This document shows, piece by piece, positions 1-64,000 of a stretch of 64,000 bases of DNA; within the stretch, counting starts at the first letter, position 1, and every line of letters starts with the position of its first letter. Below the pieces are notes generated by a model. The model did no database searches and was not told the origin of the DNA. It was given only the letters and a program-made list of their open reading frames with translations. Location of the stretch: assembly GCA_973895155.1 (NCBI GenBank), contig OZ316895.1:9536184-9600183 (forward strand), in the 5' to 3' direction. The stretch is from Marsupella aquatica (taxonomy: Eukaryota > Plantae > Marchantiophyta). The position numbers and the translations under genes were made by a program.

Positions 1-284
1 TTCGAGAAGAATTGCCTTGCCTTGTCTTCGCTCTCTTAGCTTTTGATCTTCTCTTGATCTTGTTTTCGCTCTAGTGTGTAATAGTGTTTGGTCGAGGTCT
101 CTTCAGTCCCTTGTCAGATACTTGGGTCAGTGGAGGTGGTCTTGGTTGGGTCAATATAACATTGTGTTATACTTGGGTCAATATAACATTGTGTTGCGTT
201 TTATAAGTCTTGGTTCTTGGTCATTGAGTCTTGTTCTCTGTCTCACACCAGTCCTCAGGTGTCTCTAACACTCAGTCCAGATTA

Positions 285-765
285 TCTACTAACAGTTTGA
301 GTGTTTGGGTTCTTTGTGTCACTAACAGTCCTGAGGTGTCTCTAACATTGAATATATCAAGGTCATTTACTAACAGAGTCTGTCAAGGTTACTAACAGGT
401 TTGAGTTTTGGCCAGGATACTTACTAACAGTCCGAGTCTATCAAGAGTACTAACAGTCCGAGTCTGTCAAGAGTACTAACAGTCCGAGTCTGTCGAGTAC
501 TAACAGTCTGAGTCTGTCGAGTACTAACAATCTGAGTCTGTCGAGTACTAACAGTGCGAGGTTGTCAAGAGTACTAACAATCCGAGTCTGTCAAGAGTAC
601 TAACCGTCTGAGTCTGTCGAGTACTAACAATCTGGGTCTGTCGAGTACTAACAGTTCGAGGCTGTCAAGAGTACTAACAGTCCGAGTCTGTCAAGAGTAC
701 TAACAGTCTGAGTCTGTCAAGAATACTAACATCCTATGAGTATTATTCACCCTAACATCAGCTAA
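285..765. repeat. Tandem array of ~23-26 bp units (GAGTACTAACAGTCCGAGTCTGTC[AA])
   Basis: Near-identical units are contiguous from ~420 to ~735, with degenerate ACTAACA copies on both sides. There are no unique spacers. Confidence 0.9.
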
Positions 766-1191
766 CTTGTGTTTGTCTTGTGTCCCTTGTGTTTGCTCTC
801 TGTCCCTTGTGTTGCTAGGAAGAGGAATGTCCAGCGAATCACAACTAGGAGCAGACATCACTATCATTCCTTACACACCTGAAGATTTAGTCCAAGTGAT
901 CCTTGAAAACATAGAGAAAGAGTCATCACATTGTGTTAGAGATATTGAATTTTGTTTTTTGGTGTGCAGGTTAGGTGAAGAGAAGTTGCTTGCTGGACCA
1001 TTTCGGATTTTGCAGGCAACTGAGAATACAGGGGAGGACGAAACAGTGGTAGAGTCAAAAGAAAAGACTTTTTTTATAGTGAAAACAGTTGACACTTATC
1101 CAACTTATCTTTTTGAACTGAATTCTTGTATTTGCAATACAGATTCACAGAAGCAGTTTCCAGAGTCTAGAAAACTCTGTGCGAAGTTAAC

Positions 1192-2442
1192 ATGGCTTCT
1201 TTAAAGCGAAAAGCAAGACTTTCTGTGCAGGATAAGGAGGAAGCCTCTCTAGTTGACAGTGTTTTTGAATTGAGTATCATTGTGGGATATCTGGGTTCTG
1301 ATGTTCATAAGGATGAAATTCACAAGCTCCATAGTCTCATGCTTGATCATTGTGTGGCAGGTGTGATTGGACTTGAGAGGGGAGAACTGGAGAATCATCT
1401 CCATTTTCAGATGGTTGTGAGAGCCAGAACAAAATCCGCCAGGTCTTTTGGTTTTCTTGTGAGAAAGTATATGGGTTGGCATGGGGTCAAGAATATGAAT
1501 CCTGTTGGTAAAGTTATGTGTAAATGTTTGACTAATAGACAATTACATACTTGGAAAGGAATGATTGGTTATTGTTTGAAAGATTTAGGAGCTACCCATT
1601 TTGAGCAAGCATTGTTTAACATTACTGATGAAGAAGTGATTGCAGGAAAACAGTTACATTCTATTTTTGGCAGAGCAGATCTGAAGTCAAGAGTAACCCT
1701 CACAAACAAGAATGTAGCTGACAGAATGTATGTGTGGCACAAATACAGGTCACAAAGACCTCTGCATGCAACATTCATTTCAACATTAATAGAGATGGTG
1801 AAATCTGGGATCTTTATGCCTGCTGCAAGTTGGACTATTCCTTTAAATGGACAAGGAATGGATAGGAAGAGAATGACTTGTCTTTGGAAATGTATTATTG
1901 ATCCTATCAATGTATGCAAAGCTGATGTTGAAGAAGTTTTTCTTAGAAAAGCTTGGAGTGGTGGTTGTGGCAGATATTATTATGAATCAGCTGATGATGA
2001 TGTACCTGAACTGAGCACAGTGATTGAGGGATCTGCCACAAAGAGTTCTCTCAAGAAGTCCAAGGTGGAATCAAAATCTGTTTGTTTTGATGATATGTTT
2101 GCAGAAATCAAGGTGCCTGAGAAGAGAGTGACATTTGGTGATTCTTTGGGCGAATTTGTATCATTGGCAGACAGACAGCCATTTCCTAACTATAATTATT
2201 TGGAGACTATTGATGCATTGGCTGCAGAGCATTCTTCAGGGTCTAAGAAAGGAAAGGAGAAGATGACAAATACAGACATAATTGTCTTATCTGATGATGA
2301 AGAGATAGAACCTGCACAAGTGTATATTGATGCAGGGAAAAGGAGCAAATTTAAAGGCTGCACAACACTCTTAAGAAAGAGCCTCTTTAAGGTCAAGATT
2401 GAGCCAAGATCCCCTGTAAGTGGATGCAATGGAGATGGCTAA
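1192..2442 (+). CDS. Replitron-like HUH endonuclease (Rep-type transposase), 416 aa
   Basis: Intact ORF with LERGELENHLHFQ (HUH motif II) and GMIGYCLKD (catalytic YxxK). No helicase Walker motifs are visible, and the C-terminus is low complexity. Confidence 0.75.
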   Translation: MASLKRKARLSVQDKEEASLVDSVFELSIIVGYLGSDVHKDEIHKLHSLMLDHCVAGVIGLERGELENHLHFQMVVRARTKSARSFGFLVRKYMGWHGVKNMNPVGKVMCKCLTNRQLHTWKGMIGYCLKDLGATHFEQALFNITDEEVIAGKQLHSIFGRADLKSRVTLTNKNVADRMYVWHKYRSQRPLHATFISTLIEMVKSGIFMPAASWTIPLNGQGMDRKRMTCLWKCIIDPINVCKADVEEVFLRKAWSGGCGRYYYESADDDVPELSTVIEGSATKSSLKKSKVESKSVCFDDMFAEIKVPEKRVTFGDSLGEFVSLADRQPFPNYNYLETIDALAAEHSSGSKKGKEKMTNTDIIVLSDDEEIEPAQVYIDAGKRSKFKGCTTLLRKSLFKVKIEPRSPVSGCNGDG

Positions 2443-2637
2443 AACTGAGTGTCAAGTAAGTATTACAGGAAGTATTTGTCAACTTGTACTTAATTTTTAT
2501 GAGAGGGTAAGTTTATAGATGAGAGTGAGAGAATAAATAAACATATTTAATGTACATTTTTTTGTTTGTGTGGGAAGTGAATGGGAACGAAAGAAGAGAG
2601 GGGGGGGAGGGGGGTTACTCTGCCTGGAGGACTGTAT

Positions 2638-2912
2638 ACACATACAGTGTGGGGTTCAATTCCCCACCAGAGTCCTTGGATCCATGAAACTATGAAGCAT
2701 TTTGTGGATAACTCTGTGGATTCATAATGTGCACAAATTTTTAAAGCAAAATCATTATTTTGCAATTGCTCTCTTCAAATTTACATACAATGTGGGGTTC
2801 AATTTCCCACCCGAGTCCTTGGATTCATGAAACTATGAAGCCTTTTGTGGATAACTCCTCTGTGGATTCATAATGTGCACAGATTTTTAAAGGAAAATCA
2901 TTATTTTGCAGT
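2638..2912. repeat. ~145-bp tandem duplication downstream of the HUH ORF
   Basis: TGTGGGGTTCAATT...GAAACTATGAAGC...GGATTCATAATGTGCAC...AAATCATTATTTTGCA occurs twice. Confidence 0.8.
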
Positions 2913-4334
2913 TGCTGTCGTCAAATTTTTTTCCGACATTGGTTTTGGGTGGACATGTGACACTATTGAGAAGTTTTGTGCTAGTCGTTACTTTGGAATT
3001 GGCGTCTGCAAATTTTTTTCAGACATTGCTTATTCTAAGGTAAAATGCAATCTTAAATGTTTTTTAGAGGAGAAAATTAAATTAAGATGACCAAGAATAA
3101 TTTTTTTGACTAGAGGGGTCCAAAAATACTCCAGAAGACATTATTATGAGAAATGCCTTACTATAAAAGCTAATCAAAAATCTAATTTTGCCAGAAACAA
3201 ATGGGGAAAAAAAAAGCAAACGTGCATTCACCATATAGCAATGTCGGAAAAAAATTTGTGACTAATTACTGGTAAAGTTGTGACTCATGAGAAAACTCAG
3301 TCCTGACTAATTATTGCTTGTGACCCCCTCAAGCCCAGAGCTTATCCTGCACTTTCCCCAAATGATGGTACAGTGCACTAAATCAATATAGAGCGGAAGT
3401 GTACTTGACGAGGCATAGTAGTACTGTAGATTGGGCACCCTCCCTCAAATGATTCTGGACCAGCATTATTCCTGGAAAACTCATTTGCCTATTGGGTCCC
3501 TCCATTCAATTATGCTGCCCCTTAAGCACACAAAGTGAAGACATGAAGGCATATGTCTTCGACATGTTTCCAACTGCTACCTATGGTGTAGGGATCAAAA
3601 TAAGTGTTAATTTTGCTAGACTTTAGTTGTCCCAGCAAGTATAGTCCAGCAGTAGTAGTCTGCATCACTGCAATTGAGGTTCAGAGTTCAAGTTTCATAA
3701 GTTGACTAGCTTTTGCACAAATCCCCATCTCAAAGTGTGGTTCTCCAAATCCATTTGCAAACAAATTACTTTGCACTTTGGAAATTGGGAGAGAACTCTC
3801 TTATCACCTAATTGACACTTTCAAAAATTGGATAAGTTTACCAGCTTTTGCACAAACCCCCATCTCAAAGTGGAATCAGTTTGCACAAGAAACACTTGAC
3901 ACTAGGTTAAATTTGAGATCACTCTCTTATTATGTATACACACTTAGAAAGGTTGAAGGTCACTTTGTTATCACCAAAATTGCCACTTAAAAAAATTGGA
4001 GGTCGGTTTATTATCACCTAGAATATGTGGTGTCACCTAAATGGTCTGGTCACCTAAATGGCACTTAGAAAAGTTAGACGTCACCTAAATGGCACTTAGA
4101 AAAGTTAGACATCACCTACTGTAGATGGGAGGCCTACTGCATCTAATAGTGGGACCCAAGGGATTCCAATTAATGGCTTTTGGAGTAACCCTCACCTGAA
4201 TTTCAACTGGTGGGGAATCCTTTCCAAGAGGTTAAAACTTGGAAGGCTTTTAGAGGCGACATATACTTGATGGACTCCAAAATGAAAAGTGTTAGTTGAT
4301 AGAACCATTGGTTATCCAGACCGGTGATATACCT

Positions 4335-4777
4335 GAAATCAGTTTTTTACTAAGTAACCTGTCCCCCAAATTAACAGAATTTACTGAGGTGTCCCCCAAA
4401 TCAATTTATTAACTAACCTGACCCTTTTCCATGTATGGGTTAATATTGACTCAGTAGACATAACTCAAACTCTGTCCTTATTGGCTTAGGGCCTCTTGCT
4501 GCCATGTGGCAAGGCACTATTGACCCAAATTAACTTGTTGATTGCCCCCCTCAGCATGCTCTGCTGCAGGGCAAAACAACTTGAAAAAAATTGTTTTCTG
4601 GAGCAGAACCTATACCTATAGTAAGGTTTAGGGTTTAGGTGTTTAGTGTCCCAGCAACACTAGCCCATACACAAAATGGAGGTCAGGTTAATAAATAAAT
4701 TTGTTTGGGGGAAACCTTAGTAAATTCCTTTAGTAAATTCCTATAGTTAGGGGGACGAGTAGTGAAAAGCTGCACCC
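4335..4777. mobile_element. Putative MITE with ~100-bp imperfect terminal inverted repeats
   Basis: 4345-4440 (GTCCCCCAAA...GAATTTACT...TAACCTGACC...TGTATGGG) is the imperfect reverse complement of 4664-4772. No clear TSD was found. Confidence 0.5.
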
Positions 4778-5621
4778 TTAAATAAACGTATCTATTTTCT
4801 CACGGGGTCCATCAAGTATATGCCTATTGCTTTCATTATTGTAGCATAGCAGAGTTGTGGTCAAGAGCGAGGTTCCCAATTGCTTCTTTTGTGGCAGTGG
4901 ACTACAGTAGTGGTGCTGGAGCCCAACGATCTCCGTGGTCCCCAATCGCTGCCTGCTGTCCTCCACTATGGTTCCTCCTGGCTCGCAGCGATGGGCTCAT
5001 GGGCTCATGGGCTTCTCTCGGCTCATGGGCTTCTCTCGTCCTCAAGACGAGCGGCCAATTGTGCTCAATCCATGCGGGACCAAGGTGATGAGGACCTTCA
5101 GCAGCCACTTAGATGTCAGACAAGGATTCGGTATCGATATCAAAAATCTTGACGGCTTATCCTGATGTGATTGGCAACATTCGCTACCCTGCTGGTCCTC
5201 GGTAGGAATCAACAATGACGGGCTATTCCAGGTCTTGTGACCACTTGGCACCGGCATTTTCGATCTACAGTCGAAGCGACTTTGCCTTTTACCCACCATT
5301 GTTGGTAGTGCAGAATGCAGGGATGTACATTCCTCTAGAAATCACTAAGGAGTAATCTCTATTGAACGACTGCGATCGTTTGATTCCCGCAGTACTTCGG
5401 GGCTGTGCAATCCTAGCTCTCAGTTGTAGTTACTCCTCGTAATTTACCCTGTGATGTCGGAAGTAGTCCGTTGAGAGTGTTGGAGGACCCGCCAGGACGC
5501 GAGATTTGGCAATAAGTAGCTCATTGCGAAGCTGTTCAAGCAGACGTCTTAGTTTCTAGCTAGTTCCACACCTCGCACATCAGTCAGCCACTTCACAACA
5601 ATTTCTTCCTCTGTGGAAGCA

Positions 5622-6737
5622 ATGGCAGCAGCGACCGCACTTGCCTCAACGAGCTTGGCTGGACAGGCCCTTGGCCTGTCTAGCAATGCCCTCGCAGGGA
5701 AGGTCAATGTTGGCGAGGCCCGTGTGTCCATGAAGGCCAAGGCCAAGGCGACCGACAGCATTTGGTTTGCAACGAGTCTCTCCTCACTAGAATTCTGCTG
5801 CTTTTGTCCCGTTTGGCATGCCGAGAAGAGACCGACTAGGATATCAGCCAAGTCCAAATGTCAATCACGCATCAGGAAATCTAGCATAGTGGCGTGGTCA
5901 GTGGAGACTCCGAAGTGATGTGGTCACCATTGAGCACTCGGGTGCCTGACATGATGTCAAATCGAGTCGAGATCTTTGATTATGTAGTCCAGGAATTTTT
6001 CGTGGGATTGACTCGATGGTAGATAGTGGATTGCAGTACAGCTATTCTTTCGTGGAAATTGACTTGACTGTGGATTGCATTTCAGGTATGGTGAGGACCG
6101 TCCCAAGTTCTTGGGCCCCTTCTCCGGAGCTACCCCCTCATACCTCACCGGTGAGTACCCCGGTGACTACGGCTGGGACACCGCTGGACTCTCATCCGAC
6201 CCAGAGACGTTCTCCAAGAACCGGGAGTTGGAGGTGATCCACGCCAGGTGGGCTATGTTGGGAGCTCTCGGATGCGTTACTCCCGAGCTTTTGTCGAAGA
6301 ACGGTGTGAAATTCGGAGAGGCTGTGTGGTTCAAGGCCGGATCCCAGATCTTTAGCGAGGGAGGACTCGACTACTTGGGCAACTCCAGCCTGATCCACGC
6401 TCAGAGCATCCTTGCCATCTGGGCCTGCCAGGTTATCCTCATGGGAGCCATTGAGGGATACAGAGTAGGAGGAGGACCCCTCGGTGAGGTTGAGGACCCC
6501 ATCTACCCCGGAGGAGCATTCGACCCCTTGAACTTGGCTGAGGATCCAGATACCTTCTCTGAGTTGAAGGTGAAGGAGCTCAAGAATGGAAGACTTGCGA
6601 TGTTCTCCATGTTCGGATTCTTCGTTCAGGCCATCGTCACCGGAAAGGGACCCATCGAGAACTTGTCTGACCACTTGGCCGACCCCGTCGCCAACAACGC
6701 CTGGGCTTATGCCACCAGCTTCACCCCAGGATCCTAG
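5622..6737 (+). CDS. Lhcb: Major LHCII chlorophyll a/b-binding protein (Lhcb1/2/LhcbM type); exons 5622-5764 and 6086-6737
   Basis: Transit peptide MAAATALAS..., a GT-AG intron splitting SIW|YGEDRPK, and the motifs [27 protein letters not shown] and [10 protein letters not shown]. Confidence 0.95.
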
Positions 6738-7075
6738 ACAGGATATAGGCCACGGTTTCTCTTCTCTATTAGTCGATGTTCCGATGCTGGGAATTAGTTT
6801 CAATGGGCGGAACACACGTTGGACTTTTTCCCGGCGCTTGTATATTATCATTGAAATAAACATATTTCATTCAATCATATGTTGTGTGGGTCGTGTCTTT
6901 GTTCTTGTTGTTGCCTCTTTTAAAAGTCAATCAATATCTTAGATTCATTCGTTGGTGTATGGAAATTTTCTCGGGCTCGACTATTTTCAAGCAACTTCTG
7001 CTGGTGAGAGTTGGAAATAATAATCTGAGGCCCATTCTTGAAAGTTGCGACTGCAAACTTGTGAAACGTATATAC

Positions 7076-7213
7076 GATCCAAATGCACAGATGACATTGT
7101 GTCCAAAGGACTAGAACCCCATACAGGGATCAACAAATTCCAGTACGTATGATCCACATGGACAGATGACATTGTGTCCGAAGGACTAGAACCCCACACA
7201 GGGATCAACAAAA
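7076..7213. repeat. ~75-bp tandem duplication
   Basis: GATCCA..ACAGATGACATTGTGTCC.AAGGACTAGAACCCCA.ACAGGGATCAACAAA occurs twice. Confidence 0.8.
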
Positions 7214-8598
7214 TTCAGACACCGCAAGGTGGTAACTGAGAAGTGGTCAATCACGCTCAAGGCAGCCACGTCAGTTTCCAATTTAGATTGCAGAATTCAC
7301 AGTAACGATCTACTGTATATTATAGCGGCAACTAATGATTACCAAATCGGTGATTCAAAATAAATTGCAAGCTTTCACAATTGAGTTCCCCGCACTCTAG
7401 TTTCTTTCATGAGCTTGATGCACTGTCTTTGACTATCCGATCACAGACCAGAGTGTGGAACCAAGTGTTATCCTACGCGGATATTTGGTGTGTTGCGGAT
7501 GTGATTCTGACCAGATAAAATTAGATAGATCTGCTGCAGAATATAGAGATGTTCCTACGTCAGCAAAGGCAAGCGAGGACTGCAAGGACGGCTAGGACGG
7601 CGATGGTTAATCAGTTGTGTGTTGGTTGTTGATGCTGGGGTGAGTTCTGTCACTTCGCTCGAAAGTATTCAAAGGGCTGACCACTATACAGAGTCTGCAT
7701 ATTACATATATTGATGATGGAGCCGAAGGATGTCAACAATGTGATGTATATAACAAAAACTGGTTCGTGAGAGACTGTACAATGGGCGTTAACCTTTTAA
7801 TTCTAAGCAAAAACGCAACATGGGTTCCTTCGCTGTGTCTACTTATCCTGATGTGTGTTCGATTTTGACATGCCGTCTTGGCTTTCGTACCTGCGTTGAT
7901 TGACGACAGTCGGTAAGCATGTTAATGAGCTCCTCTATTGTATACCGCGGTTCTGGGTTCAGGACTTCATAAATGCAAGACAATTGAAAACCTGATCTAG
8001 CCTTCACTTTAATTTGTTAACTTGTGCAAATATGCTCAATTTAGTGAATATTCGGGTAGCAATTCTTCATCCGATGAATCTAGCAGAGACTGGCTGCAGG
8101 CAGGTGACTTCAGTTGCTCAACGAATGGCAATTTCTGCTTAGGTAAGGGGAGAATACAATGTATACATATCAGCTGGCCCAACATCATTCGCGGCTTTTC
8201 TGACAACAGCGTTACGCACAACCAGATTTTCTGAAACTTTGGCTCCAATGTATAGCCTGCAAGTTCTCTTGATTCTCCCCTGCTGATCGGTGGAGGAAAA
8301 ACATGATGTCAAAACGCGTCATTCTGTATTATTTAGGAAAGGTGGTAGATGTGGTGCATCGAAGTGTACGCTAGAAGATAACAAGCCGTTCGCGATATTG
8401 GGTCAAGGTGACCACGTCAGACAATGTTGTCACGGAAATTGGCCTCATTCTCATAATCAGATGTTTGATTGTTTGAAGAAATGGTATCATTTCCTTTCTC
8501 TCTAGTCGATATCCCTTCCAGCCATTCATCGCCCATCTCATTTCGAGGACCCCCATCCACCGCACCACACCACACAAGCCCACACAAGCCCATCAGCC

Positions 8599-9135
8599 AT
8601 GCCCCACATAGGCTTGCCGCCGAACCAACCGGGTATGGTGGCCCTAGGTTCCTACCGCCCAGATGTGTACACCCGCCTGGCCTCGCTGGCCGACCTCCTG
8701 CTGCAGCAGCAGCAGCAGCCATCCAGCACGCTCTCGCCCGGCGACCGCGTCAACCGCTGCGACTACTGCCATCTGATCCACGGCGCCGTAGCCGCTGCGC
8801 ACTTGCACGACACAAAGCTCGTTGACGATGTGAAATGTAATCTCGACAGCAGCGCCGCAACGCCGAAGATGAAGAAGCTTTTGGGAATCGCGTGCATGGT
8901 GCAGAGGAGCGGCAGGGACGTCACGGCCGAGGCGGTGGAGAGTGCGAAGATGGATGTTCATGATACGGTGTTGATTGCGGCGACGTTTTGTATGTTTAAT
9001 CGCTATGTCGATGGTTTAGCCACGGAGATGCCCGGCGATGTGGGCGCTTTCTTGCAGAGGGGGCCGATGATTGCGCAGGTGGGCTATCAGGCGTTGGGAA
9101 AAAGATCGGAGAACGTAGGGGATGAAGCCATGTAA
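8599..9135 (+). CDS. AhpD/carboxymuconolactone decarboxylase-family peroxidase-related protein (bacterial type), possibly degenerate
   Basis: Intronless GC-rich ORF with MPHIxLP, NRCDYCHLIHG (CxxC...H) and VHDTVLIAATFCMFNRYVDGLAT. Confidence 0.75.
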   Translation: MPHIGLPPNQPGMVALGSYRPDVYTRLASLADLLLQQQQQPSSTLSPGDRVNRCDYCHLIHGAVAAAHLHDTKLVDDVKCNLDSSAATPKMKKLLGIACMVQRSGRDVTAEAVESAKMDVHDTVLIAATFCMFNRYVDGLATEMPGDVGAFLQRGPMIAQVGYQALGKRSENVGDEAM

Positions 9136-10374
9136 AAGCTTGGCCGCCGTGGAAGACATGATATTGCGGCCGTTCAGAGAACAAGACGCCGGCAGAATTG
9201 ACAACGCAAAATAAATGTGTGCCACAGGTAGGTAATTTATGTTTGTTCACTGTTAGATGCCATTTTCTTGTATGTCCACGTTGAAGGAGTGGATGAGACG
9301 AAGTGGTGAACGCTGAGGGCTTGTGACTTGTTCCTGGAAACGTAAAATGAGTAGAGTACTCGTAATAAGAGGAGGTGATATTGCCTGTCTTTTCCTCCCG
9401 GGAGTAGTCCTTAAACCATCTAGTCTTGCGTGCACTCTCTAATATGACCAATCGGTTCTGCGGAAAGATTAACCGAGAACGACGCAGTAAGGAGTTTTCG
9501 ACTTCTTGATTCTGTCTAGTCGATTAATCGTCGCATGTGTTCATTGTCATGAAACTTCGAAGAAATCCAAGCGGTTATTCAAGCGACAAGACTACTTGCG
9601 GGACGAGTTTTTAGTAACAAGTTGTGTGGAAGCTCAGAACAAGGAGGTGTTTATCACGACATTTTTTCCTGTGAATATCTGACGAGCGTTCATGACCAGA
9701 CAAGAACTCGTTTGGAACAATGGTGAGAGTCTCTGCTCCAGGGGAGAAACTTCTTTCAAAGCTTCAGCTGTAATTCGGTCAGTATAGGATGCAGGGTTAC
9801 AGATAGACGCCGAAGTGCACAACACAATCTAGATGTAGCACTTCTAGACAGCATTTGCAAAACAGTTACATGCTCACAAGAATCGAAGCAAGCCCCCTCA
9901 TGCCCAAGCTGCACGATTCTATGTTCGACAGCAAGCTTATTTATATACGCGAATAGACAGGGCAACTTCTAGGCTTAAGCCAAGAAGTATTTGCCAACAA
10001 CTACGTCCAAGAGGAAACCTTGTCTTGTCATTGGAAGACATTGCAAATTGTTGTTCTCCTTGTACTGTAAACGTCTTCATTTACGCGTTTATGTTTTTCA
10101 ACAGACTTTTGAGAATGTCGAGGATTAGTTACCTCCATGCCTGTCTCCCCATCTATAACACATACAACGAGCCAGGAGGTGATACAACGATTCACCGCTG
10201 CAAATCTCAAAACCTTACAGATAGTCCGCTCATATAGTCCAAGACTCTCAAGGAATGGATACGATTGAGGTACTCTGAGCAAGATCTCCCATTAAATCCT
10301 TCCAAATTGCCTGCATGATCCTCTCCTCTCAGATCATGTGCACAAACTAGCCTTCGCTCTCTATGATACCATGC

Positions 10375-13300
10375 TCAAGCAAAAAGATTAATCCCCCAGA
10401 ATTTCTGCGGGTTGTTGGTTCTTGCTCCTCTCTCGACTCCTTTCAATGCCTGCATGTCTTCCTTACTTAACTCGAAGTCAAAAACATCAATATTCTCCTT
10501 AAGCCTTTCCACTTTGCTGGATTTGGGAATGACCACAATGTTCCGCTGAATACCCCATCGGAGTGCTATCTGGGCAGGAGTTTTTTTATATTTCGAGGCA
10601 AGCTCCTGCACACAAAATAATGCCGTACCCCTTCAGCACAGACATTTTCTCTAATGACTGAAATCGCTGTACAAATTCAAGTTCAAATTGGTACTAGTTT
10701 GGAATCGAAGATACATAGTCCTTCAACAAGAAAGTAAAGTCTGACATATAATTGTGAATGCTTGAATGTCAGCAGTCCCCACGTTGAGAGAAGCTGATTC
10801 TAGTTTATGTGGCAAGGAAAACTAATAGTTGGAAGAATAAACGGACAGACAAAAGTTCAGAAATGATCACGGTGAAAGCTTGAAAGCTCATGCAAAGCGA
10901 GTAACACAGTCAGCATGCAATCACTTCCAGCCAAAGAGAAGAGCTTCAAATAGACACATTAGTTGAGACCGCCAGCATTATCAGAACACCGAAAGACAAT
11001 CTCTTGAACCCGCTTTAGTCACATGTCTATATGAACTTCCAAGGTCTCTTCCTTCAAAACATAAGTTTGATGACGAACCTTTATGACGGGGTCGTCCAAG
11101 GCAGAGACAGAACCAAACCATTCTGTGTTCGCAGCACCACCTCCAAGAGGAGTATGAGCAGTGATCGTAATCCCATGTTTTTGATTGAACTTCACCAAAG
11201 ACTCTCTTTGAAAGTAAGGATGTGTCTCAATTTGGTTTACAGCAGGCTTGATCTTCGAATAGGCGAGAGCATCCCGCGTCAGAAATATGTCATAGTTGCT
11301 GGAACATTCACCACAAGCTATTACCATACTGATTTTAAGGTGCAACAAATCAAAAGAATCGAAAAGCAAACGATGGCACAATGCAAATGTCGAATCCATC
11401 AATAGTCCTATTTTTGTGGGACTTTTGCTGAGAGAAGAGCGGAAGCTCAAGGACAAAGGTCCAAAACCCAGTTCAAAATGAATCCTTGTCCTCAAAGGGT
11501 TTGTGAGATGCATCAACATACAAATGAGATAAATTGTCTGCTAGATAATCACAAGGCACCACAAGAGAGCATCCTTGCGGAGCTCTATGTTATAGCACGT
11601 AGCGTGAAGCACAAGTCCATGAAAAGATTAAGTTTGGACGATAAAGATACGCAAATACTAAGTCGAGACAGGAGTAACAGGAGTCGGCAGTAAAATCTCT
11701 ACCTGATGCCAATGCTGCGGACAAGCCCAGAAGCGACTAGATCCTCCATAGAATGCCAAACAGTCTCCAAAGATACTGTCACATCGATGTCCAGCACGCC
11801 ATCTTCGTCCAGTGCACTAGCTGTTGTGCCCACTCCTGCAACACCGATCCTTTTTTAGTCTAACGTCCACTATGAACTACCCGGAGTAAGCCTTAGCAAC
11901 GGAGCTCAATTTAGCGCCTGGAGGTCAACTAAGAATCTCTGGCCAAAGAAATCGAAAGTACTGGAATTGCAACTGTAGTATATGCAAATCGAAGCGAGCA
12001 ATAACACTTGTCCCCAAGAAATGGCAAGGACTCTTACAGCACCAACCGACGAAAGAATATCTAACGGACCTGTATGTTTGGTAGACACTGGGAAATGCAC
12101 CAAATAAAGGTCCAAGTATTCTAGCTGGAGGTTTTTCAAGCTGCAAACCGCTGCCTCCCGAACATGCTTATGATCTGAATTCCACAGCTGTCATTATCCA
12201 TGTGCAACGAAGTACTGAGTTGGTATTCCGAAATCTGAATGTAAAGCAAATGTACGGAGCGCATCGACAGACTTTGTGGAAACTTAATATCTGATCTAAA
12301 AATTGGCCCTAAGTCCATGTAGATATGAAAACTTTGCTCTACACAGGTCTCTAGGGAAACCTCTGTCCTGTGAACCCTCTAGTGCTAGTAAGTTTTTAGC
12401 ATGTGGAGAAAAGTAGCTGAGCGTACAAGCCTACAGAAAGTAAATGCAGAGGAGAAAACCTTGGTAGTAATGAAGAGGTCCTCCCGCTTCGCCAGGCCTT
12501 TAGCTATGCCTTCCGCTAATGCAGCTCCAACCTCTTTCTCATTCAGATAATCAGCTGCGACCCACGACTGTGTGAATAATCATCCTTCACAGTGTCCCAC
12601 TTTCGTCCTTTTATGGTTGAAAACACTAACTGAATTGGATAAATTTATGACCACTACTAGTCCAAATCAGGACATAGATAGCAAATATAGAAAAGTTGAC
12701 TCACTATCCCTTACAGAACATTTAACAATATGTCACAATAAAATAACATAAAATAAAATAAAATAAAGCTTTCCAAACCATGGCCAACGATACTATTCAC
12801 CGAAAAATTTCCAACACTCACAAAGTTGCGGTAACAGCCGCAGAAATGTAATGCATTTGACAGTGTACATGAGAGACTCTCAGCAGGCCAGAAACCTCTC
12901 TCATCAACAAGTAATCCATGCAATAAACTCATGAAGGTCCTTCCTTAATCTCACGCGGGTGATGCACGTCCAAGCAATCATCATCATCGTTGAATCACTA
13001 GAGTAAAAGCTGTCGCACCAGCACAATAATCCCTCTAATGAATTGACTAACTCCACCAAGGGTATTGATTCTCAAAGCCCACCATTGTTATGTAAAACAT
13101 ACTGCTCATGAAACCTAGTCCTCTGGTCCACTCATCTGTCGCTATTGAGTCTTGGCAGTAATTGTACATTGTTGCTCCCCACCAATGACGTCCCCATGAA
13201 CTTTACCTTCAATTTTCTCAGAACACAAGCATGCAGAGGACACTGCTTAGACCACGGATGACAGGGCGTCTTTACATATATTGCAGCTCATTGGCAACCA

Positions 13301-13581
13301 ACCCACATACTCGTCCCACAACCTTGGCAGTGAAGAATTCTATTAACTTTGCAAGCTACATAGATATGCCAACGAATTGGCACAGGTTAGGATGCATGCG
13401 TCGCGAACTAAGTCGACCCTCCACGTCTTCTTTCCTTACCAGCGCAGTCAAAATGACGGTATCCTAGTCGCAGAGCTTCCAGAAGAAGATCATGAACGCT
13501 CTCCCCTGCACGCCATACGCCCAATCCTACAATCGGCATCTTGTGTCCATTATTCAGAGTGATACTTGTCTGGTGCGCCAT
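10375..13581 (-). CDS. Aldo-keto reductase, AKR2-like (S6PDH/M6PR type); exons 13581-13440, 12554-12460, 12187-12070, 11835-11703, 11298-11079, 10605-10375
   Basis: GT-AG introns join [59 protein letters not shown] and VIPKS. Confidence 0.9.
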
Positions 13582-14994
13582 CTTGCTTGCCTCTTTTCCC
13601 TCTGAACCGCCAACACTTAGCCTCTCCTCCTTCAGCTGTGAAAATACCTGTACACCAGATTCCCTGATGAGAACTCAGCAAGACCAGCGCCTTTCAGTCT
13701 ATTATGCGTTACAACGCATCCAACACTCTTGATAAAACTACTGACGTTGTGAAGCGATCAGACAGGTGGGCAGCTACTGACTCTTGTGCTCCTTCCCGGC
13801 CGAAGCAAGGAGGAGGAGTGCAGCCGGGTCGGAGAAACAGAGCGGTTGTTGAACACAACACAGGAGATCTTTCCAGCAGTAGCGACGCTATGATGATGCC
13901 AAGAAGGATAGCAAGAAGGGACGGGAAGGTTGCCGCGAATGCATTGTGGCAGCAGCTTCTTGTGGGCACCACGAGAAGAAAGAAGAGAGAGGACAGCAGC
14001 ACTGTGGCGAGCACCACAGATTGAATCCATTGCCCGCATTCACCAATTGTTGTCCTCTGGACTCTGGTACATTCAAAAACGACAGAAGCGAGCTAGACGA
14101 CACAAATCAAACCCACCCAGAATAGAGAGCTACAAGAATTGCCAATTAATTAACAAGCAAGCGAGTGTGAATCACTCAACCGGAGTAAAGAATAGGAGCG
14201 TTTGAGCGTCACCTCAAGGTTTTCGAAACTTGAAGACAGAAATGGCAATCGATTTGATGAAAGATAAACGCAAAACGAGCATTCCGTGGAGCTGGAAGGC
14301 AGTATATGCCACAGTATCCCCTGCTCTAGACTGCATGGGTTCAACTCATCTGCCCACATCAGCTGCCGCACCTGACTCAGATCCCACGTCCAAGCAAGAT
14401 TTCAAGGGTCATCCACCAATCTGGTTTACCCATCTGGCAAGTTGTGGTACCCTTGTAAAATGGTCCAGTTACAGTATTCTGGTGGGTAAGGGGTTCCTAA
14501 GCACAGGGTGAAATCTAGGATGGTTGGCGACAAATAGTTGCACGTACCATACGTACCTACCGTACTAGTGTAGATTGAGGTTAGCCCCTAGAACACGGCT
14601 CCCGTTGAAGTAGGAGAGTCACAAACCCAATCATGGTAAGTGCCAAAAATATATCTTTGTGATGTATCTTCTAGTAATATTCTAGGCATCTTGGTGTAAG
14701 CACTGACTTTTCTTAGAATAAGTATTTTACAATTGTTATTATGTAAGTTTAGATTTGTCTTATGATAGTCTTTTCTTAGTATTTAATCCATTCCATATTG
14801 GAGGTAAACCCCTTTATGAATTTTTTATTTGTAATCTTGTACATGTATCCCCTTTATATGACTTTTGCAACTTTTTGCTTTCTCAAAAAGTTGCAACTTT
14901 TTGCTTTCTCAAGGTGCAAAGTTCAACTCTGAGTTTGCAAAACCACGGGAGTTTTTTGTAATGAGGGGAATTGCAAACATTCATTCTGAAATGT

Positions 14995-15330
14995 GTGATC
15001 CATTGGAATATTATTATAAGAATATGCTTTAATAATTACTTTCACAAAAGAATTTATTTATTAGATATTTTCACACTCCCATCTAACAGAGGATAGACAG
15101 GATAGACATCATGCTCTGGAGCATGCAATTCTATGTAAGCTAGGTAGCGGGTAGCCACAAGGGGACAATACCTCGTGATCCATTGGAATATTATTATAAG
15201 AATATGCTTTAATAATTACTTTCACAGGAAGAATTTATTTTCACAGGCCCATCTAACAAAGGATAGACATCCTGCTCTGGAGCATGCAATTCTATGTAGG
15301 GTAGCAGGTAGCCGCAAGGGGACAATAACC
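14995..15330. repeat. ~180-bp tandem duplication in AT-rich intergenic DNA
   Basis: GTGATCCATTGGAATATTATTATAAGAATATGC... starts at both 14995 and 15175. Confidence 0.8.
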
Positions 15331-16506
15331 CGGGATCCGATAGAGACCCTGACCAGGAAGGAGAGAGGATAAAACCAGTGCCCCAAAGCGGGTCAGCCAG
15401 GGGTTGAGTTTATAATCAATACTCTCACCACTACACACCTCTTCCGCCCCGCTGCACCCCCCACCCCCCCCCCCCCCCCCCACACACACACATACCCTCC
15501 ACGCCCCTTGCGTGTGGAGGGAGGATTCCAGGGACCTCTGGGTTATAGGCTCATCCTTTGGCCAGCTGACCAAAGCCAGTTGGTTTCATTCACAAGAAGA
15601 AATGATTGTTCCTTTATGGGCAACGCAACAAGGCCACTCCGGCATTTTCTGACTTAATTAAACCACCACTGTCCACATAAAAGGAGAAGTGTCCAATACT
15701 TCTCACTTTTTCACATTCTTCTCCTATAGGGTGAGACTTTGCTCCACAGTTTCAAGAAAAAAGGTCTAAAAATGGTGAAACCTGGTGGATTCAGGTTTTG
15801 TCAAGGACAGTGGCGCTTTAAGAGCTGGGTTTAAGAGTCCACCAAGATGTCATTGGGACTCAATAGAGCGCTCTCACTGCCGCTCATCACAGGTTCTTAT
15901 TGGGTGCATGTCAGAGTATGTGTCACTGACATACAAAGAACACCACCTCACCACACAGCACGGCGTAGTTGGGACCAAAAAAGAGGCAATTTAGCAAAAG
16001 CTCTTGGAACAGCAGCTACCCAAGCTCATTTTGGACACGCAGCAACAACAAGAGGCAGGGTAGTTTTCAAACAGAAGGAGGAACAGCAAGTGTTGGGGAG
16101 GGAGCAAAAATAGGGAACGTCAACATTACACACAGGAAATGTAGAGGGAGGTGAAACATTGTGCGGGGACAATTACTCAAATTATCTCCTGATTGTGTGC
16201 TGCTGTTTCAATAACTTTCCAAGTTGATCTCCTATGTGAAGTTGTTTTCCATTGCTCAAAGACTTAGTCAGAAACACTTGATTTAAAGGGATGCTCTCTT
16301 GAATGACACAACTGCATCCAGCTATTTTTGGATTGTACTAGCCCTGACTACCCGTTCTTTGAACAAGAATAGAAGGGAGGGTGTCATGCGCATACACATC
16401 GCTACACGACATACATCGTTTGTCACACACATCCAAACATATCCACAATGCAGCATCACAAACACAAGAGTGGAATACAAGTGGAACTCATGTCCACACA
16501 TGTCCA

Positions 16507-18124
16507 CACTAGTACAGAATTCACCCTTAATCCAATTCTCCTCAAATCAGACCCCTTCGGCGGATTGTTGCAGTTTTTACCAATGTTCTGATTGAAGTCG
16601 CATCGTATCATCCAATCCCCAAACAATCGGGTTAGCGTTATCGGACCGAGATTGGACTTGTCCAATTAAACTAGTATCGGAAAGACACATTCAATTCAAA
16701 AGAAATGGCAAACAATTGTCCAATTATGTGAGAATGGCATGACCATTTCCAAGTACTTCGCAATCGGAAACTATTGTGCTATTGTACTACAATGGGACAG
16801 GGGTCCCAATTAGAATCAAATCAAAAATTGAAGTGCGATTACCCCAATCGGTGGCCCTAGCGCTGCCCCGGCCTGATCCTACTCCTCTACGGGTTGCATA
16901 TCACTAGCTAACTGGTGTATTCTTTTGTGTGAGGCTTCAAGTCTTAGCCAGATTGTGGGCTACTAGAGAAGTCAGGTCACCCATCCCAAACACTATTCCT
17001 CTCAATAGGTGCTTAACTTCCTAGTTCTTAGCTCTTGCGTTGTACATGCAACCTTAGGCACATTTGATGTTTCTTATAGAGTGCCTTGGGTTTTTATACA
17101 CCTCTGAGTTCATTTAGATCCACAGTTTGGGCCAATTCTTGATGAATTCTTGCGTATCATGACATTGGGTTGCGTGGTCAATTATGAAAGCTCTATGTTG
17201 ACCATATGGGAACAAATTTACCTATCAATGTTAGATCGCCAAACAAACCAATGTCCTCCTCAAATTGCTACAATTCCTTTTGGGGCGTGGTTAAGTTCAT
17301 TTAGGGATACAATATATATAGAATTTTGACCTAGATGACAATGAAGACAACTGTTTTTGTTGACCGCAAGAATTTTTTTTCATCGAGTCAAAAGGCTTTG
17401 ACTTACAATTTAACGAAAACTTTTGGTAACCATTATAGGGTAGTGCATTGTAAAGATAGGAATGGCCATTGGCATAAGATTTCTCATCCTAGGAACACAG
17501 ACTACAAAGGCTATGCTACACATGATTCAAGACCGGTCAATACTTTCCATGAGCAAATGAGGGATGACGCCCTGGCCTTGCCAAAGGTTCCAATTCTAAA
17601 TGAATCGTAGACACACTTCCAATTCCCAAAGAGTTGGACCACAAAGTCCATTGCACCAACAATTGGACCAAGACCTCATTGTATTTGTATTGCAAATATG
17701 AATCCCATTGCCTACCACTTGGAAACAATTGTCCAATCCTGAAAACCTTGGAATATCCAATTCCATGCGCATTGAAAACTTCCAATTTGTATTGAATGGC
17801 AACTTCCAATTCTAATTTGATCGGAAAACGTGCTTACATTTTTCTTTGGAAAGGGGTTCCAATTCATCTAGCATTGGAGAAGAATCGGACCAAGCGGTCC
17901 AATTGTTTCTGGCTTGGACAAACAATCCAACTTTTCCTACATCGATCGTAGTGACGGCCCGTTTGTGATTGGGTTGGAATGGTGATAGTCCGATTCTAGT
18001 TTAATGGCAAGGTCCGATACACGTTGGCTTGGACGGTTGGATCGTACATCCAATTAGAATAGAATCGGAAACCTTGGCATCATCGGAAAGTGAGAATCGG
18101 ACTAGGCCCCAAAATGTACTAGTG
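16507..18124. mobile_element. Non-autonomous CACTA element
   Basis: TIRs CACTAGTACA / TGTACTAGTG, 3-bp TSD CCA (16504-16506 and 18125-18127), and subterminal AATCGGA/TCCAATT repeats. Confidence 0.9.
16975..17028 (-). other. Degenerate 5S rRNA-like fragment (Pol III box A/box C region)
   Basis: The minus strand reads AGAACT...AGTTAAGC...GGATGGGTGACC with plant 5S spacing. The 5S ends are absent. Confidence 0.55.
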
Positions 18125-18311
18125 CCAAAACCCACAATCGCCCCCCTAGCTGGGAGTAAGGTCCCCTAACTCTAGCTAGCCATGAGTTCTACAAGGCTGA
18201 TATACACCTTTTTAAGTGTGAAGATCAGGAGGTCAGGTGCAAGTGAGCCCCATCAATCACCTTCCTGCAATCCATATCGACCAAGAGAACACAAATGATA
18301 ACTAGTCGGCT

Positions 18312-18603
18312 TCACCGACACTGAGGACACAACCATGATCCACTAGGAATCACCTGCAATGATGGTGTCAAACATGACATGTGCCATCCTCCAGAACACT
18401 TATCACAAATCAACATGGTAGCTGCTCCCTGAGCAGATCCACACAACATACATTTCAAGCCAGCGCGAACATGTGTCAGGCTTGGATCTACTGTACCATC
18501 AATGTTGGGAAGGTGACATGGTACACAGTTGCGCACATGATCCTTCCAAACCATACCATCGCGTCCCTCCAACATCAGGACACCAGAAGGCAACACTTCA
18601 CGC
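18312..18603 (-). pseudogene. Integrase C-terminus with PHD finger
   Basis: C4HC3 pattern CMLC...LICDKCSGGWHMSCL...WLCPQC. Confidence 0.85.
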
Positions 18604-19047
18604 TATCCAAGTGACCGTATTTTCTGGTAAGAGCATGTTGGCTCTTATAAAGTCAACCTTGCATGCCCATAAGTTCTACACTAAAACCAAAATGATAACT
18701 CTTGTAAGAAGGGTTGTTGGTATTAAGAAAGGTTCAGGTGAAACTAATATACTATTAAATCCTACTTCACCATACTTGCGGATCAATACATCTTGGAAAC
18801 TAATTTTTCTATGACATACAATCCTAATATCTCCAAGAGAAAATGAAATAGGAATGTCATCTTGACTCCTATTTAGATCCATGACTTCAATAAAGAACAA
18901 AGATAATGCACTCCACTCCTCTCGGTAAGACACCACTGGGTATACTATTGACTCATTAGAACTCATAACAGCAGTTGCAAATTGAGCTCCAAAGTGATAA
19001 GTTAAATTTTGCCTCATGGATGGCTTGTCTAAAAGATGGACTCTAAC

Positions 19048-20540
19048 AGTGGTGAACCTAGCCACCCAACGCCCTCACCAATCCCAATACTTGCGCCTAA
19101 GTGCCTTTGGTGCCCGAACGCCTCCACGGAATACCTTGAGCAAGCATCCAAGTGCCTCTAGCACCACCTGCGGCCCCTCTCCATACGAAGCCGCACTTGC
19201 TCACCTACACGACCGCTACTCAACGGTCCTCATTGTCTGCACAAGCAACCAAGCACCTCGGTAAGTAACCCCTCTAGATCTAGAACTCGCCAAGTCTAGC
19301 ATCCTAACTCAAGCTCAACAGACATTGGTAAATAGGTCAGTGATAGGTCCTCCCGATGCCATAAGCCGGAACCAAAACCCACGCCCACTGTCTGTCCAAG
19401 ACAGCTCCTTCCGTGGGCACGGCCCGGGTTCCTCCTTGTACCTATCCATCACCAACTGACCGTCCTGACCTCAGGACATGCTCATGGCCCAAATAGCGTA
19501 GCTTATCCTAAAGCTTGTCCCAAGCTTGTCTCAATACGTTGGGATAGAATGGCCTTGACTCTAATAACCGCTCCCGGTTTGCCCCACTGATGATCTAGGG
19601 ACCGAGCGCCCTTGGGACTCAGCCTCCATACCTACTTGGCCTTGCCTCCCCAACGCAAGCTCCCTTGGGAGGCTGAACGCAGCTTGGCTGCTATTCGGTA
19701 GGATTTGGCAAGCGAGCGAGCTAACACCCGCAAACCACGAGAACCCATGGCACCCTCAGACCCCTTTGAGCTCAAGAGGGCGTAGCCCTCTTCAAGAGAT
19801 TTCTAACGCACCCAAGAAGTCCTCCAACAAACTTCCCGTTGGGAAGATATCGCCATTTCCGTTTGGCGGTTTCCCTTAGTGTCGCGACGGCCGCGGCTCA
19901 TGACTTCGGCTCGGCCTTAGCCCCCAGGTTGACACCACTCCCCTCATATATGCTTCTGGAGACCTGCCACCCCCGGGCCAACTTTGGTCCCTAAACATTT
20001 GGCCCCCAACCCGGATCCCATCGCGCATAATGGGCGCGTCACCAACTGGCAACGCCCATAACTTTCTTGATAGGCATCCGCAAGCAGAGTGCCTTAGCCC
20101 ATTGTGACCGGGCCGACCCAGTGCTCATGCCTAGGCCCTCAGGTCTGATCGCTGCTCGGGGCCCCTGACCGGCCCAACCCGGATCGGGCCACAACTTGCG
20201 CCCCAAGCGTCCGTTGCCAATGGCGTCAACTCCATTGGCCTTGGGCCCAAGAGGAGCTCACTCCCAAGCCCTCAGAACTCAAAGTCCATCCGACGGTCCG
20301 GACGGCCATCCTTGAGCCCAGCCCTTTTGCCTTGACCCAACCAGCCATAGGCCAGTCCAAGTCCTTAGTGTGTGTCCCCAGCTTGGCCCCTTGCCTCGCT
20401 AGTGCCATGTCTCATTGCCCACAAGTCTCCCCGTGCTAAGTCCTCCCCAGATGGCCTATCCGTGCCTGGACCATAAGGGAGCTCGGCGTCGAAGTCAGCA
20501 ACGCCAGAGCTAAGTGTTAAGGTAGTCGAGTTCCGCGACT
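19048..20540 (-). repeat. 3' LTR of the chromovirus
   Basis: Direct repeat of 53483-54976, adjacent to the PPT. Confidence 0.9.
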
Positions 20541-21064
20541 TGCACCCCCCCCGTAAAAATGGTCACGTCCGCGTGACCTTAGTAAACGTTCCAACACGCC
20601 TAGACCACTTTGGGCCTTAAACATTTTATGAGGTAACAAATGGTTTGCCCATAAGGCTGATGCAAACCAGGTTGGTATGTGCATTCCACACTTAGGAAAT
20701 TCCAACCTATCCCACTTATCCAAGTAGGACGCCAGTCCAAACGGGTAAGCTAACTCCAAACTCGTCGGACCCATTGTCTTCCCCTTGGGGCGCTCCCCTT
20801 TGGTTCGAACTAGCCCGCCCACAGATGTAGGGCGAGCACCATCAACTTCCACTCGCAAAAAGCAATTCAAATCAGCCGCCCAACAACCTCTAGCACCAAC
20901 GCAATCCGACTTTATCCTTAAGAGGCCGAGAGGAGTGAAACTAGGATACAACTCACAAAGGTAGCTACAGTTGCCTGTACCAGTTCACAACGGCGGTACG
21001 CCGCTTTGCATATGATAGCTTCCAAGGATCTCTTAGGCATTACCCAAATTTTCTTCCGGCTCCC

Positions 21065-24000
21065 TGTGATGCCTAGATAGGAATCACTCGGCCGGTTAAG
21101 TGGGTAAAGCAGGAAGGCACCCTAGGAACACCTTAGTATAGTGACAAAACAAGGAAAATATAAACAATTAGGGGCAACCATGGAACCCGGGCAGAGGCCG
21201 GAGGTAAGGCTGAGGGTGAAAACCCGATTAGGGTTAGGGCGCGTTAAGCGTCGGCGGCTAGGAAGGATCAACGGGAAGAAGGACCGGCAGAGGAGAGGGG
21301 TAAGGAGCGCTTGCAGGAGATGATGGCTCATTTGCGAGCACGAACTAGGCAGACGACTACGGGAGGCCAACTACTGTCAGCTGCTTAGGCAAGCACTCGG
21401 GGAGAGAGTAGATACGACGATCAACCTAAGGAGGGTATGAGCAACGTCAATCAAGCGGCACATTTCTGGGGATGCCTGTTCGAACGGGCAACTGAGTACA
21501 TCAAGACTTACGAGGACGAGGAGTCAGAAAGGGCAGCTCGAGAACGGCAGGAGCTCGCTCGATTGTGGGAGCTGCAGAAGACGGCTTTCTTAGGAGGCGA
21601 ACTCATCAAGGATGAGTTCTTGTGGACGCCTACTTCCAATCAATTCGACGATCTTCTGTTTTGCAAAGACAGCGTCGTCGGCATCCGAGAGGCCATCAAG
21701 AACTGCAACGACATACACTGGGAATTAAAGGGTAGCACGGAAAGGTGGACCCGGGCAACGGTGCTAGGAGAAACCTCCACGGCAGCAGAGATGAAGAGGA
21801 AGGGAGCCGTCAACGATGAAGCCACCCCGGCAAAAAGAACGAGGTCGGCGGCACCAAAGAAGCCAGCCGAGCAGCAGAGCAGGAGGCAGGGAGAAGCCGA
21901 AGAGGAGGAGGTCGATCCCATCAAGGCCATTCCAACCAGGGATGACACCTGGAAGGGCTGGGCGGCAACCCTACCGGTGGAGGTGCAACTACATTTTGCA
22001 CGGGAGGAGGATGCATGCTTTACGGCCATGCAGACCAAGAAGTACCAAGGCTTCATGGCCGGATCCGGCTTGGAGACCTTTGTAAGATTACCATGGCTGA
22101 AGCCGGAGGTACCGGAGTCAGACCTATTAGAATTCGTGGGGTCATGGGAACCCGAGACCAATTGCACGAGGATATATGGGAAGGATTTCTATCTTACTCC
22201 CAAGGTGATTGCCGAAGTGTTTGGCTTGCCGATGGGCAATAAGACCAAAGTTGATACCAGGAAGACCTTGCCTGACAAGGAGTTCCGGTCGTTCCCCGGG
22301 CCATCAACGAAGAATGGCTTCTTCCGGAACACCTGCACCAACCCGCACATAGGAGAGATGATCGACTTCTTGCGAGTGACCATGCATTGTAACTTGCCGA
22401 GGGCAGAGATCGGCAAGGCACAGGTCTATCTGGCAGAAAGGCCAGACCCAAGCCGGGACTACAACGGGTACCTCCTCAACCAATTGAAGAAGATCTTAAA
22501 GGAGGAGCAGCAGGTAATCGGCATGGGGAGCGTGTCGCGGCTTGGCTATCACATGCCGCTGTTGTGCCGGTATGCCAGAGGTCAGACTTTTGCCCCGGTA
22601 CTTCCCCTGCAGGTAAGGGCACCCGAGGAAGCTCCAACGCCGAGGCCGTTGGCTGAGAAGCCTCAACCACCTGTTAGTCCTACGATCGAGCAGGTGTTTA
22701 GGCCCAGGAAGGAAGACTTGCCGATGCAGCAACCAGGCATGCAGAGTCTGCTGAAACTACTGGAGAAAGAAAAGAAATCGGCATCGGCAACAACAACGGC
22801 AACGGCAACAATGCAGGACACTACTACAGAGGTAGGCCTACACCGGCTCACAAGAGAAAACCCCTTTGCTGGAGACAAGGAGAGAATCAGGCCGGAATCC
22901 AAGCCAGGTGTTCGAATGTACGTGGGAACCTCAAGCTCCGAATCGGAGGCAGAATTGCCTGAAGCTCCTACCAACGAAGAGGAGAGGGAGAAGCCGGACA
23001 TCCAAGAGGTAGAGGAGGCAGTGGAGGACTGCAGCCATGATAATTCCGGCTATGGGTCGGACCATCACGTTCCAGGAGTAAGGACCTGTGGCCGGTTTGT
23101 CCCCACACTTCCAAGGGTAGTGCGAGGGGACCCCAACCAGCAGAGTAGCCCTGAGTCTCCCCCACCAGATGTTGCTCCCCCGAGCTTCGACGGCATAAAA
23201 CAGACGGTGCAGGAATTTCAGGAGCGAATCAAGCAGGAGGAAGAGGCCGCCCTGGCTAAGGAAAAGGATTTACCAGGAGGAGATTGGCCGGAGGACATCA
23301 GGCGGCTAGCCGAAAAAGGAAGCAAACCTCTAGCCACGATTGAAGAGATCCGCAGGACGGCTTGGGAGCAGAGGCCACGATGGGCGATGCCGATCACTTC
23401 TACTTACTCCACCTACGCTAAGAATAGAGCCATGGAGTATGGTGAGATGTGTGGGGAACTTGCGCTCGGCATCTTTGGAGAGGAGTTGGAGGTAGGACCC
23501 TTTTTTCATAGGGAGCAGTTGGAGAAGCACCAATTAGAAGAAGCGGTGGCTTTAGAGAGAAGCAAGAAGGACGAGGTCATTCGGCGGCTTAGGAGGATGG
23601 AAGCCGAGATTGAAGATCTAAGGGCGGCCAAGAAAGCCCAAGATGAACTGCGGATTAAACGACATGAGCTGAACATCATGCAGGGGCAGTTGGACGCCGC
23701 GCAGGCTGATAATCAGAATATCAAGGATAAACTGACTCAGACGCAGGAAGAGTTGGCCGACACGATCAAAGAAAGGGAAAAGTGGAAGCAAGAGCTGAAG
23801 AATACAGAGGAGGCCCACATAACAGCCAACAGCCGGGCCATGGCGGAGACCCAAAGAAAGGAATGGGCGTTGAAAGGGGAGCTCGAAAAAATCCGCGGAG
23901 CCCTTGAGCAGAAGGAGGTCGAGTTAGGGAAATCCTATCAAGGGATTATGGCGCTGCAGCAGGAGCTTGCGTCCCTGACGGCCAGCTTCAAGGCCGACCT

Positions 24001-25689
24001 AAGGGAGAAGGATGAGATGCTCGAACAGACTTACGCCAAGATGAACCAGATAGAGTCTGTCATCATTGCAGAGCTCGACAAGGAGCTAAGAGCAACCCAG
24101 GAGGAGAGGGCTACCTTGAAGAAGGAATTGGAGGAAGCCCACAGGGAGCAGGAGGAGGCCAAAAACGAGCTGGAGGGGGCACGTAAGGACCTGGATGAAA
24201 CCCAAGAGGAGTTGGAGGAAATCACGAGGAAGATGGAGAACCTACAGCGGCGGGCCGACAACCAAATAGAGCGGCTGAAGAAACAAGCCGCAGTATTTAA
24301 ATGCTTAGCTGCAGCAGGTCCATCTCCTGTTGGGACAAACCAGTTACCAGGGGTGGTAATTGCCGAAGGACAAGCCGCGCCACCTGCACCAGTGCCGGAG
24401 GTAAGTGGGAAGGGGAAGGGACCAGCTGCCGAGCCACCAACGAAGAAGAAGCGGAAACCTTCAGGGTCAAGGAGTAATACGACTTCACAGGCCGTGGTGA
24501 TCAAGGAGGTAGACCCAGCACCGACCCCAGACAGGGTCACGGCTAAGGATCCAACTACCCTAGGGGAAGGGGAAGCCGAAGCCGTGGGAGTGGCTGAGGC
24601 CGAAGCCGTGGGGATTGCCGAGGCCGGTGTCGAGGCTGAAGCCGAAGGTGGACCCAGTCAGGCCGATGGAGAGTTGACTCGGTCAAGGGCAGGTAATCTG
24701 TCAGTAGGCGGGCCAACGGCAGTGGCTGAGGAGGAAGTATTGGGGGCGTCCATTGAGGATCCACCACCGGTGTCGTGACGGTGCAAGGGCGCCGTTCCTT
24801 TTAGGGAGGGCGGACGTGGAGGGAGGAGGCGTGAGTGGGCAGGGCGGGCACGGATCTCCACGTTTAGGATTAGGATCAGAACCAGGAGCGGCCCTGACAC
24901 TTAGCTTAGTAGGATTGCGGTCCCACTGGTAGGAGCAACACTTGTGCTCCTGCCTTGCTGTACATAGGTAGATTCGGGCAAGTAGATTACTGTTAAGTAG
25001 ATTAGGCTTACGATGCAAAGAAGGGCGGATCCACTACCAGGATAAGTACCTGGGCAGCGGGGAGCTCAGGGCCTCTTCTTTAGCAAGTTTTTAGTTTGCA
25101 CCAGCCGGGCTGGGATCAAGTAGTACGAGAAGCTCTCGGTTAGTCATACAGTGACCCTTGTGTATATTCATGTTTCCTCATGCCTAAGAGCTGAATAGAG
25201 TTGGCCTCACGGCTTAGTTCGCAGAACTTGTGTATGAGATGTACTGTTTGTATGGCAAGTGCATGGTATGACTCAGTCAGAATGAGTCATTTTGCTATTT
25301 GTGTGTCGCATTAACTTGTGTGAAGAGTGCCCACATCAACAGAAGGAAGGAAAGTAAGCAGGGGAGTGAGAGTTGGATGTGTCGAGCTGAGAGAGGTCTT
25401 AGCGGCTTAACCAAGCCTATTGGGGATCATTCCGGCGGCGGAATCCAAACATACCTAACAAGATGGAGGGGAAGACAGGGGAAGGCCTATATTAGGCCGG
25501 CTACGTATCTCATGACCCGATGAAGGATCTGTCCAGTATATGTGTGTAAAATGTTAATAGTAGTAGTAGAAGGTTAGCAGCGTCCCATGCCGCTAAGCCG
25601 CGGAAACGGCCTCGCCAAGCACGAAACCTGCGGGAATCGGCTTGAGCTGGGGGGTTTCTTGGGTTTAGGGAGCCATGGGACGCACCACA
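21065..25689 (+). repeat. 5' LTR (4625 bp)
   Basis: Near-identical to 31915-36539. Confidence 0.95.
21437..24778 (+). CDS. LTR-encoded 1113-aa protein with a PMD-like segment and long coiled coil (copy 1)
   Basis: Open ORF entirely inside the LTR. LLEFVGSWEPETN...LTPKVIAEVFGLP resembles a Plant Mobile Domain, followed by an E/K/Q-rich heptad region. Confidence 0.8.
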   Translation: MSNVNQAAHFWGCLFERATEYIKTYEDEESERAARERQELARLWELQKTAFLGGELIKDEFLWTPTSNQFDDLLFCKDSVVGIREAIKNCNDIHWELKGSTERWTRATVLGETSTAAEMKRKGAVNDEATPAKRTRSAAPKKPAEQQSRRQGEAEEEEVDPIKAIPTRDDTWKGWAATLPVEVQLHFAREEDACFTAMQTKKYQGFMAGSGLETFVRLPWLKPEVPESDLLEFVGSWEPETNCTRIYGKDFYLTPKVIAEVFGLPMGNKTKVDTRKTLPDKEFRSFPGPSTKNGFFRNTCTNPHIGEMIDFLRVTMHCNLPRAEIGKAQVYLAERPDPSRDYNGYLLNQLKKILKEEQQVIGMGSVSRLGYHMPLLCRYARGQTFAPVLPLQVRAPEEAPTPRPLAEKPQPPVSPTIEQVFRPRKEDLPMQQPGMQSLLKLLEKEKKSASATTTATATMQDTTTEVGLHRLTRENPFAGDKERIRPESKPGVRMYVGTSSSESEAELPEAPTNEEEREKPDIQEVEEAVEDCSHDNSGYGSDHHVPGVRTCGRFVPTLPRVVRGDPNQQSSPESPPPDVAPPSFDGIKQTVQEFQERIKQEEEAALAKEKDLPGGDWPEDIRRLAEKGSKPLATIEEIRRTAWEQRPRWAMPITSTYSTYAKNRAMEYGEMCGELALGIFGEELEVGPFFHREQLEKHQLEEAVALERSKKDEVIRRLRRMEAEIEDLRAAKKAQDELRIKRHELNIMQGQLDAAQADNQNIKDKLTQTQEELADTIKEREKWKQELKNTEEAHITANSRAMAETQRKEWALKGELEKIRGALEQKEVELGKSYQGIMALQQELASLTASFKADLREKDEMLEQTYAKMNQIESVIIAELDKELRATQEERATLKKELEEAHREQEEAKNELEGARKDLDETQEELEEITRKMENLQRRADNQIERLKKQAAVFKCLAAAGPSPVGTNQLPGVVIAEGQAAPPAPVPEVSGKGKGPAAEPPTKKKRKPSGSRSNTTSQAVVIKEVDPAPTPDRVTAKDPTTLGEGEAEAVGVAEAEAVGIAEAGVEAEAEGGPSQADGELTRSRAGNLSVGGPTAVAEEEVLGASIEDPPPVS

Positions 25690-25759
25690 TTTTTTGGCGC
25701 TAGATGGAGGGGGCATTTCTTAAGCCGTGAGATATGAAGTTAGAACGGAAGCGTAGGTA

Positions 25760-28753
25760 ATGACTGACCTTACGCCGAGGGAAGAAAGAGTGATTCAACG
25801 GGAGAGAGCTCGACTGCAGCAGCTCGCCGGGTGGCATGATACACAGCGACTGAGAGGGGCAGAAAGAGCTGGTAGCTCCAAAACTGGAAGTGGCGTCGAA
25901 GAAGACATACCAGAAGAAGAGTCGGTAAGGAGAAGTGAGTCTCCAACCGACATGGGGGAACCAGAGGCACGGCCAGACGAGAGGCCAGGAACCAGATTGA
26001 GCCAGCGGTCGCGCATACATTACAAGGCATTTCATGGGAGAGGAGATGAGGATCCGGACGAATGGTTGGGTGATTTCGAGGGAACCGCTGCAGCAAATGG
26101 AGAATCGGCCATCAAGATGCAGATTCTTCCCGGCCTGTTCAAGGGTGAGGCTAGGCCTTGGTACAGAGCATTAGATGTGGAAGATCAAGCCATCTGGGAT
26201 ATCTTCAAAACACTCTTTGTTAAGGAGTTTTGACCCATTGGAACTTCAGAACTAGCAGTGCTGAAGTTGGGACAACTTCGGTTCAAGGAGAACAAATCCT
26301 TCAGGAAGTTCTTGCAACGCTTTCAGAAATTGGTAAGACGTACAAAGACCAATGCATCTGAAGGTATGCAACTTCAATGGTTGGTGAATGCTTTGCCACA
26401 GAAGATGAGTTTTGCAATTAGGAAGGAGAACCCGGAGACTTTAGCCGAAGCAATTAAGGATATTCAATTATACATTAATGCAGATATCACAAGCCGGAAG
26501 AAACAGCTTAAGTCTGAGAGTTCCTCATCAGAGGAGGGATCACCCCATAAGAAAAAAGATAAGAAGAAGAAACATTCCAAGAAGTCTAGAAGTGATAAGT
26601 CAAGCTCGGATAGTGGGAGTAGCAAGAGTGAGTCATCTTCTAGTTCTGAAGAAGAAAAAACTAGGAAAAGGAAGGGCAGAAGGAGAGGGAAGACGAAAGT
26701 CAAGATGGAGGCTAAGCCACCAGATAACATCGTAGCCCTTACCGAGCAACTTAAGGCTATCATTGCAGAGGTAAAACCAAAGAAGAAGGTAGTACAGGAG
26801 GATAGCTCTGTATGGTGTGCCTTATGTTATAAAACCGGACACCATAAAGATGCTTGTCCTAAGCTTAATACTAATCATGTTCGGCATGTGGCCGAGATCA
26901 GACCATGTCAGGGAGAAGTAGAGTACTTTTTGGGAGATGCCGCTGATAGTGTTTTCGGCATCAGTGAGACTGGAGCACGAGACCTATCCAACAGACCTGC
27001 ATCTCTGTGGTCAGGGTTAAGGAACAATCCAGGAGAGATGTATCCTCGGATTATTCAGAACCCGTCAGTACCTCCTAGGCCGAATGTGCAAAGATTTGCG
27101 GCGTGCTATAATTGTGGTCAACCTGGCCATTTTGCTAGAGAATGCCCGAATGCACGCAAACAGGGTGATGGACAACCAGCTCAACTATGTATGGGATGCC
27201 GACAGGAAGGTCATATGCTAGGGCAATGTCCTACTTGGTTGGCAGGCCTGGCCGCAAATCATAAGCTTTTGCCGATCAAGATCTTACCGCCAGGTACTAC
27301 CCCCGGAGGAGTTCAAATCAACCACATCGAACTAGGATGGCAAGAGGATGCCGAGGCAGAGTTCGTACCATCTGATGATGAGGCCGAAGCCCTATCAACC
27401 TTCTCAGAGGAGGATTTAGATCATGATTGCTACCGGGTCTCTACTCGATCTACCAGAAGGAAGGAAAGGTGGGATGGGCTGGCCAAAAATAAAGGGAAGG
27501 TTACGGAGGAAAGGATCGACTCTTCGTCAACATCAACAGAAGGAGAAGGGAGGGCTCCGGCAATACAGGTAAGCCATGAGCCCACCAGTGAAACCAATCC
27601 TTCACAAGATAGCGACTTCAATCGAGATCATCCTAAGTTGTTCTACCCCTCTGTTACGGCTAGTGTTAAGGAACAACTAAGAGAATTAGAAACCCTGGAG
27701 AATACCGAAGCCATTGCCAAGGATGTAAAACGAGCAAAAGCATTGTTTGCTTCGGAAGACCCAACAGCTGTGGAGACTAGCGTGGCAAAACTGGCCGAAT
27801 CCAAGACGGAAACACCACCAGAAGAGAAGCCGATTGTTCCCTATGACCTGGCTAAAGATGTACTAGAATCTAGAGTCTCGGCAACAGTAGGTCAACTATT
27901 GAAAAATAGCCCGTACTTCCGGAAGCAATTAAGGAAGGCTATTCTCGGCAAGCCGAGATTACCCAAGGTAGCAACCAGATCCGACGTACTAATGATAGAA
28001 GAGGATCAAGGAGCCCCAGCATTACCATTAATGATTCAAGGAGAATTATTACTACGGGTACCCATCGATGGAGGATCAGGGGTATGTATTATGATTGATT
28101 CAACAGCAAAAGGGTGGGGTCTAACACCGGAGATGACTGGAAGAGTGTTGAACATGGCCAATGGATATCAGGTCATTCCGACGGGAGTGTTAACCGGCAT
28201 CAAGACAGAGATAGGAGGTATCTTCTTTAGCATTAACTATGTAGTAATGAAGCCGGTAAATCCTACGTCATTCCGGCTATTGATTGGTAGACCATGGCTG
28301 TACCTAGCCGAGGTAATAGAAGATTGGGGTAAAAAGCAGTTCACTTTCGGGACCCCCTCTATCACGGTATCCTGGGACACTAAGGATGACCGTAGGAAAA
28401 GCATAAGGGAAGTAGATGGGTACGATAGTGGACTGGAGTCAGCCGATGAAGTACGTTGGTTAGAATGCTTCACTAACCTAACCGAAGAAGGTGTCTTTGG
28501 ACCAGAGGTACCCCCCAGCGGATTATGGCAAGAACCAATGGAAGGTGACTTGGAAGAAGAAGACGAAGAGGTCGAGGACTGCTTTACAATAGAATCCACC
28601 TTTTTAGCTGCAATTCCGGAGGAAGTAAAGGATGTAGACCAATTGGATGAAACGGCTAAGTGGGGAGCAGTAGCAGGGACAGTGGATTTTCTGCAGGCGT
28701 TGTGGCAGAGCCGACGGGGTCCACAACGCCATCGATCATTGGCAAGGAATTAA
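25760..28753 (+). CDS. gag: Gag-protease ORF1 with one in-frame TGA at 26231
   Basis: FHGRGDEDPDEWL capsid-like region, CCHC knuckles (CYNCGQPGHFAREC), and protease IDGGSG. The two ORF-track pieces are in the same frame. Confidence 0.85.
28684..28745 (+). promoter_or_regulatory. Putative -1 programmed ribosomal frameshift signal
   Basis: G_GAT_TTT in the gag frame, a 5-nt spacer, and a perfect 10-bp stem (28696-28705 with 28721-28730). Confidence 0.7.
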
Positions 28754-31700
28754 ATACCAAGGGATCGGCATACAAGCCGATTACGAGGGCAGAACAAATT
28801 GAGGCCCTATTAGAAGCCGAGAGAGCACAGCGGCCTAACTCTCAGGAGCAAGAGGTGGATGAGATGGACAGACACGATCCAGAGCCAAGGCAGGAAGGGG
28901 AGCCGACCACTAATTCAAAACCGAATAGACCGGTAAGGGGACAATCTATGGACACCAAGGAAGGGACCGACTCGGCTAGTCCAGCCGAGATCCCAGTTTA
29001 TGGAGGTATGAGATTAGAGAGACTGGAAGCCGAACTGGACCCGAATTTGAAGAAGCAGATTAATATGATCCAAGCACGGCAATATCGGAAGCTCGACTTA
29101 GGAGAGGGAAGAGAACTGAACTTAGGGAGAAACCTAGCACCTGAGCTCGAGAAAGAGATCAGTGACTTATTGATTGAATTTCAGGATGTGTTTGCATGGA
29201 GTCACCAAGATCTAAAGGGAGTAGATCCAACACTAGGGGAACATCGAATTGATCTCATGTTAGGAGCCAAATCATTTCGACAACCAATTCGAAGGATGAA
29301 CCCGAAGTATTCCCTGCTGGTCAAAACAGAAATCGACAAACTAGTGGAAGCTGGATTCATCACTCCAGTCCTGCATTCAGACTGGGTGTCTCCAATTGTG
29401 ATAGTTCCCAAGAAAGCTGGACCCGATGGTAAACCCAAGATCCGGGTTTGTCAGGATTACAGGAAGCTGAATGAAGCAACATTAAAAGACCATTTTCCTT
29501 TACCGTTTACTGATATGGTACTAGACATGGTAGCCAGTCATGAACTATATTCATTCATGGATGGATACTCTGATTATAACCAAATCAGGATTCGGCAGGA
29601 AGACCAAATCAAGACGGCCTTCATCACGGAATGGGGGATCTATGTCTTCAATCGTATGCCGTTTGGACTCTGCAACGCACCAGCTATGTTCCAACGATTA
29701 ATGGTGAACATTTTTCATGATTACTTGAGAAAGTTCATGGAAATCTTCATTGATGACTTTGTAGTATTCGGGAAGGCATCGAAACATGCTAAATACCTCA
29801 GGAAAACCTTCATGAGATGTAGGGAGGTGGGTCTCAAGTTACACCCAGATAAATGTTTTTTTGCAGTAACCGAGGGGGTGCTACTAGGTCACAAGGTATC
29901 AAGGAAGGGCATTGAGATTGACAAAGGTAAGCTAGCAGTATGGCTAGATATCATGCAACCTAAGAACATAAAGGATGTAAGATCCTTCTTGGGATGCATT
30001 GGTTACTATCGCCGGTTCATCAAGGATTTTGCCAAGCTAGCTTTACCATTAACCAATATGCTCAAGGCAGGAGCAGACTTCGAACCCACACCCGAACGAG
30101 TCACAGCGGTAGTAGAATTGAAGCAGATGTTAGTAGAGGCCCCAGTCATGATAGCACCGGACTGGAACAAAGATTTTCATGTTTTTGTAGATGTCTCGGG
30201 CTTCTGTATTGGCTCAGTACTAAGTCAGTTGGATGAGAAAGGAAGGGACCATCCCATATACTTCGCAAGCCGTCAGCTTGCCGATGCCGAACGGAACTAC
30301 TCTACCACGGAAAGAGAAGCATTAGGAGTCATTTATTCTTGTAAAAAGTTTAGGCATTATTTACTAGGGTACAAGGTAATCTTTCATACGGATCATGAAA
30401 GTTTGAAGTACCTAGTCAATAAGCCAGACCTTACAGGCAGAGTAGCAAGATGGATTTTGCTATTACAGGAGTTTGACTATGAGCTGAGGATCAAGCCAGG
30501 AAAGTTACATGCCAATGCCGACTTCTTTTCAAGGATCACAGGTAAACCTGCCACGGATTGCATCGATGATCGATTCCCCGACGAGGAGCTATTCGTTGTG
30601 GAAATAGCTGGTACATGGTACCCTGAGATTTTACAATTTCTCAGCACTTCCAGATTACAGCCAGGATTAAGCCGAGAGCAAGCCGCAGTCTTTGTGCGGA
30701 AGGTCAGACAGTATCAGTGCATTAAAGGCATACTGCACAAGCATGGAATCAACAGCACGATTCAAAGGTGTTTGGAGAAGAGAGAGGTAAAACGAGTCCT
30801 ACGGGCCATGCATGGAGAGGAGGCCGGAGGACATTTTGCCCCAGTAACCACGTCTAAGAAAATATTAAATGCCGGTTACTGGTGGCCCACCTTGCACAAG
30901 GATGTCTATCAGTTTATCAAACAATGCGATCCTTGTCAACGAGCGGGAGGACCAAGGGCGTCCACCAGGCATCCACTGCACCCTATTCTACCTCTGGCAC
31001 CATTCGAGAAGTGGGGTATTGATTACATTGGACCTCTGAAACCACTGACCCACCCTCGACGGAACAAGTACATAATCCTGGCTACGGATTATGCAACTAA
31101 ATGGGTAGAGGCCAGACCAACAACGAAGGATGATGCAATTACTACGGCTAGATTCATGTATGAGCAGATCTTCACCAGGTATGGAGCACCCCTAGAATTA
31201 GTTAGTGATAGAGGAACCCATTTTTTGAATGATATAATTAGTCGTTTAAATGAGCAGTATTTAGTTAAACATAGGCCTACTACTCCCTACCATCCAAAGG
31301 CAAACGGGTTGACAGAACGAGCAAACGGAATCATAGGAAAGATATTGAACAAGACAGTAGCTCAGAACAAACTCGATTGGGATGATAAATTGTTTGCTGC
31401 TGTTTTTGTTTACAATCTGGCCTATAAATCCACTACCGGTCATACACCCTTCTTCTTAACCTTTGGACAAGAAGCCCTGGTACCCATGCAACTTGAGATA
31501 CCGACATTTCAAGTTACAATTGAGGAAAGAGCCTCAGCGGAGGAGAGCCTAAAGGAGCGAGAATATAGGTTAGAAGCTTTAGAGGAAGCGAGAATGATTT
31601 CAGCCGAGAGAGTAGAATATAGACAGAATATCATGAAGCAGCAGTATGATAAAAGGTTAAAAGTAGTTAGTATTCATACCGGTGATCTTGTGCTACTTTA

Positions 31701-31926
31701 TGACAGTAGGTATAGTAGGTTTCCAGGAAAGCTTTACACTCGCTGGTTAGGACCCTTTAGAGTAACCATGATGTTCCCCAATGGCTCCGTGCAATTGGCC
31801 AACATTACGGGAGAGGTATATCCAGTTCGCATCCATTATGACCGCCTCAAGAAATACTATATGGACGAAGATGAAGTTGTTCGCGAGGACGCTTCACAAT
31901 TAAGTGGGGAGCTATGTGATGCCTAG
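28684..31926 (+). CDS. pol: Pol (RT-RNase H-integrase) in the -1 frame
   Basis: RVCQDYRKLN, MPFGLCNAP, FIDDF, RNase H VDVSG/TDH, integrase HHCC and GIDYIG/SDRG/ERAN, and a GPF motif. No chromodomain is present. Confidence 0.92.
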   Translation, partial: GFSAGVVAEPTGSTTPSIIGKELNTKGSAYKPITRAEQIEALLEAERAQRPNSQEQEVDEMDRHDPEPRQEGEPTTNSKPNRPVRGQSMDTKEGTDSASPAEIPVYGGMRLERLEAELDPNLKKQINMIQARQYRKLDLGEGRELNLGRNLAPELEKEISDLLIEFQDVFAWSHQDLKGVDPTLGEHRIDLMLGAKSFRQPIRRMNPKYSLLVKTEIDKLVEAGFITPVLHSDWVSPIVIVPKKAGPDGKPKIRVCQDYRKLNEATLKDHFPLPFTDMVLDMVASHELYSFMDGYSDYNQIRIRQEDQIKTAFITEWGIYVFNRMPFGLCNAPAMFQRLMVNIFHDYLRKFMEIFIDDFVVFGKASKHAKYLRKTFMRCREVGLKLHPDKCFFAVTEGVLLGHKVSRKGIEIDKGKLAVWLDIMQPKNIKDVRSFLGCIGYYRRFIKDFAKLALPLTNMLKAGADFEPTPERVTAVVELKQMLVEAPVMIAPDWNKDFHVFVDVSGFCIGSVLSQLDEKGRDHPIYFASRQLADAERNYSTTEREALGVIYSCKKFRHYLLGYKVIFHTDHESLKYLVNKPDLTGRVARWILLLQEFDYELRIKPGKLHANADFFSRITGKPATDCIDDRFPDEELFVVEIAGTWYPEILQFLSTSRLQPGLSREQAAVFVRKVRQYQCIKGILHKHGINSTIQRCLEKREVKRVLRAMHGEEAGGHFAPVTTSKKILNAGYWWPTLHKDVYQFIKQCDPCQRAGGPRASTRHPLHPILPLAPFEKWGIDYIGPLKPLTHPRRNKYIILATDYATKWVEARPTTKDDAITTARFMYEQIFTRYGAPLELVSDRGTHFLNDIISRLNEQYLVKHRPTTPYHPKANGLTERANGIIGKILNKTVAQNKLDWDDKLFAAVFVYNLAYKSTTGHTPFFLTFGQEALVPMQLEIPTFQVTIEERASAEESLKEREYRLEALEEARMISAERVEYRQNIMKQQYDKRLKVVSIHTGDLVLLYDSRYSRFPGKLYTRWLGPFRVTMMFPNGSVQLANITGEVYPVRIHYDRLKKYYMDEDEVVREDASQLSGELCDA

Positions 31927-34900
31927 ACAGGAATCACTCGACCGGTTAAGTGGGTAAAGCAGGAAGGCACCCTAGGAACACCTTAGTATAGTGACAAAAC
32001 AAGGAAAATATAAACAATTAGGGGCAACCATGGAACCCGGGCAGAGGCCGGAGGTAAGGCTGAGGGTGAAAACCCGATTAGGGTTAGGGCGCGTTAAGCG
32101 TCGGCGGCTAGGAAGGATCAACGGGAAGAAGGACCGGCAGAGGAGAGGGGTAAGGAGCGCTTGCAGGAGATGATGGCTCATTTGCGAGCACGAACTAGGC
32201 AGACGACTACGGGAGGCCAACTACTGTCAGCTGCTTAGGCAAGCACTCGGGGAGAGAGTAGATACGACGATCAACCTAAGGAGGGTATGAGCAACGTCAA
32301 TCAAGCGGCACATTTCTGGGGATGCCTGTTCGAACGGGCAACTGAGTACATCAAGACTTACGAGGACGAGGAGTCAGAAAGGGCAGCTCAAGAACGGCAG
32401 GAGCTCGCTCGATTGTGGGAGCTGCAGAAGACGGCTTTCTTAGGAGGCGAACTCATCAAGGACGAGTTCCTGTGGACGCCTACTTCCAATCAACTCGACG
32501 ATCTTCTGTTTTGCAAAGACAGCGTCGTCGGCATCCGAGAGGCCATCAAGAACTGCAACGACATACACTGGGAATTAAAGGGTAGCACGGAAAGGTGGAC
32601 CCGGGCAACGGTGCTAGGAGAAACCTCCACGGCAGCAGAGATGAAGAGGAAGGGAGCCGTCAACGATGAAGCCACCCCGGCAAAAAGAACGAGGTCGGCG
32701 GCACCAAAGAAGCCAGCCGAGCAGCAGAGCAGGAGGCAGGGAGAAGCCGAAGAGGAGGAGGTCGATCCCATCAAGGCCATTCCAACCAGGGATGACACCT
32801 GGAAGGGCTGGGCGGCAACCCTACCGGTGGAGGTGCAACTACATTTTGCACGGGAGGAGGATGCATGCTTTACGGCCATGCAGACCAAGAAGTACCAAGG
32901 CTTCATGGCCGGATCCGGCTTGGAGGCCTTTGTAAGATTACCATGGCTGAAGCCGGAGGTACCGGAGTCAGACCTATTAGAATTCGTGGGGTCATGGGAA
33001 CCCGAGACCAATTGCACGAGGATATATGGGAAGGATTTCTATCTTACTCCCAAGGTGATTGCCAAAGTGTTTGGCTTGCCGATGGGCAATAAGACCAAAG
33101 TTGATACGAGGAAGACCTTGCCTGACAAGGAGTTCCGGTCGTTCCCCGGGCCATCAACGAAGAATGGCTTCTTCCGGAACACCTGCACCAACCCGCACAT
33201 AGGAGAGATGATCGACTTCTTGCGGGTGACCATGCATTGTAACTTGCCGAGGGCAGAGATCGGCAAGGCACAGGTCTATCTGGCAGAAAGGCCAGACCCA
33301 AGCCGGGACTACAACGGGTACCTCCTCAACCAATTGAAGAAGATCTTAAAGGAGGAGCAGCAGGTAATCAGCATGGGGAGCGTGTCGCGGCTTGGCTATC
33401 ACATGCCGCTGTTGTGCCGGTATGCCAGAGGTCAGACTTTTGCCCCGGTACTTCCCCTGCAGGTAAGGGCACCCGAGGAAGCTCCAACGCCGAGGCCGTT
33501 GGCTGAGAAGCCTCAACCACCTGTTAGTCCTACGATCGAGCAGGTGTTTAGGCCCAGGAAGGAAGACTTGCCGATGCAGCAACCAGGCATGCAGAGTCTG
33601 CTGAAACTACTGGAGAAAGAAAAGAAATCGGCATCGGCAACAACAACGGCAACGGCAACAATGCAGGACACTACTACAGAGGTAGGCCTACACCGGCTCA
33701 CAAGAGAAAACCCCTTTGCTGGAGACAAGGAGAGAATCAGGCCGGAATCCAAGCCAGGTGTTCGAATGTACGTGGGAACCTCAAGCTCCGAATCGGAGGC
33801 AGAATTGCCTGAAGCTCCTACCAACGAAGAGGAGAGGGAGAAGCCGGACATCCAAGAGGTAGAGGAGGCAGTGGAGGACTGCAGCCATGATAATTCCGGC
33901 TATGGGTCGGACCATCACGTTCCAGGAGTAAGGACCTGTGGCCGGTTTGTCCCCACACTTCCAAGGGTAGTGCGAGGGGACCCCAACCAGCAGAGTAGCC
34001 CTGAGTCTCCCCCACCAGATGTTGCTCCCCCGAGCTTCAACGGCATAAAACAGACGGTGCAGGAATTTCAGGAGCGAATCAAGCAGGAGGAAGAGGCCGC
34101 CCTGGCTAAGGAAAAGGATTTACCAGGAGGAGATTGGCCGGAGGATATCAGGCGGCTAGCCAAAAAAGGAAGCAAACCTCTAGCCACGATTGAAGAGATC
34201 CGCAGGACGGCTTGGGAGCAGAGGCCACGATGGGCGATGCCGATCACTTCTACTTACTCCACCTACGCTAAGAATAGAGCCATGGAGTATGGTGAGATGT
34301 GTGGGGAACTTGCGCTCGGCATCTTTGGAGAGGAGTTGGAGGTAGGACCCTTTTTTCATAGGGAGCAGTTGGAGAAGCACCAATTAGAAGAAGCGGTGGC
34401 TTTAGAGAGAAGCAAGAAGGACGAGGTCATTCGGCGGCTTAGGAGGATGGAAGCCGAGATTGAAGATCTAAGGGCGGCCAAGAAAGCCCAAGATGAACTG
34501 CGGATTAAACGACATGAGCTGAACATCATGCAGGGGCAGTTGGACGCCGCGCAGGCTGATAATCAGAATATCAAGGATAAACTGACTCAGACGCAGGAAG
34601 AGTTGGCCGACACGATCAAAGAAAGGGAAAAGTGGAAGCAAGAGCTGAAGAATACAGAGGAGGCCCACATAACAGCCAACAGCCGGGCCATGGCGGAGAC
34701 CCAAAGAAAGGAATGGGCGTTGAAAGGGGAGCTCGAAAAAATCCGCGGAGCCCTTGAGCAGAAGGAGGTCGAGTTAGGGAAATCCTATCAAGGGATTATG
34801 GCGCTGCAGCAGGAGCTTGCGTCCCTGACGGCCAGCTTCAAGGCCGACCTAAGGGAGAAGGACGAGATGCTCGAACAGACTTACGCCAAGATGAACCAGA

Positions 34901-36539
34901 TAGAGTCTGTCATCATTGCAGAGCTCGACAAGGAGCTAAGAGCAACCCAGGAGGAGAGGGCTACCTTGAAGAAGGAATTGGAGGAAGCCCACAGGGAGCA
35001 GGAGGAGGCCAAAAACGAGCTGGAGGGGGCACGTAAGGACCTGGATGAAACCCAAGAGGAGTTGGAGGAAATCACGAGGAAGATGGAGAACCTACAGCGG
35101 CGGGCCGACAACCAAACAAAGCGGCTGAAGAAACAAGCCGCAGTATTTAAATGCTTAGCTGCAGCAGGTCCATCTCCTGTTGGGACAAACCAGTTACCAG
35201 GGGTGGTAATTGCCGAAGGACAAGCCGCGCCACCTGCACCAGTGCCGGAGGTAAGTGGGAAGGGGAAGGGACCAGCTGCCGAGCCACCAACGAAGAAGAA
35301 GCGGAAACCTTCAGGGTCAAGGAGTAATACGACTTCACAGGCCATGGTGATCAAGGAGGTAGACCCAGCACCGACCCCAGACAGGGTCACGGCTAAGGAT
35401 CCAACTACCCTAGGGGAAGGGGAAGCCGAAGCCGTGGGAGTGGCTGAGGCCGAAGCCGTGGGGATTGCCGAGGCCGGTGTCGAGGCTGAAGCCGAAGGTG
35501 GACCCAGTCAGGCCGATGGAGAGTTGACTCGGTCAAGGGCAGGTAATCTGTCAGTAGGCGGGCCAACGGCAGTGGCTGAGGAGGAAGTATTGGGGGCGTC
35601 CATTGAGGATCCACCACCGGTGTCGTGATGGTGCAAGGGCGCCGTTCCTTTTAGGGAGGGCGGACGTGGAGGGAGGAGGCGTGAGTGGGCAGGGCGGGCA
35701 CGGATCTCCACGTTTAGGATTAGGATCAGAACCAGGAGCGGCCCTGACACTTAGCTTAGTGGGATTGCGGTCCCACTGGTAGGAGCAACACTTGTGCTCC
35801 TGCCTTGCTGTACATAGGTAGATTCGGGCAAGTAGATTACTGTTAAGTAGATTAGGCTTACGATGCAAAGAAGGGCGGATCCACTACCAGGATAAGTACC
35901 TGGGCAGCGGGGAGCTCAGGGCCTCTTCTTTAGCAAGTTTTTAGTTTGCACCAGCCGGGCTGGGATCAAGTAGTACGAGAAGCTCTCGGTTAGTCATACA
36001 GTGACCCTTGTGTATATTCATGTTTCCTCATGCCTAAGAGCTGAATAGAGTTGGCCTCACGGCTTAGTTCGCAGAACTTGTGTATGAGATGTACTGTTTG
36101 TATGGCAAGTGCATGGTATGACTCAGTCAGAATGAGTCATTTTGCTATTTGTGTGTCGCATTAACTTGTGTGAAGAGTGCCCACATCAACAGAAGGAAGG
36201 AAAGTAAGCAGGGGAGTGAGAGTTGGATGTGTCGAGCTGAGAGAGGTCTTAGCGGCTTAACCAAGCCTATTGGGGATCATTCCGGCGGCGGAATCCAAAC
36301 ATACCTAACAAGATGGAGGGGAAGACAGGGGAAGGCCTATATTAGGCCGGCTACGTATCTCATGACCCGATGAAGGATCTGTCCAGTATATGTGTGTAAA
36401 ATGTTAATAGTAGTAGTAGAAGGTTAGCAGCGTCCCATGCCGCTAAGCCGCGGAAACGGCCTCGCCAAGCACGAAACCTGCGGGAATCGGCTTGAGCTGG
36501 GGGGTTTCTTGGGTTTAGGGAGCCATGGGACGCACCACA
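31915..36539 (+). repeat. 3' LTR (4625 bp)
   Basis: Near-identical to 21065-25689. Confidence 0.95.
32287..35628 (+). CDS. LTR-encoded 1113-aa protein (copy 2)
   Basis: Open ORF differing from copy 1 by only a few residues. Confidence 0.8.
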   Translation: MSNVNQAAHFWGCLFERATEYIKTYEDEESERAAQERQELARLWELQKTAFLGGELIKDEFLWTPTSNQLDDLLFCKDSVVGIREAIKNCNDIHWELKGSTERWTRATVLGETSTAAEMKRKGAVNDEATPAKRTRSAAPKKPAEQQSRRQGEAEEEEVDPIKAIPTRDDTWKGWAATLPVEVQLHFAREEDACFTAMQTKKYQGFMAGSGLEAFVRLPWLKPEVPESDLLEFVGSWEPETNCTRIYGKDFYLTPKVIAKVFGLPMGNKTKVDTRKTLPDKEFRSFPGPSTKNGFFRNTCTNPHIGEMIDFLRVTMHCNLPRAEIGKAQVYLAERPDPSRDYNGYLLNQLKKILKEEQQVISMGSVSRLGYHMPLLCRYARGQTFAPVLPLQVRAPEEAPTPRPLAEKPQPPVSPTIEQVFRPRKEDLPMQQPGMQSLLKLLEKEKKSASATTTATATMQDTTTEVGLHRLTRENPFAGDKERIRPESKPGVRMYVGTSSSESEAELPEAPTNEEEREKPDIQEVEEAVEDCSHDNSGYGSDHHVPGVRTCGRFVPTLPRVVRGDPNQQSSPESPPPDVAPPSFNGIKQTVQEFQERIKQEEEAALAKEKDLPGGDWPEDIRRLAKKGSKPLATIEEIRRTAWEQRPRWAMPITSTYSTYAKNRAMEYGEMCGELALGIFGEELEVGPFFHREQLEKHQLEEAVALERSKKDEVIRRLRRMEAEIEDLRAAKKAQDELRIKRHELNIMQGQLDAAQADNQNIKDKLTQTQEELADTIKEREKWKQELKNTEEAHITANSRAMAETQRKEWALKGELEKIRGALEQKEVELGKSYQGIMALQQELASLTASFKADLREKDEMLEQTYAKMNQIESVIIAELDKELRATQEERATLKKELEEAHREQEEAKNELEGARKDLDETQEELEEITRKMENLQRRADNQTKRLKKQAAVFKCLAAAGPSPVGTNQLPGVVIAEGQAAPPAPVPEVSGKGKGPAAEPPTKKKRKPSGSRSNTTSQAMVIKEVDPAPTPDRVTAKDPTTLGEGEAEAVGVAEAEAVGIAEAGVEAEAEGGPSQADGELTRSRAGNLSVGGPTAVAEEEVLGASIEDPPPVS

Positions 36540-36544
36540 CTCCC

Positions 36545-37907
36545 AAGTACTCTCGGCCTGATCATAGCCAGCCCACTTCACCAAATACTCTAAGATTTGC
36601 CTTTCCAACTTGCGTTTGTAACGGTGGTCCAGAATTGCCTCCACCTCAAACTCCTCAGCGTCCTCCACCAGCATGGCATCCGGACGCAAGACCTGATCCC
36701 GGTTGGGATCATCGTCTTTGACAAACTTCTTGAGCCGGCTAACATGGTAGCTTTTGCCCACGCCCATTTCCTTGGGTGTGTCCAACACCACCAAAACCGG
36801 ATTATCCTTGTGGGCCCATCGTATGATGCGATAGGGCCCCGCATATCTGGGAGCCAGCTTCCTACTTATGTTCCCGTGGTATTGCTCAGGTCTCAACTGC
36901 AACCAGACGCTCTCCCCAATTTCAAAGCTTACCTGGCGTCAATGTTTATCCCCTTGCTCCTTGTACCGACTTTGGGCAAGGGTCATACCCTTGGTAGCCG
37001 TTTCCACAACTAGGCACCGCTCTCGAATAAAATCGTCCGTAGAAGGAACCTTGCTTTTCGTCCGCCAAGCTTCCGGAGTCCTCCTTGTGGCCAACACAAA
37101 CGGCGCAAACCCCGTCACCAAATGCTTGGTCGAGTTATACCTAAACTCGACCATTGTTAAATGCTTCGCCCAATCCTTCTGATTGGCTGTCACAAAGTGA
37201 CGCAAGTAGTCCTCCACGATACCATTAACCCGTTCTGTTTGGCCATCTGTCTCATGATGATACGTTGATCCCTTGGTCAGGTCTGTTCCGGATAATCGGA
37301 ACAACACCTTCAAAAAATGGCCCGTGAACTTGGTATCGCGATCGGATAGGATATGCAACGGCAATCCCCACTGTCGGAAGACATTGTCAAATACTAGACC
37401 GACAACCTCTCGGGCCGAAACCATCTTCGTAGTAGGCAAGAAATATGCCATCTTGGAAAAATGATCCACGATTGTTAAGATGGAGTTACTGCCGTGAGAC
37501 TCAGGTAATCCAACAATGAAGTCCATGGAGATAGACTCTCATGGAGCTGCAGCTACTGGTAAGGGTTGCAACAGTCCTTTTGCCCTATAGACCATTCGGT
37601 TCTTTTGGCACGAGTAACAACTTTGCACGTGTTGAAGGATCGATTGCTTCATGTCCGGCCAATACACATCTTGTGACATGCTGCGATACGTGGCGGCTTG
37701 TCCTATGTGCCCTCCCCAGGGCGAGTCGTGGTACTTTTGTAGAACCTCTAACCTTAGAGACTCTAGTATGTACACACGCCTCTGCTTGTATCGCCATAAC
37801 TGGACATTATGCGTCGTATCCAACCCCAATGATACGTGCCTTACCTTTGCCCCGGCTACCCCCATTGCTTTGCCAATTCTTAGCTAACCTGTCATCCCCA
37901 TACGCTG
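36545..37907 (-). pseudogene. Chromovirus integrase and chromodomain (frameshifted); the chromodomain continues at 21064
   Basis: MDFIVGLP, SDRD, TDGQTERVN, GPY, and FEVEAILDH...YLVKWAGY...STWE. Confidence 0.9.
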
Positions 37908-38563
37908 CGGCCAGAAGGGCCCAACCTCCATGACAGGAAACAGGAAACAGTGATGATCATAACAGGAAAAATAGTTGAACAAAACAGGAGAATTGGTATT
38001 ATCATTGAGAAAAAATGGCTTAATTTTGGACCCAACCAAAGAGGTCAAATTCAACATCAACTCAAAAAGATGGGGAAAATGACAATTATCGAAAGATGCC
38101 TTTACTAGCGCTTAGTCCTAACCAAGCGTTTGATACCGTTACAAAATATCATTAACAAAATACTCGCTCACCATCTACCGGAATGATCAGAGGATAACGG
38201 TTTCTAAGGCAAGAAAAGGTCATCCTCAAGAATGCATGCAAAAGAAATCCACACGTTCAGACCTAGAAACTACAAACTGAAACCAAGTAAGGAAATGAAG
38301 TCTAGCGCCGGGCGCTAACAAAATTGAAGTCCAAGTGACGATTGAATACAAAGAAATCTCCGTTACCCGTACAATGAAATTTACACATCCAAAAAACTGT
38401 AAAAACAAATTAAGTTTTTTGTGCAACCCACAAAAGATTGAGCCATGTTGAAAAGCAACCAAATGTTGTTTACTAGCGCTGGACGCTAACCAAAACAAAG
38501 TTACCGTTACGAAACGACAAGTCGTACATACCCGTTGAACGTAAACTAGAATACTAAGCCTTC

Positions 38564-41500
38564 CTATAAACCATCAGCATTCTGCCTCGCTAGAATATAA
38601 CGCAGTTCCGCAATGGTAAGAATCGGTTGGCTTGGGAGGATATTGTCCACAAGATCAAGCTTGCAGATAACTTTGTAAACCCAGTACAAGTGTTTACATG
38701 GCATGAAAGGTTTCCCTCGAGAATGTCGACGAAAGAAATCTTCACAAGAGCAACAAGGGAAAATGCAAATCTGCACCCAGTAAGTATTTGCAGTTCGTAA
38801 ATGTGCATGTGTGCGTATCTGGAATCGTTTCCCGTATGAGTTTCCCGATGAAACTTCCATAGTTTTGATCAAAGTCATTATTTCTTTCGTTGCTGATTCA
38901 ATCCTTTTATGATATTCTTGAGTGAGATTTGATCTGGAGCTCATCGCACGCCCGTTTCTCGTTCAAAAATGGATGTTGACTTATGCAAGATCGATCTTTT
39001 CAGGGAAAACGTCAATGTTGATTCTCAGTTCAAATGGAGAAGGACAACGTGAAATAACACCTCCTCTCGAGACTTCAATGCCCTGCTCGTGAAGGAAATT
39101 CAACTCCAGACTTGAAAGATGAGTGCCTTTCTGTACTGGCAAAAAGTCTGGGCAAGTAGGGAGGTTCACAATACCTCGACAAGGGCGGCTCTTCCAGCAA
39201 TCACGAGTGGGGCAGAACCAGACAAGCTCTAGATGGTGTTCACCTCTGAATAAGCGGTAACCTTTGACGACTATTCCGACAACCCCTGCATTTGAAGGAT
39301 ATCCGACCTTCTTAATTTGATTACGACACTCATCTCGATCACAACTTCCAGACAACGTCCCATTACACTGTGGTCCAGCACCGTGTCTGGAAACTCTCCG
39401 CAAATGCCACGACCCGGGTACAGCGTCCACTTCAAAAAGCAAAGTGTCTACAGGAATGAATGGAGTGGTGTTCGGAGCACTTTTTGGAACTTCGAAAGAT
39501 TGAGTGACATGATGGGAAACTGGAGAGCCACTTTCAGACAAATCGATAACTGGATTTGAAGGAGGAGTTCTAAGTATCGGAATGTGCTCAAACTCGGCTG
39601 AGGTCAAATTTCTCCTCTTGCAACCTCGGGTGTTTGGCGTAGTTATGAGAACCGTGTCATGTCGATGGGAGTCTTGTGGAGAGACATTCCCGGTCGTCGG
39701 ACCTTTTCTTTTCATAGACTTCGTCACAAAATCCCCATTCAACGGAGAATCCCTCTCCAAATCAAATTCTGCTGCATTTGCAAGTAACATATTAGAGGCT
39801 TCTTCGAAGAGTTTCGGGGACCCTGCCTGGTCAGCCAAAGGAAAAGCCAATTCAAACACTGTTGGATCGGTACCCCGATGGAGCCCTTCACGATATGCTG
39901 TATAGGCTGCTATTTGTGAGATTGCTCTGTTGTGATCGGTCTTACATCCTTCGAACAAACCAAATGTTTTCTTTCCCTGCCATGCTTTCATGATTCCGTG
40001 AACAGCTTCAGAACCAGTGCAACTGGGAATCATCCCCCCTTCAAGTGCACTTTTTCTCTGAAAAAGAGTTTTGTCAAATTCAGTAAAATATATCGAATAA
40101 AAAAGAGGAACTTTAAAATGGGCGGACAAAAGGTATGAATGTTTTCATGATCATTGTGAAGATTGAAGAAGCTATCAAGCTATTCGTACGTTAGCGCCCG
40201 GCGCTGGCAAAAACATCAGTAAATATCACAATTAGAAAAGGGATATTAATACTAGCGCCAGGCGCTAGTATACATTGACTCACCAAACGTATGAAATTTC
40301 CCCACTGTCGCCACCTCACAACCCACCAAGTGATCCATCCTTGCAACATTCTAAGTTTCCCAGGAATACAATTTCTAGATCTCCACCATGAATCAATCTC
40401 TCGTGAAACCCTGTAGGCTTCCACAAATGAAGCGGCATTCCGCAACTTGTCCCAAAGGATTCTATGTTCAACACGTTTCTCTTCAAGTACTCCTTCGATA
40501 GAGTGACGATGCAAAGACTGATAAAAGTGGAATGCATCCGATCGCTCTCTCTCCGGGTTTGGATGGCCGTCAAAGAAGACATTCCTAACCGCTACCATCC
40601 CGCCTGAGCGTTATCCGCCATGAAACCATGGATTTCCACACCGTTTAAACCGTTCTCCAAAGCGACTTTGATCATCAACCTCCAAGCTTTCTCAAGCGAT
40701 GCAATGTCCTCTGCTTTGAGTTCACAAGTAAATATTGTGCACAAAGCTCGATAGTTATGGTCATACACATGTGCACTAAAAGTACTCCATTCTTTCGACA
40801 TCCTTTTCATCACGTCAAAGCTCACCCATGCTCCTTCTAGAGGCCCCCCTTTCTTCATCTGACGCAGTAAATCTACTCCCGATCCATGACCTTTGATAGT
40901 CATTTTGAAAATATGCGCTCTATCACCTTTACAGCCCTGCCCAGGAAGAAGATATCTTTGGAGAAAAGGAAACGTAACATTATTCTGCATGCGAACCAGA
41001 TATTCCAAATCACCTCGACCAACCTGATCTTTGCGAACGCTCTTAAATAACGCAGAAAACTTCTGAGGCGTTGAAACGAGCATAAGTGATTTCCAGATTT
41101 CTGATTCTTCTAGCTTTGAAATGTCATCCACAGACTCACCTACGACATCCATTAAAGATCCAGTGATCTCATTTTTCAAAACGCACGGTGTAGAAGAAGG
41201 AGACTTCTTATGTTGTCTCCGTATTTCTTCTATTGCTATTTTCTCAGCACTTCTAGACTAGACCTTCCGACATGGATGGTTGTGCACTCCCATATGGATT
41301 GCAAGTCGTGACATGTGTTTTGCAGTGTCATTTTTGATCAAAACTTGCGGGTACATATAAAACATTTTTGCTGGACAAGACTCAACACAAAATGGAACTT
41401 GAAGGCAATAGCGACAAACAATTCCTCCAGCATCGATAAAACTCCCAGGACAATGCTGACCAGAGAGCTTGGGGGTCCCATCCCATCCATTACAGTTTCT

Positions 41501-42313
41501 GACTTGAGTCCTGGTGTAAAACTCACATGCTCTATTTCGGCATTCGAGAGAACCACTACAACTTACTTTCCCAAACTCCCACATCTTCTTCGGAACGACA
41601 TTAGCAGAAGTAGGAAGGATTCTAGTCCAAAGGTAGCAGTCCTTGCATCAATCCATGTTTCGCAGACGATCCCCTTTCGAGCCAACACCTTGAACAGGTG
41701 GAAGCTCAGATATGGTATTCCCATTGTACTCGACAGGTAAGCATTCAACTTGTTTGTGAATGAATGCCTCGGACCTAACAAAGCGCGCTAACTCACTTTG
41801 TCCAGTTGACTTCAACAAGGCATCAAGTGCGCTTCTTCTGTACACAACCAGAACAGGACGAGTTAGAGTGTCTCCATCATCAGACTCCTCCGACGGAATC
41901 AATACGGGGGGTACCTGGGGCGTCAACAAACTGGTACTTCCGCCCTCCTTATTGACCTCACCGCCCTTTGAGATTGGTGGAGAACCCTCAGAGCATTCAG
42001 CGTTGGACGTAAGGTCAATCACATCGTGAGTGACCTGGTGCCTCTCCACCTTGACATGAACAATGTCCCTGAGTTGAATGAAAATCAAGTACTCCACGCC
42101 ATATTCGAGATTCCAAACAACGTCCTCCGCTTTAGTATCAAAATGAGAGGGCCCATCGTTCAAAGTTCTGATACTCAAAATATGTTTTCTCGTCACCCCA
42201 AATCTTCCACACAGGTAATTATCACTAACACGTTTCTTGGTTTCGGAAATCGACACAGGGATCGTCACAACGTCACCTATATTCGGACATGTTATTCCAA
42301 TAATGCGAGACAT
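38564..42313 (-). pseudogene. MULE-type DDE transposase with an N-terminal Cys/His (GCM/WRKY-like) region and a C-terminal SWIM finger
   Basis: VSFDVMKR, GFMADNAQ, FHFYQSL and SWIM CSC...CKH. It has in-frame stops, one frameshift at ~40595, and an intron at ~40283-40058. Confidence 0.8.
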
Positions 42314-43687
42314 TCTAGCTCCCCAAAGATAACCGACTACATAAAATAAAGATACATGGTAAAATGAAGCTAGATTGTATGGTTGAGGGTTTCTTCTAAA
42401 TCCAAGTCTCAAACGGAAAGAGCCGTCGAGCGGTTATAGGATCCGTTGGGTACGGATTTTCTTACCGTTCAAGAAACGACAAAACCATCAATTCGGCTAC
42501 TGTTGAATTAATGGTTTTGACGTTGTAACCAACGGGGTAATATAGTAGCGCCAGGCGCTAGCATTGTCCACATCTGAAATAGCCCAAAAAATGAACAACA
42601 AAAGCAAAGATCATCGACCATTTTGGTTACTGACACAGGTTAACATCCTACGACAGGTTTCGGGTTTCCTTGGAAATATATTGGGTTTCCTTGGAAATAC
42701 CCCCTTATTTATGTCAGATGACAATATTACCCAGGTCTGCTAATATTAAAATTGATCCATTTGAGATCGAGTACAAGCTATCATAATAATAGCGCCAGGC
42801 GCTATCATAAAAGTCATAAAATTGTCAAGATGTACTCGTACATTATTTATTGAAACTTACACATTTTGTGTCCAAACATCTACCATTTTGAGGTGTCTCG
42901 TTACTAGCGTCGGGCGCTATTATTGAAATCTACACATTTGAGCCCTATTTGATACTAAAAGAAAAATAGCGCCTGGGACTTTCATAAACTTTATAGAAAT
43001 AGAATCCGTTTATTACAAAATCTTTCACGCTTCAGTCCATTCATTCGCGTGATTTTTTAGTACAATGTTACTAGCGCCAGGCGCTATTATTAAAATCCTT
43101 CATTTTAAGATATATTTTAGTCTAGCATAATAATAGCGCCAGGCGCTAATATTAGATCGAAGTAGAATACTGACATAAACGGTCTTTTTAAACGGTAACT
43201 TTGACCGTTTATCGTTACAATTTATAATGAATTCTTGGATAAATATATTTATGAGTATCTATAAACTAGTTAAAATGTGACAAGTGTCAACCTTTAGTAG
43301 GTCTGATTTTGGATGCTCGTGCTTTTCGATGTGTACTTGTGATACATGTCGGTCTGCCAGAGGGTATATCAGATAAGATATTTTCGCGATAGTGTCTTCC
43401 TTGATCGTTAGAACGAAACCTGCGCACGTTTAGGATCGTTGTCAATCATTCGTCCATATCGGTACAGCACCACAAGAAACGTTGCATCACGCAAGAAGCA
43501 CGTTGCGGTGCGGGTTCCCCGTGTGTATGCATCTTAAACAAACATGGAGAATCATTCTCCTGGCCATTCTGAAACATCTGAGTCCTCATTCTCCGGATCA
43601 GTTTATACTCGAAGAGTCACTCGTTCGTCTGCATCGAACTCTTTGTGAAACATTAGTCAGGCGATTCCAAAGCCAAAAAGAGGCATC

Positions 43688-46600
43688 ATGGAGTCTTACG
43701 GAGATTTTGCAATGGAGGACGGGGGCGAGGGAGTCCTGTCCATGGATGCTGTGATCGAGAAATACGCAATGTCGTTTGGAGTCGATTTTAGAGGGGAGAA
43801 GAAAGAGCCGCCGCGTATCCCTCTTTGTCGGCTTGTTCACATGGAAATCGTTCAGACTTTACAGAAAAATAGTGCATCTATCGATAAGCTCAAGGATTCA
43901 TTTCGGAGCTCTGGGTACAACTCTTCAATTGGGATGCGGTTTTACGTCCAGCCCACGGATTCAGAAGGAGTCATTCAATTCTGCACGCCTGAAATTCGGG
44001 AGACCTGGGATGCTGTTTGGGTTGCCCAGAACGACTTGTTTGAAGCAGAATGTGCTATTGATCCAGATTTCCACATTCTGAAGGATAAGATGTTCTATGT
44101 TTTTGACGGGAATCATCGACTCTACTCATGGACCCAAGTAACAAATGAGAATCCAGACAATATCAAGTACCATCCGCGTGTTCAATGCACTGTTTTTAAG
44201 GGAGATCGAGGTTCTCTAGTTGAGCTTGAAGCGGCTATGCACACGGTGAACCAGTAAGTATTCCTCAAGTTGCATAAACGCTATTGAATTTGGTCGATTG
44301 CGCTTGATTTTTGAAAGGTTAGTTAGCGCCAGGCGCTAATATTTGCCATTATATCTTACAGGTTAGGGCAAGTTGTGGTGGAACCATCGTGGATTCTTGA
44401 TGCCGATAGAATCAATAGGATTTTAACTCATGACTTGGAGGCCTACAAGCCGATCATCGACCCCGGAAGCTTCAAGCGATTTCAAACTGTTCGTGCCAAA
44501 ACAAGAAAGGGGTCTTGGTATACCAAGCAGATGCCATTGGAAGCATTGGTATACATCTTGTGTGAAAACAAGATTAAGTCATATTCACTTCAATTTAAGC
44601 TTGACTTGGCTGCTGCGGCAAGTCAAGGTCGCCCGTGGTCATCTGAAGAGACTGGTAAGCGGTATCCTGCCATGATGAAGGAGGCAACGAAGGAGTGGAG
44701 CATAAAGACATCCAAGATTACCCCCCTGATAAGCCCAGAGTTTGGTGATTTTCTGTCAACTTGTGCAGAAATGTACATTCTTACGGAGAGGAACAAACGA
44801 GAAAAGAAGTCGGACTCTGTAGTATGTACAATGGACCGCGCGCGTCTATTCACTGCTGTCTCCTACTTGGATCCACAACTGCGCTGTACTCTTCTTGTCG
44901 CTCACTGTACACCCGAGCTCAGAAAACAATTTTACCATCCCCCGAGTGTGAATGATGACCCTGTTAAATAGTGGTGTCATACATGGCACATGTGGAGTTT
45001 GGTGGAAGGAATTGCAATTGCAATGTTACAGACATCTCTTTCGCAAGTCCAGTCGATCCTACCTGCTGATCGTCTAACGCTAGGAGGAGTGGAGACGTTT
45101 GAAGCATTGGTCTTGAACATCACCAATGATTTCAAGACATACGGTGAAACAATGAAGGCAAAGTTTTTTAGCACAATTTGGCAGTCCAAGTACGGAGACA
45201 AGGAAGACTATACCATTCGCAACCAGAAGCGAGCCAAGAGATATCTGTATCGCTTCTACATGGCGATGGAGACCAGTTCTCCAGAGTATTTTTGGGCTTA
45301 CCCTCCTGCATTCCAGAAATGGTCCGTTCTAGAGGGGGATGCTTCTAGCGAAGTTTACTCAATGTACCCTGCCGAAGGGGACGTTACACCACGTGAAATT
45401 TCATTGTGGGAGATAACCCACTGTCCATGGTATCTTGACATAGATAAGTGGGACACCCCTTTCGATGAAGCTGAAAAGGATGCATTTCTGAAATTATCAA
45501 AGTCTTTAGTGCCTCGGAAAGTTCTCTCTGAAATGAAACAAGGTTTATCGGAAGATGTAGATGCCTCGGCGAGCGAGCTGTAGAAACATTGCAAAACAGA
45601 AGTTTTGCATGTAGACAGGAGTCAAAAACCCCGGGCGAAAGCAAAAGTAGACACTGGAGTAACTAGCCCATCAACGAGATCCGGGAAGAAACGTGAGATT
45701 CTTCTATTTTTCATTGGCATTCAGTAATTTCCCTTCACTAGTTTGGATATTTAGGTTACTTTTTGTTTAGCGCCACATATGTTGGTGTCCCTTTATTGCT
45801 TGATTTTGTGTAGTTTGGTTAGCGCCCGGCGCTGGTGTTATTTTCCATTGGCATTCTGTATTTTTTTGATGAGCGCTGCAGATCAAGTTGTCTATTTGGT
45901 TAGCACCCGGAAGGGCAATTTGGTTAGCGCCCGACGCTGGTGTTATGTGGACCGTAATCTTGGAAACTTTTGTATCTTTTTCTAGGTGGACGGAAATTGG
46001 ATGGAGAAGAAACACAAGATGCAAAGACGACTGTCACTCCTGGAGTCTCTGAAGCTGATACGGGGGAACAAGATGTTCCTGATGAACAGACTCCTCCCAA
46101 CACGGAGAAGATGGTGCGACCTGCAGATGCCACCAGCACAAAGAAAAAGAAAAAGAAATCTTCGGATCATGGATTTTCCTCTCGGGATTCGGTCGCTTCC
46201 ACTGGTGTTCAACGAGATGTTGGACAGTTCAAGTCTAAGACTTCTAGGCATGTTTTTGTTGAGTCCAGCGTAATGGACTTCTTTGAGAGTGTGTTCACGA
46301 AAGAGCAGAAACCGGCTTGGGTGTCAAATGTGGAGAAGTGGGTGAAAGACCTAGTCTTGCTTGGTCTAAGGGAGAAAGGAGTCATAAGAGGAGGAAAGAT
46401 AAGATCATTTGGAGTTGATGCTGGATTCGTTTACCTCCCAACTGGACTGCGTCCATCCCTTTTAGAGAAGAAGTCTCCAAAATGGAATTCCCCAGATCAC
46501 AAAATTGTTGGTTCATTCTTTCGCGCAATGGACCCCTTTCTAGCAGATGATGGTATATTGGCCATTTTGCATACTGGCGAGTATGATCAGATCTCGCAGG

Positions 46601-47475
46601 TCATTGCCGCGAGCTAGGAGTCTCAAAAGTTTCAGTGTGTGAAAACCCTAAACGTGGTTATGGGAGTTCCAATGTACATGGCCCGAAGTGATTGCCAGGT
46701 AAATTCTCTCACTCTTCGTGCTGTCCTTTGTTAGCGCCTAGCGCTAGCTAAAAATGTTTTCATTTACCCTTCGGTTAAGGGGATATTCTTTGTTAGCGCC
46801 TGGCGCTATCCAAAATTCATTGTTATGCCATGAGTTAAATGATTTTCTGGTTGGATCGTCGGCATCTTAACAATGGACTTTGTTGGGATTTCACAGGTTT
46901 TCACATTGAGATTGGATCTGTTCAGTCGTGTTTCGTCAAAGGTTAAGGTTCCAAAGGACCCCAAGTTTTGACCCCTCTCTGCAATTGAAGATCCTTCTAT
47001 CACTAACCTTATTGGTCTCCCGAGTGTGAGGAAGGATCCAACTCCTTCAGCAGCGTTTGCTGGCAATGGACGCTTGTCCGTTGGGTTCATGCAATCTGTG
47101 TTAGAGTTAATCACTCGGCCGGGTGACATTGTCATGGACTGGACTGTGGGTTCGGGAAGTACATTTGTTGCTGGTGACTATTGTGGTCGTTTTACTCTTG
47201 GTATAGAAAACCGAAAAGAGTTTGTTGAGATTGCGGAAAAGACATGGATGGATTTATTGATTCCAAAGGATGTCAGTTCCTCATCTCCCGCTAAAGATGT
47301 GGGAAGAAAACAAAAAGATAAAGTTCGCTCTGTCTTAAATTTTGACTCTGAAGATGAAGAGGATGGAGATGCTGTTGGAGATGATGCTTCAGGAGGACAA
47401 GGAGAGGAAAACAACGGAGATGAGAAGGAGAGGCATACGACGGAAGAAACAGAAGATTTGGATTCTTCTGAGTAA
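43688..47475 (+). pseudogene. Spliced accessory gene: ParB/Srx-like N-terminal domain plus C-terminal N4C/N6A DNA methyltransferase-like domain
   Basis: VFDGNHRL at ~44105 and LELITRPGDIVMDWTVGSGSTFVAG...GIE at ~47100-47210. Introns at 44254-44361, ~45693-45986 and ~46699-46896. Several in-frame TAG/TGA stops. Confidence 0.7.
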
Positions 47476-48326
47476 TGCCCGTAAGCTACTTCACTTTACA
47501 TTATTGATTCTGTTACTATCCCATTTTCATTTTCAATTCTAATATGGTTCCATTCCTCTTCCAGATCGGAGTGGAATCTTCAAGAACGTTTTAATCTTTG
47601 GAGGAAATCCTCGAGAAAAGTTCTCGTTTCTCCTCAGAAGCCTTTCGTGTTGCCATCGTATGCAGAATATGCTGCCCGTAAAGAAGAACAGAGGAGAACA
47701 CTTACTTGGGAGAGTAAGGGCTTAAGGTTAAGAAGAGGTTTAGATAGGAAATTCATCCATCAGCCTTTACTCAATGATGGACCTAGAAGCGAATTTATAG
47801 ATGATGAAGCTGAGTCGACGGATAGGTCTAGCAATAGCGAGTCCAAGTCTTCTAACTTGGAATAGGTTGAATGGGAATTTCTAAGGTTTTCTTTGGAACC
47901 TTGTACTAGCGCCCGGCGCTATTAAACAGGGTGTTCGGATCTGAGACTTTAAATGAGTTAGACGCACCGGGAGTCTCTTTCCTGAGTGCATATTTGTGCA
48001 GATATCAGAAATGCATGTACTCGTACAGTTGTACGGTGAATAATTATACCTTCAGTCTGTACGTATTTTCGTTTTTGGTTGATATGATCGTTTGGACTCT
48101 CTCAAAGTGTAGTGTTTGTTCAACTTCGGGATTGTTCAACTTCGAGTTTGTTCAACCCTAAACGCATTTCTCCCTTTCATTTCTGTGAGGCGCCGACTCA
48201 CCTCTTCCCTTCATTTCGTTTGTGCACTGCCCAGACTCACCTCTTCCCTTCGTTTCATTTCTGGTCTGCCCGGACTCACCTCTTCTCTTCTCCCTGAGTT
48301 TTGCATCCGTTGTTTTCATCAACTGA

Positions 48327-48797
48327 ATGGATAAGGGAAAGCAAATAGCAAAATCGGAGAGCTGCAATCCGCCAAAGGCGATGGTTTGGAGGTCGATTAG
48401 AGATCCGGGTTTAGATTTGACTCCATCTTTTACGCAGTGCCCAGAGACGTCGACCGAGAGGAACAAGTTGTGGCTGGCCACGGATGAGGGTATTAGCCAC
48501 AGAACTGGACACCTTCCATCGCGTGATCCTTCGCCTCCACTTCCTTTTCGAGAGAGGTTCTCTGTTCACGACCCTGATCCTTCCAATGTGTATCGGGTGG
48601 AAAGGACATCTTTTTTCAGAGACATCCAAGCAGACACCGGACGTGTGAGCTTTTCAGATTCGAACATCCTGAACGACCGGAGTCGGAGTCGCTATCCCGG
48701 ACCTCGTTTTTTTCTGGATCGAGAGGATGGGTTTCGACAGGATGAGGATAGGTTCAAAGTTGGGTTGGACGACGACTGCATGTTTTCTACTTCCTAG
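48327..48797 (+). CDS. Possible small third ORF of the MULE (156 aa, unknown function)
   Basis: ATG-initiated open frame between two palindrome copies, with no recognisable motif. Confidence 0.3.
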   Translation: MDKGKQIAKSESCNPPKAMVWRSIRDPGLDLTPSFTQCPETSTERNKLWLATDEGISHRTGHLPSRDPSPPLPFRERFSVHDPDPSNVYRVERTSFFRDIQADTGRVSFSDSNILNDRSRSRYPGPRFFLDREDGFRQDEDRFKVGLDDDCMFSTS

Positions 48798-49667
48798 AGA
48801 GTGTGGATTTCTTCTCGACACTAGCGCCTGGCGCTAGCTTTCATCTCATCGTTGGAGTCGTTCATGAGTTTGATTCATGTCATCTTTTTGAATGGGGGCT
48901 CCGGTTTGGCCGAGTTAGCTTTATTGCTCCTTCCATTTTATTATCGCATTAGGTTTTTTGAGTATGTTATTAGGGTTATTTCTTTTTCTCGAAGGTTATG
49001 GACTTTTATTACCTTCTGGATATCAATGTAATTTCTTTTTCAAGTAGCGCGTGTCGCTAGCGCCTGGCGCTACTATTATATGTTCTATTCTCCTCCACAA
49101 TTATGTAAACCCGCCTCTATAAAATTGTTTCTTTCATCTCTCTTTTTTCTAGTGTCCTCCAAATATGCTGCAAATACTATTCGTGGCTCTTTTATTGTTG
49201 AAATTGGTTGTTTCCTTTTACTGGAATCGGGTTCCTGTCAGATGGAAATCCCTGTGACAAAACGATCTTTAAGCTTGATCTGATGTATTCGGTCTTACCG
49301 AGCCAGCCAATTGTGAATGTCGGAGAACTCCAATTCATCTTAGGAAGGGAGAATCTGCATGGTTTATAGGAATTTTGATCATTCGACGATACATTGAACG
49401 GACATTTTGTTAATGTTGTTTTGAACGGCAACAAACTCTTGGTTAGCGCTCGGCGCTAGTAAAACTTGTCTTTCCATAATTGCTGTACAGAACTCTAAAC
49501 ATATTGGAGTTCCTATTGAAATTGGCCTCCTTTTTTGTCCAAAATTATGTCATCTTTTGTGTATGCTAGTACCAAATCTCCTGTTTTGTTCCTCTCTTTT
49601 TCCTGTTATGATTGTTACTGTTTTCTGTTTCCTGTTTCCTGTCACGGGGAAAAACCTCTGGCCAGAA

Positions 49668-52600
49668 CCTTTGGCCACTGGGATTCGAGCATCGTGATCC
49701 CATTGGCACGATGTTGGTCCTTACGCGATAACGCGTCCGCTACCGTATTTGTCTTCCCTGGAACGTGGCGGACTTCAAAATCGAAATCCGCCAAGAACAT
49801 CTGCCAGCGCATTTCCTTGGGGTTCAGCCTTGGCTTAGAACTGAAGTACCCGGCCGGCGAGCTATCTGTGTGGATTACCACTTTGGGACCGTTCGTAAGG
49901 TAAATCTCCCACTTCTTCAACGTGTAGATCATAGCATACATTAATTTCCCTTTCCGGCGTGATCCAGTGATTTTCCAACTTACATGACTCAAAGGCCACA
50001 GGACGCCCATCTTGGTGAAGACAGGCGTCGATGGCATAATCACTTGCGTCTGTCCAAATCTCGAACGGCTTCCCCATCTCAGGTAACTTTAGAACCGACA
50101 GCGTTATCATTAACCGCTTAAGTTCTAGGAATGCTAACTCGCAATCCTGTGTCCACACAAACACTTTGTTTTTCAACGTTAGCGCATTGAGGGGCTTCGC
50201 AATCCTCGCATAGTCTTTCATGTATCTCCGATAGAACCCCGTAAATCCTAAGAAGGCTCTAACTTGCCTTACATTGGACGGACGCTCCCATTCTTTGATC
50301 TCCTTAAGCTTTTCTTGACTAGGCATAATCCCTTCCGGGGTAAAGGTATGGGCGAGGAACTGAATCTCGTTCATTGCAAACTCGCACTTGCTAGGTTTAG
50401 CAAAGAGACGAGCCTTATGAAGGCGAGAGAACACTTCTCTGAGCAACTGCTCATGCTCCTCCAACATTTTTGAGTAGATTAGGATGTCGTCAATAAAGAC
50501 GACCACTCCTTGGTCCAACAAGTCATGAAAGATGGTATTCATCATCTTCATGAACGTTGGGGTTGCATTACACAACCCGAACGGCATAACCAAAAACTCA
50601 TAGGATTCGAACCTTGTGCGCATTGCGGTCTTATACTCGTCTCCCTTAGCCTGGATGCGGATCTGGTAATACCCAGACCGTAAGTCCACCTTTGAAAACT
50701 TCTTAGCCCCGGAGAGGCAATCGAAGAGGTCATCCATATGAGGTAACGGGTACTTGTTCTTTACCGTCTGCTTATTGAGGGCCCGGTAATCTGCGCACAA
50801 TCTCAAAGTACCATCCTTTTTGGACACAAACAGCGCGGGCGCCCCGTAAGGACTCTTACTAGGGCGAATGAACCCTTGGTCGATCAACTCTTCCAAGGCG
50901 TTCTTCAACATCATTCGCTTGTTCAAGTTCAGACGATAAGGAACTTTAGCCTGAGGAGCCGATCCCGGCTCCAACTCAACTTGGTGATCCACTTCTCTCC
51001 GCGGGGGTAAACCTTTAGGTAGCTTCTGCGAGAGCACATCGTTGAATTCCTCTAAAATTTTGGGAATTTGACCGCAGTCGGGCCCGACCTTAGCTGACTT
51101 GACCTTTGGCTACGACGTAGCCTCCTTAGTTGGGTGGAGATGAAAGAAGAAACATTCATGTCCACCCTTGAAGTCTTTCCACCATTGCTTTGCCGATACA
51201 CACGGAGACATCCACGACACTTTACTTACTTTAAGAAATCTTTCTTTATTTTTGGTAATTTTGTGTACAATGATGGGCTCACTGTCCTTATTGGGAAAAT
51301 GGAGCACCTCACCCCCCGGTTTCAAGGTAACATTGTGCTTTCTGAGATAACCTACCGACCAAATGAAGTCTACGGCTAGACCATCTAGAACGTAGAACAT
51401 CTCCTGACTAACAAAACTTAATTTGTTGTTCGCCTATGACCTCTACCCGAGGTCTATGCACTACTCTCGACACTATCCCTTTCATGTCGTTGGCGAACTT
51501 GCACACTAATGGTTGTAGCAACTCTTGCACGTCCACCCCAAGACGAGCTGCCGCCTGCCCACTTATGAAGCAGGCGGTCACGCTTGTATCCACCAAAGCA
51601 ACGCCCAGATTACCGTTAGAAGTGACATTCACAAAAATCAGTTTTTCAGGATCGCATGTCTTAACTTTAGGTATCTTCTCTCGCAACAACACCCTCTCTC
51701 CGTCAGGGACATCCCCTACAGGGACCTTGTCAGCTACTAAGGGTTTGGTTAGAGCGATACTTACCTTAATGCTCTTTTGCCCTCCACCATCTCCGTTTGG
51801 CTTGCCACCTTTCGTGGAACAATCCTTACTTTGATGGCCCATGGCGCCACATGTGAAGCACAAACCTTTAGCCCGCCTCTGCTCCATGGTTGCCTGCTTC
51901 TTTGCTTTCTGTGCCGATGAGGCTCCTTTCTTAAAGTTGCCGGCCTTCCGGTTTCGCTTAGCTTCTCCATTTTGGGGTTGGGGATCCGAACCACCGGCCC
52001 CCGCCCCCTCAGGTTGCTTACGCTTATTCCCAGGACCTTTTGCTTTCCCAGCTTCCCCCTTGGATCCTTTGCCACCCACCTTCGCCAAGTCCAATCGGTT
52101 ATTCACCAACGTAGTGGCCTTGTCAAAGGCGTCAGAAAGCATTTTGAACTCATGACGCTTTTCCTGCAACTTTTTCCTGAGCAACGGCGGGAGCTTCACG
52201 ATAAAGTTGTGGAGCTGTGTAGTTAGAGTCTCTTGTCCCGCCGGGATACACACCAACTGATTTTGGTAATAAGTGATAAACTTTTGGATATCACCCCTAA
52301 AGCTCATCTCCGTTACACATTTTTGAGCGTGCTGCTTCGGGTACTTAGTGGTGACATGAGCACGGAGACCCTCAACCAGGTTTTCCCAAGTTAACGGCAA
52401 GGAGGAGTCCTCTCGCAACTTCTTCCATGACTTGTACCAAGTCAAGGCATAGTCCTTCAGGTAAGGAGCGGCTGCGGTAGCCCAAGTGGAACGTTCAACG
52501 CACGCTTGGAGATGAATCTCCATCGTGGAGAGCCAACTCAGGAACTTTTGTCCACTTTGTTTGTAGGCCCCGTCGTAAGTTGGAGGAGTCGGTAGCTGGT

Positions 52601-53318
52601 TCACCTGGAACATACTTCGTCCAACTACCATTCCCCCCTCGGGATGCGATGCACTCTGACTACCCAGACTAAGTAAGTACTTAATCTGGGCCCCCTTGTT
52701 GTGTTCCAACTACTCATAGATGAGTCATTGGTCTTGAGTCAACGGACCCAGACCGTTGTCAGCGGCCGGGCCCTTGCGGGTTGTATGAGGACGGTCCTCC
52801 AACCGTCTTTCCTTTGCGGGCCGCCTGTCCTTAGGTTCTCTTGTGGATTTTGGTGATACCCCCCGTGTCTTGCGAGCACCATGACCTCCATGGACTGAGG
52901 TATCACCTGCGTCATCCTAGTTCTGCTTGGCCAAATTATCCACGATGATGTCCGTCTCGGCATCATCCTCTGGTTCCGCATTCAACCCTCTCAAGGCTGG
53001 GATCAGTTCCTCTTCCGGGTCCTGACCCTCTTCCTCTGTCTCAGCTTCAGCGTTGTCGTCACTTGCGGTTGCGTCGTCGTCGTCATCCGACCCATCCTTT
53101 GAAGGATTAGCCGCCTCCTTCCCTTTAAGTTGATGGAACTCTGCACTTGACTTGTTTGCCGCAGCGGTCGACAGTTCAGTCGTAGCGTCCTCTTCATCTT
53201 GCTTGTAACGTTCGTCTAGGGAAGTTGACCCATCCTCCTTCTGTTCATCGTGAACTTGGGCTCTTCCCTTGGTGGGGGGAGCCTGCTTGCCACTCTTTGT
53301 GCGAGTGTTTTTTGCCAT
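49668..53318 (-). pseudogene. Chromovirus gag-protease-RT-RNase H (disrupted)
   Basis: CFTCGAMGHQSKDC knuckle, ALVDTS protease, LCADYRALN, MPFGLCNA, FIDDIL and WTDASD, with stops and frameshifts. Confidence 0.9.
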
Positions 53319-53482
53319 GTTCCCAGCGACCGAATCTGCCCGCAGTCGACCCGCCGGGCACGTTGAAGCACTAAGTCCCCGCAAAAATCCGTTAAGATTT
53401 TTGGATTTCGTTAAGATTTTTGGATTCCGACTTAGCACGACCCCGGCCCGGTGTCTATGTCGGCAATTGCTCTAATACCACA

Positions 53483-54976
53483 AGTGGTGGACCTAGCCAC
53501 CTAACGCCCTCACCAATCCCAGCACTTGCGCCTAAGTGCCCTTGGTGCCCAAACGCCTCCACGGAATACCTCGAGCAAGCATCCAAGTGCCTCTAGCACC
53601 ACCTACGGCCCCTCCCATATGAAGCCGCACTTGCTCACCTACACGACCGCTACTCAACGGTCCTCATTGTCTGCACAAGCAACCAAGCACCTCGGTAAGT
53701 AACCCCTCCGGATCTAGAACTTGCCAAGTCTAGCATCCTAACTCATGCTCAACAGACGTTGGTAAATAGGTCAATGATAGGTCCTCCCGATGCCATAAGC
53801 CAGAACCAGAACCCACGCCCACTGTCCGTCCAAGACAGCTCCTTCCATGGGCACGGCCCGAGTTCCCCCTCGTACCTATCCATCACCAACTGACCGCCCT
53901 GACCTCAGGACATGCTCATGGCCCAAATAGCGTAGCTTGTCCTAAAGCTTGTCCCAAGCTTGTCTCAACACGCCGGGACCAGAATGGCCCCAACTCTAAT
54001 AACTGCTCCCGGTTTGCCCCACTGATGGTCTAGGGACCGAGCGCCCTTGGAACTCAGCCTCCATACCTACTTGGCCTTGCCTTCCCAACGCAAGCTCCCT
54101 TGGGAGGCTGAACGCGGCTTGGCTGCTGTTCGGCAGGATTTGGCAAGCGGGCAAGCTAACACCCGCAAACCACAAGAACTTATGGCACCCCCGGACCCCT
54201 CTAAGCTCAAGAGGGCGTAGCCTTCCTCAAGAGCTTTCCAACGCACCCAAGAAATCCTCCAACAAATTTCCCGTTGGGAAGATATTGCCATTTCCGTTTG
54301 GCGGTTTTCCTTAGTGTCGCGACTGCCGCAGCTCACGACTTTGGCTCGGCCTTAGCCCCCAGGTTGACACCACTCCCCTCATATATGCTTCTGGAGACCT
54401 GCCACCCCCGGACCAACTTTGGTCCCTAAACATTTGGCCCCCAACCCGGATCCCATCGCGCATAATGGGCGCGCCATCAACTAGCAACGCCCATAACTTT
54501 CTTGATAGGCATCCGCAAGCGGAGTGCCTTAGCTCGTTGTGACCGGGCCGACCCAGTGCTCATGCCTAGGCCCTCAGGTCTGATCGCCGCTCGGAGCCCC
54601 CAACCGGACCAACCCGGATCGGGCCACAACTTGCGCCCCAAGCGTCCTTTGCCAATGGCGTCAACTCCATTGGCCTTGGGCCCAAGAGGAGCTCACTCCC
54701 AAGCCCTCAGAACTCAAAGCCCATCCGACGGTCCGGACGGCCATCCTTGAGCCCGGCCCTTTTGCCCTTGACCGGACCAGCCATAGGCCAGTCCAAGTCC
54801 TTAGTGTGTGTCCCCAACTTGGCCCCTTGCCTCGCTAGTGCCACGTCTCATTGCCCACAAGTCTCCCCGTGCTAAGTCCTCCCCGGATGGCCTATCCGGG
54901 CCTGGACCATAAGAGAGCTCGGCGTCAAAGTCAGCGACGCCGGAGCTAAGTGTTAAGGTAGTCAAGTTCGGCGACT
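53483..54976 (-). repeat. 5' LTR of the chromovirus
   Basis: Direct repeat of 19048-20540, adjacent to the PBS. Confidence 0.9.
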
Positions 54977-55399
54977 CTAACCAAAACGGGTTACAAAGAG
55001 GAAGATTAGAGATATCTCTCCCTCTTGGATTCATAATGATTCTCTTGTTCCTTTGCTATCCGGGCCAAAGGATGCCCCACCCCTAAGTTCCCAAAGAGAC
55101 CTTGTTCCCTAAGGTCCCATCTATAAGTCTACTAGCACTCATTTCTTTGCTATCCGGGCCAAAGGATGCCCCACTACTATGTACATAAGGCAAATAATAG
55201 AAGAGAAAGATGAAAGAAAAAAAGAGGATCACTTCGACGCGGAAATTATCAAAATGTGAGAATGAGGAGAGAGTGTCCATCACCACTTTATTTATATTGA
55301 ATCCAAGAGGGCATGGATTATGCCCAAACGCTTGGATGAAAGCCAAGTGGCACACATCCAACGTAGGAATGTGTGCTAGTACTATTGCAATCAAAACAA

Positions 55400-55760
55400 A
55401 TAATGCATGCAAGTAAAACAATTAATGCATGCACCTAAAACAATTTGTGCATGCATGCACCTTGTGGCTTGCACATTTGCTCACCTTGCATGCGCATAAA
55501 ACAATTTGCATGCATCTAAAATAATTTGTGCATGCACCTTGTGGCTTGCACATTTGCTCACCTTGCATGCGGATAAAACAACTAATGCATGCAAACAAAA
55601 CAATTTGCATGCATCTAAAATAATTTGTGCATGCACCTTGTGGCTTGCACATTTGTTCACCTTGCATGCACATAAAACAAAGTCTACTGCATGCAAATAA
55701 AACAATTTGTGCATGCATCTTGTGGTTTGCATAGTTGCTTACCTTGCATGCACATAAGTA
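55400..55760. repeat. TGCATGCA-rich tandem repeat (~96-bp units) within the solo LTR
   Basis: Repeated AATTTGTGCATGCACCTTGTGGCTTGCACATTTG...CCTTGCATGC. Confidence 0.85.
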
Positions 55761-55871
55761 ATAGTCAAACTATTTAGTTACCCTGTAAACATATAAACCT
55801 AATCTATATACTTAATAATATACTTAGTGATAATAATTTCATCATGAATAAATGAATTATCACGACAACGC

Positions 55872-58800
55872 ACACGTAAGATTGTCCGGCCTGCGGTCAC
55901 ATCAAGTGTCGTGGGTGCTGTCTGCTATAAATAAACATAATCATCAAGATGAAATCGTCGAATGCTTGCACGGTAATTTCCTCCACAAATAATGACATAC
56001 CTCAAAGTATCACGATGTTGGGCAATGGCAAGGTTGTCAAAAGCCATGGACATCACTCTCTAAAATACCCGTGCTCTCTCTGAATACACCTTGACCCAAA
56101 CATCAGGATCATCCAAGTTCACAATTGGTGCAGCATCACGATGAATAGTTGCTGGCAAATTTGGCTCTCTACCATAGAGCAAAAAGTAAGGTGAGAAGGA
56201 TGCAAGTGATGCTTGCCAACTGAAATGGTAGTCCATAGCTAACCAAGGTAGCTGGAGATCCCAATCTCCCAGATAACCAACCTGCAAGCCATACTTACGC
56301 AATCCTCTCTTCACAGTTTGCACAACTCTCTCAGCTAATCCATCTGCCTCAGGATGATCACGAGAGGTAGTACAATGATCAATTAGAGCTTGCTCACACA
56401 AATTCTCAAACTCTCCACGGAACTCAGTTCGTTGATCAGTCAACACCTCAGCTGGTGCTCCAAAATGACTGAGTACATGATCCAAAAATATAGCAGCAAC
56501 TCCTCCACTGGCTTTATTTGGCAACGCCACTAGCTCAATCCACTTGGAGAAGTGCTCCACCATGACCAAAACATATCGATTATGACGTTGGGTAAGAGGT
56601 AATGGACCAGCAAAATCCAAACTCCAACGATATCCCAAACCCATGATCGGCAACGGGTGCAACTGGGGAGTGGGAGCATTAAATGATGCTCTCACTCTGT
56701 CACATACCACACACTTAGCTATCAACTGTTGGACATGAGTGTGCATACCACGCCACCAATACTATGTCTGCAGCAAGCTGTAAGTGCGCTTCACACCAAA
56801 GTGACCCAACTCCTCGTGCGCGCGCATGTCGCACCAAATGTACTTGTTGTGATAGTTTTGGTACCACCAACACCCTACCATCATGCAGTACTCTCAGAAG
56901 ATGGTATCCTTCCTATCAAAACCTCTTGGCTCTTTGCAGAACCCTGTCACGCTCCTTGGCATCAACACTGCCAACAATAGAACCACTGCACAGATATTCC
57001 AATACTCTCACATCATTGTGAATATCTTGCTGTCTAGAAGTTATTTCACCAACATCCACATCTGAAGACTCATCATCCACTCCATACTAATGAGGTAGAG
57101 TCCACAGATCCACTGTGTGCTGACACCCAACAGAGAAAGGTAGATGCATGCCATCTTGGCACCATCTCCTTATCTGACTCATCATGCCGGCTCCAGTCTC
57201 ATCCTGTTGATTGGTACATGGGTTGCGGCTCAACCCATCTGCATCCAAGTTCACCTTTCCAGGTTTATGTACAACTTGGAAATCATATTCCTGTAAGCTT
57301 GTCAGACTCCATTAACCACTTAAGAGGCTGATGATCAGTGATCAAGGTGAAGGGGTTACCAAACAAGTAGCAACAAAAGTGTGCAACAGCCCACACTGCT
57401 GCCAAACACTCTCCCTCATAAGAGCTATACTTAGCCTCTGTTGAATTGTTTGATCTACTGGCATATGCCATAACAAACTCATGCCCCTCATCATCCTCTT
57501 GAGTCAGCACTGCTCCAAGTCCTACTCCACTCCGCTTGTCAGACTTCATTAACCACTTAAGAGGCTGATGATTTGTGTGTAGCTGAAATAGTCTGCCTGA
57601 AATGGGTCTTCTCAAAATAAGGGAAGATGCCAACCTTTGCTTCAACTCCTGAAAGGCATGCTCCTGGTCATCACCCCAAATCCATTCCTGATCCAACTTA
57701 GTGAGTATGGTTAAAGGTTTAGCAAGCTGGCTAAATCCTTAACATACCTCCTATAGTAGCTCGCCAATCCCAAGAATGCAAGAACTCTACTCACATCAGT
57801 AGGACGAGGAATCTGTGTAATGGCCTCCACTTTAGTCTATTGTACACCCAATCCCCCTGGGTATATAGTGTGGCCCAAATATTCAATCTGGTCTTGGAAG
57901 AACTTACACTTAGTTGCTAGGATGGAGCTTCAACCCATGTGCTCTCAATCTCTCCAACACAATCTGCAAGTGCTGCTGCTGTTCTTCCATAGTAGAAGAA
58001 TAGACCAAAATATCATCAATATAACATCTGACAAAATCCAAACCTGCAAGGATTCATGACTCTCTGGAACTCAGCTGGTGCATTCTTCAACCCAAATGGT
58101 AAGAACAACCACTGATACAAATGATCTTTGCCATAAGAATCAATCCCCTAGAATGTTGTCTTGGACCTGTTAGCATGCCTAATTGGAAGCTGATGGTACC
58201 TTGCCCTCAGATCCAATGAACTGAAAACCTTTGCATATATGCCCCACAACATCAAAGATCTCCTCAGGTGTGGGCATGGTATATCTATCAGATTTTGTCT
58301 AGCGATTAATGGGTGACCTGTAATAATCACACATGCGCCTATTTGTGTAATTGCCATGCACATCCTTCTTGGCTGGCATCACTATGGCAGATGCATACTC
58401 CCCATGATATGAAATCTCCACCAATCCAGCCTCCAACAAATCTTGAGTTCTACTTTGAATTAGAGCTCTCTCCATGTTACTGTAACGGTATGGTCTACAA
58501 AAGATTGGCGCATCACTAGCCAATTCAATTTGAATACCAGGGCCCTTTAATGTCCCCAAATCCTTCATGCTAAATGCAAAACAATTTCAATAACTCTTCA
58601 GGAATTGATGCATGCGACGTCTCTCCTCCCCTGTCAACTTAGGGCCAAGCTATGGTTCCCAACTCTCCACCAAATCCCTAATATCTCTTTGTAGGGTAGA
58701 AGAGATAGCCGATGATTGCTATTTAGCAGTAGATTTTGAGCAGTCCCTTTCTGCTCAACAATCTGTCCAGCCTTGGCTAATCCTGCCATAGGTCCATGGA

Positions 58801-59130
58801 CTGTCTGCTTGCCCCCAGCTGTGGTCAGTACTGTCTTAGTGGACCGCAAGCTCACCAAGGGACAATAAGTAATTCCAGTAGAGCGCATTTGCAACTCTAC
58901 TCCCAAGCTGATAATCCAAGTCAAACAATTCAAATCCATTGCTTGACCAAGAACCTGGTGCCGCAAACCCGCAAACCCTCTGACATAGAGGCAACTGCAG
59001 TGGTGCCAGTCAAAACTCCCATAGCACGCTCTCTCTCATCAGCAGTAAGTTCCACTAACTGCTGGAGAGCTGTGTCCCCTGGGCCCTCACTCCTAGTAAA
59101 TTAAGTGAACCCCCCTGAGATCAAGCCTCC
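55872..59130 (-). pseudogene. Degenerate pol (RT, RNase H, integrase) of the PHD-finger Gypsy element
   Basis: PYRYS, SSLDLRARYHQ, YSSYEGECLAAVWA, WSLDFAGPLP, LTDQ and ADGLAERVV, with many frameshifts. Confidence 0.85.
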
Positions 59131-60286
59131 CCCTAGTACCCCTTGTTAGAATTTTTTGGACTTTTCATATTTCCCTTGTTAGTTATAAATTTATGTTTTC
59201 ATTGAATAATTTGAGCCCTTTGAATTCTTATAATTTAGTGAAAAAATGAATTTATAACACCCTTCATTCATTAGTAAAAAAATCGCCACCATACATCAAA
59301 CGCATGATTGAAGTACTGAGAGTAGGGTTTTTATTAGTGGCATACTTATTGCCACTAGGATACAGCCTTGTGGCAATAACAAAAGTGTAATTGATGCCTT
59401 CCTCATATATGGAGGACTTTTGTTACTACCTATACTACTACCTATAATACTGGTTGGATAGCTAAGAGCTCCATTGCAATCCCCTCAGAAACACTGGAGC
59501 TAAGCAGGTGCTACACTAAGAGGCATGGAACCTATGCACATTGATAGGCACAGAACAATACTCAAAACACTAATCATCAGCTTCATGAATAGAATAATAT
59601 TGTACAGGCCCCAATACAGGCCAAAATATGTAATCAAGAAAAGCAGCAGGCACGCCTGTTGCCATAATATTGGACTCCTCAATTTCATCAGTACTCATTT
59701 TTGGACAAGATTCAGCCGCCTGCTCAGGCTTCACAGGATCACTTGAGAAACAAACATCATCACCACAGCAACTCATGACTACACTGCCATTGAGGCCCTG
59801 CATTCGGCTCCCCTTCCTCGCGCGAGCTCTTCACTGAATTATCACCAAGCTGCACTTCTACTTCCTCCTTGACTGAGTTCATCCCAGGATCAGAGGCAGA
59901 TGTCCTCTTCATTCTTGCATTAAGGTCTCGGAGTATCATAGGCTGCCTTCTGCAATGTACTGAAGGCCGCACAGGAGGGTAAGCTCTCCTAATGTGGACC
60001 TTTCTCATGACAAATCGTGATGATCCCATTATTTCACAACAACCTGAGACCCGGGCTGCACCAACTCTGATGGTACAATGTTGCACGCTATGATTTGGAT
60101 TTACCTGACCCAACAGTAGATCACCAAAACACATATCAATAGCAATAGCACTCATATGGGTAATATGTACTTGAGTAAGAGGCTCATAAATATCACTAGC
60201 TACATGTCATTCAAATGTACAGAACAGACTAACTAAAATTAACAAACGGATAGAAGTATGAAAGGTAAGTGCTTACCGAAAATGAA

Positions 60287-62879
60287 TTAAACTATTCTAT
60301 TCTTTACAAAATCGTCAAGAGCTATTACATCATCATGATGTAATATGAAGATTTTTGGGTACAATGGATCTACAGTAAAGCTCACTGTTGAAATGATAGC
60401 CTCCAATGGAATGCTGCTAGGATCGCACATATCATACTTAAACTTACACCCAGTTGCCCCGATTGGAGTAAACCAATTGAACCTCACTTCACAACATGAT
60501 TCAGTACCAGGCCTATCAAGCAAATCCAATGCTTCCCTTGATCTTCCTATCTTGTTCCCATATTTCCTGTGGATGCTTTGGACTCATCCAATCCACCACT
60601 TATATTTCACTCCTGTAACTGAAGTCACTGTGACAGCTTCACCTCTAGGCCTTTTAGAATCGGTTGACTTCTTGGCATGCCCCTTCCCTTTCATTGCTCA
60701 AGCTATGGCCTCTGTATTTCGAGTGGTTCTACCCTGAGGAGTGTCATCAACAAAAAATACTCCACAGTCACTTCCAACTGTCATAAACATGGATGGAGAT
60801 CCTTCACGCACATTTGGTTTATCCACTAAATTGTTGAAATAGATACTCTGCTTCACTCGAGTGAGACGGTCCTTACTAAGGTGTGGGTTGCCCACTAATT
60901 GGCTCACCAGGGTACTTTTGTAGATACTCTTGTCTTTGTAAGATACTGTTGGTTTAAACTCCTGTCTAGGGGCACCATACACCAAGTCAGAATGCATTGC
61001 ATCCATGGTAACCTCAATTGCAGCGCCAGCATCCACTACCTCTGGATCTAAAAACATGGCAATCTCCTCATGAGTCTGTTCCATTGGGACAACAGGCTGT
61101 ACTAATGGTGGTGGTTCATCATCCAAACCTTCATCCACATCAACTAATGACTCAACATTCACATCACACCATCCACCATACTTAGCCCCTTTCGCCTCAG
61201 TCGTCCAAGGTGAAGTCCACCACACCTTGTCCCTGGCCGATGTGGAAGGGTTCATTTGACACTCAGTTGCAATACTCTGGGCCAATACCAACCCATCCTG
61301 CAAAGCAATGATAACCTCTGCATTTGTTTTGATTCCTGTATAATTTGCTTGATCTGCTATTGCATCAACCCCAGTTTCTATTGGGTGCAGTCCCATCCAA
61401 ATGGTTGAGTGTTTTTTATGACTCTTCCCCACACCCATAATTCCTTCGGTCAAATCCATTGCAGCCAACCGGTTCAGATTAGTAGCACATTCCACCAATT
61501 CTGATATGTCATAGCTTCGCTCATTGCCCCTCATGCCCCCAACTTTGGAAAAAAACTGCTCACAAGAATCTGACCCAGTCAAATGCAAGGGTACAGGTAG
61601 ATCTCGGAATTTGTCCCTGAATTGGATTATCAAAAGAACAACAAAATGCACTGACATTTGAATGTCAAGGAATGTCTGCATGGGGATACAGCTATGGGTG
61701 AAGGTGATAGGGTGTGTGTTACCCCCAACTGAGTGGTTCCCATGAAAACACCACAGACGCCAAAGCCTGAAAAAGAATCCCACCTTCCCACAGAGAACAA
61801 TCCTCTCGCGCAAACTGAGCCGAGTGTTAAGAAAAATGTCCAAATAATCCGCACATATCCTAATGTACACCTCTGTCCCAAGTGTAAGCTCAACCCTAGC
61901 ATCTGCTCTGTCTCGTAGCAGTCTCAAAGAATTACTGACTTTACGACTACAAAGTCGTTGTGCACTTGCCCAATTCTGCCGATCTCTGCGACGTATGTCC
62001 TCTTTGTTCAAGCCATGCTGAGCCACCTCATATAACTCCTCTAAGTGTATCAAGTGACTTATGGTTGCAACACCTGCTCCCAGTTTCAAAATCCTGGCAC
62101 TTGAATCAAGTGGGTTCACTAGCTTCTTCCCATTATGGATATAATCTTGATCATGGAGTCCTACAGCATAGCCTCTAGAGGCATGGGCAGTAGTCGTAAT
62201 CGAGTGAGTCAGCTGCCAACCTTCCCAACCCAGGTTTTGCCTTGGCCCCTCAATCCCTCTCCCACTATAATCCTCCAACATAAGCTTTCTCCTTCGTGAA
62301 TCCCCATCACTGGCATGTCCCAATAGAGGGCCCACCGATTCCAGGCAATGAGTTGTCCAGAGAGATTCCACTTTGTCCCACTGGCGCCTGACCCAAGGGG
62401 CATCAAACTTATTACATGTTATATCGCCCATTACAGCCAAGTGAGGAAGCCCTACAACCAATGGATTGACCATGATACACCTTGCTAGGTTCCCTACACG
62501 GAAATTCTCAAAAGAATCGACGATGGCAGTAAACCCAGCTTCTCCCTCCCCCACCTTCACCTCCAAGCCTGCTACACATTGGTGGCCTTCAGTTCTCTTC
62601 CCACAAAACCCAATAAGAGTATCATGTTTTGGCAGCCATCTGCAAACGTAAGGTGAAGGACTTTTTAGGTTGCTGCCTTTTTGGTGTACATATTCAAATA
62701 TACAACAGCAGGTACATCAACCCAAAGGTTATGAAGTGAGATAGTAATTACCTCACGGTTTTTTTCACTACAGTCTCATCCTCTGCCATAAAACAGGGAA
62801 TCGGTCCACATATGCCAAGTCGATCCTTTAATTGTGAGTACACTTTGGTGATGAACTTGAATTGAGACGCATGAATTCC
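60287..62879 (-). pseudogene. P-element/THAP9-like DDE transposase, interrupted at its 5' end by an LTR
   Basis: AEDET (upstream exon, intron ~62752-62640), GHASDGD, DYIHNGKKLVN, DRQN and GSDSCEQFFS parallel the P-family FDE, SD, DxxHxxKxxRN, DKM and QDxLExxF motifs. Confidence 0.6.
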
Positions 62880-64000
62880 TGTGGTGCGTCCCACGGCTCC
62901 CTAAACCCAAGAAACCCCCCAGCTCAAGCCGATTCCCGCAGGTTTCGCGCTTGGCAAGGCCGTTTCCGCGGCTTAGCGGCATGGGACGCTGCTAACCTTC
63001 TACTATTACTATTAACATTTTACACACATATACTGGACAGATCCTTCATCGGATCATGAGATACGTAGCCGGCCTAATCTAGGCCTTCCCCTGTCTTCCC
63101 CTCCGTCTTGTTAGGTATGTTTGGATTCCGCCGCCGGAATGATCCCCAATAGGCTTGGTTAAGCCGCTAAGACCTCTCTCAGCTCGACACATCCAACTCT
63201 CACTCCCCTGCTTACTTTCCTTCCTTATTGGTTGATGTGGGCACTCTTCACACAAGTTAATGCGACACACAAATAGCAAAATGACTCATTCTGACTGAGT
63301 CATACCATGCACTTGCCATACAAACAGTACATCTCATACACAAGTTCTGCGAACTAAGCCGTGAGGCCAACTCTATTCAGCTCTTAGGCATGAGGAAACA
63401 TGAATATACACAAGGGTCACTGTATGACTAACCGAGAGCTTCTCGTACTACTTGATCCCAGCCCGGCTGGTGCAAACTAAAAACTTGCTAAAGAAGAGGC
63501 CCTGAGCTCCCCGCTGCCCAGGTACTTATCCTGGTAGTGGATCCGCCATTCTTTGCATCGTAAGCCTAATCTACCTAACAGTAATCTACTTGCCCGAATC
63601 TACCTATGTACAGCAAGGCAGGAGCACAAGTGTTGCTCCTACCAGTGGAACCGCAATCCCACTAAGCTAAGTGTCAGGGCCGCTCCTGGTCCTGATCCTA
63701 ATCCTAAACTTGGAGATCAGCGCCCGCCCTGCCCACTCACGCCTCCTCCCTCCACATCCGCCCTCCCTAAAAGGAACGGCGCCCCTGCACCGTCACGACA
63801 CCGGTGGTGGATCCTTAATGGACGCCCCCAACGCTTCCTCCTCAGCCACTGCCGTAGGCTCATTCCCTGACAGATTACCTGCCCTTGACTGAGTCAATTC
63901 TCCCTCGGCCTGACTGGGTCCACCATCGGCGTCGGCATCGGCTTGGGAATCGGTTACGGCCTCAGCCTCGGCTACGGTCTCCCCGGCCTGCTCAAGAGGC
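62880..64000 (-). mobile_element. Third, more diverged copy of the giant LTR (3' end), running off the window
   Basis: Reverse complement of ~24600-25689, ending CGCACCACA. It is not followed by the PBS, so it is a 3' or solo LTR. Confidence 0.9.

Follow-up and report, generated by a model that had tools for sequence, protein, structure and literature searches.

Plant long terminal repeats (LTRs) are customarily treated as non-coding. The accessory open reading frames (ORFs) of plant LTR retrotransposons are described as internal (PMC7264820), and several groups of such elements are relevant here. In the accounts cited, Athila elements have a non-chromovirus Gypsy layout with neither a chromodomain nor an additional RNase H (PMC11728184, PMC6317226, bioRxiv 10.64898/2026.03.20.713144), LTRs of 1-2 kb, and PF20167/PF03078 ORFs that lie in sense orientation 3' of pol, between pol and the polypurine tract (PPT), and carry a predicted nuclear localization signal (NLS) (PMC11728184); coiled coils are reported for Athila-domain proteins (PMC13547354). 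The ORFs of Retand, Grande, and RIRE2 are described as antisense, internal, and combining Transposase_28 with an Smc-like coiled coil (PMC11963269) in angiosperm Tat-lineage elements with an additional RNase H, and Grande gene23 is described as nuclear and as having its own promoter (PMC11963269, PMC7264820). Ogre and Retrosat2, also plant Gypsy elements, combine 3-6.5-kb LTRs with extra ORFs (PMC6431247, PMC3485330), which these sources place internally or upstream of gag-pol, with the long LTRs non-coding. The closest architectural precedent is found in vertebrate retroviruses, in which MMTV sag and primate lentivirus nef are described as occupying the 5' third of the LTR (PMC2664473), the accessory ORF being reverse-transcribed into both LTRs.

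Here we describe a Ty3/Gypsy element in which a 3.3-kb ORF lies wholly within each LTR. The window, i.e. the entire stretch of DNA analysed, comprises 64,000 nt. The element resembles Athila, as described in these sources, in its layout, in the 5-bp target-site duplication (TSD), in the LTR end followed by a short AT-rich spacer and a TGGCGC-type primer binding site (PBS), in a predicted coiled coil, and, in part, in a sense accessory ORF after pol with a predicted NLS, but it differs in that the PPT is inside the end of the integrase frame, the ORF is in both LTRs, the LTRs measure 4.6 kb, and the PBS-like sequence departs from that of Athila after six letters. With the Retand, Grande, and RIRE2 proteins the product shares a putative small plant-transposon domain and a predicted long coiled coil, and nuclear localization and an own promoter are predicted as for gene23, whereas its gene is sense and LTR-borne; with Ogre and Retrosat2 the element shares long LTRs and an extra ORF. 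No sequence relation to sag or nef was found, and the MMTV LTR, at 1.3 kb, is smaller than the ORF alone. In our literature search we found no plant precedent for an LTR-borne accessory gene, the known ones (MMTV sag, HIV nef) being retroviral.

Results

The LTRs of a young Ty3/Gypsy element each contain a 1,113-codon ORF

The element occupies 21065..36539 (+; 15,475 bp), with a 5' LTR at 21065..25689 (+) and a 3' LTR at 31915..36539 (+). Both LTRs are 4,625 bp long, have TG...CA termini (TGTGATG at the start, CACCACA at the end), and were recovered by self-BLAST of the window as a single ungapped direct repeat of 99.57% identity; the preliminary description had counted roughly 20 substitutions by eye, and the number is exactly 20, with no gaps. 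The TSD CTCCC flanks the element at 21060..21064 (+) and 36540..36544 (+). After the 5' LTR and a 5-nt T spacer follows the PBS-like sequence TGGCGCTAGATGGAGGGG (25695..25712 (+)); in Athila the PBS is given as TGGCGCCGTTGCC (tRNA-Asp/Asn, Brassicaceae), with which the spacer and the first six letters agree while the remainder differs. A self-priming complement of the PBS of at least 9 nt was not found in the LTR, no tRNA gene was found in the window, and an Rfam search of 21000-26400 gave no match. The PPT-like tract AAGTGGGGAGCTA (31902..31914 (+)), assigned by position and not exclusively purine, adjoins the 3' LTR and lies within the integrase coding frame. At 36540..36650 (-) we identified the chromodomain of an older chromovirus-type element (PF00385, E 8e-12), in which the matched profile positions, 1-34 of 53, stop at the element boundary and the frame resumes in the left flank, where the remainder lies below 21064. 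Because this chromodomain is split exactly there, with a TSD, we conclude that the element ends are true integration ends.

The internal region of 6,225 bp encodes a gag-protease frame (25760..28753 (+); Retrotrans_gag weak, zf-CCHC E 1.2e-8), which in the present copy has a single in-frame stop at 26231-26233, followed by a pol frame (28660..31926 (+)) with reverse transcriptase, RNase H, and integrase in that order. An in-phase slippery heptamer, G GAT TTT (28684..28690 (+)), is followed by a predicted 10-bp stem, and together they likely direct a -1 frameshift into pol. The pol stop codon occupies LTR positions 10-12, i.e. pol ends 12 nt into the 3' LTR, and the internal region, therefore, has no space left in which a 3' ORF could lie. 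No Chromo domain was matched in pol at E<=0.05, so that the integrase has no chromodomain behind it, as in non-chromoviruses. Elements of the Tat type (TatI-III, Ogre, Retand) are distinguished by an additional RNase H; here only one RNase H domain was found, and the internal region is too small for a second. The LTR termini, TSD, PBS, PPT, and order of gag and pol domains assign the element to Ty3/Gypsy, and we regard it as a young member of a non-chromovirus family of plants.

The ORF is present at 21437..24778 (+) and again at 32287..35628 (+), where its ATG is 360 nt beyond the pol stop, and covers LTR positions 373-3714, i.e. 72.3% of the LTR and downstream of the PPT rather than in the Athila-type position. 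The earlier statement that both copies are open and wholly within the LTRs, filling about 72% of each, is thus borne out by the TSD, the TG/CA ends, and two intact frames (2/2) of 1,113 aa. A stop-free frame of this length has a probability of ~1e-21 at the local base composition, and the longest frames in the other five readings are 93-208 codons. An origin of the frame from tandem repeats was ruled out, only short imperfect repeats being present.

The ORF-in-LTR layout very probably recurs across the family

A third family LTR, cut off by the window edge, is represented by its 3' end at 62880..64000 (-); it is 96.5% identical over 1,061 bp, and its ORF tail is in frame with an identical stop. 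A public contig of organism D opens exactly at the LTR start after 106 letters of other DNA, and contig joints in run X1 fall at 31915 and 36537-36539. In runs X1 and X2, the median contig depth of the 9 ORF bins is 3.4x that of the 17 internal bins, each ORF bin exceeding each internal bin, although depth is a weak measure. These data suggest that the layout is common to the whole family. It is extremely unlikely that the structure arose from a short-LTR element through a single segmental duplication or an error of assembly, which the preliminary description had considered would overturn its reading: a 4.6-kb LTR is rare and the third copy by itself cannot reveal its own LTR start, but the TSD and split chromodomain coincide with the exact repeat ends, the two repeats differ at 20 sites, several of them private to one repeat in comparison with family contigs (5/17 and 6/40 rows), identical ends occur in other runs, and the ORF has the higher depth.

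Indels avoid the ORF, and its listed variants include no stop codon

Of the LTR-LTR differences, 16 are within the ORF, 6 synonymous and 10 non-synonymous, as under neutral decay, and both copies would stay open without selection with a probability of 0.63. We therefore rejected this comparison as a test of selection, and the fact that both copies are open does not speak for it. Among family copies, only 1/11 listed LTR indels is in the ORF (P 2e-5; P 0.03 were all nine unlisted rows in the ORF), none of 40 listed ORF variants is a stop, and 20/40 fall in third positions (P 0.02). Two single-base deletions in the ORF were found, in single low-depth contigs of run X9, and family pieces 80-90% alike span the ORF with few gaps. 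The dN/dS comparison among copies envisaged in the preliminary description gave a value below 1, ~0.47-0.5, from 13 synonymous and 21 non-synonymous variants in the 40 of 314 rows listed; for these rows the value differs from equal rates (P 0.03) but not from a transition-only expectation (P 0.36). Listed pol variants are synonymous more often (8/10 versus 6/17), which counts against strong constraint on the LTR gene, and in the third copy divergence is faster in the ORF tail (17/148) than in the non-coding part of the LTR (18/911). Constraint on the amino-acid sequence is weak.

It could be argued that the layout is real and the gene a passenger, i.e. a once-functional accessory ORF that is open only through recent amplification of the family. 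The neutral-like LTR-LTR differences and a family dN/dS no lower than the transition-only expectation would agree with this, as would a report that only ~1/4 of the elements in Brassicaceae contain the Athila ORF, to which no function is assigned (bioRxiv 10.64898/2026.03.20.713144). We nevertheless consider it improbable, given an ORF spared by indels, free of listed stops, enriched for third-position variants, and covered with few gaps by the more divergent pieces; in addition, accessory transposable element proteins reportedly show higher dN/dS than core ones (PMC13547354), and deletions would be expected to be favoured if each element carried 6.7 kb of DNA without use. With relatives in the databases (see below), indels that avoid the ORF, and no stops among the listed variants, the gene looks real; taken jointly, it is very probable that the whole family shares the layout and that selection maintains the gene.

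The product has a distant Athila-type core domain and a predicted coiled coil

A search of 1.84 billion representatives yielded 23 protein matches at E<=0.001 (best E 1e-49), one of which was discounted as a repeat-protein false hit; three named relatives come from a liverwort, Calypogeia fissa (CAM6090539.1, CAM6122807.1, CAM6082161.1). The relatives share, at 18-42% identity, a conserved core domain at aa 161-385 (21917..22591 (+)) that leads to the Transposase_32 / ATHILA ORF1 group, and a long coiled coil is predicted at about aa 691-955 (23507..24301 (+); heptad signal in windows 771-980). A 787-aa relative has the same arrangement of core domain and C-terminal coiled coil. By language-model features, PF20167 is carried by 27/30 named Atlas matches (best 0.90), a borderline likeness because 153/256 features are shared, under the 170 typical for family members. 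The HMMs of PF20167, PF03078, PF04195, and PF10536 matched neither the core nor any of the 22 aligned members at E<=10 (0/22 for Transposase_32 / ATHILA ORF1), and in this the LTR gene differs from the Athila ORF family. We conclude that the core domain is probably a distant member of the Transposase_32 / ATHILA ORF1 group.

The protein contains KRK/KRTR at aa 120-136 and KKKRK at aa 1003-1007, which we take to be NLS-like motifs. The best 19-residue hydropathy window is 0.98, and an env-like ORF was rejected because no transmembrane helix is present. The product is likely a helper protein that acts in the nucleus and has a distant relationship to the accessory proteins of Athila. Fold prediction from the single sequence gave a pLDDT of 31, and from a 22-row alignment a pLDDT of 55 and a pTM of 0.34, with only a helix - beta-hairpin - helix at ~aa 220-260 confident. 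With this low-confidence model, Foldseek found no match in PDB or BFVD, and VIA-align wide gave a best Z of 4.9 to generic helices; PDB sequences also contained no match to the protein. Word-indexed protein searches with the whole ORF, with aa 160-400, and with alignment A1 among proteins of 1,303-3,720 aa, all of them weak owing to length limits, returned nothing, and no loci of relatives were recovered from metagenome contigs and viral contigs with pol.

Transcription signals and the placement of the ORF in U3, R, or U5

The sole canonical TATAAA of the LTR is at 21159..21164 (+), LTR position 95, and is a candidate promoter of the gene. TATA boxes downstream of the ORF are weak, and poly(A)-like signals are found there. 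A 318-nt block at 25024..25341 (+) is identical in the third copy and contains GTATAT, AATGAG, two TGASTCA, a T-rich stretch, and, after 25230, three TGTA; this block likely holds the poly(A) site and is possibly the U3/R/U5 core. In retroviral LTRs, conservation is described as centring on R/U5 with ORFs in the 5' part (PMC2664473). The arrangement of TATAAA upstream and poly(A)-like signals downstream of the ORF fits both a U3 with an internal promoter and a 4-kb R.

Were the ORF in such a giant R, which we consider fairly unlikely, every transcript would begin near 21,190, from the TATAAA at 21159 as the one promoter. The accessory protein would be translated from RNAs that stop at the poly(A) site of the 5' LTR, ~15-kb read-through RNAs containing both copies of the ORF would serve as the genome, and gag-pol expression would require removal of the ORF by splicing. 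The sole canonical TATA box does stand upstream of the ORF, poly(A)-like signals do follow it, donor-like GGTAAGG is present ahead of it at 21202 and 21298, and acceptor-like pyrimidine-AG sites lie behind it at about 24795-24804 and 25072-25083. However, chance alone predicts 0.12 TATAWA motifs in the 372-nt leader, 19 ATGs separate the ORF stop from the gag start, and the invariant block occupies the spot of a compact promoter-R core. A giant R would also require suppression of the 5' poly(A) site and a strong-stop DNA of ~4.5 kb, a demand that long R regions make by the established mechanism of reverse transcription.

Plant-mobile-domain ORFs of Ogre elements have a 5' position. Such ORFs are reported in Ogre (PMC6317226), and an ORF from upstream of gag could have been enclosed in U5 by a move of the PBS; the TATA box at LTR position 95 would then give a short U3, and genomic RNA would terminate in the 3' LTR, within its initial 372 nt. 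This leader is, however, purine-rich (11-19% T) and lacks both TGTA and AATAAA-like signals, whereas the region after the ORF has them; moreover, the lead is to PF20167/PF03078 rather than PF10536, and the additional RNase H is absent and, therefore, the element is not an Ogre. We regard such an origin as very unlikely. Placement of the ORF in U3, by comparison, is rather probable. In that case, genomic RNA would start downstream of the ORF, near 25,200, with one copy at the RNA 3' end, and reverse transcription would copy the ORF into both LTRs.

Discussion

Overall, we lean slightly towards the interpretation that the LTR gene is a former 3' (Athila-type) accessory ORF, now likely in U3, that encodes a predicted nuclear coiled-coil regulator of the element. 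Relocation of the PPT may have enclosed the 3' ORF in U3. Of the absorption proposed in the preliminary description, the 3' accessory origin fits the PF20167/PF03078 lead and the pol stop inside the LTR, while the U3 part is left less firm, the LTR signals being also compatible with a 4-kb R.

The gene would quite plausibly be transcribed from its own promoter, the TATAAA, with transcripts ending at the LTR poly(A) site, and with similar plausibility each LTR, solo LTRs included, would therefore be a complete expression unit. How the protein might work is more doubtful; by analogy, it may function as a trans-acting nuclear oligomer that favours expression of the family or its escape from silencing. 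We speculate further, and consider it somewhat unlikely, that the LTR is a self-contained 4.6-kb gene with promoter, 1,113-codon ORF, and poly(A) site, that the regulator is duplicated at every transposition, and that solo LTRs leave working copies genome-wide. Formation of solo LTRs is the usual host route for deleting retrotransposons; if these left working copies of a trans-acting factor, deletion by the host would, as a correspondingly tentative consequence, no longer remove the accessory function of the family.

A high-copy family with a 3.3-kb LTR gene implies that even a very large U3 (or R) with coding sequence is tolerated in reverse transcription, and the LTR gene would be a counterpart in plants of the retroviral sag (MMTV) and nef (HIV). 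The function of Athila-type accessory ORFs becomes directly testable, given that LTRs by themselves may suffice for expression of the gene. For annotation, the hazard is that gene prediction on such LTRs will yield thousands of supposed host genes. The meaning of a solo LTR also changes, as the solo repeats left over in the genome would keep the gene.

The repeats are LTRs of a young insertion

Self-comparison of the window yielded a direct repeat of 4,625 bp (21065-25689 and 31915-36539), the copies of which differ by 20 substitutions and no gaps, i.e. by 0.43%. Both copies have TG...CA termini, CTCCC flanks both sides of the 15,475-bp unit (21065-36539), a PBS-like motif (25695-25712) follows the 5' LTR and five T, and a PPT-like tract lies directly 5' of the 3' LTR within the integrase frame. 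No Rfam family matched the PBS-like motif, nor was a site for self-priming identified in the LTR. The ORF occupies LTR positions 373-3714 (72.3% of each LTR) and is open over 1,113 codons in both copies (21437-24778 and 32287-35628); the chance probability of an open frame of this length is ~1e-21. The preliminary description was correct in every checkable detail (TSD, TG/CA termini, PBS, PPT, ~72% of the LTR, open ORFs, ~20 substitutions).

The element is nested in an older Gypsy element of the chromovirus type, which lies on the minus strand (19048-54976; LTRs 19048-20540 and 53483-54976, 94% alike) and has gag (51408-52631), RT (49862-50914), integrase (36939-37526) and a chromodomain. This chromodomain is split by the insertion: its Pfam match ends at the element edge, and the interrupted frame resumes in the opposite flank. 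Because the chromodomain is split there, the integrase used exactly these repeat ends. The repeats are real LTRs and, because they diverge by only 0.43%, the insertion is young.

Other features of the window

Also inside the older element is an 11-kb stretch (37933-49635) with an imperfect 235-bp inverted repeat (76%) at its ends and several ORFs on both strands (38981-46617) without Pfam match; it is possibly an undescribed DNA transposon. A Replitron (1192-2442) with the HUH endonuclease domain PF21859 (E 1e-16) and a C-terminal domain is preceded by short tandem repeats (422-734). The 178-aa ORF at 8599-9135 has no Pfam match; its sequence is reminiscent of bacterial carboxymuconolactone-decarboxylase/peroxidase-like proteins, and it could be a gene transfer or a remnant. 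A 591-aa ORF (60698-62473, minus strand), also without Pfam match, looks transposase-like by eye, and a chlorophyll a/b-binding gene was found in the window. This gene marks the host as a land plant, and the Replitron and the named relatives of the LTR protein suggest that it is probably not a seed plant.

pol runs into the LTR

The 6,225-bp interior codes for gag-protease followed in the -1 frame by RT, RNase H and integrase; the gag/pol overlap contains a slippery heptamer, which is in phase, and a predicted stem. The gag of this copy has one in-frame stop. The pol stop codon coincides with LTR positions 10-12 and, because this stop lies inside the LTR and the PPT inside the integrase frame, there is no pol-to-LTR spacer. 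In Athila and Tat elements, this spacer houses the extra ORFs, whereas here the ORF is inside the LTR.

The layout is very probably shared by the family

At least half of the sampled words were present in five of the 13 public sequencing runs listed (three organism codes; one possibly the window's own sample). Contigs of four runs were compared with the interior and the 3' LTR, and those of four runs, two of them additional, with the ORF. In runs X1 and X2, each of the nine ORF bins exceeded each of the 17 internal ones in depth, with a median ratio of 3.4. The ratio of ORF depth to gag-protease bin depth was 3.1 in X4 and 3.4 in X6, while pol bins were swollen in these runs, probably by other families. 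Because contig depth is not copy number, these ratios count as supporting only. Firmer are a contig of X6, in which 106 foreign letters are followed by the LTR from its first base, and joints in X1 (among the 15 of 222 listed), some of which link the PBS with the LTR end and others LTR ends, at 31915 and 36537-36539, with nested positions. None of the contig pieces listed spans a whole LTR. Within the window, the third copy (62880-64000, minus strand) has the ORF tail in frame at the LTR end. The alternative raised in the preliminary description, a one-off duplication or assembly artefact, is contradicted by the split chromodomain with CTCCC and by the same LTR ends in X1 and X6. The ORF-in-LTR layout is real and very probably family-level; what makes it unusual is its size and its occurrence in a plant. 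Among the X1 joints listed, those from 36539 to 33410, 33977 and 35695 and from 35328 to 31915 appear to reflect family copies that integrated within the LTR gene of further copies.

Constraint on the reading frame

The two ORF copies differ by six synonymous and ten non-synonymous changes (neutral expectation for transitions 34%), and the chance of both staying open is 0.63; because the differences are neutral-like and open frames likely by chance, this pair is uninformative on selection. Across the contigs, 11 of the 12 indels listed (21 in total) lay in the LTR, and of these 11 the ORF contained one (P 2e-5, or 0.03 in the worst case). The ORF-only comparison gave five indel rows: two that compensate each other, a deletion of 3 nt, and two deletions of one base, each of the latter in a single contig of X9; none was found in X4 or X6. 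The 40 listed of 314 ORF substitutions comprise 16 synonymous and 24 non-synonymous changes and no stops, with 20 of the 40 at third positions (P 0.02). The dN/dS check across the family proposed in the preliminary description gave a divided answer: among the listed substitutions, after removal of six rows private to the 5' LTR, dN/dS was ~0.47, which is below equal rates (P 0.03) but does not differ significantly from the expectation for transitions only (P 0.36). Synonymous changes made up 8/10 of listed variants in pol versus 6/17 in the ORF (P 0.046; P 0.20 without five private rows). Constraint thus appears to bear less on residues than on the frame, and to be weaker than in pol.

A candidate nuclear protein with relatives in a liverwort

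From N- to C-terminus, the protein is predicted to consist of a helical part, a basic linker with an NLS-like motif, the core (aa 161-385), an acidic proline-rich linker, a coiled coil of ~260 aa and a low-complexity tail, in which another basic motif lies. A search with aa 1-400 returned 23 proteins, 18 matching over the core, four over the N-terminal part and one false match (a repeat protein). Nine matches were looked up, and the three whose organism is named all come from the liverwort Calypogeia fissa; in a 787-aa relative, core and coiled coil follow in the same order. These matches point to deep conservation of the LTR gene. Pfam profiles did not match the core in 22 members, the predicted protein model was poor, and no structure matched it (Foldseek PDB, BFVD, VIA-align wide). 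In the language-model feature search Atlas, Transposase_32 and ATHILA ORF1 came up in both searches with scores of 0.88-0.90, at the edge of the shuffled-protein range. An env-like identity was ruled out because no membrane helix was predicted from the sequence.

In published work, a sunflower Athila 3' sense ORF combines a PF20167 match with a predicted NLS (PMC11728184), Transposase_28 and Smc-like coils occur together in the antisense ORFs of Retand (PMC11963269), Grande gene23 has its own promoter and is nuclear (PMC7264820), and models of Athila-domain proteins are coiled-coil pentamers, with accessory TE proteins having higher dN/dS (both PMC13547354). We infer that the LTR gene product is a nuclear trans-acting regulator.

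Precedents

As in the element described here, MMTV sag and HIV nef are ORFs within LTRs (PMC2664473). Surveys of plant elements assign extra ORFs to the internal region (PMC7264820; PMC6317226); one admitted LTRs of up to 6 kb, and its supplements may include such elements unremarked (PMC6317226). Long LTRs reaching 5-6.5 kb are already known. A literature search that included bryophyte Athila, with thin coverage of subscription papers, yielded no plant precedent for an LTR-borne ORF among the papers listed, and passages from five further papers have no bearing on this layout (PMC3485330, PMC12885004, PMC13468544, PMC7466625, PMC3601003).

Probable position of the gene in U3 and its inferred expression

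Downstream of the ORF, the LTR has features in the pattern of plant poly(A) signals: repeated TGTA, AATGAG and a T-rich stretch. The 318-nt block with these signals, which was picked post hoc, has no differences in the third copy (P 0.002). Two TGASTCA motifs in this block (25268-25290), which are GCN4/AP-1-like, form a short inverted repeat. A location of the ORF in U5 is unlikely because the leader, i.e. the LTR part before the ORF, has no poly(A)-like signals, whereas the region after the ORF has them. The sole canonical TATAAA of the LTR stands upstream of the ORF. Either this is the only promoter, and the R region is 4 kb long, or, as the best reading, the ORF lies in a U3 with an internal promoter. 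In the U3 reading, TATAAA would be the LTR gene's own promoter, and genomic RNA would start from a weaker TATA-like site at 25162.

The PPT determines U3, in that sequence downstream of it becomes U3 in reverse transcription. Once a new PPT had arisen in the integrase end, a single round of reverse transcription would therefore have converted everything downstream into U3, and the ORF may have been enclosed in this way. We infer the mode of expression of the LTR gene, as we do its function; under the U3 and R readings alike, a single LTR would contain the promoter, the ORF and the poly(A) site.

Follow-up and report, generated by a model that had tools for sequence, protein, structure and literature searches.

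A phased, family-specific palindrome in the non-coding DNA of a liverwort Mutator-like transposon as candidate binding site of its ParB-fold accessory protein

Introduction

Transposon genes that join a ParB-like domain to a methyltransferase domain are, as such, already known from algae, since the element Sola1-1_Ec32 of Ectocarpus is described with a ParB-like plus N4/N6 methyltransferase accessory gene (PMC12477816, referring to Iyer 2011 and Petroll 2025). That element, compared here by its description, is a Sola-1 of a brown alga, whereas the one studied here is a Mutator-like element (MULE) of a land plant; the relevant section of the account (PMC12477816) gives no binding site for the algal gene, and the catalytic motif of the liverwort gene looks degenerate. 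In the Plavaka elements of Bostrychia, PAG3 is composed of ParB and 2OG oxygenase and PAG2 of PF01555 and SET, and a ParB-domain accessory protein occurs in one element with inverted repeats, its proposed target (10.1101/2025.02.11.637652). According to that description, the repeats are arranged in tandem next to a single gene, and separate proteins carry ParB and the methylase, whereas the liverwort element has single palindromes dispersed with helical phasing in introns, intergenic DNA and terminal inverted repeats (TIRs).

The VANC system of Arabidopsis VANDAL elements shares with this locus the Mutator-like host element, the accessory gene and a family-variable motif in intronic, intergenic and terminal non-coding DNA, and the VANC21 sites are mostly internal (PMC5735166). 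A family-specific motif in non-coding DNA (20/20 copies) and a variant motif in a sister family were likewise found in the liverwort. The VANC motifs, as described, are 8–9-base non-palindromes amplified as tandem repeats, whereas the liverwort palindromes are dispersed; that account (PMC5735166) reports no ParB or methyltransferase domain, and VANC binding and demethylation are proven, whereas the liverwort product is a putative binder. In Spm (TnpA) and AtMu1 (transposase), as in the proposed system, cognate copies are activated by an element-encoded protein with sequence-specific recognition of clusters of motifs peculiar to the family, but the sites described for TnpA are terminal and non-palindromic, and the binder is the transposase or a derivative (10.64898/2026.08.24.746577).

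Bacterial ParB/parS and KorB share with the liverwort protein the ParB/Srx fold with a GxxR-like motif, and the same domain pair is found in phage ParB-N6_N4_Mtase fusions; the fold also binds ATP or GTP, with a nucleotide preference not predictable from sequence (10.1101/2025.10.10.680097). In the main text of that survey sulfiredoxin is the common eukaryotic member and the word "plant" does not occur. In the liverwort gene, Pfam and Atlas searches identified no HTH or C-terminal dimerisation domain, and no ParA accompanies it. The literature searched yielded no land-plant element with a candidate site of this kind, mapped, phased and specific to its family.

Results and Discussion

Structure of the Element

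The window (the whole 64-kb stretch of DNA analysed) contained one 11.7-kb element, whose features are detailed in Table 1. Long TIRs and target-site duplications of 8–10 bp are hallmarks of MULEs (PMC5225508), and this element had TIRs of about 270 bp, a duplication exact over 8 bp and near-exact over 9 bp, and an empty site, in which run X2 joined 37908 to 49660 with 8 letters compatible with both sides. The TIR pair was identical at 201 of 249 aligned bases (81%). Four ACAGGA direct repeats, candidate transposase sites, were located within the first 75 bp of the left TIR and four close to the tip of the right TIR; 8 of the 14 copies of this motif in the element, which is distinct from the palindrome, were within 80 bp of the ends. 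The family is multi-copy; this member is inserted within a Gypsy-type retrotransposon, in its pol region. This copy is broken, with premature stops in exons of both genes and a frameshift in the transposase. The coding share, from exon models checked against homologs, was 61%.

Table 1. Features of the Mutator-like element and its target site (window positions).
Feature	Position	Strand	Remarks
Left target-site duplication CGGCCAGAA	37908..37916	+	Exact over 8 bp; one C/T difference over 9 bp
Mutator-like DNA transposon, 11.74 kb	37917..49658	.	TIR pair, empty-site joint, contigs of four runs along element
Left TIR, ~270 bp	37917..38190	+	Decayed palindrome at 38106
Palindromes 38303 (exact), 38474 (2 mismatches)	38303..38488	.	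Downstream of transposase gene
Transposase exon 2	38564..40057	-	Third catalytic-region motif, C-terminal SWIM-like finger; two premature stops; tblastn to P0008/P0009
Transposase intron	40058..40283	-	Palindromes 40192 and 40253, 61 bp apart
Transposase exon 1	40284..42313	-	Cys/His-rich, GCM/WRKY-like lead; WxxFD, GFMAD, DxFH motifs
Divergent intergenic region	42314..43543	.	Palindromes 42546, 42790, 42905, 42967 (3 mismatches), 43072, 43134
Gene 2 exon 1	43544..44253	+	ParB/Srx-fold domain (predicted), DGNHR (Box II-like); one premature stop
Gene 2 intron 1	44254..44361	+	Palindrome 44324
Gene 2 exon 2	44362..45692	+	Conserved middle region; two premature stops; tblastn to Riccia P0163/P0033, E <=1e-50
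Gene 2 intron 2	45693..45985	+	Palindromes 45820 and 45925, 105 bp apart; half-site 45768
Gene 2 exon 3	45986..46698	+	Methyltransferase-like domain begins; motif IV position YLPTG (46432-46446)
Gene 2 intron 3	46699..46896	+	Palindromes 46732 and 46794, 62 bp apart
Gene 2 exon 4	46897..47480	+	PF01555 match (positions 167-221, E 1.7e-8) with the SAM-binding motif I region; two premature stops
Gene 2 intron 4	47481..47564	+	No palindrome
Gene 2 exon 5	47565..47865	+	C-terminal tail homologous to Riccia tails
Right subterminal palindromes 47907, 48822, 49045, 49058	47907..49072	.	49045: 2 mismatches, overlaps 49058
Right TIR	49376..49658	-	Palindrome copy 49444-49458
Right target-site duplication TGGCCAGAA	49659..49667	+

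A DDE transposase with a (C/D)xxH motif is the signature of MULEs. WxxFD, GFMAD and (C/D)xFH were present in 10/10 transposase homologs and TTNLAE in 2/10, most homologs ending at the intron. No match to the Pfam MULE domain was obtained with the window pieces or the 10 homologs; homolog P0008 matched SWIM (E 6.8e-5). Exon 1 is interrupted by two premature stops and shifts frame by one base near 40593. As to the WRKY-GCM1-type DNA-binding domain of MULE N-termini, the N-terminal region of homolog P0002 gave Atlas feature matches to GCM, FAR1 and FLYWCH clusters with scores of 0.79–0.88, all below 0.9 and taken as a lead only.

Distribution and Conservation of the Palindrome

The 15-letter palindrome TAGCGCCNGGCGCTA consists of two inverted TAGCGC half-sites with a 3-bp spacer; 11 exact copies, and 20 at up to three mismatches, are located inside the element. 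Scanning of the window retrieved 11 exact copies, five with one mismatch and three with two, all within 38303-49458 (19/19), in agreement with the initial annotation, in which the palindrome was not seen elsewhere in the window; at three mismatches there were three matches, one in the element (42967) and two outside (11912, 27285). At up to one mismatch 16 matches were counted in the window versus none in each of 100 dinucleotide shuffles, and the half-sites TAGCGC/GCGCTA numbered 37 in the 11.7-kb element versus 4 in the remaining 52.3 kb. The confinement of about 20 copies to the non-coding DNA of the element was borne out, as all 20 are non-coding (P=6.6e-9 given 61% coding). This absence from exons is not enforced by the TAG of the palindrome alone, because two of its three frames are translatable without a stop. 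Thirteen of the 20 are internal, kilobases from the ends, with 7 in introns and 6 between the genes. The latter number agrees with the six promoter copies annotated initially, although one of them (42967) has three mismatches; the statement that every predicted intron holds a copy had to be corrected to four of five, the exception being the last intron of gene 2.

A further decayed copy (4 mismatches), at 38106 in the left TIR, is in register with 49444 of the right TIR. The palindromes have mostly unrelated flanks, the best pair agreeing at 50% over 80 bases, and no copy-specific symmetry, which sets them apart from a tandem array and from long hairpins.

Positions 2-5 and 11-14, including both CpGs, were invariant in 18/18 copies with up to two mismatches; 42967, left out of this count, has an altered arm. 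All six C/G transitions (C>T/G>A) in the sites fell at the four inner C/G positions, the CCNGG centre (p=0.004). The earlier description of a motif remaining CG-rich amid C>T damage therefore holds only partly; CpG depletion in the non-coding DNA outside the palindromes was slight (observed/expected 0.94).

Helical Spacing

Gaps of up to 130 bp between neighbours in the window were 61, 115, 62, 105, 62, 105, 62 and 13, those of the divergent intergenic region being 244, 115, 62, 105 and 62; palindrome-to-palindrome joints in public contigs gave 61, 63, 61, 40, 51, 32 and 32. Short gaps are close to multiples of 10.4 bp, with p values, post hoc since the phasing was noticed after the fact, of 0.0003-0.012: 0.0075 for the window gaps with one duplicate dropped, 0.01 for the contig gaps with two likely homologous pairs dropped, 0.0003 for the pooled gaps including those of the related family L001, and 0.012 for the strictest selection of gaps. 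Out of phase are the gaps of 171, 223 and 244 bp, the overlap of 13 bp and the 90 bp of L001. The phasing is statistically supported but post hoc. The contig joints rest on short matches whose source may be unrelated repeats, in which case the motif is commoner genome-wide than the window suggests.

Accessory Gene

That the second gene of the element encodes a ParB-methyltransferase protein, as initially annotated, was upheld by a structural model, fold searches and PF01555, which give a predicted ParB/Srx fold followed by an N6/N4 methyltransferase-like domain. The N-terminus was modelled at pLDDT 92.8. Its best Foldseek matches were Srx, ParB, Noc and KorB (best E 0.036, probability up to 0.99) and its best VIA matches KorB (Z 7.1, rmsd 3.0, 95 aligned), PadC (6.4), Srx (6.3) and SerK (5.5), fold scores being modest; a ParB-like PHROG match had E 0.016. 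Box II GxxR is present as DGNHR, with G in 74/82 and R in 68/82 rows. The N-terminus is accordingly assigned, on the modelled structure, to the ParB/Srx fold. The middle region had no Pfam or Atlas match, neither to the HTH nor to the C-terminal dimerisation domain of canonical ParB, and a DNA-binding domain was not identified in the gene.

The PF01555 match was above the cut-off, with DpnA and CcrM as closest solved sequences, and the motif IV region is upstream of motif I, the permuted beta-class N6/N4 order. The catalytic (D/N/S)PP(Y/F) of motif IV is replaced by YLPTG both in the window and in its subfamily; among the 24 homologs covering it, 23 have D[LM][PS][ST] and one, from Adiantum, DVPF, and those of Riccia, D[LM]P[ST]G, retain the Asp. 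The Ser of the SPPY type (M.MvaI, MpDN4MT1) was absent in the window and in 24/24 homologs; some N4C enzymes use Asp, so the missing Ser does not in itself exclude 4mC. Among the changes listed in the change-type tallies, none reached 30% of depth at the motif IV codon in any of four runs. One premature stop in exon 3 is private to this copy, and of the 33 exon 3 variants listed 27 were third-position and 27 synonymous. Judged by its substitutions, the methyltransferase-like C-terminus is under purifying selection, while in this subfamily it is likely non-catalytic, with Tyr for the motif IV Asp and no aromatic fourth residue; such a domain, conserved all the same, would serve DNA or SAM binding. 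Homologs of gene 2 were found in Riccia and Adiantum, and relatives diverged behind 44259, in its first intron, in three runs.

Related Families

The related family L001 (59% transposase identity, 2 kb long) has three ATTGCTAGCGC-YG-GCGCTAGCAAT copies, with arms kept and a 2-bp spacer, in the same transposase intron, which otherwise does not align; one copy is centred in a perfect 60-bp palindrome. L001 and database homologs have this intron at the same position. In homolog P0002 (52%) the reading frame continues through it and terminates with ASARR-stop, which is how the 15-mer translates; 1 of the 194 proteins compared has this ending. The motif is thus present at 52–59% transposase identity and absent at <=40%: 20 other loci without it, which also are without gene 2, are distant (<=40%) and mostly short, and for that reason their lack of it fits a motif tracking the transposase equally well.

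Function of the Palindrome

Restriction to non-coding DNA, invariant arms, phasing and retention in diverged relatives support reading the palindrome as a site for protein binding that is under selection. Its binder could possibly, though with rather low probability, be the transposase itself, contacting the palindrome through its N-terminal zinc-finger region for end synapsis or self-activation, with gene 2 engaged elsewhere. Each TIR holds one copy, in register, the motif follows transposase identity as given above, the N-terminus resembles the GCM/FAR1/FLYWCH clusters (a lead only), and the AtMu1 transposase is described as activating cognate copies by itself (10.64898/2026.08.24.746577). 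This reading is weakened by the 13 of 20 sites that are intronic or intergenic, kilobases from the ends, while the binding described for AtMu1 and TnpA is terminal, and by the separate ACAGGA repeat at the TIR tips. Recognition by a host factor, or a DNA/RNA hairpin aiding splicing or giving small RNAs, spread by local duplication, is unlikely. The flanks common to the neighbours 42905/43072, 42790/43134 and 45820/45925 and the L001 copy at the centre of its long palindrome would suit it, but distances to splice sites range from 16 to 134 bases, TIRs and intergenic DNA hold sites as well, the window copies have no copy-specific arm extension or Rfam match, and a host factor does not readily account for the differing spacer lengths of sister families.

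About as unlikely is that the gene 2 protein, after loading at the palindrome, methylates the inner CCNGG to N4-methylcytosine, or a nearby adenine to N6-methyladenine, and so blocks host 5mC. The PF01555 match with its recognisable SAM-binding motif, the motif IV Asp kept in Riccia and the single DVPF of Adiantum are in its favour, and the active beta-class 4mC enzyme of Marchantia shows that liverworts possess this chemistry (10.1101/2021.02.12.428880). The proposal of CCWGG/CCSGG as N4C target found no support here, because motif IV reads YLPTG in the element and, among the Riccia homologs, D[LM]P[ST]G (Y or D, never S, with an aromatic residue in 1/24 homologs, against TSPPY of MpDN4MT1), and the CCNGG centre, shortened in L001, has mutated more than any other part of the palindrome.

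The reading preferred here, with a probability of about 0.5, is that the palindrome would be a selected binding site at which the ParB-fold accessory protein encoded by the element marks copies of its own family, probably for expression. Canonical members of the ParB family load at palindromes, parS-type sites being such, as clamps that bind and hydrolyse CTP and slide away from the site. In favour of this reading, most sites of the element are internal, as for VANC21 (PMC5735166), whereas TnpA and the AtMu1 transposase bind termini (10.64898/2026.08.24.746577), and the Plavaka elements of Bostrychia offer a parallel (10.1101/2025.02.11.637652); the failure to identify a DNA-binding domain in gene 2, the copy in each TIR and the modest fold scores count against it. 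The gene 2 product, as a dimer, would bind the two inverted half-sites, its ParB domain acting as a nucleotide-gated dimer or clamp; with adjacent palindromes turned to one side of the helix, their joint occupation would mark the family's copies, and the effect may be anti-silencing, as with VANC, probably keeping the copies expressed. More tentatively, MULEs of liverworts and ferns may run a prokaryote-derived, ParB/parS-like self-recognition, with nucleotide-gated loading at phased palindromes, spreading or bridging, and shielding from silencing, in which spacer and protein would co-diverge and the methyltransferase domain would be a non-catalytic reader in some families. If the proposed binding holds, Mutator-like elements would have another way out of silencing besides that of VANC and independent of it, and a DNA loader of ParB type would be at work in a plant nucleus. 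The precise family-specific candidate site, its spacer variant in a sister family and the spacing rule make the proposal testable in seed-free plants.

Distribution and conservation of the palindrome

The 15-bp palindrome TAGCGCCNGGCGCTA was found by a window scan in 11 exact copies, five with one mismatch and three with two, over the range 38303-49458. Matches at up to one mismatch numbered 16, against none in any of 100 shuffled sequences. Counting the 3-mismatch copy at 42967, there are 20 sites: two in the left end of the element, two in the transposase intron, six in the intergenic region, one, two, two and none in introns 1-4 of gene 2 (the plus-strand accessory gene), and five in the right end. 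All 20 are located in non-coding DNA (P=6.6e-9), confirming the initial annotation of about 20 copies with none in exons; its statement that every intron carries the motif was incorrect, since intron 4 of gene 2 has none. Confinement to the element held for all 19 matches with up to two mismatches, but two 3-mismatch matches are present in the window outside it. A 4-mismatch relic was detected at 38106, in the left terminal inverted repeat (TIR). The palindrome set is thus a real, non-random feature of the element. No constant distance between site and splice site was found among the window sites, and no match was obtained in Rfam.

Conservation was assessed on 18 copies carrying no more than two mismatches, excluding the overlapping copy at 49045. 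Positions 2-5 and 11-14 were unchanged in 18/18, G was the last base in three, and the six C>T/G>A changes were all in the inner CCNGG (p=0.004). In the copy at 42967, not part of these 18, the change sits in an arm. The sole family variant within a site in intron 3 of gene 2, one of seven intron variants listed and thus a small sample, affected the central base. The core lies in AT-rich surroundings, and its shoulders show a bias to RY on either side.

The palindrome in related loci

Among 21 metagenome loci with transposase relatives, only L001 is a close relative (59% transposase identity). Its intron at the matching place contains three copies of ATTGCTAGCGC-YG-GCGCTAGCAAT, that is, unchanged arms around a spacer of 2 bp, and the remainder of this intron could not be aligned to that of the element. 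At L001:1172-1231, a motif copy is flanked symmetrically to give a perfect palindrome of 60 bp, its arms 29 bp long. The C-terminal end of P0002, a stored transposase homolog (52%), is the translated 15-bp palindrome, inside that same transposase intron. The tolerated changes, together with the spacer variant of L001, indicate that the recognised unit is two inverted TAGCGC half-sites and not CCWGG/CCSGG, which had previously been considered the target.

Neither the palindrome nor gene 2 was found in the 20 distant loci, and the palindrome was absent from the matching intron position in the seven of them checked. Paired 15-mers 35-65 bases apart were 0 in the metagenome and 0 in the viral contigs, both collections being poor in plant DNA, and the transposase-alignment search retrieved no transposase relative from the viral contigs. 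Some distant relatives have repeated non-palindromic motifs of their own downstream of the transposase, AGCCTAAC-like at L009:2800-3300 and TTTCATCC-like in L016 and L017; the latter type also occurs in 163-bp tandem units at L021:4840-5860.

Spacing of the sites

Gaps of up to 130 bp between window sites were 61, 115, 62, 105, 62, 105, 62 and 13. In public contigs, seven joints from palindrome to palindrome across unlike spacers were identified among the 12 of 15 joints listed, and after merging two entries of one locus their gaps were 61, 63, 61, 40, 51, 32 and 32. Phasing, a post hoc observation, was evaluated by comparison with uniformly distributed gaps, for periods of 10-11 bp. The resulting values were p=0.0075 for the window (one duplicate dropped), p=0.01 for the contigs (two likely homologs of window pairs dropped, the joints resting on short matches), p=0.0003 for both pooled with the L001 gaps (84, 90), p=0.012 for the strictest set and p=0.0055 when the out-of-phase long gaps 171, 223 and 244 were added. 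The best-fit period was 10.25-10.45 bp, which suggests that proteins at adjacent sites lie on a common helical face.

The element and its genes

The element is flanked by the 9-bp repeat GGCCAGAA, with one C/T difference, and its insertion point is a Gypsy-type pol gene; contigs from one public run join both flanks without it. Contigs along the element at many likeness levels, in four runs from three organisms, indicate a multi-copy family. The minus-strand gene encodes a DDE transposase that has the WxxFD, GFMAD and (C/D)xFH motifs and ends in a SWIM-like region; the gene contains one intron, four premature stops and one frameshift. Coordinates of the features are shown in the table.

Features of the element and of the remaining window
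Feature	Position	Strand	Remarks
TIRs	bounding 37917-49658		~270 bp; 201/249 aligned bases identical
ACAGGA direct repeats	37933-37989 and 49579-49642		Four per TIR tip; candidate transposase sites
Overlapping ORFs	48158-48797	+ and -	156 aa (+), 135 aa (-); adjoin 39-bp triple repeat 48170-48290
Replitron HUH endonuclease gene	1171-2442	+	Open, 423 aa; PF21859 E 1e-16, PF21860
Lhcb gene	6063-6737
ORF of bacterial look	8506-9135	+	209 aa; no Pfam match at E 0.01
Aldo-keto reductase exon	11019-11540
Retrotransposon	21065-36539		Two extra ORFs of 1129 aa each, nearly identical and 10,850 bp apart, around gag-pol
Direct repeats	19048-20540 and 53483-54976		92-95% alike, 34.4 kb apart

The overlapping ORFs were rejected as a third gene, having no Pfam match, homolog among the stored proteins or codon-position bias. 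They contain no palindrome site, and the region 47628-48649 is covered by a 90%-like relative in the public run X6.

Gene 2 comprises five exons and 1212 codons with six premature stops, of which that at 46615 is found only in the window copy. At the donors of introns 1 and 3, relatives match the exon and diverge directly behind it. Exon 5 compared with the Riccia homolog P0033 alone was equalled in score by 46/2000 shuffles; its tail motif is common to several Riccia proteins, which shows that intron 4 exists. With exon 1, a HMMER search retrieved 230 representatives, and a word-based homolog search gave no match among longer proteins. The exon 1 domain was folded with pLDDT 92.8 from 82 aligned homologs and 33.7 from the single sequence, and the model resembles ParB, Noc, KorB, sulfiredoxin and SerK with modest scores. 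Profile searches against solved sequences gave no useful match. A DGNHR motif is conserved among the homologs.

The C-terminus matches PF01555, with YLPTG as motif IV. No change at 30% of depth or above was seen at the first codon of this motif in four runs, as judged from the change-type tallies per run, which for the T are explained by the listed positions in all four runs (4 rows lie outside the listing). Motif IV was covered by 24 of the 32 homologs examined, with Asp in 24/24, Ser in 0/24 and the aromatic fourth residue in 1/24. In the methyltransferase-domain exon (exon 3), 27 of the 33 variants listed were third-position; to judge from these substitutions, the exon is under purifying selection. 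Such selection, together with the atypical motif IV, suggests that the domain is kept by the family and that its catalysis is doubtful. Named homologs of gene 2 belong to Riccia sorocarpa and to two species of Adiantum, which, with the Replitron and Lhcb genes of the window, points to a probable liverwort, or another seed-free plant, as host. Many methyltransferase-like domain copies of R. sorocarpa (P0161-P0194) are automatically named 'trimethylguanosine synthase' or hypothetical, and appear to be a transposon accessory gene of the gene-2 type.

Candidate binding protein

The palindrome is considered a candidate double-stranded binding site for a dimer (probability about 0.85). Palindromes are the type of target used by the ParB family, which favours the gene-2 protein as the binder, as does the separate ACAGGA repeat at the TIR tips, suited to the transposase. 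The location of the sites, mostly internal as for VANC21 (PMC5735166), and a red-algal element coupling a ParB-domain gene with inverted-repeat arrays (10.1101/2025.02.11.637652) point in the same direction, according to the accessible parts of both sources. The chances are about even that this protein would bind the palindromes, with a methyltransferase domain that is probably non-catalytic. Its catalytic version, in which it would write 4mC/6mA, is quite improbable given the YLPTG motif and the homologs at that position.

Binding by the transposase itself is unlikely, as most sites are internal and ACAGGA, with 8/14 of its occurrences in the element within 80 bp of the ends, offers it a separate candidate site; in its favour are one palindrome copy per TIR, a motif range that tracks transposase similarity and, in the accessible text of one report, a MULE transposase proven able to activate its own family (10.64898/2026.08.24.746577). 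A host factor or a hairpin is an improbable explanation, and the long-hairpin reading was rejected for the window sites because their own-flank symmetry was no better than that of shuffled pairings.

Comparison with known systems

The layout is similar to that of VANC/VANDAL, but the element differs in its dispersed palindromes and its different protein, and is thus no VANC system. The gene-2 protein type has already been reported, from Ectocarpus Sola1-1: the accessible text (PMC12477816) describes a 1104-aa ParB-like and N4/N6 methyltransferase gene opposite the transposase, with a protein that is suggested to bind and modify the element encoding it. ParB-N6_N4_Mtase fusions are common in phages, as stated in the available part of 10.1101/2025.10.10.680097. 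The element is not described in the accessible portions of a 2026 preprint on retrotransposon adenine methyltransferases (10.64898/2026.05.21.726589) and of Iyer 2015 (PMC4738411). Titles and abstract openings of the literature on a bacterial REP-type origin yielded no plant DNA transposon with a TAGCGCC palindrome. In the accessible literature, neither the motif nor a land-plant MULE with a ParB-methyltransferase gene was found to have been reported. The present data add a defined candidate site, a sister-family variant and a spacing rule.

Other features of the window

Short repeat arrays surround the Replitron gene at 350-770 and 2640-3030, and the 209-aa ORF sits between the Lhcb gene and the aldo-keto reductase exon. 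The long direct repeats are probably the LTRs of the Gypsy element into which the MULE is inserted. The paired 1129-aa ORFs of the retrotransposon belong either to terminal repeats of great length or to a duplication, and a further inverted copy is located at approximately 62880-63972.

Follow-up and report, generated by a model that had tools for sequence, protein, structure and literature searches.

Why would a transposon of a land plant carry, beside its transposase, a gene that joins a ParB-like domain to an amino-methyltransferase fold? This question is raised by a 64,000-nucleotide stretch of DNA from the liverwort Marsupella aquatica (hereafter the window), in which a DNA transposon of 11,742 bp is bounded by a target-site duplication (TSD) and imperfect terminal inverted repeats (TIRs), boundaries of both kinds having been noted in the first-pass annotation (Table 1). 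The TSD is 9 bp long with one mismatch (C>T), the two ends show 68% likeness in a comparison of 280 nt (84% in the best 99-nt arm), and the first base at both ends is G. The insertion has split a Ty3/gypsy pol gene, with reverse transcriptase/RNase H on its right side and integrase on its left. This copy is dead and decayed, both of its genes being broken.

The two genes are arranged head-to-head, so that the spliced accessory gene is indeed divergent from the transposase-like gene. The latter contains stops at 41648 and 41258, a frameshift near 40592 and a likely intron beginning at 40283. Its N-terminal region is rich in Cys and His, and by eye it has candidate catalytic residues D (40822 region), D (40624 region) and E (GSEAVH), a C/DxxH motif and a C-terminal SWIM-like motif (CxC-x15-CxH); these motif names, and the MULE family signature, are what we presume to apply. 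The TSD falls within the 9-11 bp of Mutator-like elements and the TIRs (~280 bp) are long, as expected of that superfamily, in agreement with the earlier Mutator-like label. In profile searches neither the window gene nor pieces from homologous loci matched a MULE/IS256 transposase in Pfam, NCBIfam or PDB. Membership in Mutator, based on the TSD and on these presumed motifs, is putative. No TIR pair was assignable in 10 long homologous loci.

The accessory gene has five predicted exons encoding 1161 aa after splicing, and all the motifs quoted in the first-pass annotation were located in it, as were its premature stops, four in number; at one of them, 45581, other copies have C. Introns 1-3 are all GT-AG, and the sequences of diverged copies (80-95% alike) stop at the intron 1 and intron 3 donors, with loose ends and joints at 44259 and 46706. 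The exon count is thereby corrected from four to five, and 47475 is rejected as the end of the gene. The TAA there (47473-47475) most likely lies inside a fourth intron, and a fifth exon is probable because the stretch that follows is in frame and aligns with homologue C-termini, if weakly (24 columns, hhalign probability 73, E 3e-5).

Table 1. Features of the transposon in the window.
Feature	Position	Strand	Basis or remark
Left TSD CGGCCAGAA	37908..37916	.	flank comparison
Whole DNA transposon	37917..49658	.	inside Ty3/gypsy pol gene
Left imperfect TIR, ~280 bp	37917..38190	+	end-to-end comparison
Dispersed 15-bp palindrome TAGCGCCNGGCGCTA, 19 copies	38303..49458	.	search allowing ≤2 mismatches
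TAGCGCCNGGCGCTA copy starts 1-10	38303, 38474, 40192, 40253, 42546, 42790, 42905, 43072, 43134, 44324
TAGCGCCNGGCGCTA copy starts 11-19	45820, 45925, 46732, 46794, 47907, 48822, 49045, 49058, 49444
Broken transposase-like gene	38567..42313	-	homologues in L012, L021, L076, L077
Accessory gene, predicted	43688..47865	+
Exon 1, ParB/Srx-fold nucleotide-binding domain (PRIPLCRL, DGNHRL, AMHTVN)	43688..44253	+	homologues, fold model
DGNHRL	44105..44122
Intron 1	44254..44361
Exon 2, all-helical core; stops 44969, 45581	44362..45692	+	homologues, Riccia fold model
Intron 2	45693..45985
Exon 3, linker of low complexity including a basic run, followed by methyltransferase catalytic half; stop 46615	45986..46698	+
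FVYLPTG (motif IV equivalent YLPT, 46432..46443)	46426..46446
FLADDG	46537..46554
Intron 3	46699..46896
Exon 4, SAM-binding half matching PF01555 167-221, followed by an acidic tail; stop 46969	46897..47471	+
TRPGD	47113..47127
DWTVGSGS	47137..47160
GIENR	47200..47214
Intron 4, most likely	47472..47564
Probable exon 5, conserved LPxYA motif and true stop	47565..47865	+	homologue alignment
Right imperfect TIR	49376..49658	-	end-to-end comparison
Right TSD TGGCCAGAA	49659..49667	.	one C>T vs left copy

Such a gene might have come from the host or from a bacterium and be carried passively by this one copy in the manner of a Pack-MULE, as the dead window copy and the many relatives without a nearby transposase would allow. 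This reading is highly improbable and is largely refuted by the distribution of the gene, which the sequence comparisons support as cargo of a transposon family, in keeping with the first-pass annotation. Homologues form 300 clusters at E≤1e-3 and 136 at 1e-10, and hundreds of contigs in four sequencing runs come from diverged copies of the gene. Species-named homologues belong to two liverworts and one fern (Riccia sorocarpa, Calypogeia, Adiantum); nine of the ten long matches looked up are R. sorocarpa genes, spread over several large contigs, and an alignment of the spliced window protein to Riccia P0153 covers 1099 columns (25.7% identity, E 3.5e-80). In all six pairs of four related copies (L005-L008, 141 codons) dN/dS is 0.04-0.11, about 0.07, and the head-to-head layout is kept at 26-50% identity. 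The proposed linkage to the transposase was borne out in part: a divergent transposase homologue lies upstream in at least 7 of the 20 clusters having ≥4 kb of upstream sequence (L061, L013 and L015 among them) and, additionally, in the L070/71/76 cluster, but none was detected in up to 13 of the 20, which are old, retroelement-interrupted copies. An open reading frame upstream of ParB in L006 is transposase-like by eye (E 0.5) and was left out of this count. Downstream on the same strand, the catalytic half of the methylase is present in 16 of the 22 locus clusters with ≥3 kb of downstream sequence and was not detectable in the other six; the SAM-binding half was seen in 1 of the 17 searched. 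No close prokaryotic relative was found: the 47 pattern matches in viral contigs and 5 in prokaryotic genomes included no confirmed relative, phage and plasmid searches gave weak methylase matches (E 3e-3 to 4e-3), a single further match at E 4 and no donor, and neither exon 4 nor exon 1 had a match in word-index searches.

The N-terminal half is supported as a ParB-like fold, as first proposed, by a model of the Riccia homologue P0155, used in place of the window protein (pLDDT mostly >90 over residues 10-585). The model resembles ParB CTPase domains (7bm8, Z 8.5, rmsd 2.4, 99 residues aligned; 7bnk, Z 8.5; 6sdk, Z 8.2) and Noc (Z 7.8), and in a wide search KorB came first among 48,161 chains, at Z 7.4 and rmsd 15 with 196 of its 201 residues placed in order, although Z scores of 7-8.5 are close to the level that the structure tool terms common. 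We rejected the plant's sulfiredoxin as the identity of this part, since it scores Z 5.6 against 7.4-8.5 for the ParB and KorB chains. The first part of the helical core in exon 2 aligns in order with the DNA-binding domain of ParB and KorB in the model, whose residues 27-390 align with ParB 44-237 (6t1f; 188 aligned in order, rmsd 6.0) and with KorB 52-252 (rmsd 15); this would be the candidate counterpart of the helix-turn-helix domain with which canonical ParB clamps read a palindromic site. Sequence profiles are fainter: PF02195 (ParB_N) matched none of 56 family members, DndB matched two weakly (E 0.066), a PHROG ParB-like match was likewise weak (E 0.025), an Atlas search placed at rank 24 a cluster carrying PF02195 in 11%, a profile of the ParB part had no match among PDB sequences, and Foldseek gave no match at E≤0.001. 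The Box II GxxR motif of the ParB-CTPase fold, as defined in PMC12704722, is nevertheless conserved, with G, N, H and R each at ≥90% in a 56-row alignment and DGNHR in 61 of 78 motif matches from 183 proteins scanned.

The C-terminal half has the beta-class N6_N4_Mtase layout that had been noted. Exon 4 exceeds the PF01555 cut-off (E 1.7e-8, 35.1 bits vs 26.7), and the methylase profile aligns with CcrM 56-111 and then 214-258, the catalytic half preceding the SAM-binding half as in CcrM, M.MboIIA, M.BceJIV, N4CMT and MpDN4MT1; the best PDB matches are all beta-class amino-methyltransferases. In the P0155 model the full methylase domain is partial and of low confidence, and a single-sequence fold of P0154 has pLDDT 32.6. 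Unlike those enzymes, the family lacks a catalytic [DNSH]PP[YFW] motif, which was found neither in the window family nor in 22 protein homologues. The window family has YLPT, with Tyr in place of the catalytic Asp in every aligned copy, and 21 of the 22 homologues have D[LMI]P[ST], the form seen in Riccia. Decay private to the window copy can be dismissed: no variant reached 3% at 46429-46441 among 21, 39, 27 and 32 contigs of four sequencing runs, so YLPT is a family-wide state. The aromatic residue required for base stacking (PMC4738411) occurs in 0 of the 22 proteins. The suspicion that this half is catalytically dead therefore fits the window family, for which the motifs make it probable. 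The suggested link to eukaryotic 4mC enzymes of bacterial origin fared less well. Such writers are described in Marchantia and bdelloid rotifers, but N4CMT chains score only E 0.17-0.18 (profile against PDB sequences), below CcrM and DpnA-named chains, and SPPY, part of the TSPPY motif of MpDN4MT1, is absent from all motif IV forms in the 22 homologues and 10 locus clusters.

The protein could instead be an active amino-methyltransferase, guided by its ParB part to put 4mC or 6mA on the element that encodes it and thereby block or mask host 5mC. Beyond the beta-class order, the Pfam match and the known 4mC writers, this reading, which we consider unlikely, draws on Asp or Asn at the first position of motif IV (21 of 22 proteins and 9 of the 10 locus clusters shown), on DIPW in L036 and DVP-stop(TAG) in L032, and on the CCNGG and GCGC in the palindrome centre. 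Against these stand the fixed Tyr of the window family and an aromatic kept in 1 of the 10 clusters. Motif IV, moreover, varies freely between lineages (DIPE, NVPG, DVPR, YVPS) while DGNHR is near-invariant, and motif I departs from DPFxGSG (DWTVGSG, DFAGGWG, DWNASTG).

What the ParB-like half might recognize is suggested by the palindromes. The 19 copies of TAGCGCCNGGCGCTA, against 0.05 expected, are all within the element, with none in the other 52 kb of the window. They occupy introns (7 of 19), the intergenic stretch (5, grouped at 42546-43148) or the ends, one of them within the right TIR; coding DNA makes up 57% of the element and contains none. The first-pass annotation did not mention these palindromes. 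Other members carry their own: L006 has 17 copies of GTGCC-N6-GGCAC (shuffle maximum 1) and L017 has six of TTCGGCGCCGAA (shuffle maximum 0), with almost no cross-presence, and older loci have two further types. TAGCGCCNGGCGCTA is absent from 50 locus representatives, and most of the 50 clusters have no clear palindrome. Mapped on the ParB tree, types A and B do not form single clades (4 and 2 changes; equally low in 154 and 105 of 500 shuffles, respectively). The arrangement thus resembles that of VANC motifs in being family-specific and in lying outside the element's coding DNA, with an imperfect match to clades.

Clamp spreading or bridging, or the transposase itself on the palindromes, might serve transposition by pairing the ends or recruiting the transposase. 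Palindromes do lie near both ends (38303, 38474, 49045, 49058, 49444), the TIRs are imperfect, MURA and MURB interact in maize (PMC12973397), and the transposase of AtMu1 binds to that element and activates it (10.64898/2026.08.24.746577). However, synapsis has no need of a methylase fold, and coverage of the whole element fits better than end pairing because most palindromes are internal; we regard this alternative as rather unlikely. A KorB-like autorepressor limiting transposase expression from a shared divergent promoter region is another candidate, and to us a decidedly improbable one. KorB leads the wide structure search and mediates long-range silencing (PMC11790492), and five palindromes lie between the genes, but others lie in introns and at the 3' end, distant from promoters, and likeness of fold does not separate a repressor from an antisilencer.

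The reading we favour, to which we give an even chance, is a land-plant family of cut-and-paste transposons with two genes, the accessory protein of which would load as a ParB-type clamp at its own palindromes and keep the element accessible in the face of silencing. If it worked like ParB/parS, KorB and VirB, the protein would read the candidate palindrome as a dimer through its helical domain, use the GxxR motif (DGNHR) to bind a nucleoside triphosphate, close as a clamp and then spread over the ~12-kb element, and by analogy with VANC/VANDAL the outcome would be family-specific relief from silencing. On the same analogies the accessory protein is the likely palindrome reader, with the transposase as the alternative candidate. 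In the window lineage the methylase half would transfer no methyl group to DNA and would act instead as a SAM-, DNA- or dimer-binding module; in some sister lineages it may still be active. VirB, which is ParB-like, provides the example of an antisilencer that works by loading and spreading (PMC10770331). Against the antisilencing reading counts that KorB, the top structure match, is a repressor, and against the clamp that, of 28 ParB-fold proteins that were purified, 17 failed to bind any NTP in vitro (PMC12704722). More tentative, and somewhat doubtful, is the proposal that land-plant transposons hold the whole bacterial-type ParB/parS module, namely an NTP-gated clamp sliding in plant chromatin, family-specific palindromes and anti-silencing spread, with D-x-P-W lineages still marking their own DNA with 4mC or 6mA. 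If this were true, those lineages would represent transposon-written amino-methylation in land plants.

To our knowledge, VANC has no ParB or methylase domain. Similar proteins are reportedly known from green algae, with Iyer et al. 2011 as the source named. The novelty implied by the first-pass annotation is overstated: in the brown alga Ectocarpus, the Sola1-1_Ec32 accessory gene (1104 aa, compared with 1161 aa here) encodes a ParB-like and N4/N6-methyltransferase protein opposite the transposase, and binding and modification of the element by this protein have been proposed (PMC12477816). That element belongs to the Sola superfamily rather than being Mutator-like, the comparison is one of architecture, and the passage on it mentions neither catalytic motif nor palindromes. 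In red-algal PAG2/PAG3 (Bostrychia Plavaka, Chondrus Mutator), a ParB-like accessory (best match 7BNR, also top here) and a PF01555 methylase accompany inverted-repeat arrays proposed as ParB sites; there, however, ParB and a 2OG oxygenase share one gene, methylase and SET another, and the repeats are tandem arrays beside PAG3 (10.1101/2025.02.11.637652), whereas the Marsupella palindromes are dispersed through introns and ends. Since ParB-methylase accessory genes are published for algal transposons, we describe a land-plant variant and no new system. The Arabidopsis VANDAL elements are Mutator-like, as the Marsupella element putatively is, and also have an accessory gene, and VANC21 motifs are short, family-specific and located in introns, intergenic and terminal DNA, but they are 9-bp, non-palindromic and same-oriented, in contrast to the 15-bp palindrome here, and anti-silencing is demonstrated for VANC (PMC5735166) while in Marsupella it is our inference. 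With ParB/parS, Noc, KorB and VirB the protein shares the N-terminal fold, the GxxR motif, a helical domain after it and, in its candidate palindrome, a site within their 14-20 bp range (PMC10770331, PMC12704722); it differs in having GNHR rather than GxRR, large insertions, a spliced eukaryotic gene and a C-terminal methylase fold in place of a dimerisation domain.

Few systems, VANC and the TnpA regulators among them, are proven cases of plant transposons countering silencing in a sequence-specific way, and the Marsupella family would add an unrelated, bacterial-derived candidate. If the favoured reading is true, a ParB clamp acting on DNA in nucleosomes would be biochemically novel, and it might serve as a tool that spreads across ~10 kb after loading at a short site. 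The family brings its own test material, in that the protein and its likely cognate palindrome can be identified along with several non-cognate ones, and near-intact genes are present in a sequenced liverwort. The natural motif variants YLPT, DLPT and DIPW bear on the choice between a dying methylase and one that has taken up another role.

The transposon carrying the accessory gene is a real feature that the first-pass annotation read correctly in outline. Transposon accessory genes of this class were named recently; the one here is a land-plant variant whose methylase is degenerate. The bounds proposed earlier, a target duplication and terminal inverted repeats, are borne out: the 11,742-bp insertion is flanked by 9-bp copies (CGGCCAGAA and TGGCCAGAA) differing by one C>T, and its termini are imperfect, with 68% identity over 280 nt and 84% in the best 99 nt. 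Its target is a Ty3/gypsy pol gene, with integrase on the left and reverse transcriptase and RNase H on the right. Long direct repeats of this Ty3/gypsy host element (92–95% identity) are separated by about 34.4 kb, and nested insertions lie inside it; a nested duplication with 10.85-kb spacing (99% identity) occurs again, inverted, near 62880-63972. The transposon also contains a 156-aa ATG-initiated ORF, preceded by three 39-bp repeats, without a match in Pfam or among 80 homologous metagenome loci, which is possibly a third gene or a chance frame.

Features of the window (positions in nt)
Feature	Positions	Strand	Details
Replitron-like frame	1171-2442	+	open, 423 aa
Chlorophyll a/b-binding protein gene	5553-6737	+	PF00504
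CxxCxxxH frame	8506-9135	+	209 aa
Aldo/keto reductase exon	11019-11540	-	PF00248
Host Ty3/gypsy element	19048-54976		
Nested duplication	21065/31915		
Transposon with accessory gene	37917-49658		
Broken transposase-like gene	42313-38567	-	stops 41648, 41258; frameshift near 40592
Accessory gene exons	43688-44253, 44362-45692, 45986-46698, 46897-47471, 47565-47865	+	1161 codons
39-bp repeats	48170-48290		
ATG-initiated ORF	48327-48797	+	156 aa

The earlier gene model ended at 47475 and is corrected here by a fifth exon, in frame behind a GT-AG intron and encoding an LPxYA motif common to homologue C-termini (probability 73, E 3e-5). Contigs from four sequencing runs (460, 751, 904 and 1212 aligned, identities from below 90% to above 99%) cover all 30 bins; diverged copies break off at the donor site of intron 1 and at that of intron 3, and the intron 1 position is the exact end of many homologous ORFs. 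The window copy has the premature stops noted before, four in number; at the 45581 stop, run contigs carry C. The transposase-like gene encodes, in order, a Cys/His-rich region ending in HNHPC, SFDVMK, FMADNAQ, DAFH, GSEAVH and CxC-x15-CxH, which we take to be the D, D, C/DxxH, E and SWIM motifs typical of Mutator transposases. Transposase pieces from the window and the loci matched nothing in Pfam, NCBIfam or PDB, so the tentative Mutator-like assignment stands on the 9-bp duplication, the long inverted repeats and these motifs.

A search with the accessory protein's N-terminal half returned 300 clusters at E<=1e-3 (1.84 billion representatives); 9 of 10 long matches looked up were Riccia sorocarpa hypothetical proteins, and a second batch of 10 added one each from Adiantum capillus-veneris and Calypogeia fissa. 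The closest homologues with a species name belong to liverworts and one fern. The Riccia protein P0153 aligns end to end with the window protein (25.7% over 1099 columns, E 3.5e-80), and 26 of 27 methylase-domain homologues are from Riccia. UniRef automatically labels many methylase-like pieces (Riccia P0151, P0153, P0154 and others) 'Trimethylguanosine synthase', probably a misannotation. A metagenome scan gave 174 confirmed stretches, of which 80 loci in 50 clusters were kept. With a profile iterated from a seed that included some of these same loci, the methylase catalytic half was found in 31 of the 80 loci and 17 of the 50 clusters (16 of the 22 with 3 kb downstream), always downstream on the same strand; the SAM half was detected in one of the 17 (L009). 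At least 7 of the 20 clusters that have 4 kb upstream carry a divergent transposase homologue on that side, as does the L070/71/76 cluster; shared repeats interrupt many others. Because homologues are family-wide, the fusion is conserved, the transposase is divergently linked and dN/dS is 0.04–0.11 among four young copies (141 codons), passive capture as a Pack-MULE is rejected, and the gene is most improbable as passive cargo, broken as the window copy is.

In the methylase half, exon 4 matches PF01555 above the cut-off; the best PDB sequence matches are DpnA-named chains, CcrM and MboIIA, and the family profile matches CcrM across both halves in beta order, upholding the proposed beta-class N6_N4_Mtase layout. 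Motif IV (active form [DNSH]PP[YFW]) reads YLPT in the window. Its V-Y-L-P codons show no variant at >=3% in contigs over 46385-46505, where neighbouring third positions vary, so the Tyr is characteristic of this family. In 22 proteins the motif reads DLPS (10), DLPT (4), DMPT (4), DMPS (2), DIPT (1) and YLPT (1); in 10 locus clusters it reads DIPW, DVP-stop, DIPE, NVPG, DVPR, DVHG, DILG, NVPS, YVPS and NILR, some of which may be decay in old copies. The aromatic residue of motif IV stacks the target base (PMC4738411) and is missing from nearly all family members. Judged from sequence, the family has the methylase fold yet fails beta-class membership on its catalytic motif, and the earlier suggestion that YLPT may be catalytically dead gains from this. 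Active self-methylation, with the fold on its side and motif IV against it, is quite unlikely.

The ParB-like reading of the N-terminal half held at the level of fold and of the GxxR motif, but sequence profiles were weak: a PHROG ParB-like profile matched at E 0.025, PF02195 matched 0 of 56 family members, and the ParB-part profile matched no PDB sequence. In the Atlas feature-cluster resource, 43688-44251 fell, at 0.95, near fungal DUF3723 clusters (PF12520 in 31–47% of members) and an unnamed eukaryotic cluster, such unnamed clusters having cnidarian members, and at 0.92 near a cluster carrying PF02195 in 11%; these neighbours suggest one wide eukaryotic ParB-like accessory family. A model of the Riccia homologue P0155 (90-row alignment) is confident for residues 10–585. 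Foldseek gave no match at E<=0.001, its top rows including Noc, ParB, beta-class methylases and phage ParB proteins. Realignment to ParB domains gave Z 8.5 (rmsd 2.4, 99 residues), 8.5, 8.4 and 8.2; KorB ranked first among 48,161 chains (Z 7.4), its alignment keeping 196 of 201 residues in order across the helical core at rmsd 15, and plant sulfiredoxin gave Z 5.6. Predicted fold, motif and domain order agree on a ParB-like N-terminus, at modest Z values, and the model suggests a helix-turn-helix domain within the helical core.

The palindrome TAGCGCCNGGCGCTA occurs in 19 copies (<=2 mismatches; 0.05 expected), all within the transposon: in the transposase intron (two), accessory introns 1–3 (five; none in intron 4), between the genes (five) and toward the ends (seven), with none in coding DNA, which makes up 57% of the transposon. 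It is a clear candidate binding site. Locus L006 has 17 copies of GTGCC-N6-GGCAC, most upstream and two behind an exon; 15 lie at 1756-3958 of that locus, upstream of its ParB-like gene, many about 138 bp apart in tandem units that resemble the tandem-repeat evolution of VANC targets. L017 has six copies of TTCGGCGCCGAA; a decayed ACTTTCGGCGCCGAAAGT type occurs in L036, L054, L061, L071 and further loci, and L043, L052 and L077 have CAAGCT-NN-AGCTTG. In most of the 50 clusters no palindrome was seen. The window, L006 and L017 palindromes (n=3) share a GYGCC half-site, at spacings of 1 nt, 6 nt and overlapping. Taken together, the four palindrome labels cluster on a ParB tree of 35 rows (4 changes; equally low in 2 of 200 shuffles) and neither type A nor type B forms a single clade, a pattern that describes co-evolution and does not prove it.

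In bacteria, ParB dimers are loaded onto 16-bp palindromic sites, from which they spread over 10–20 kb, and VirB counters silencing by such loading and spreading (PMC10770331). The motif bound by VANC21 lies in the introns, intergenic stretches and terminal DNA of VANC21's Mutator-like element, from which VANC21 removes methylation (PMC5735166). The simplest joint reading, which we hold at about an even chance, makes the accessory protein a clamp that would target its own transposon and whose methylase module would be mostly non-catalytic. The palindromes might instead serve end-pairing or be bound by the transposase, which is unlikely. KorB is reported to use ParB-type spreading for repression (PMC11790492), a precedent for autorepression set beside that of VirB; we rate autorepression slightly below active self-methylation.

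Ectocarpus Sola1-1_Ec32 carries a 1104-aa ParB and N4/N6-methylase gene opposite its transposase, and similar proteins are cited from green and red algae (PMC12477816). A Bostrychia preprint describes Plavaka and Chondrus Mutator elements that have accessory genes for ParB and PF01555 proteins together with arrays of inverted repeats. Fusions of the ParB-N6_N4 type show enrichment in phages (PMC12704722), and other transposon-borne epigenetic enzymes are known (PMC12730594; PMC5890265; 10.64898/2026.05.21.726589). A literature search, with subscription journals and Repbase outside its scope, found no land-plant report of a ParB-methylase transposon gene.

Elsewhere in the window, two host genes were annotated, a chlorophyll a/b-binding protein gene and an aldo/keto reductase exon. 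The first of them marks the host as a green plant, probably a bryophyte. The CxxCxxxH frame, with a ATFCMFNRYVDGL stretch, had no Pfam match at 1e-3 and presumably resembles a peroxidase-related AhpD-like protein. The frame at the left end of the window has matches to the HUH endonuclease (PF21859, E 1.1e-16) and the C-terminal domain of Replitrons, and resembles a Replitron whose Rep is intact.
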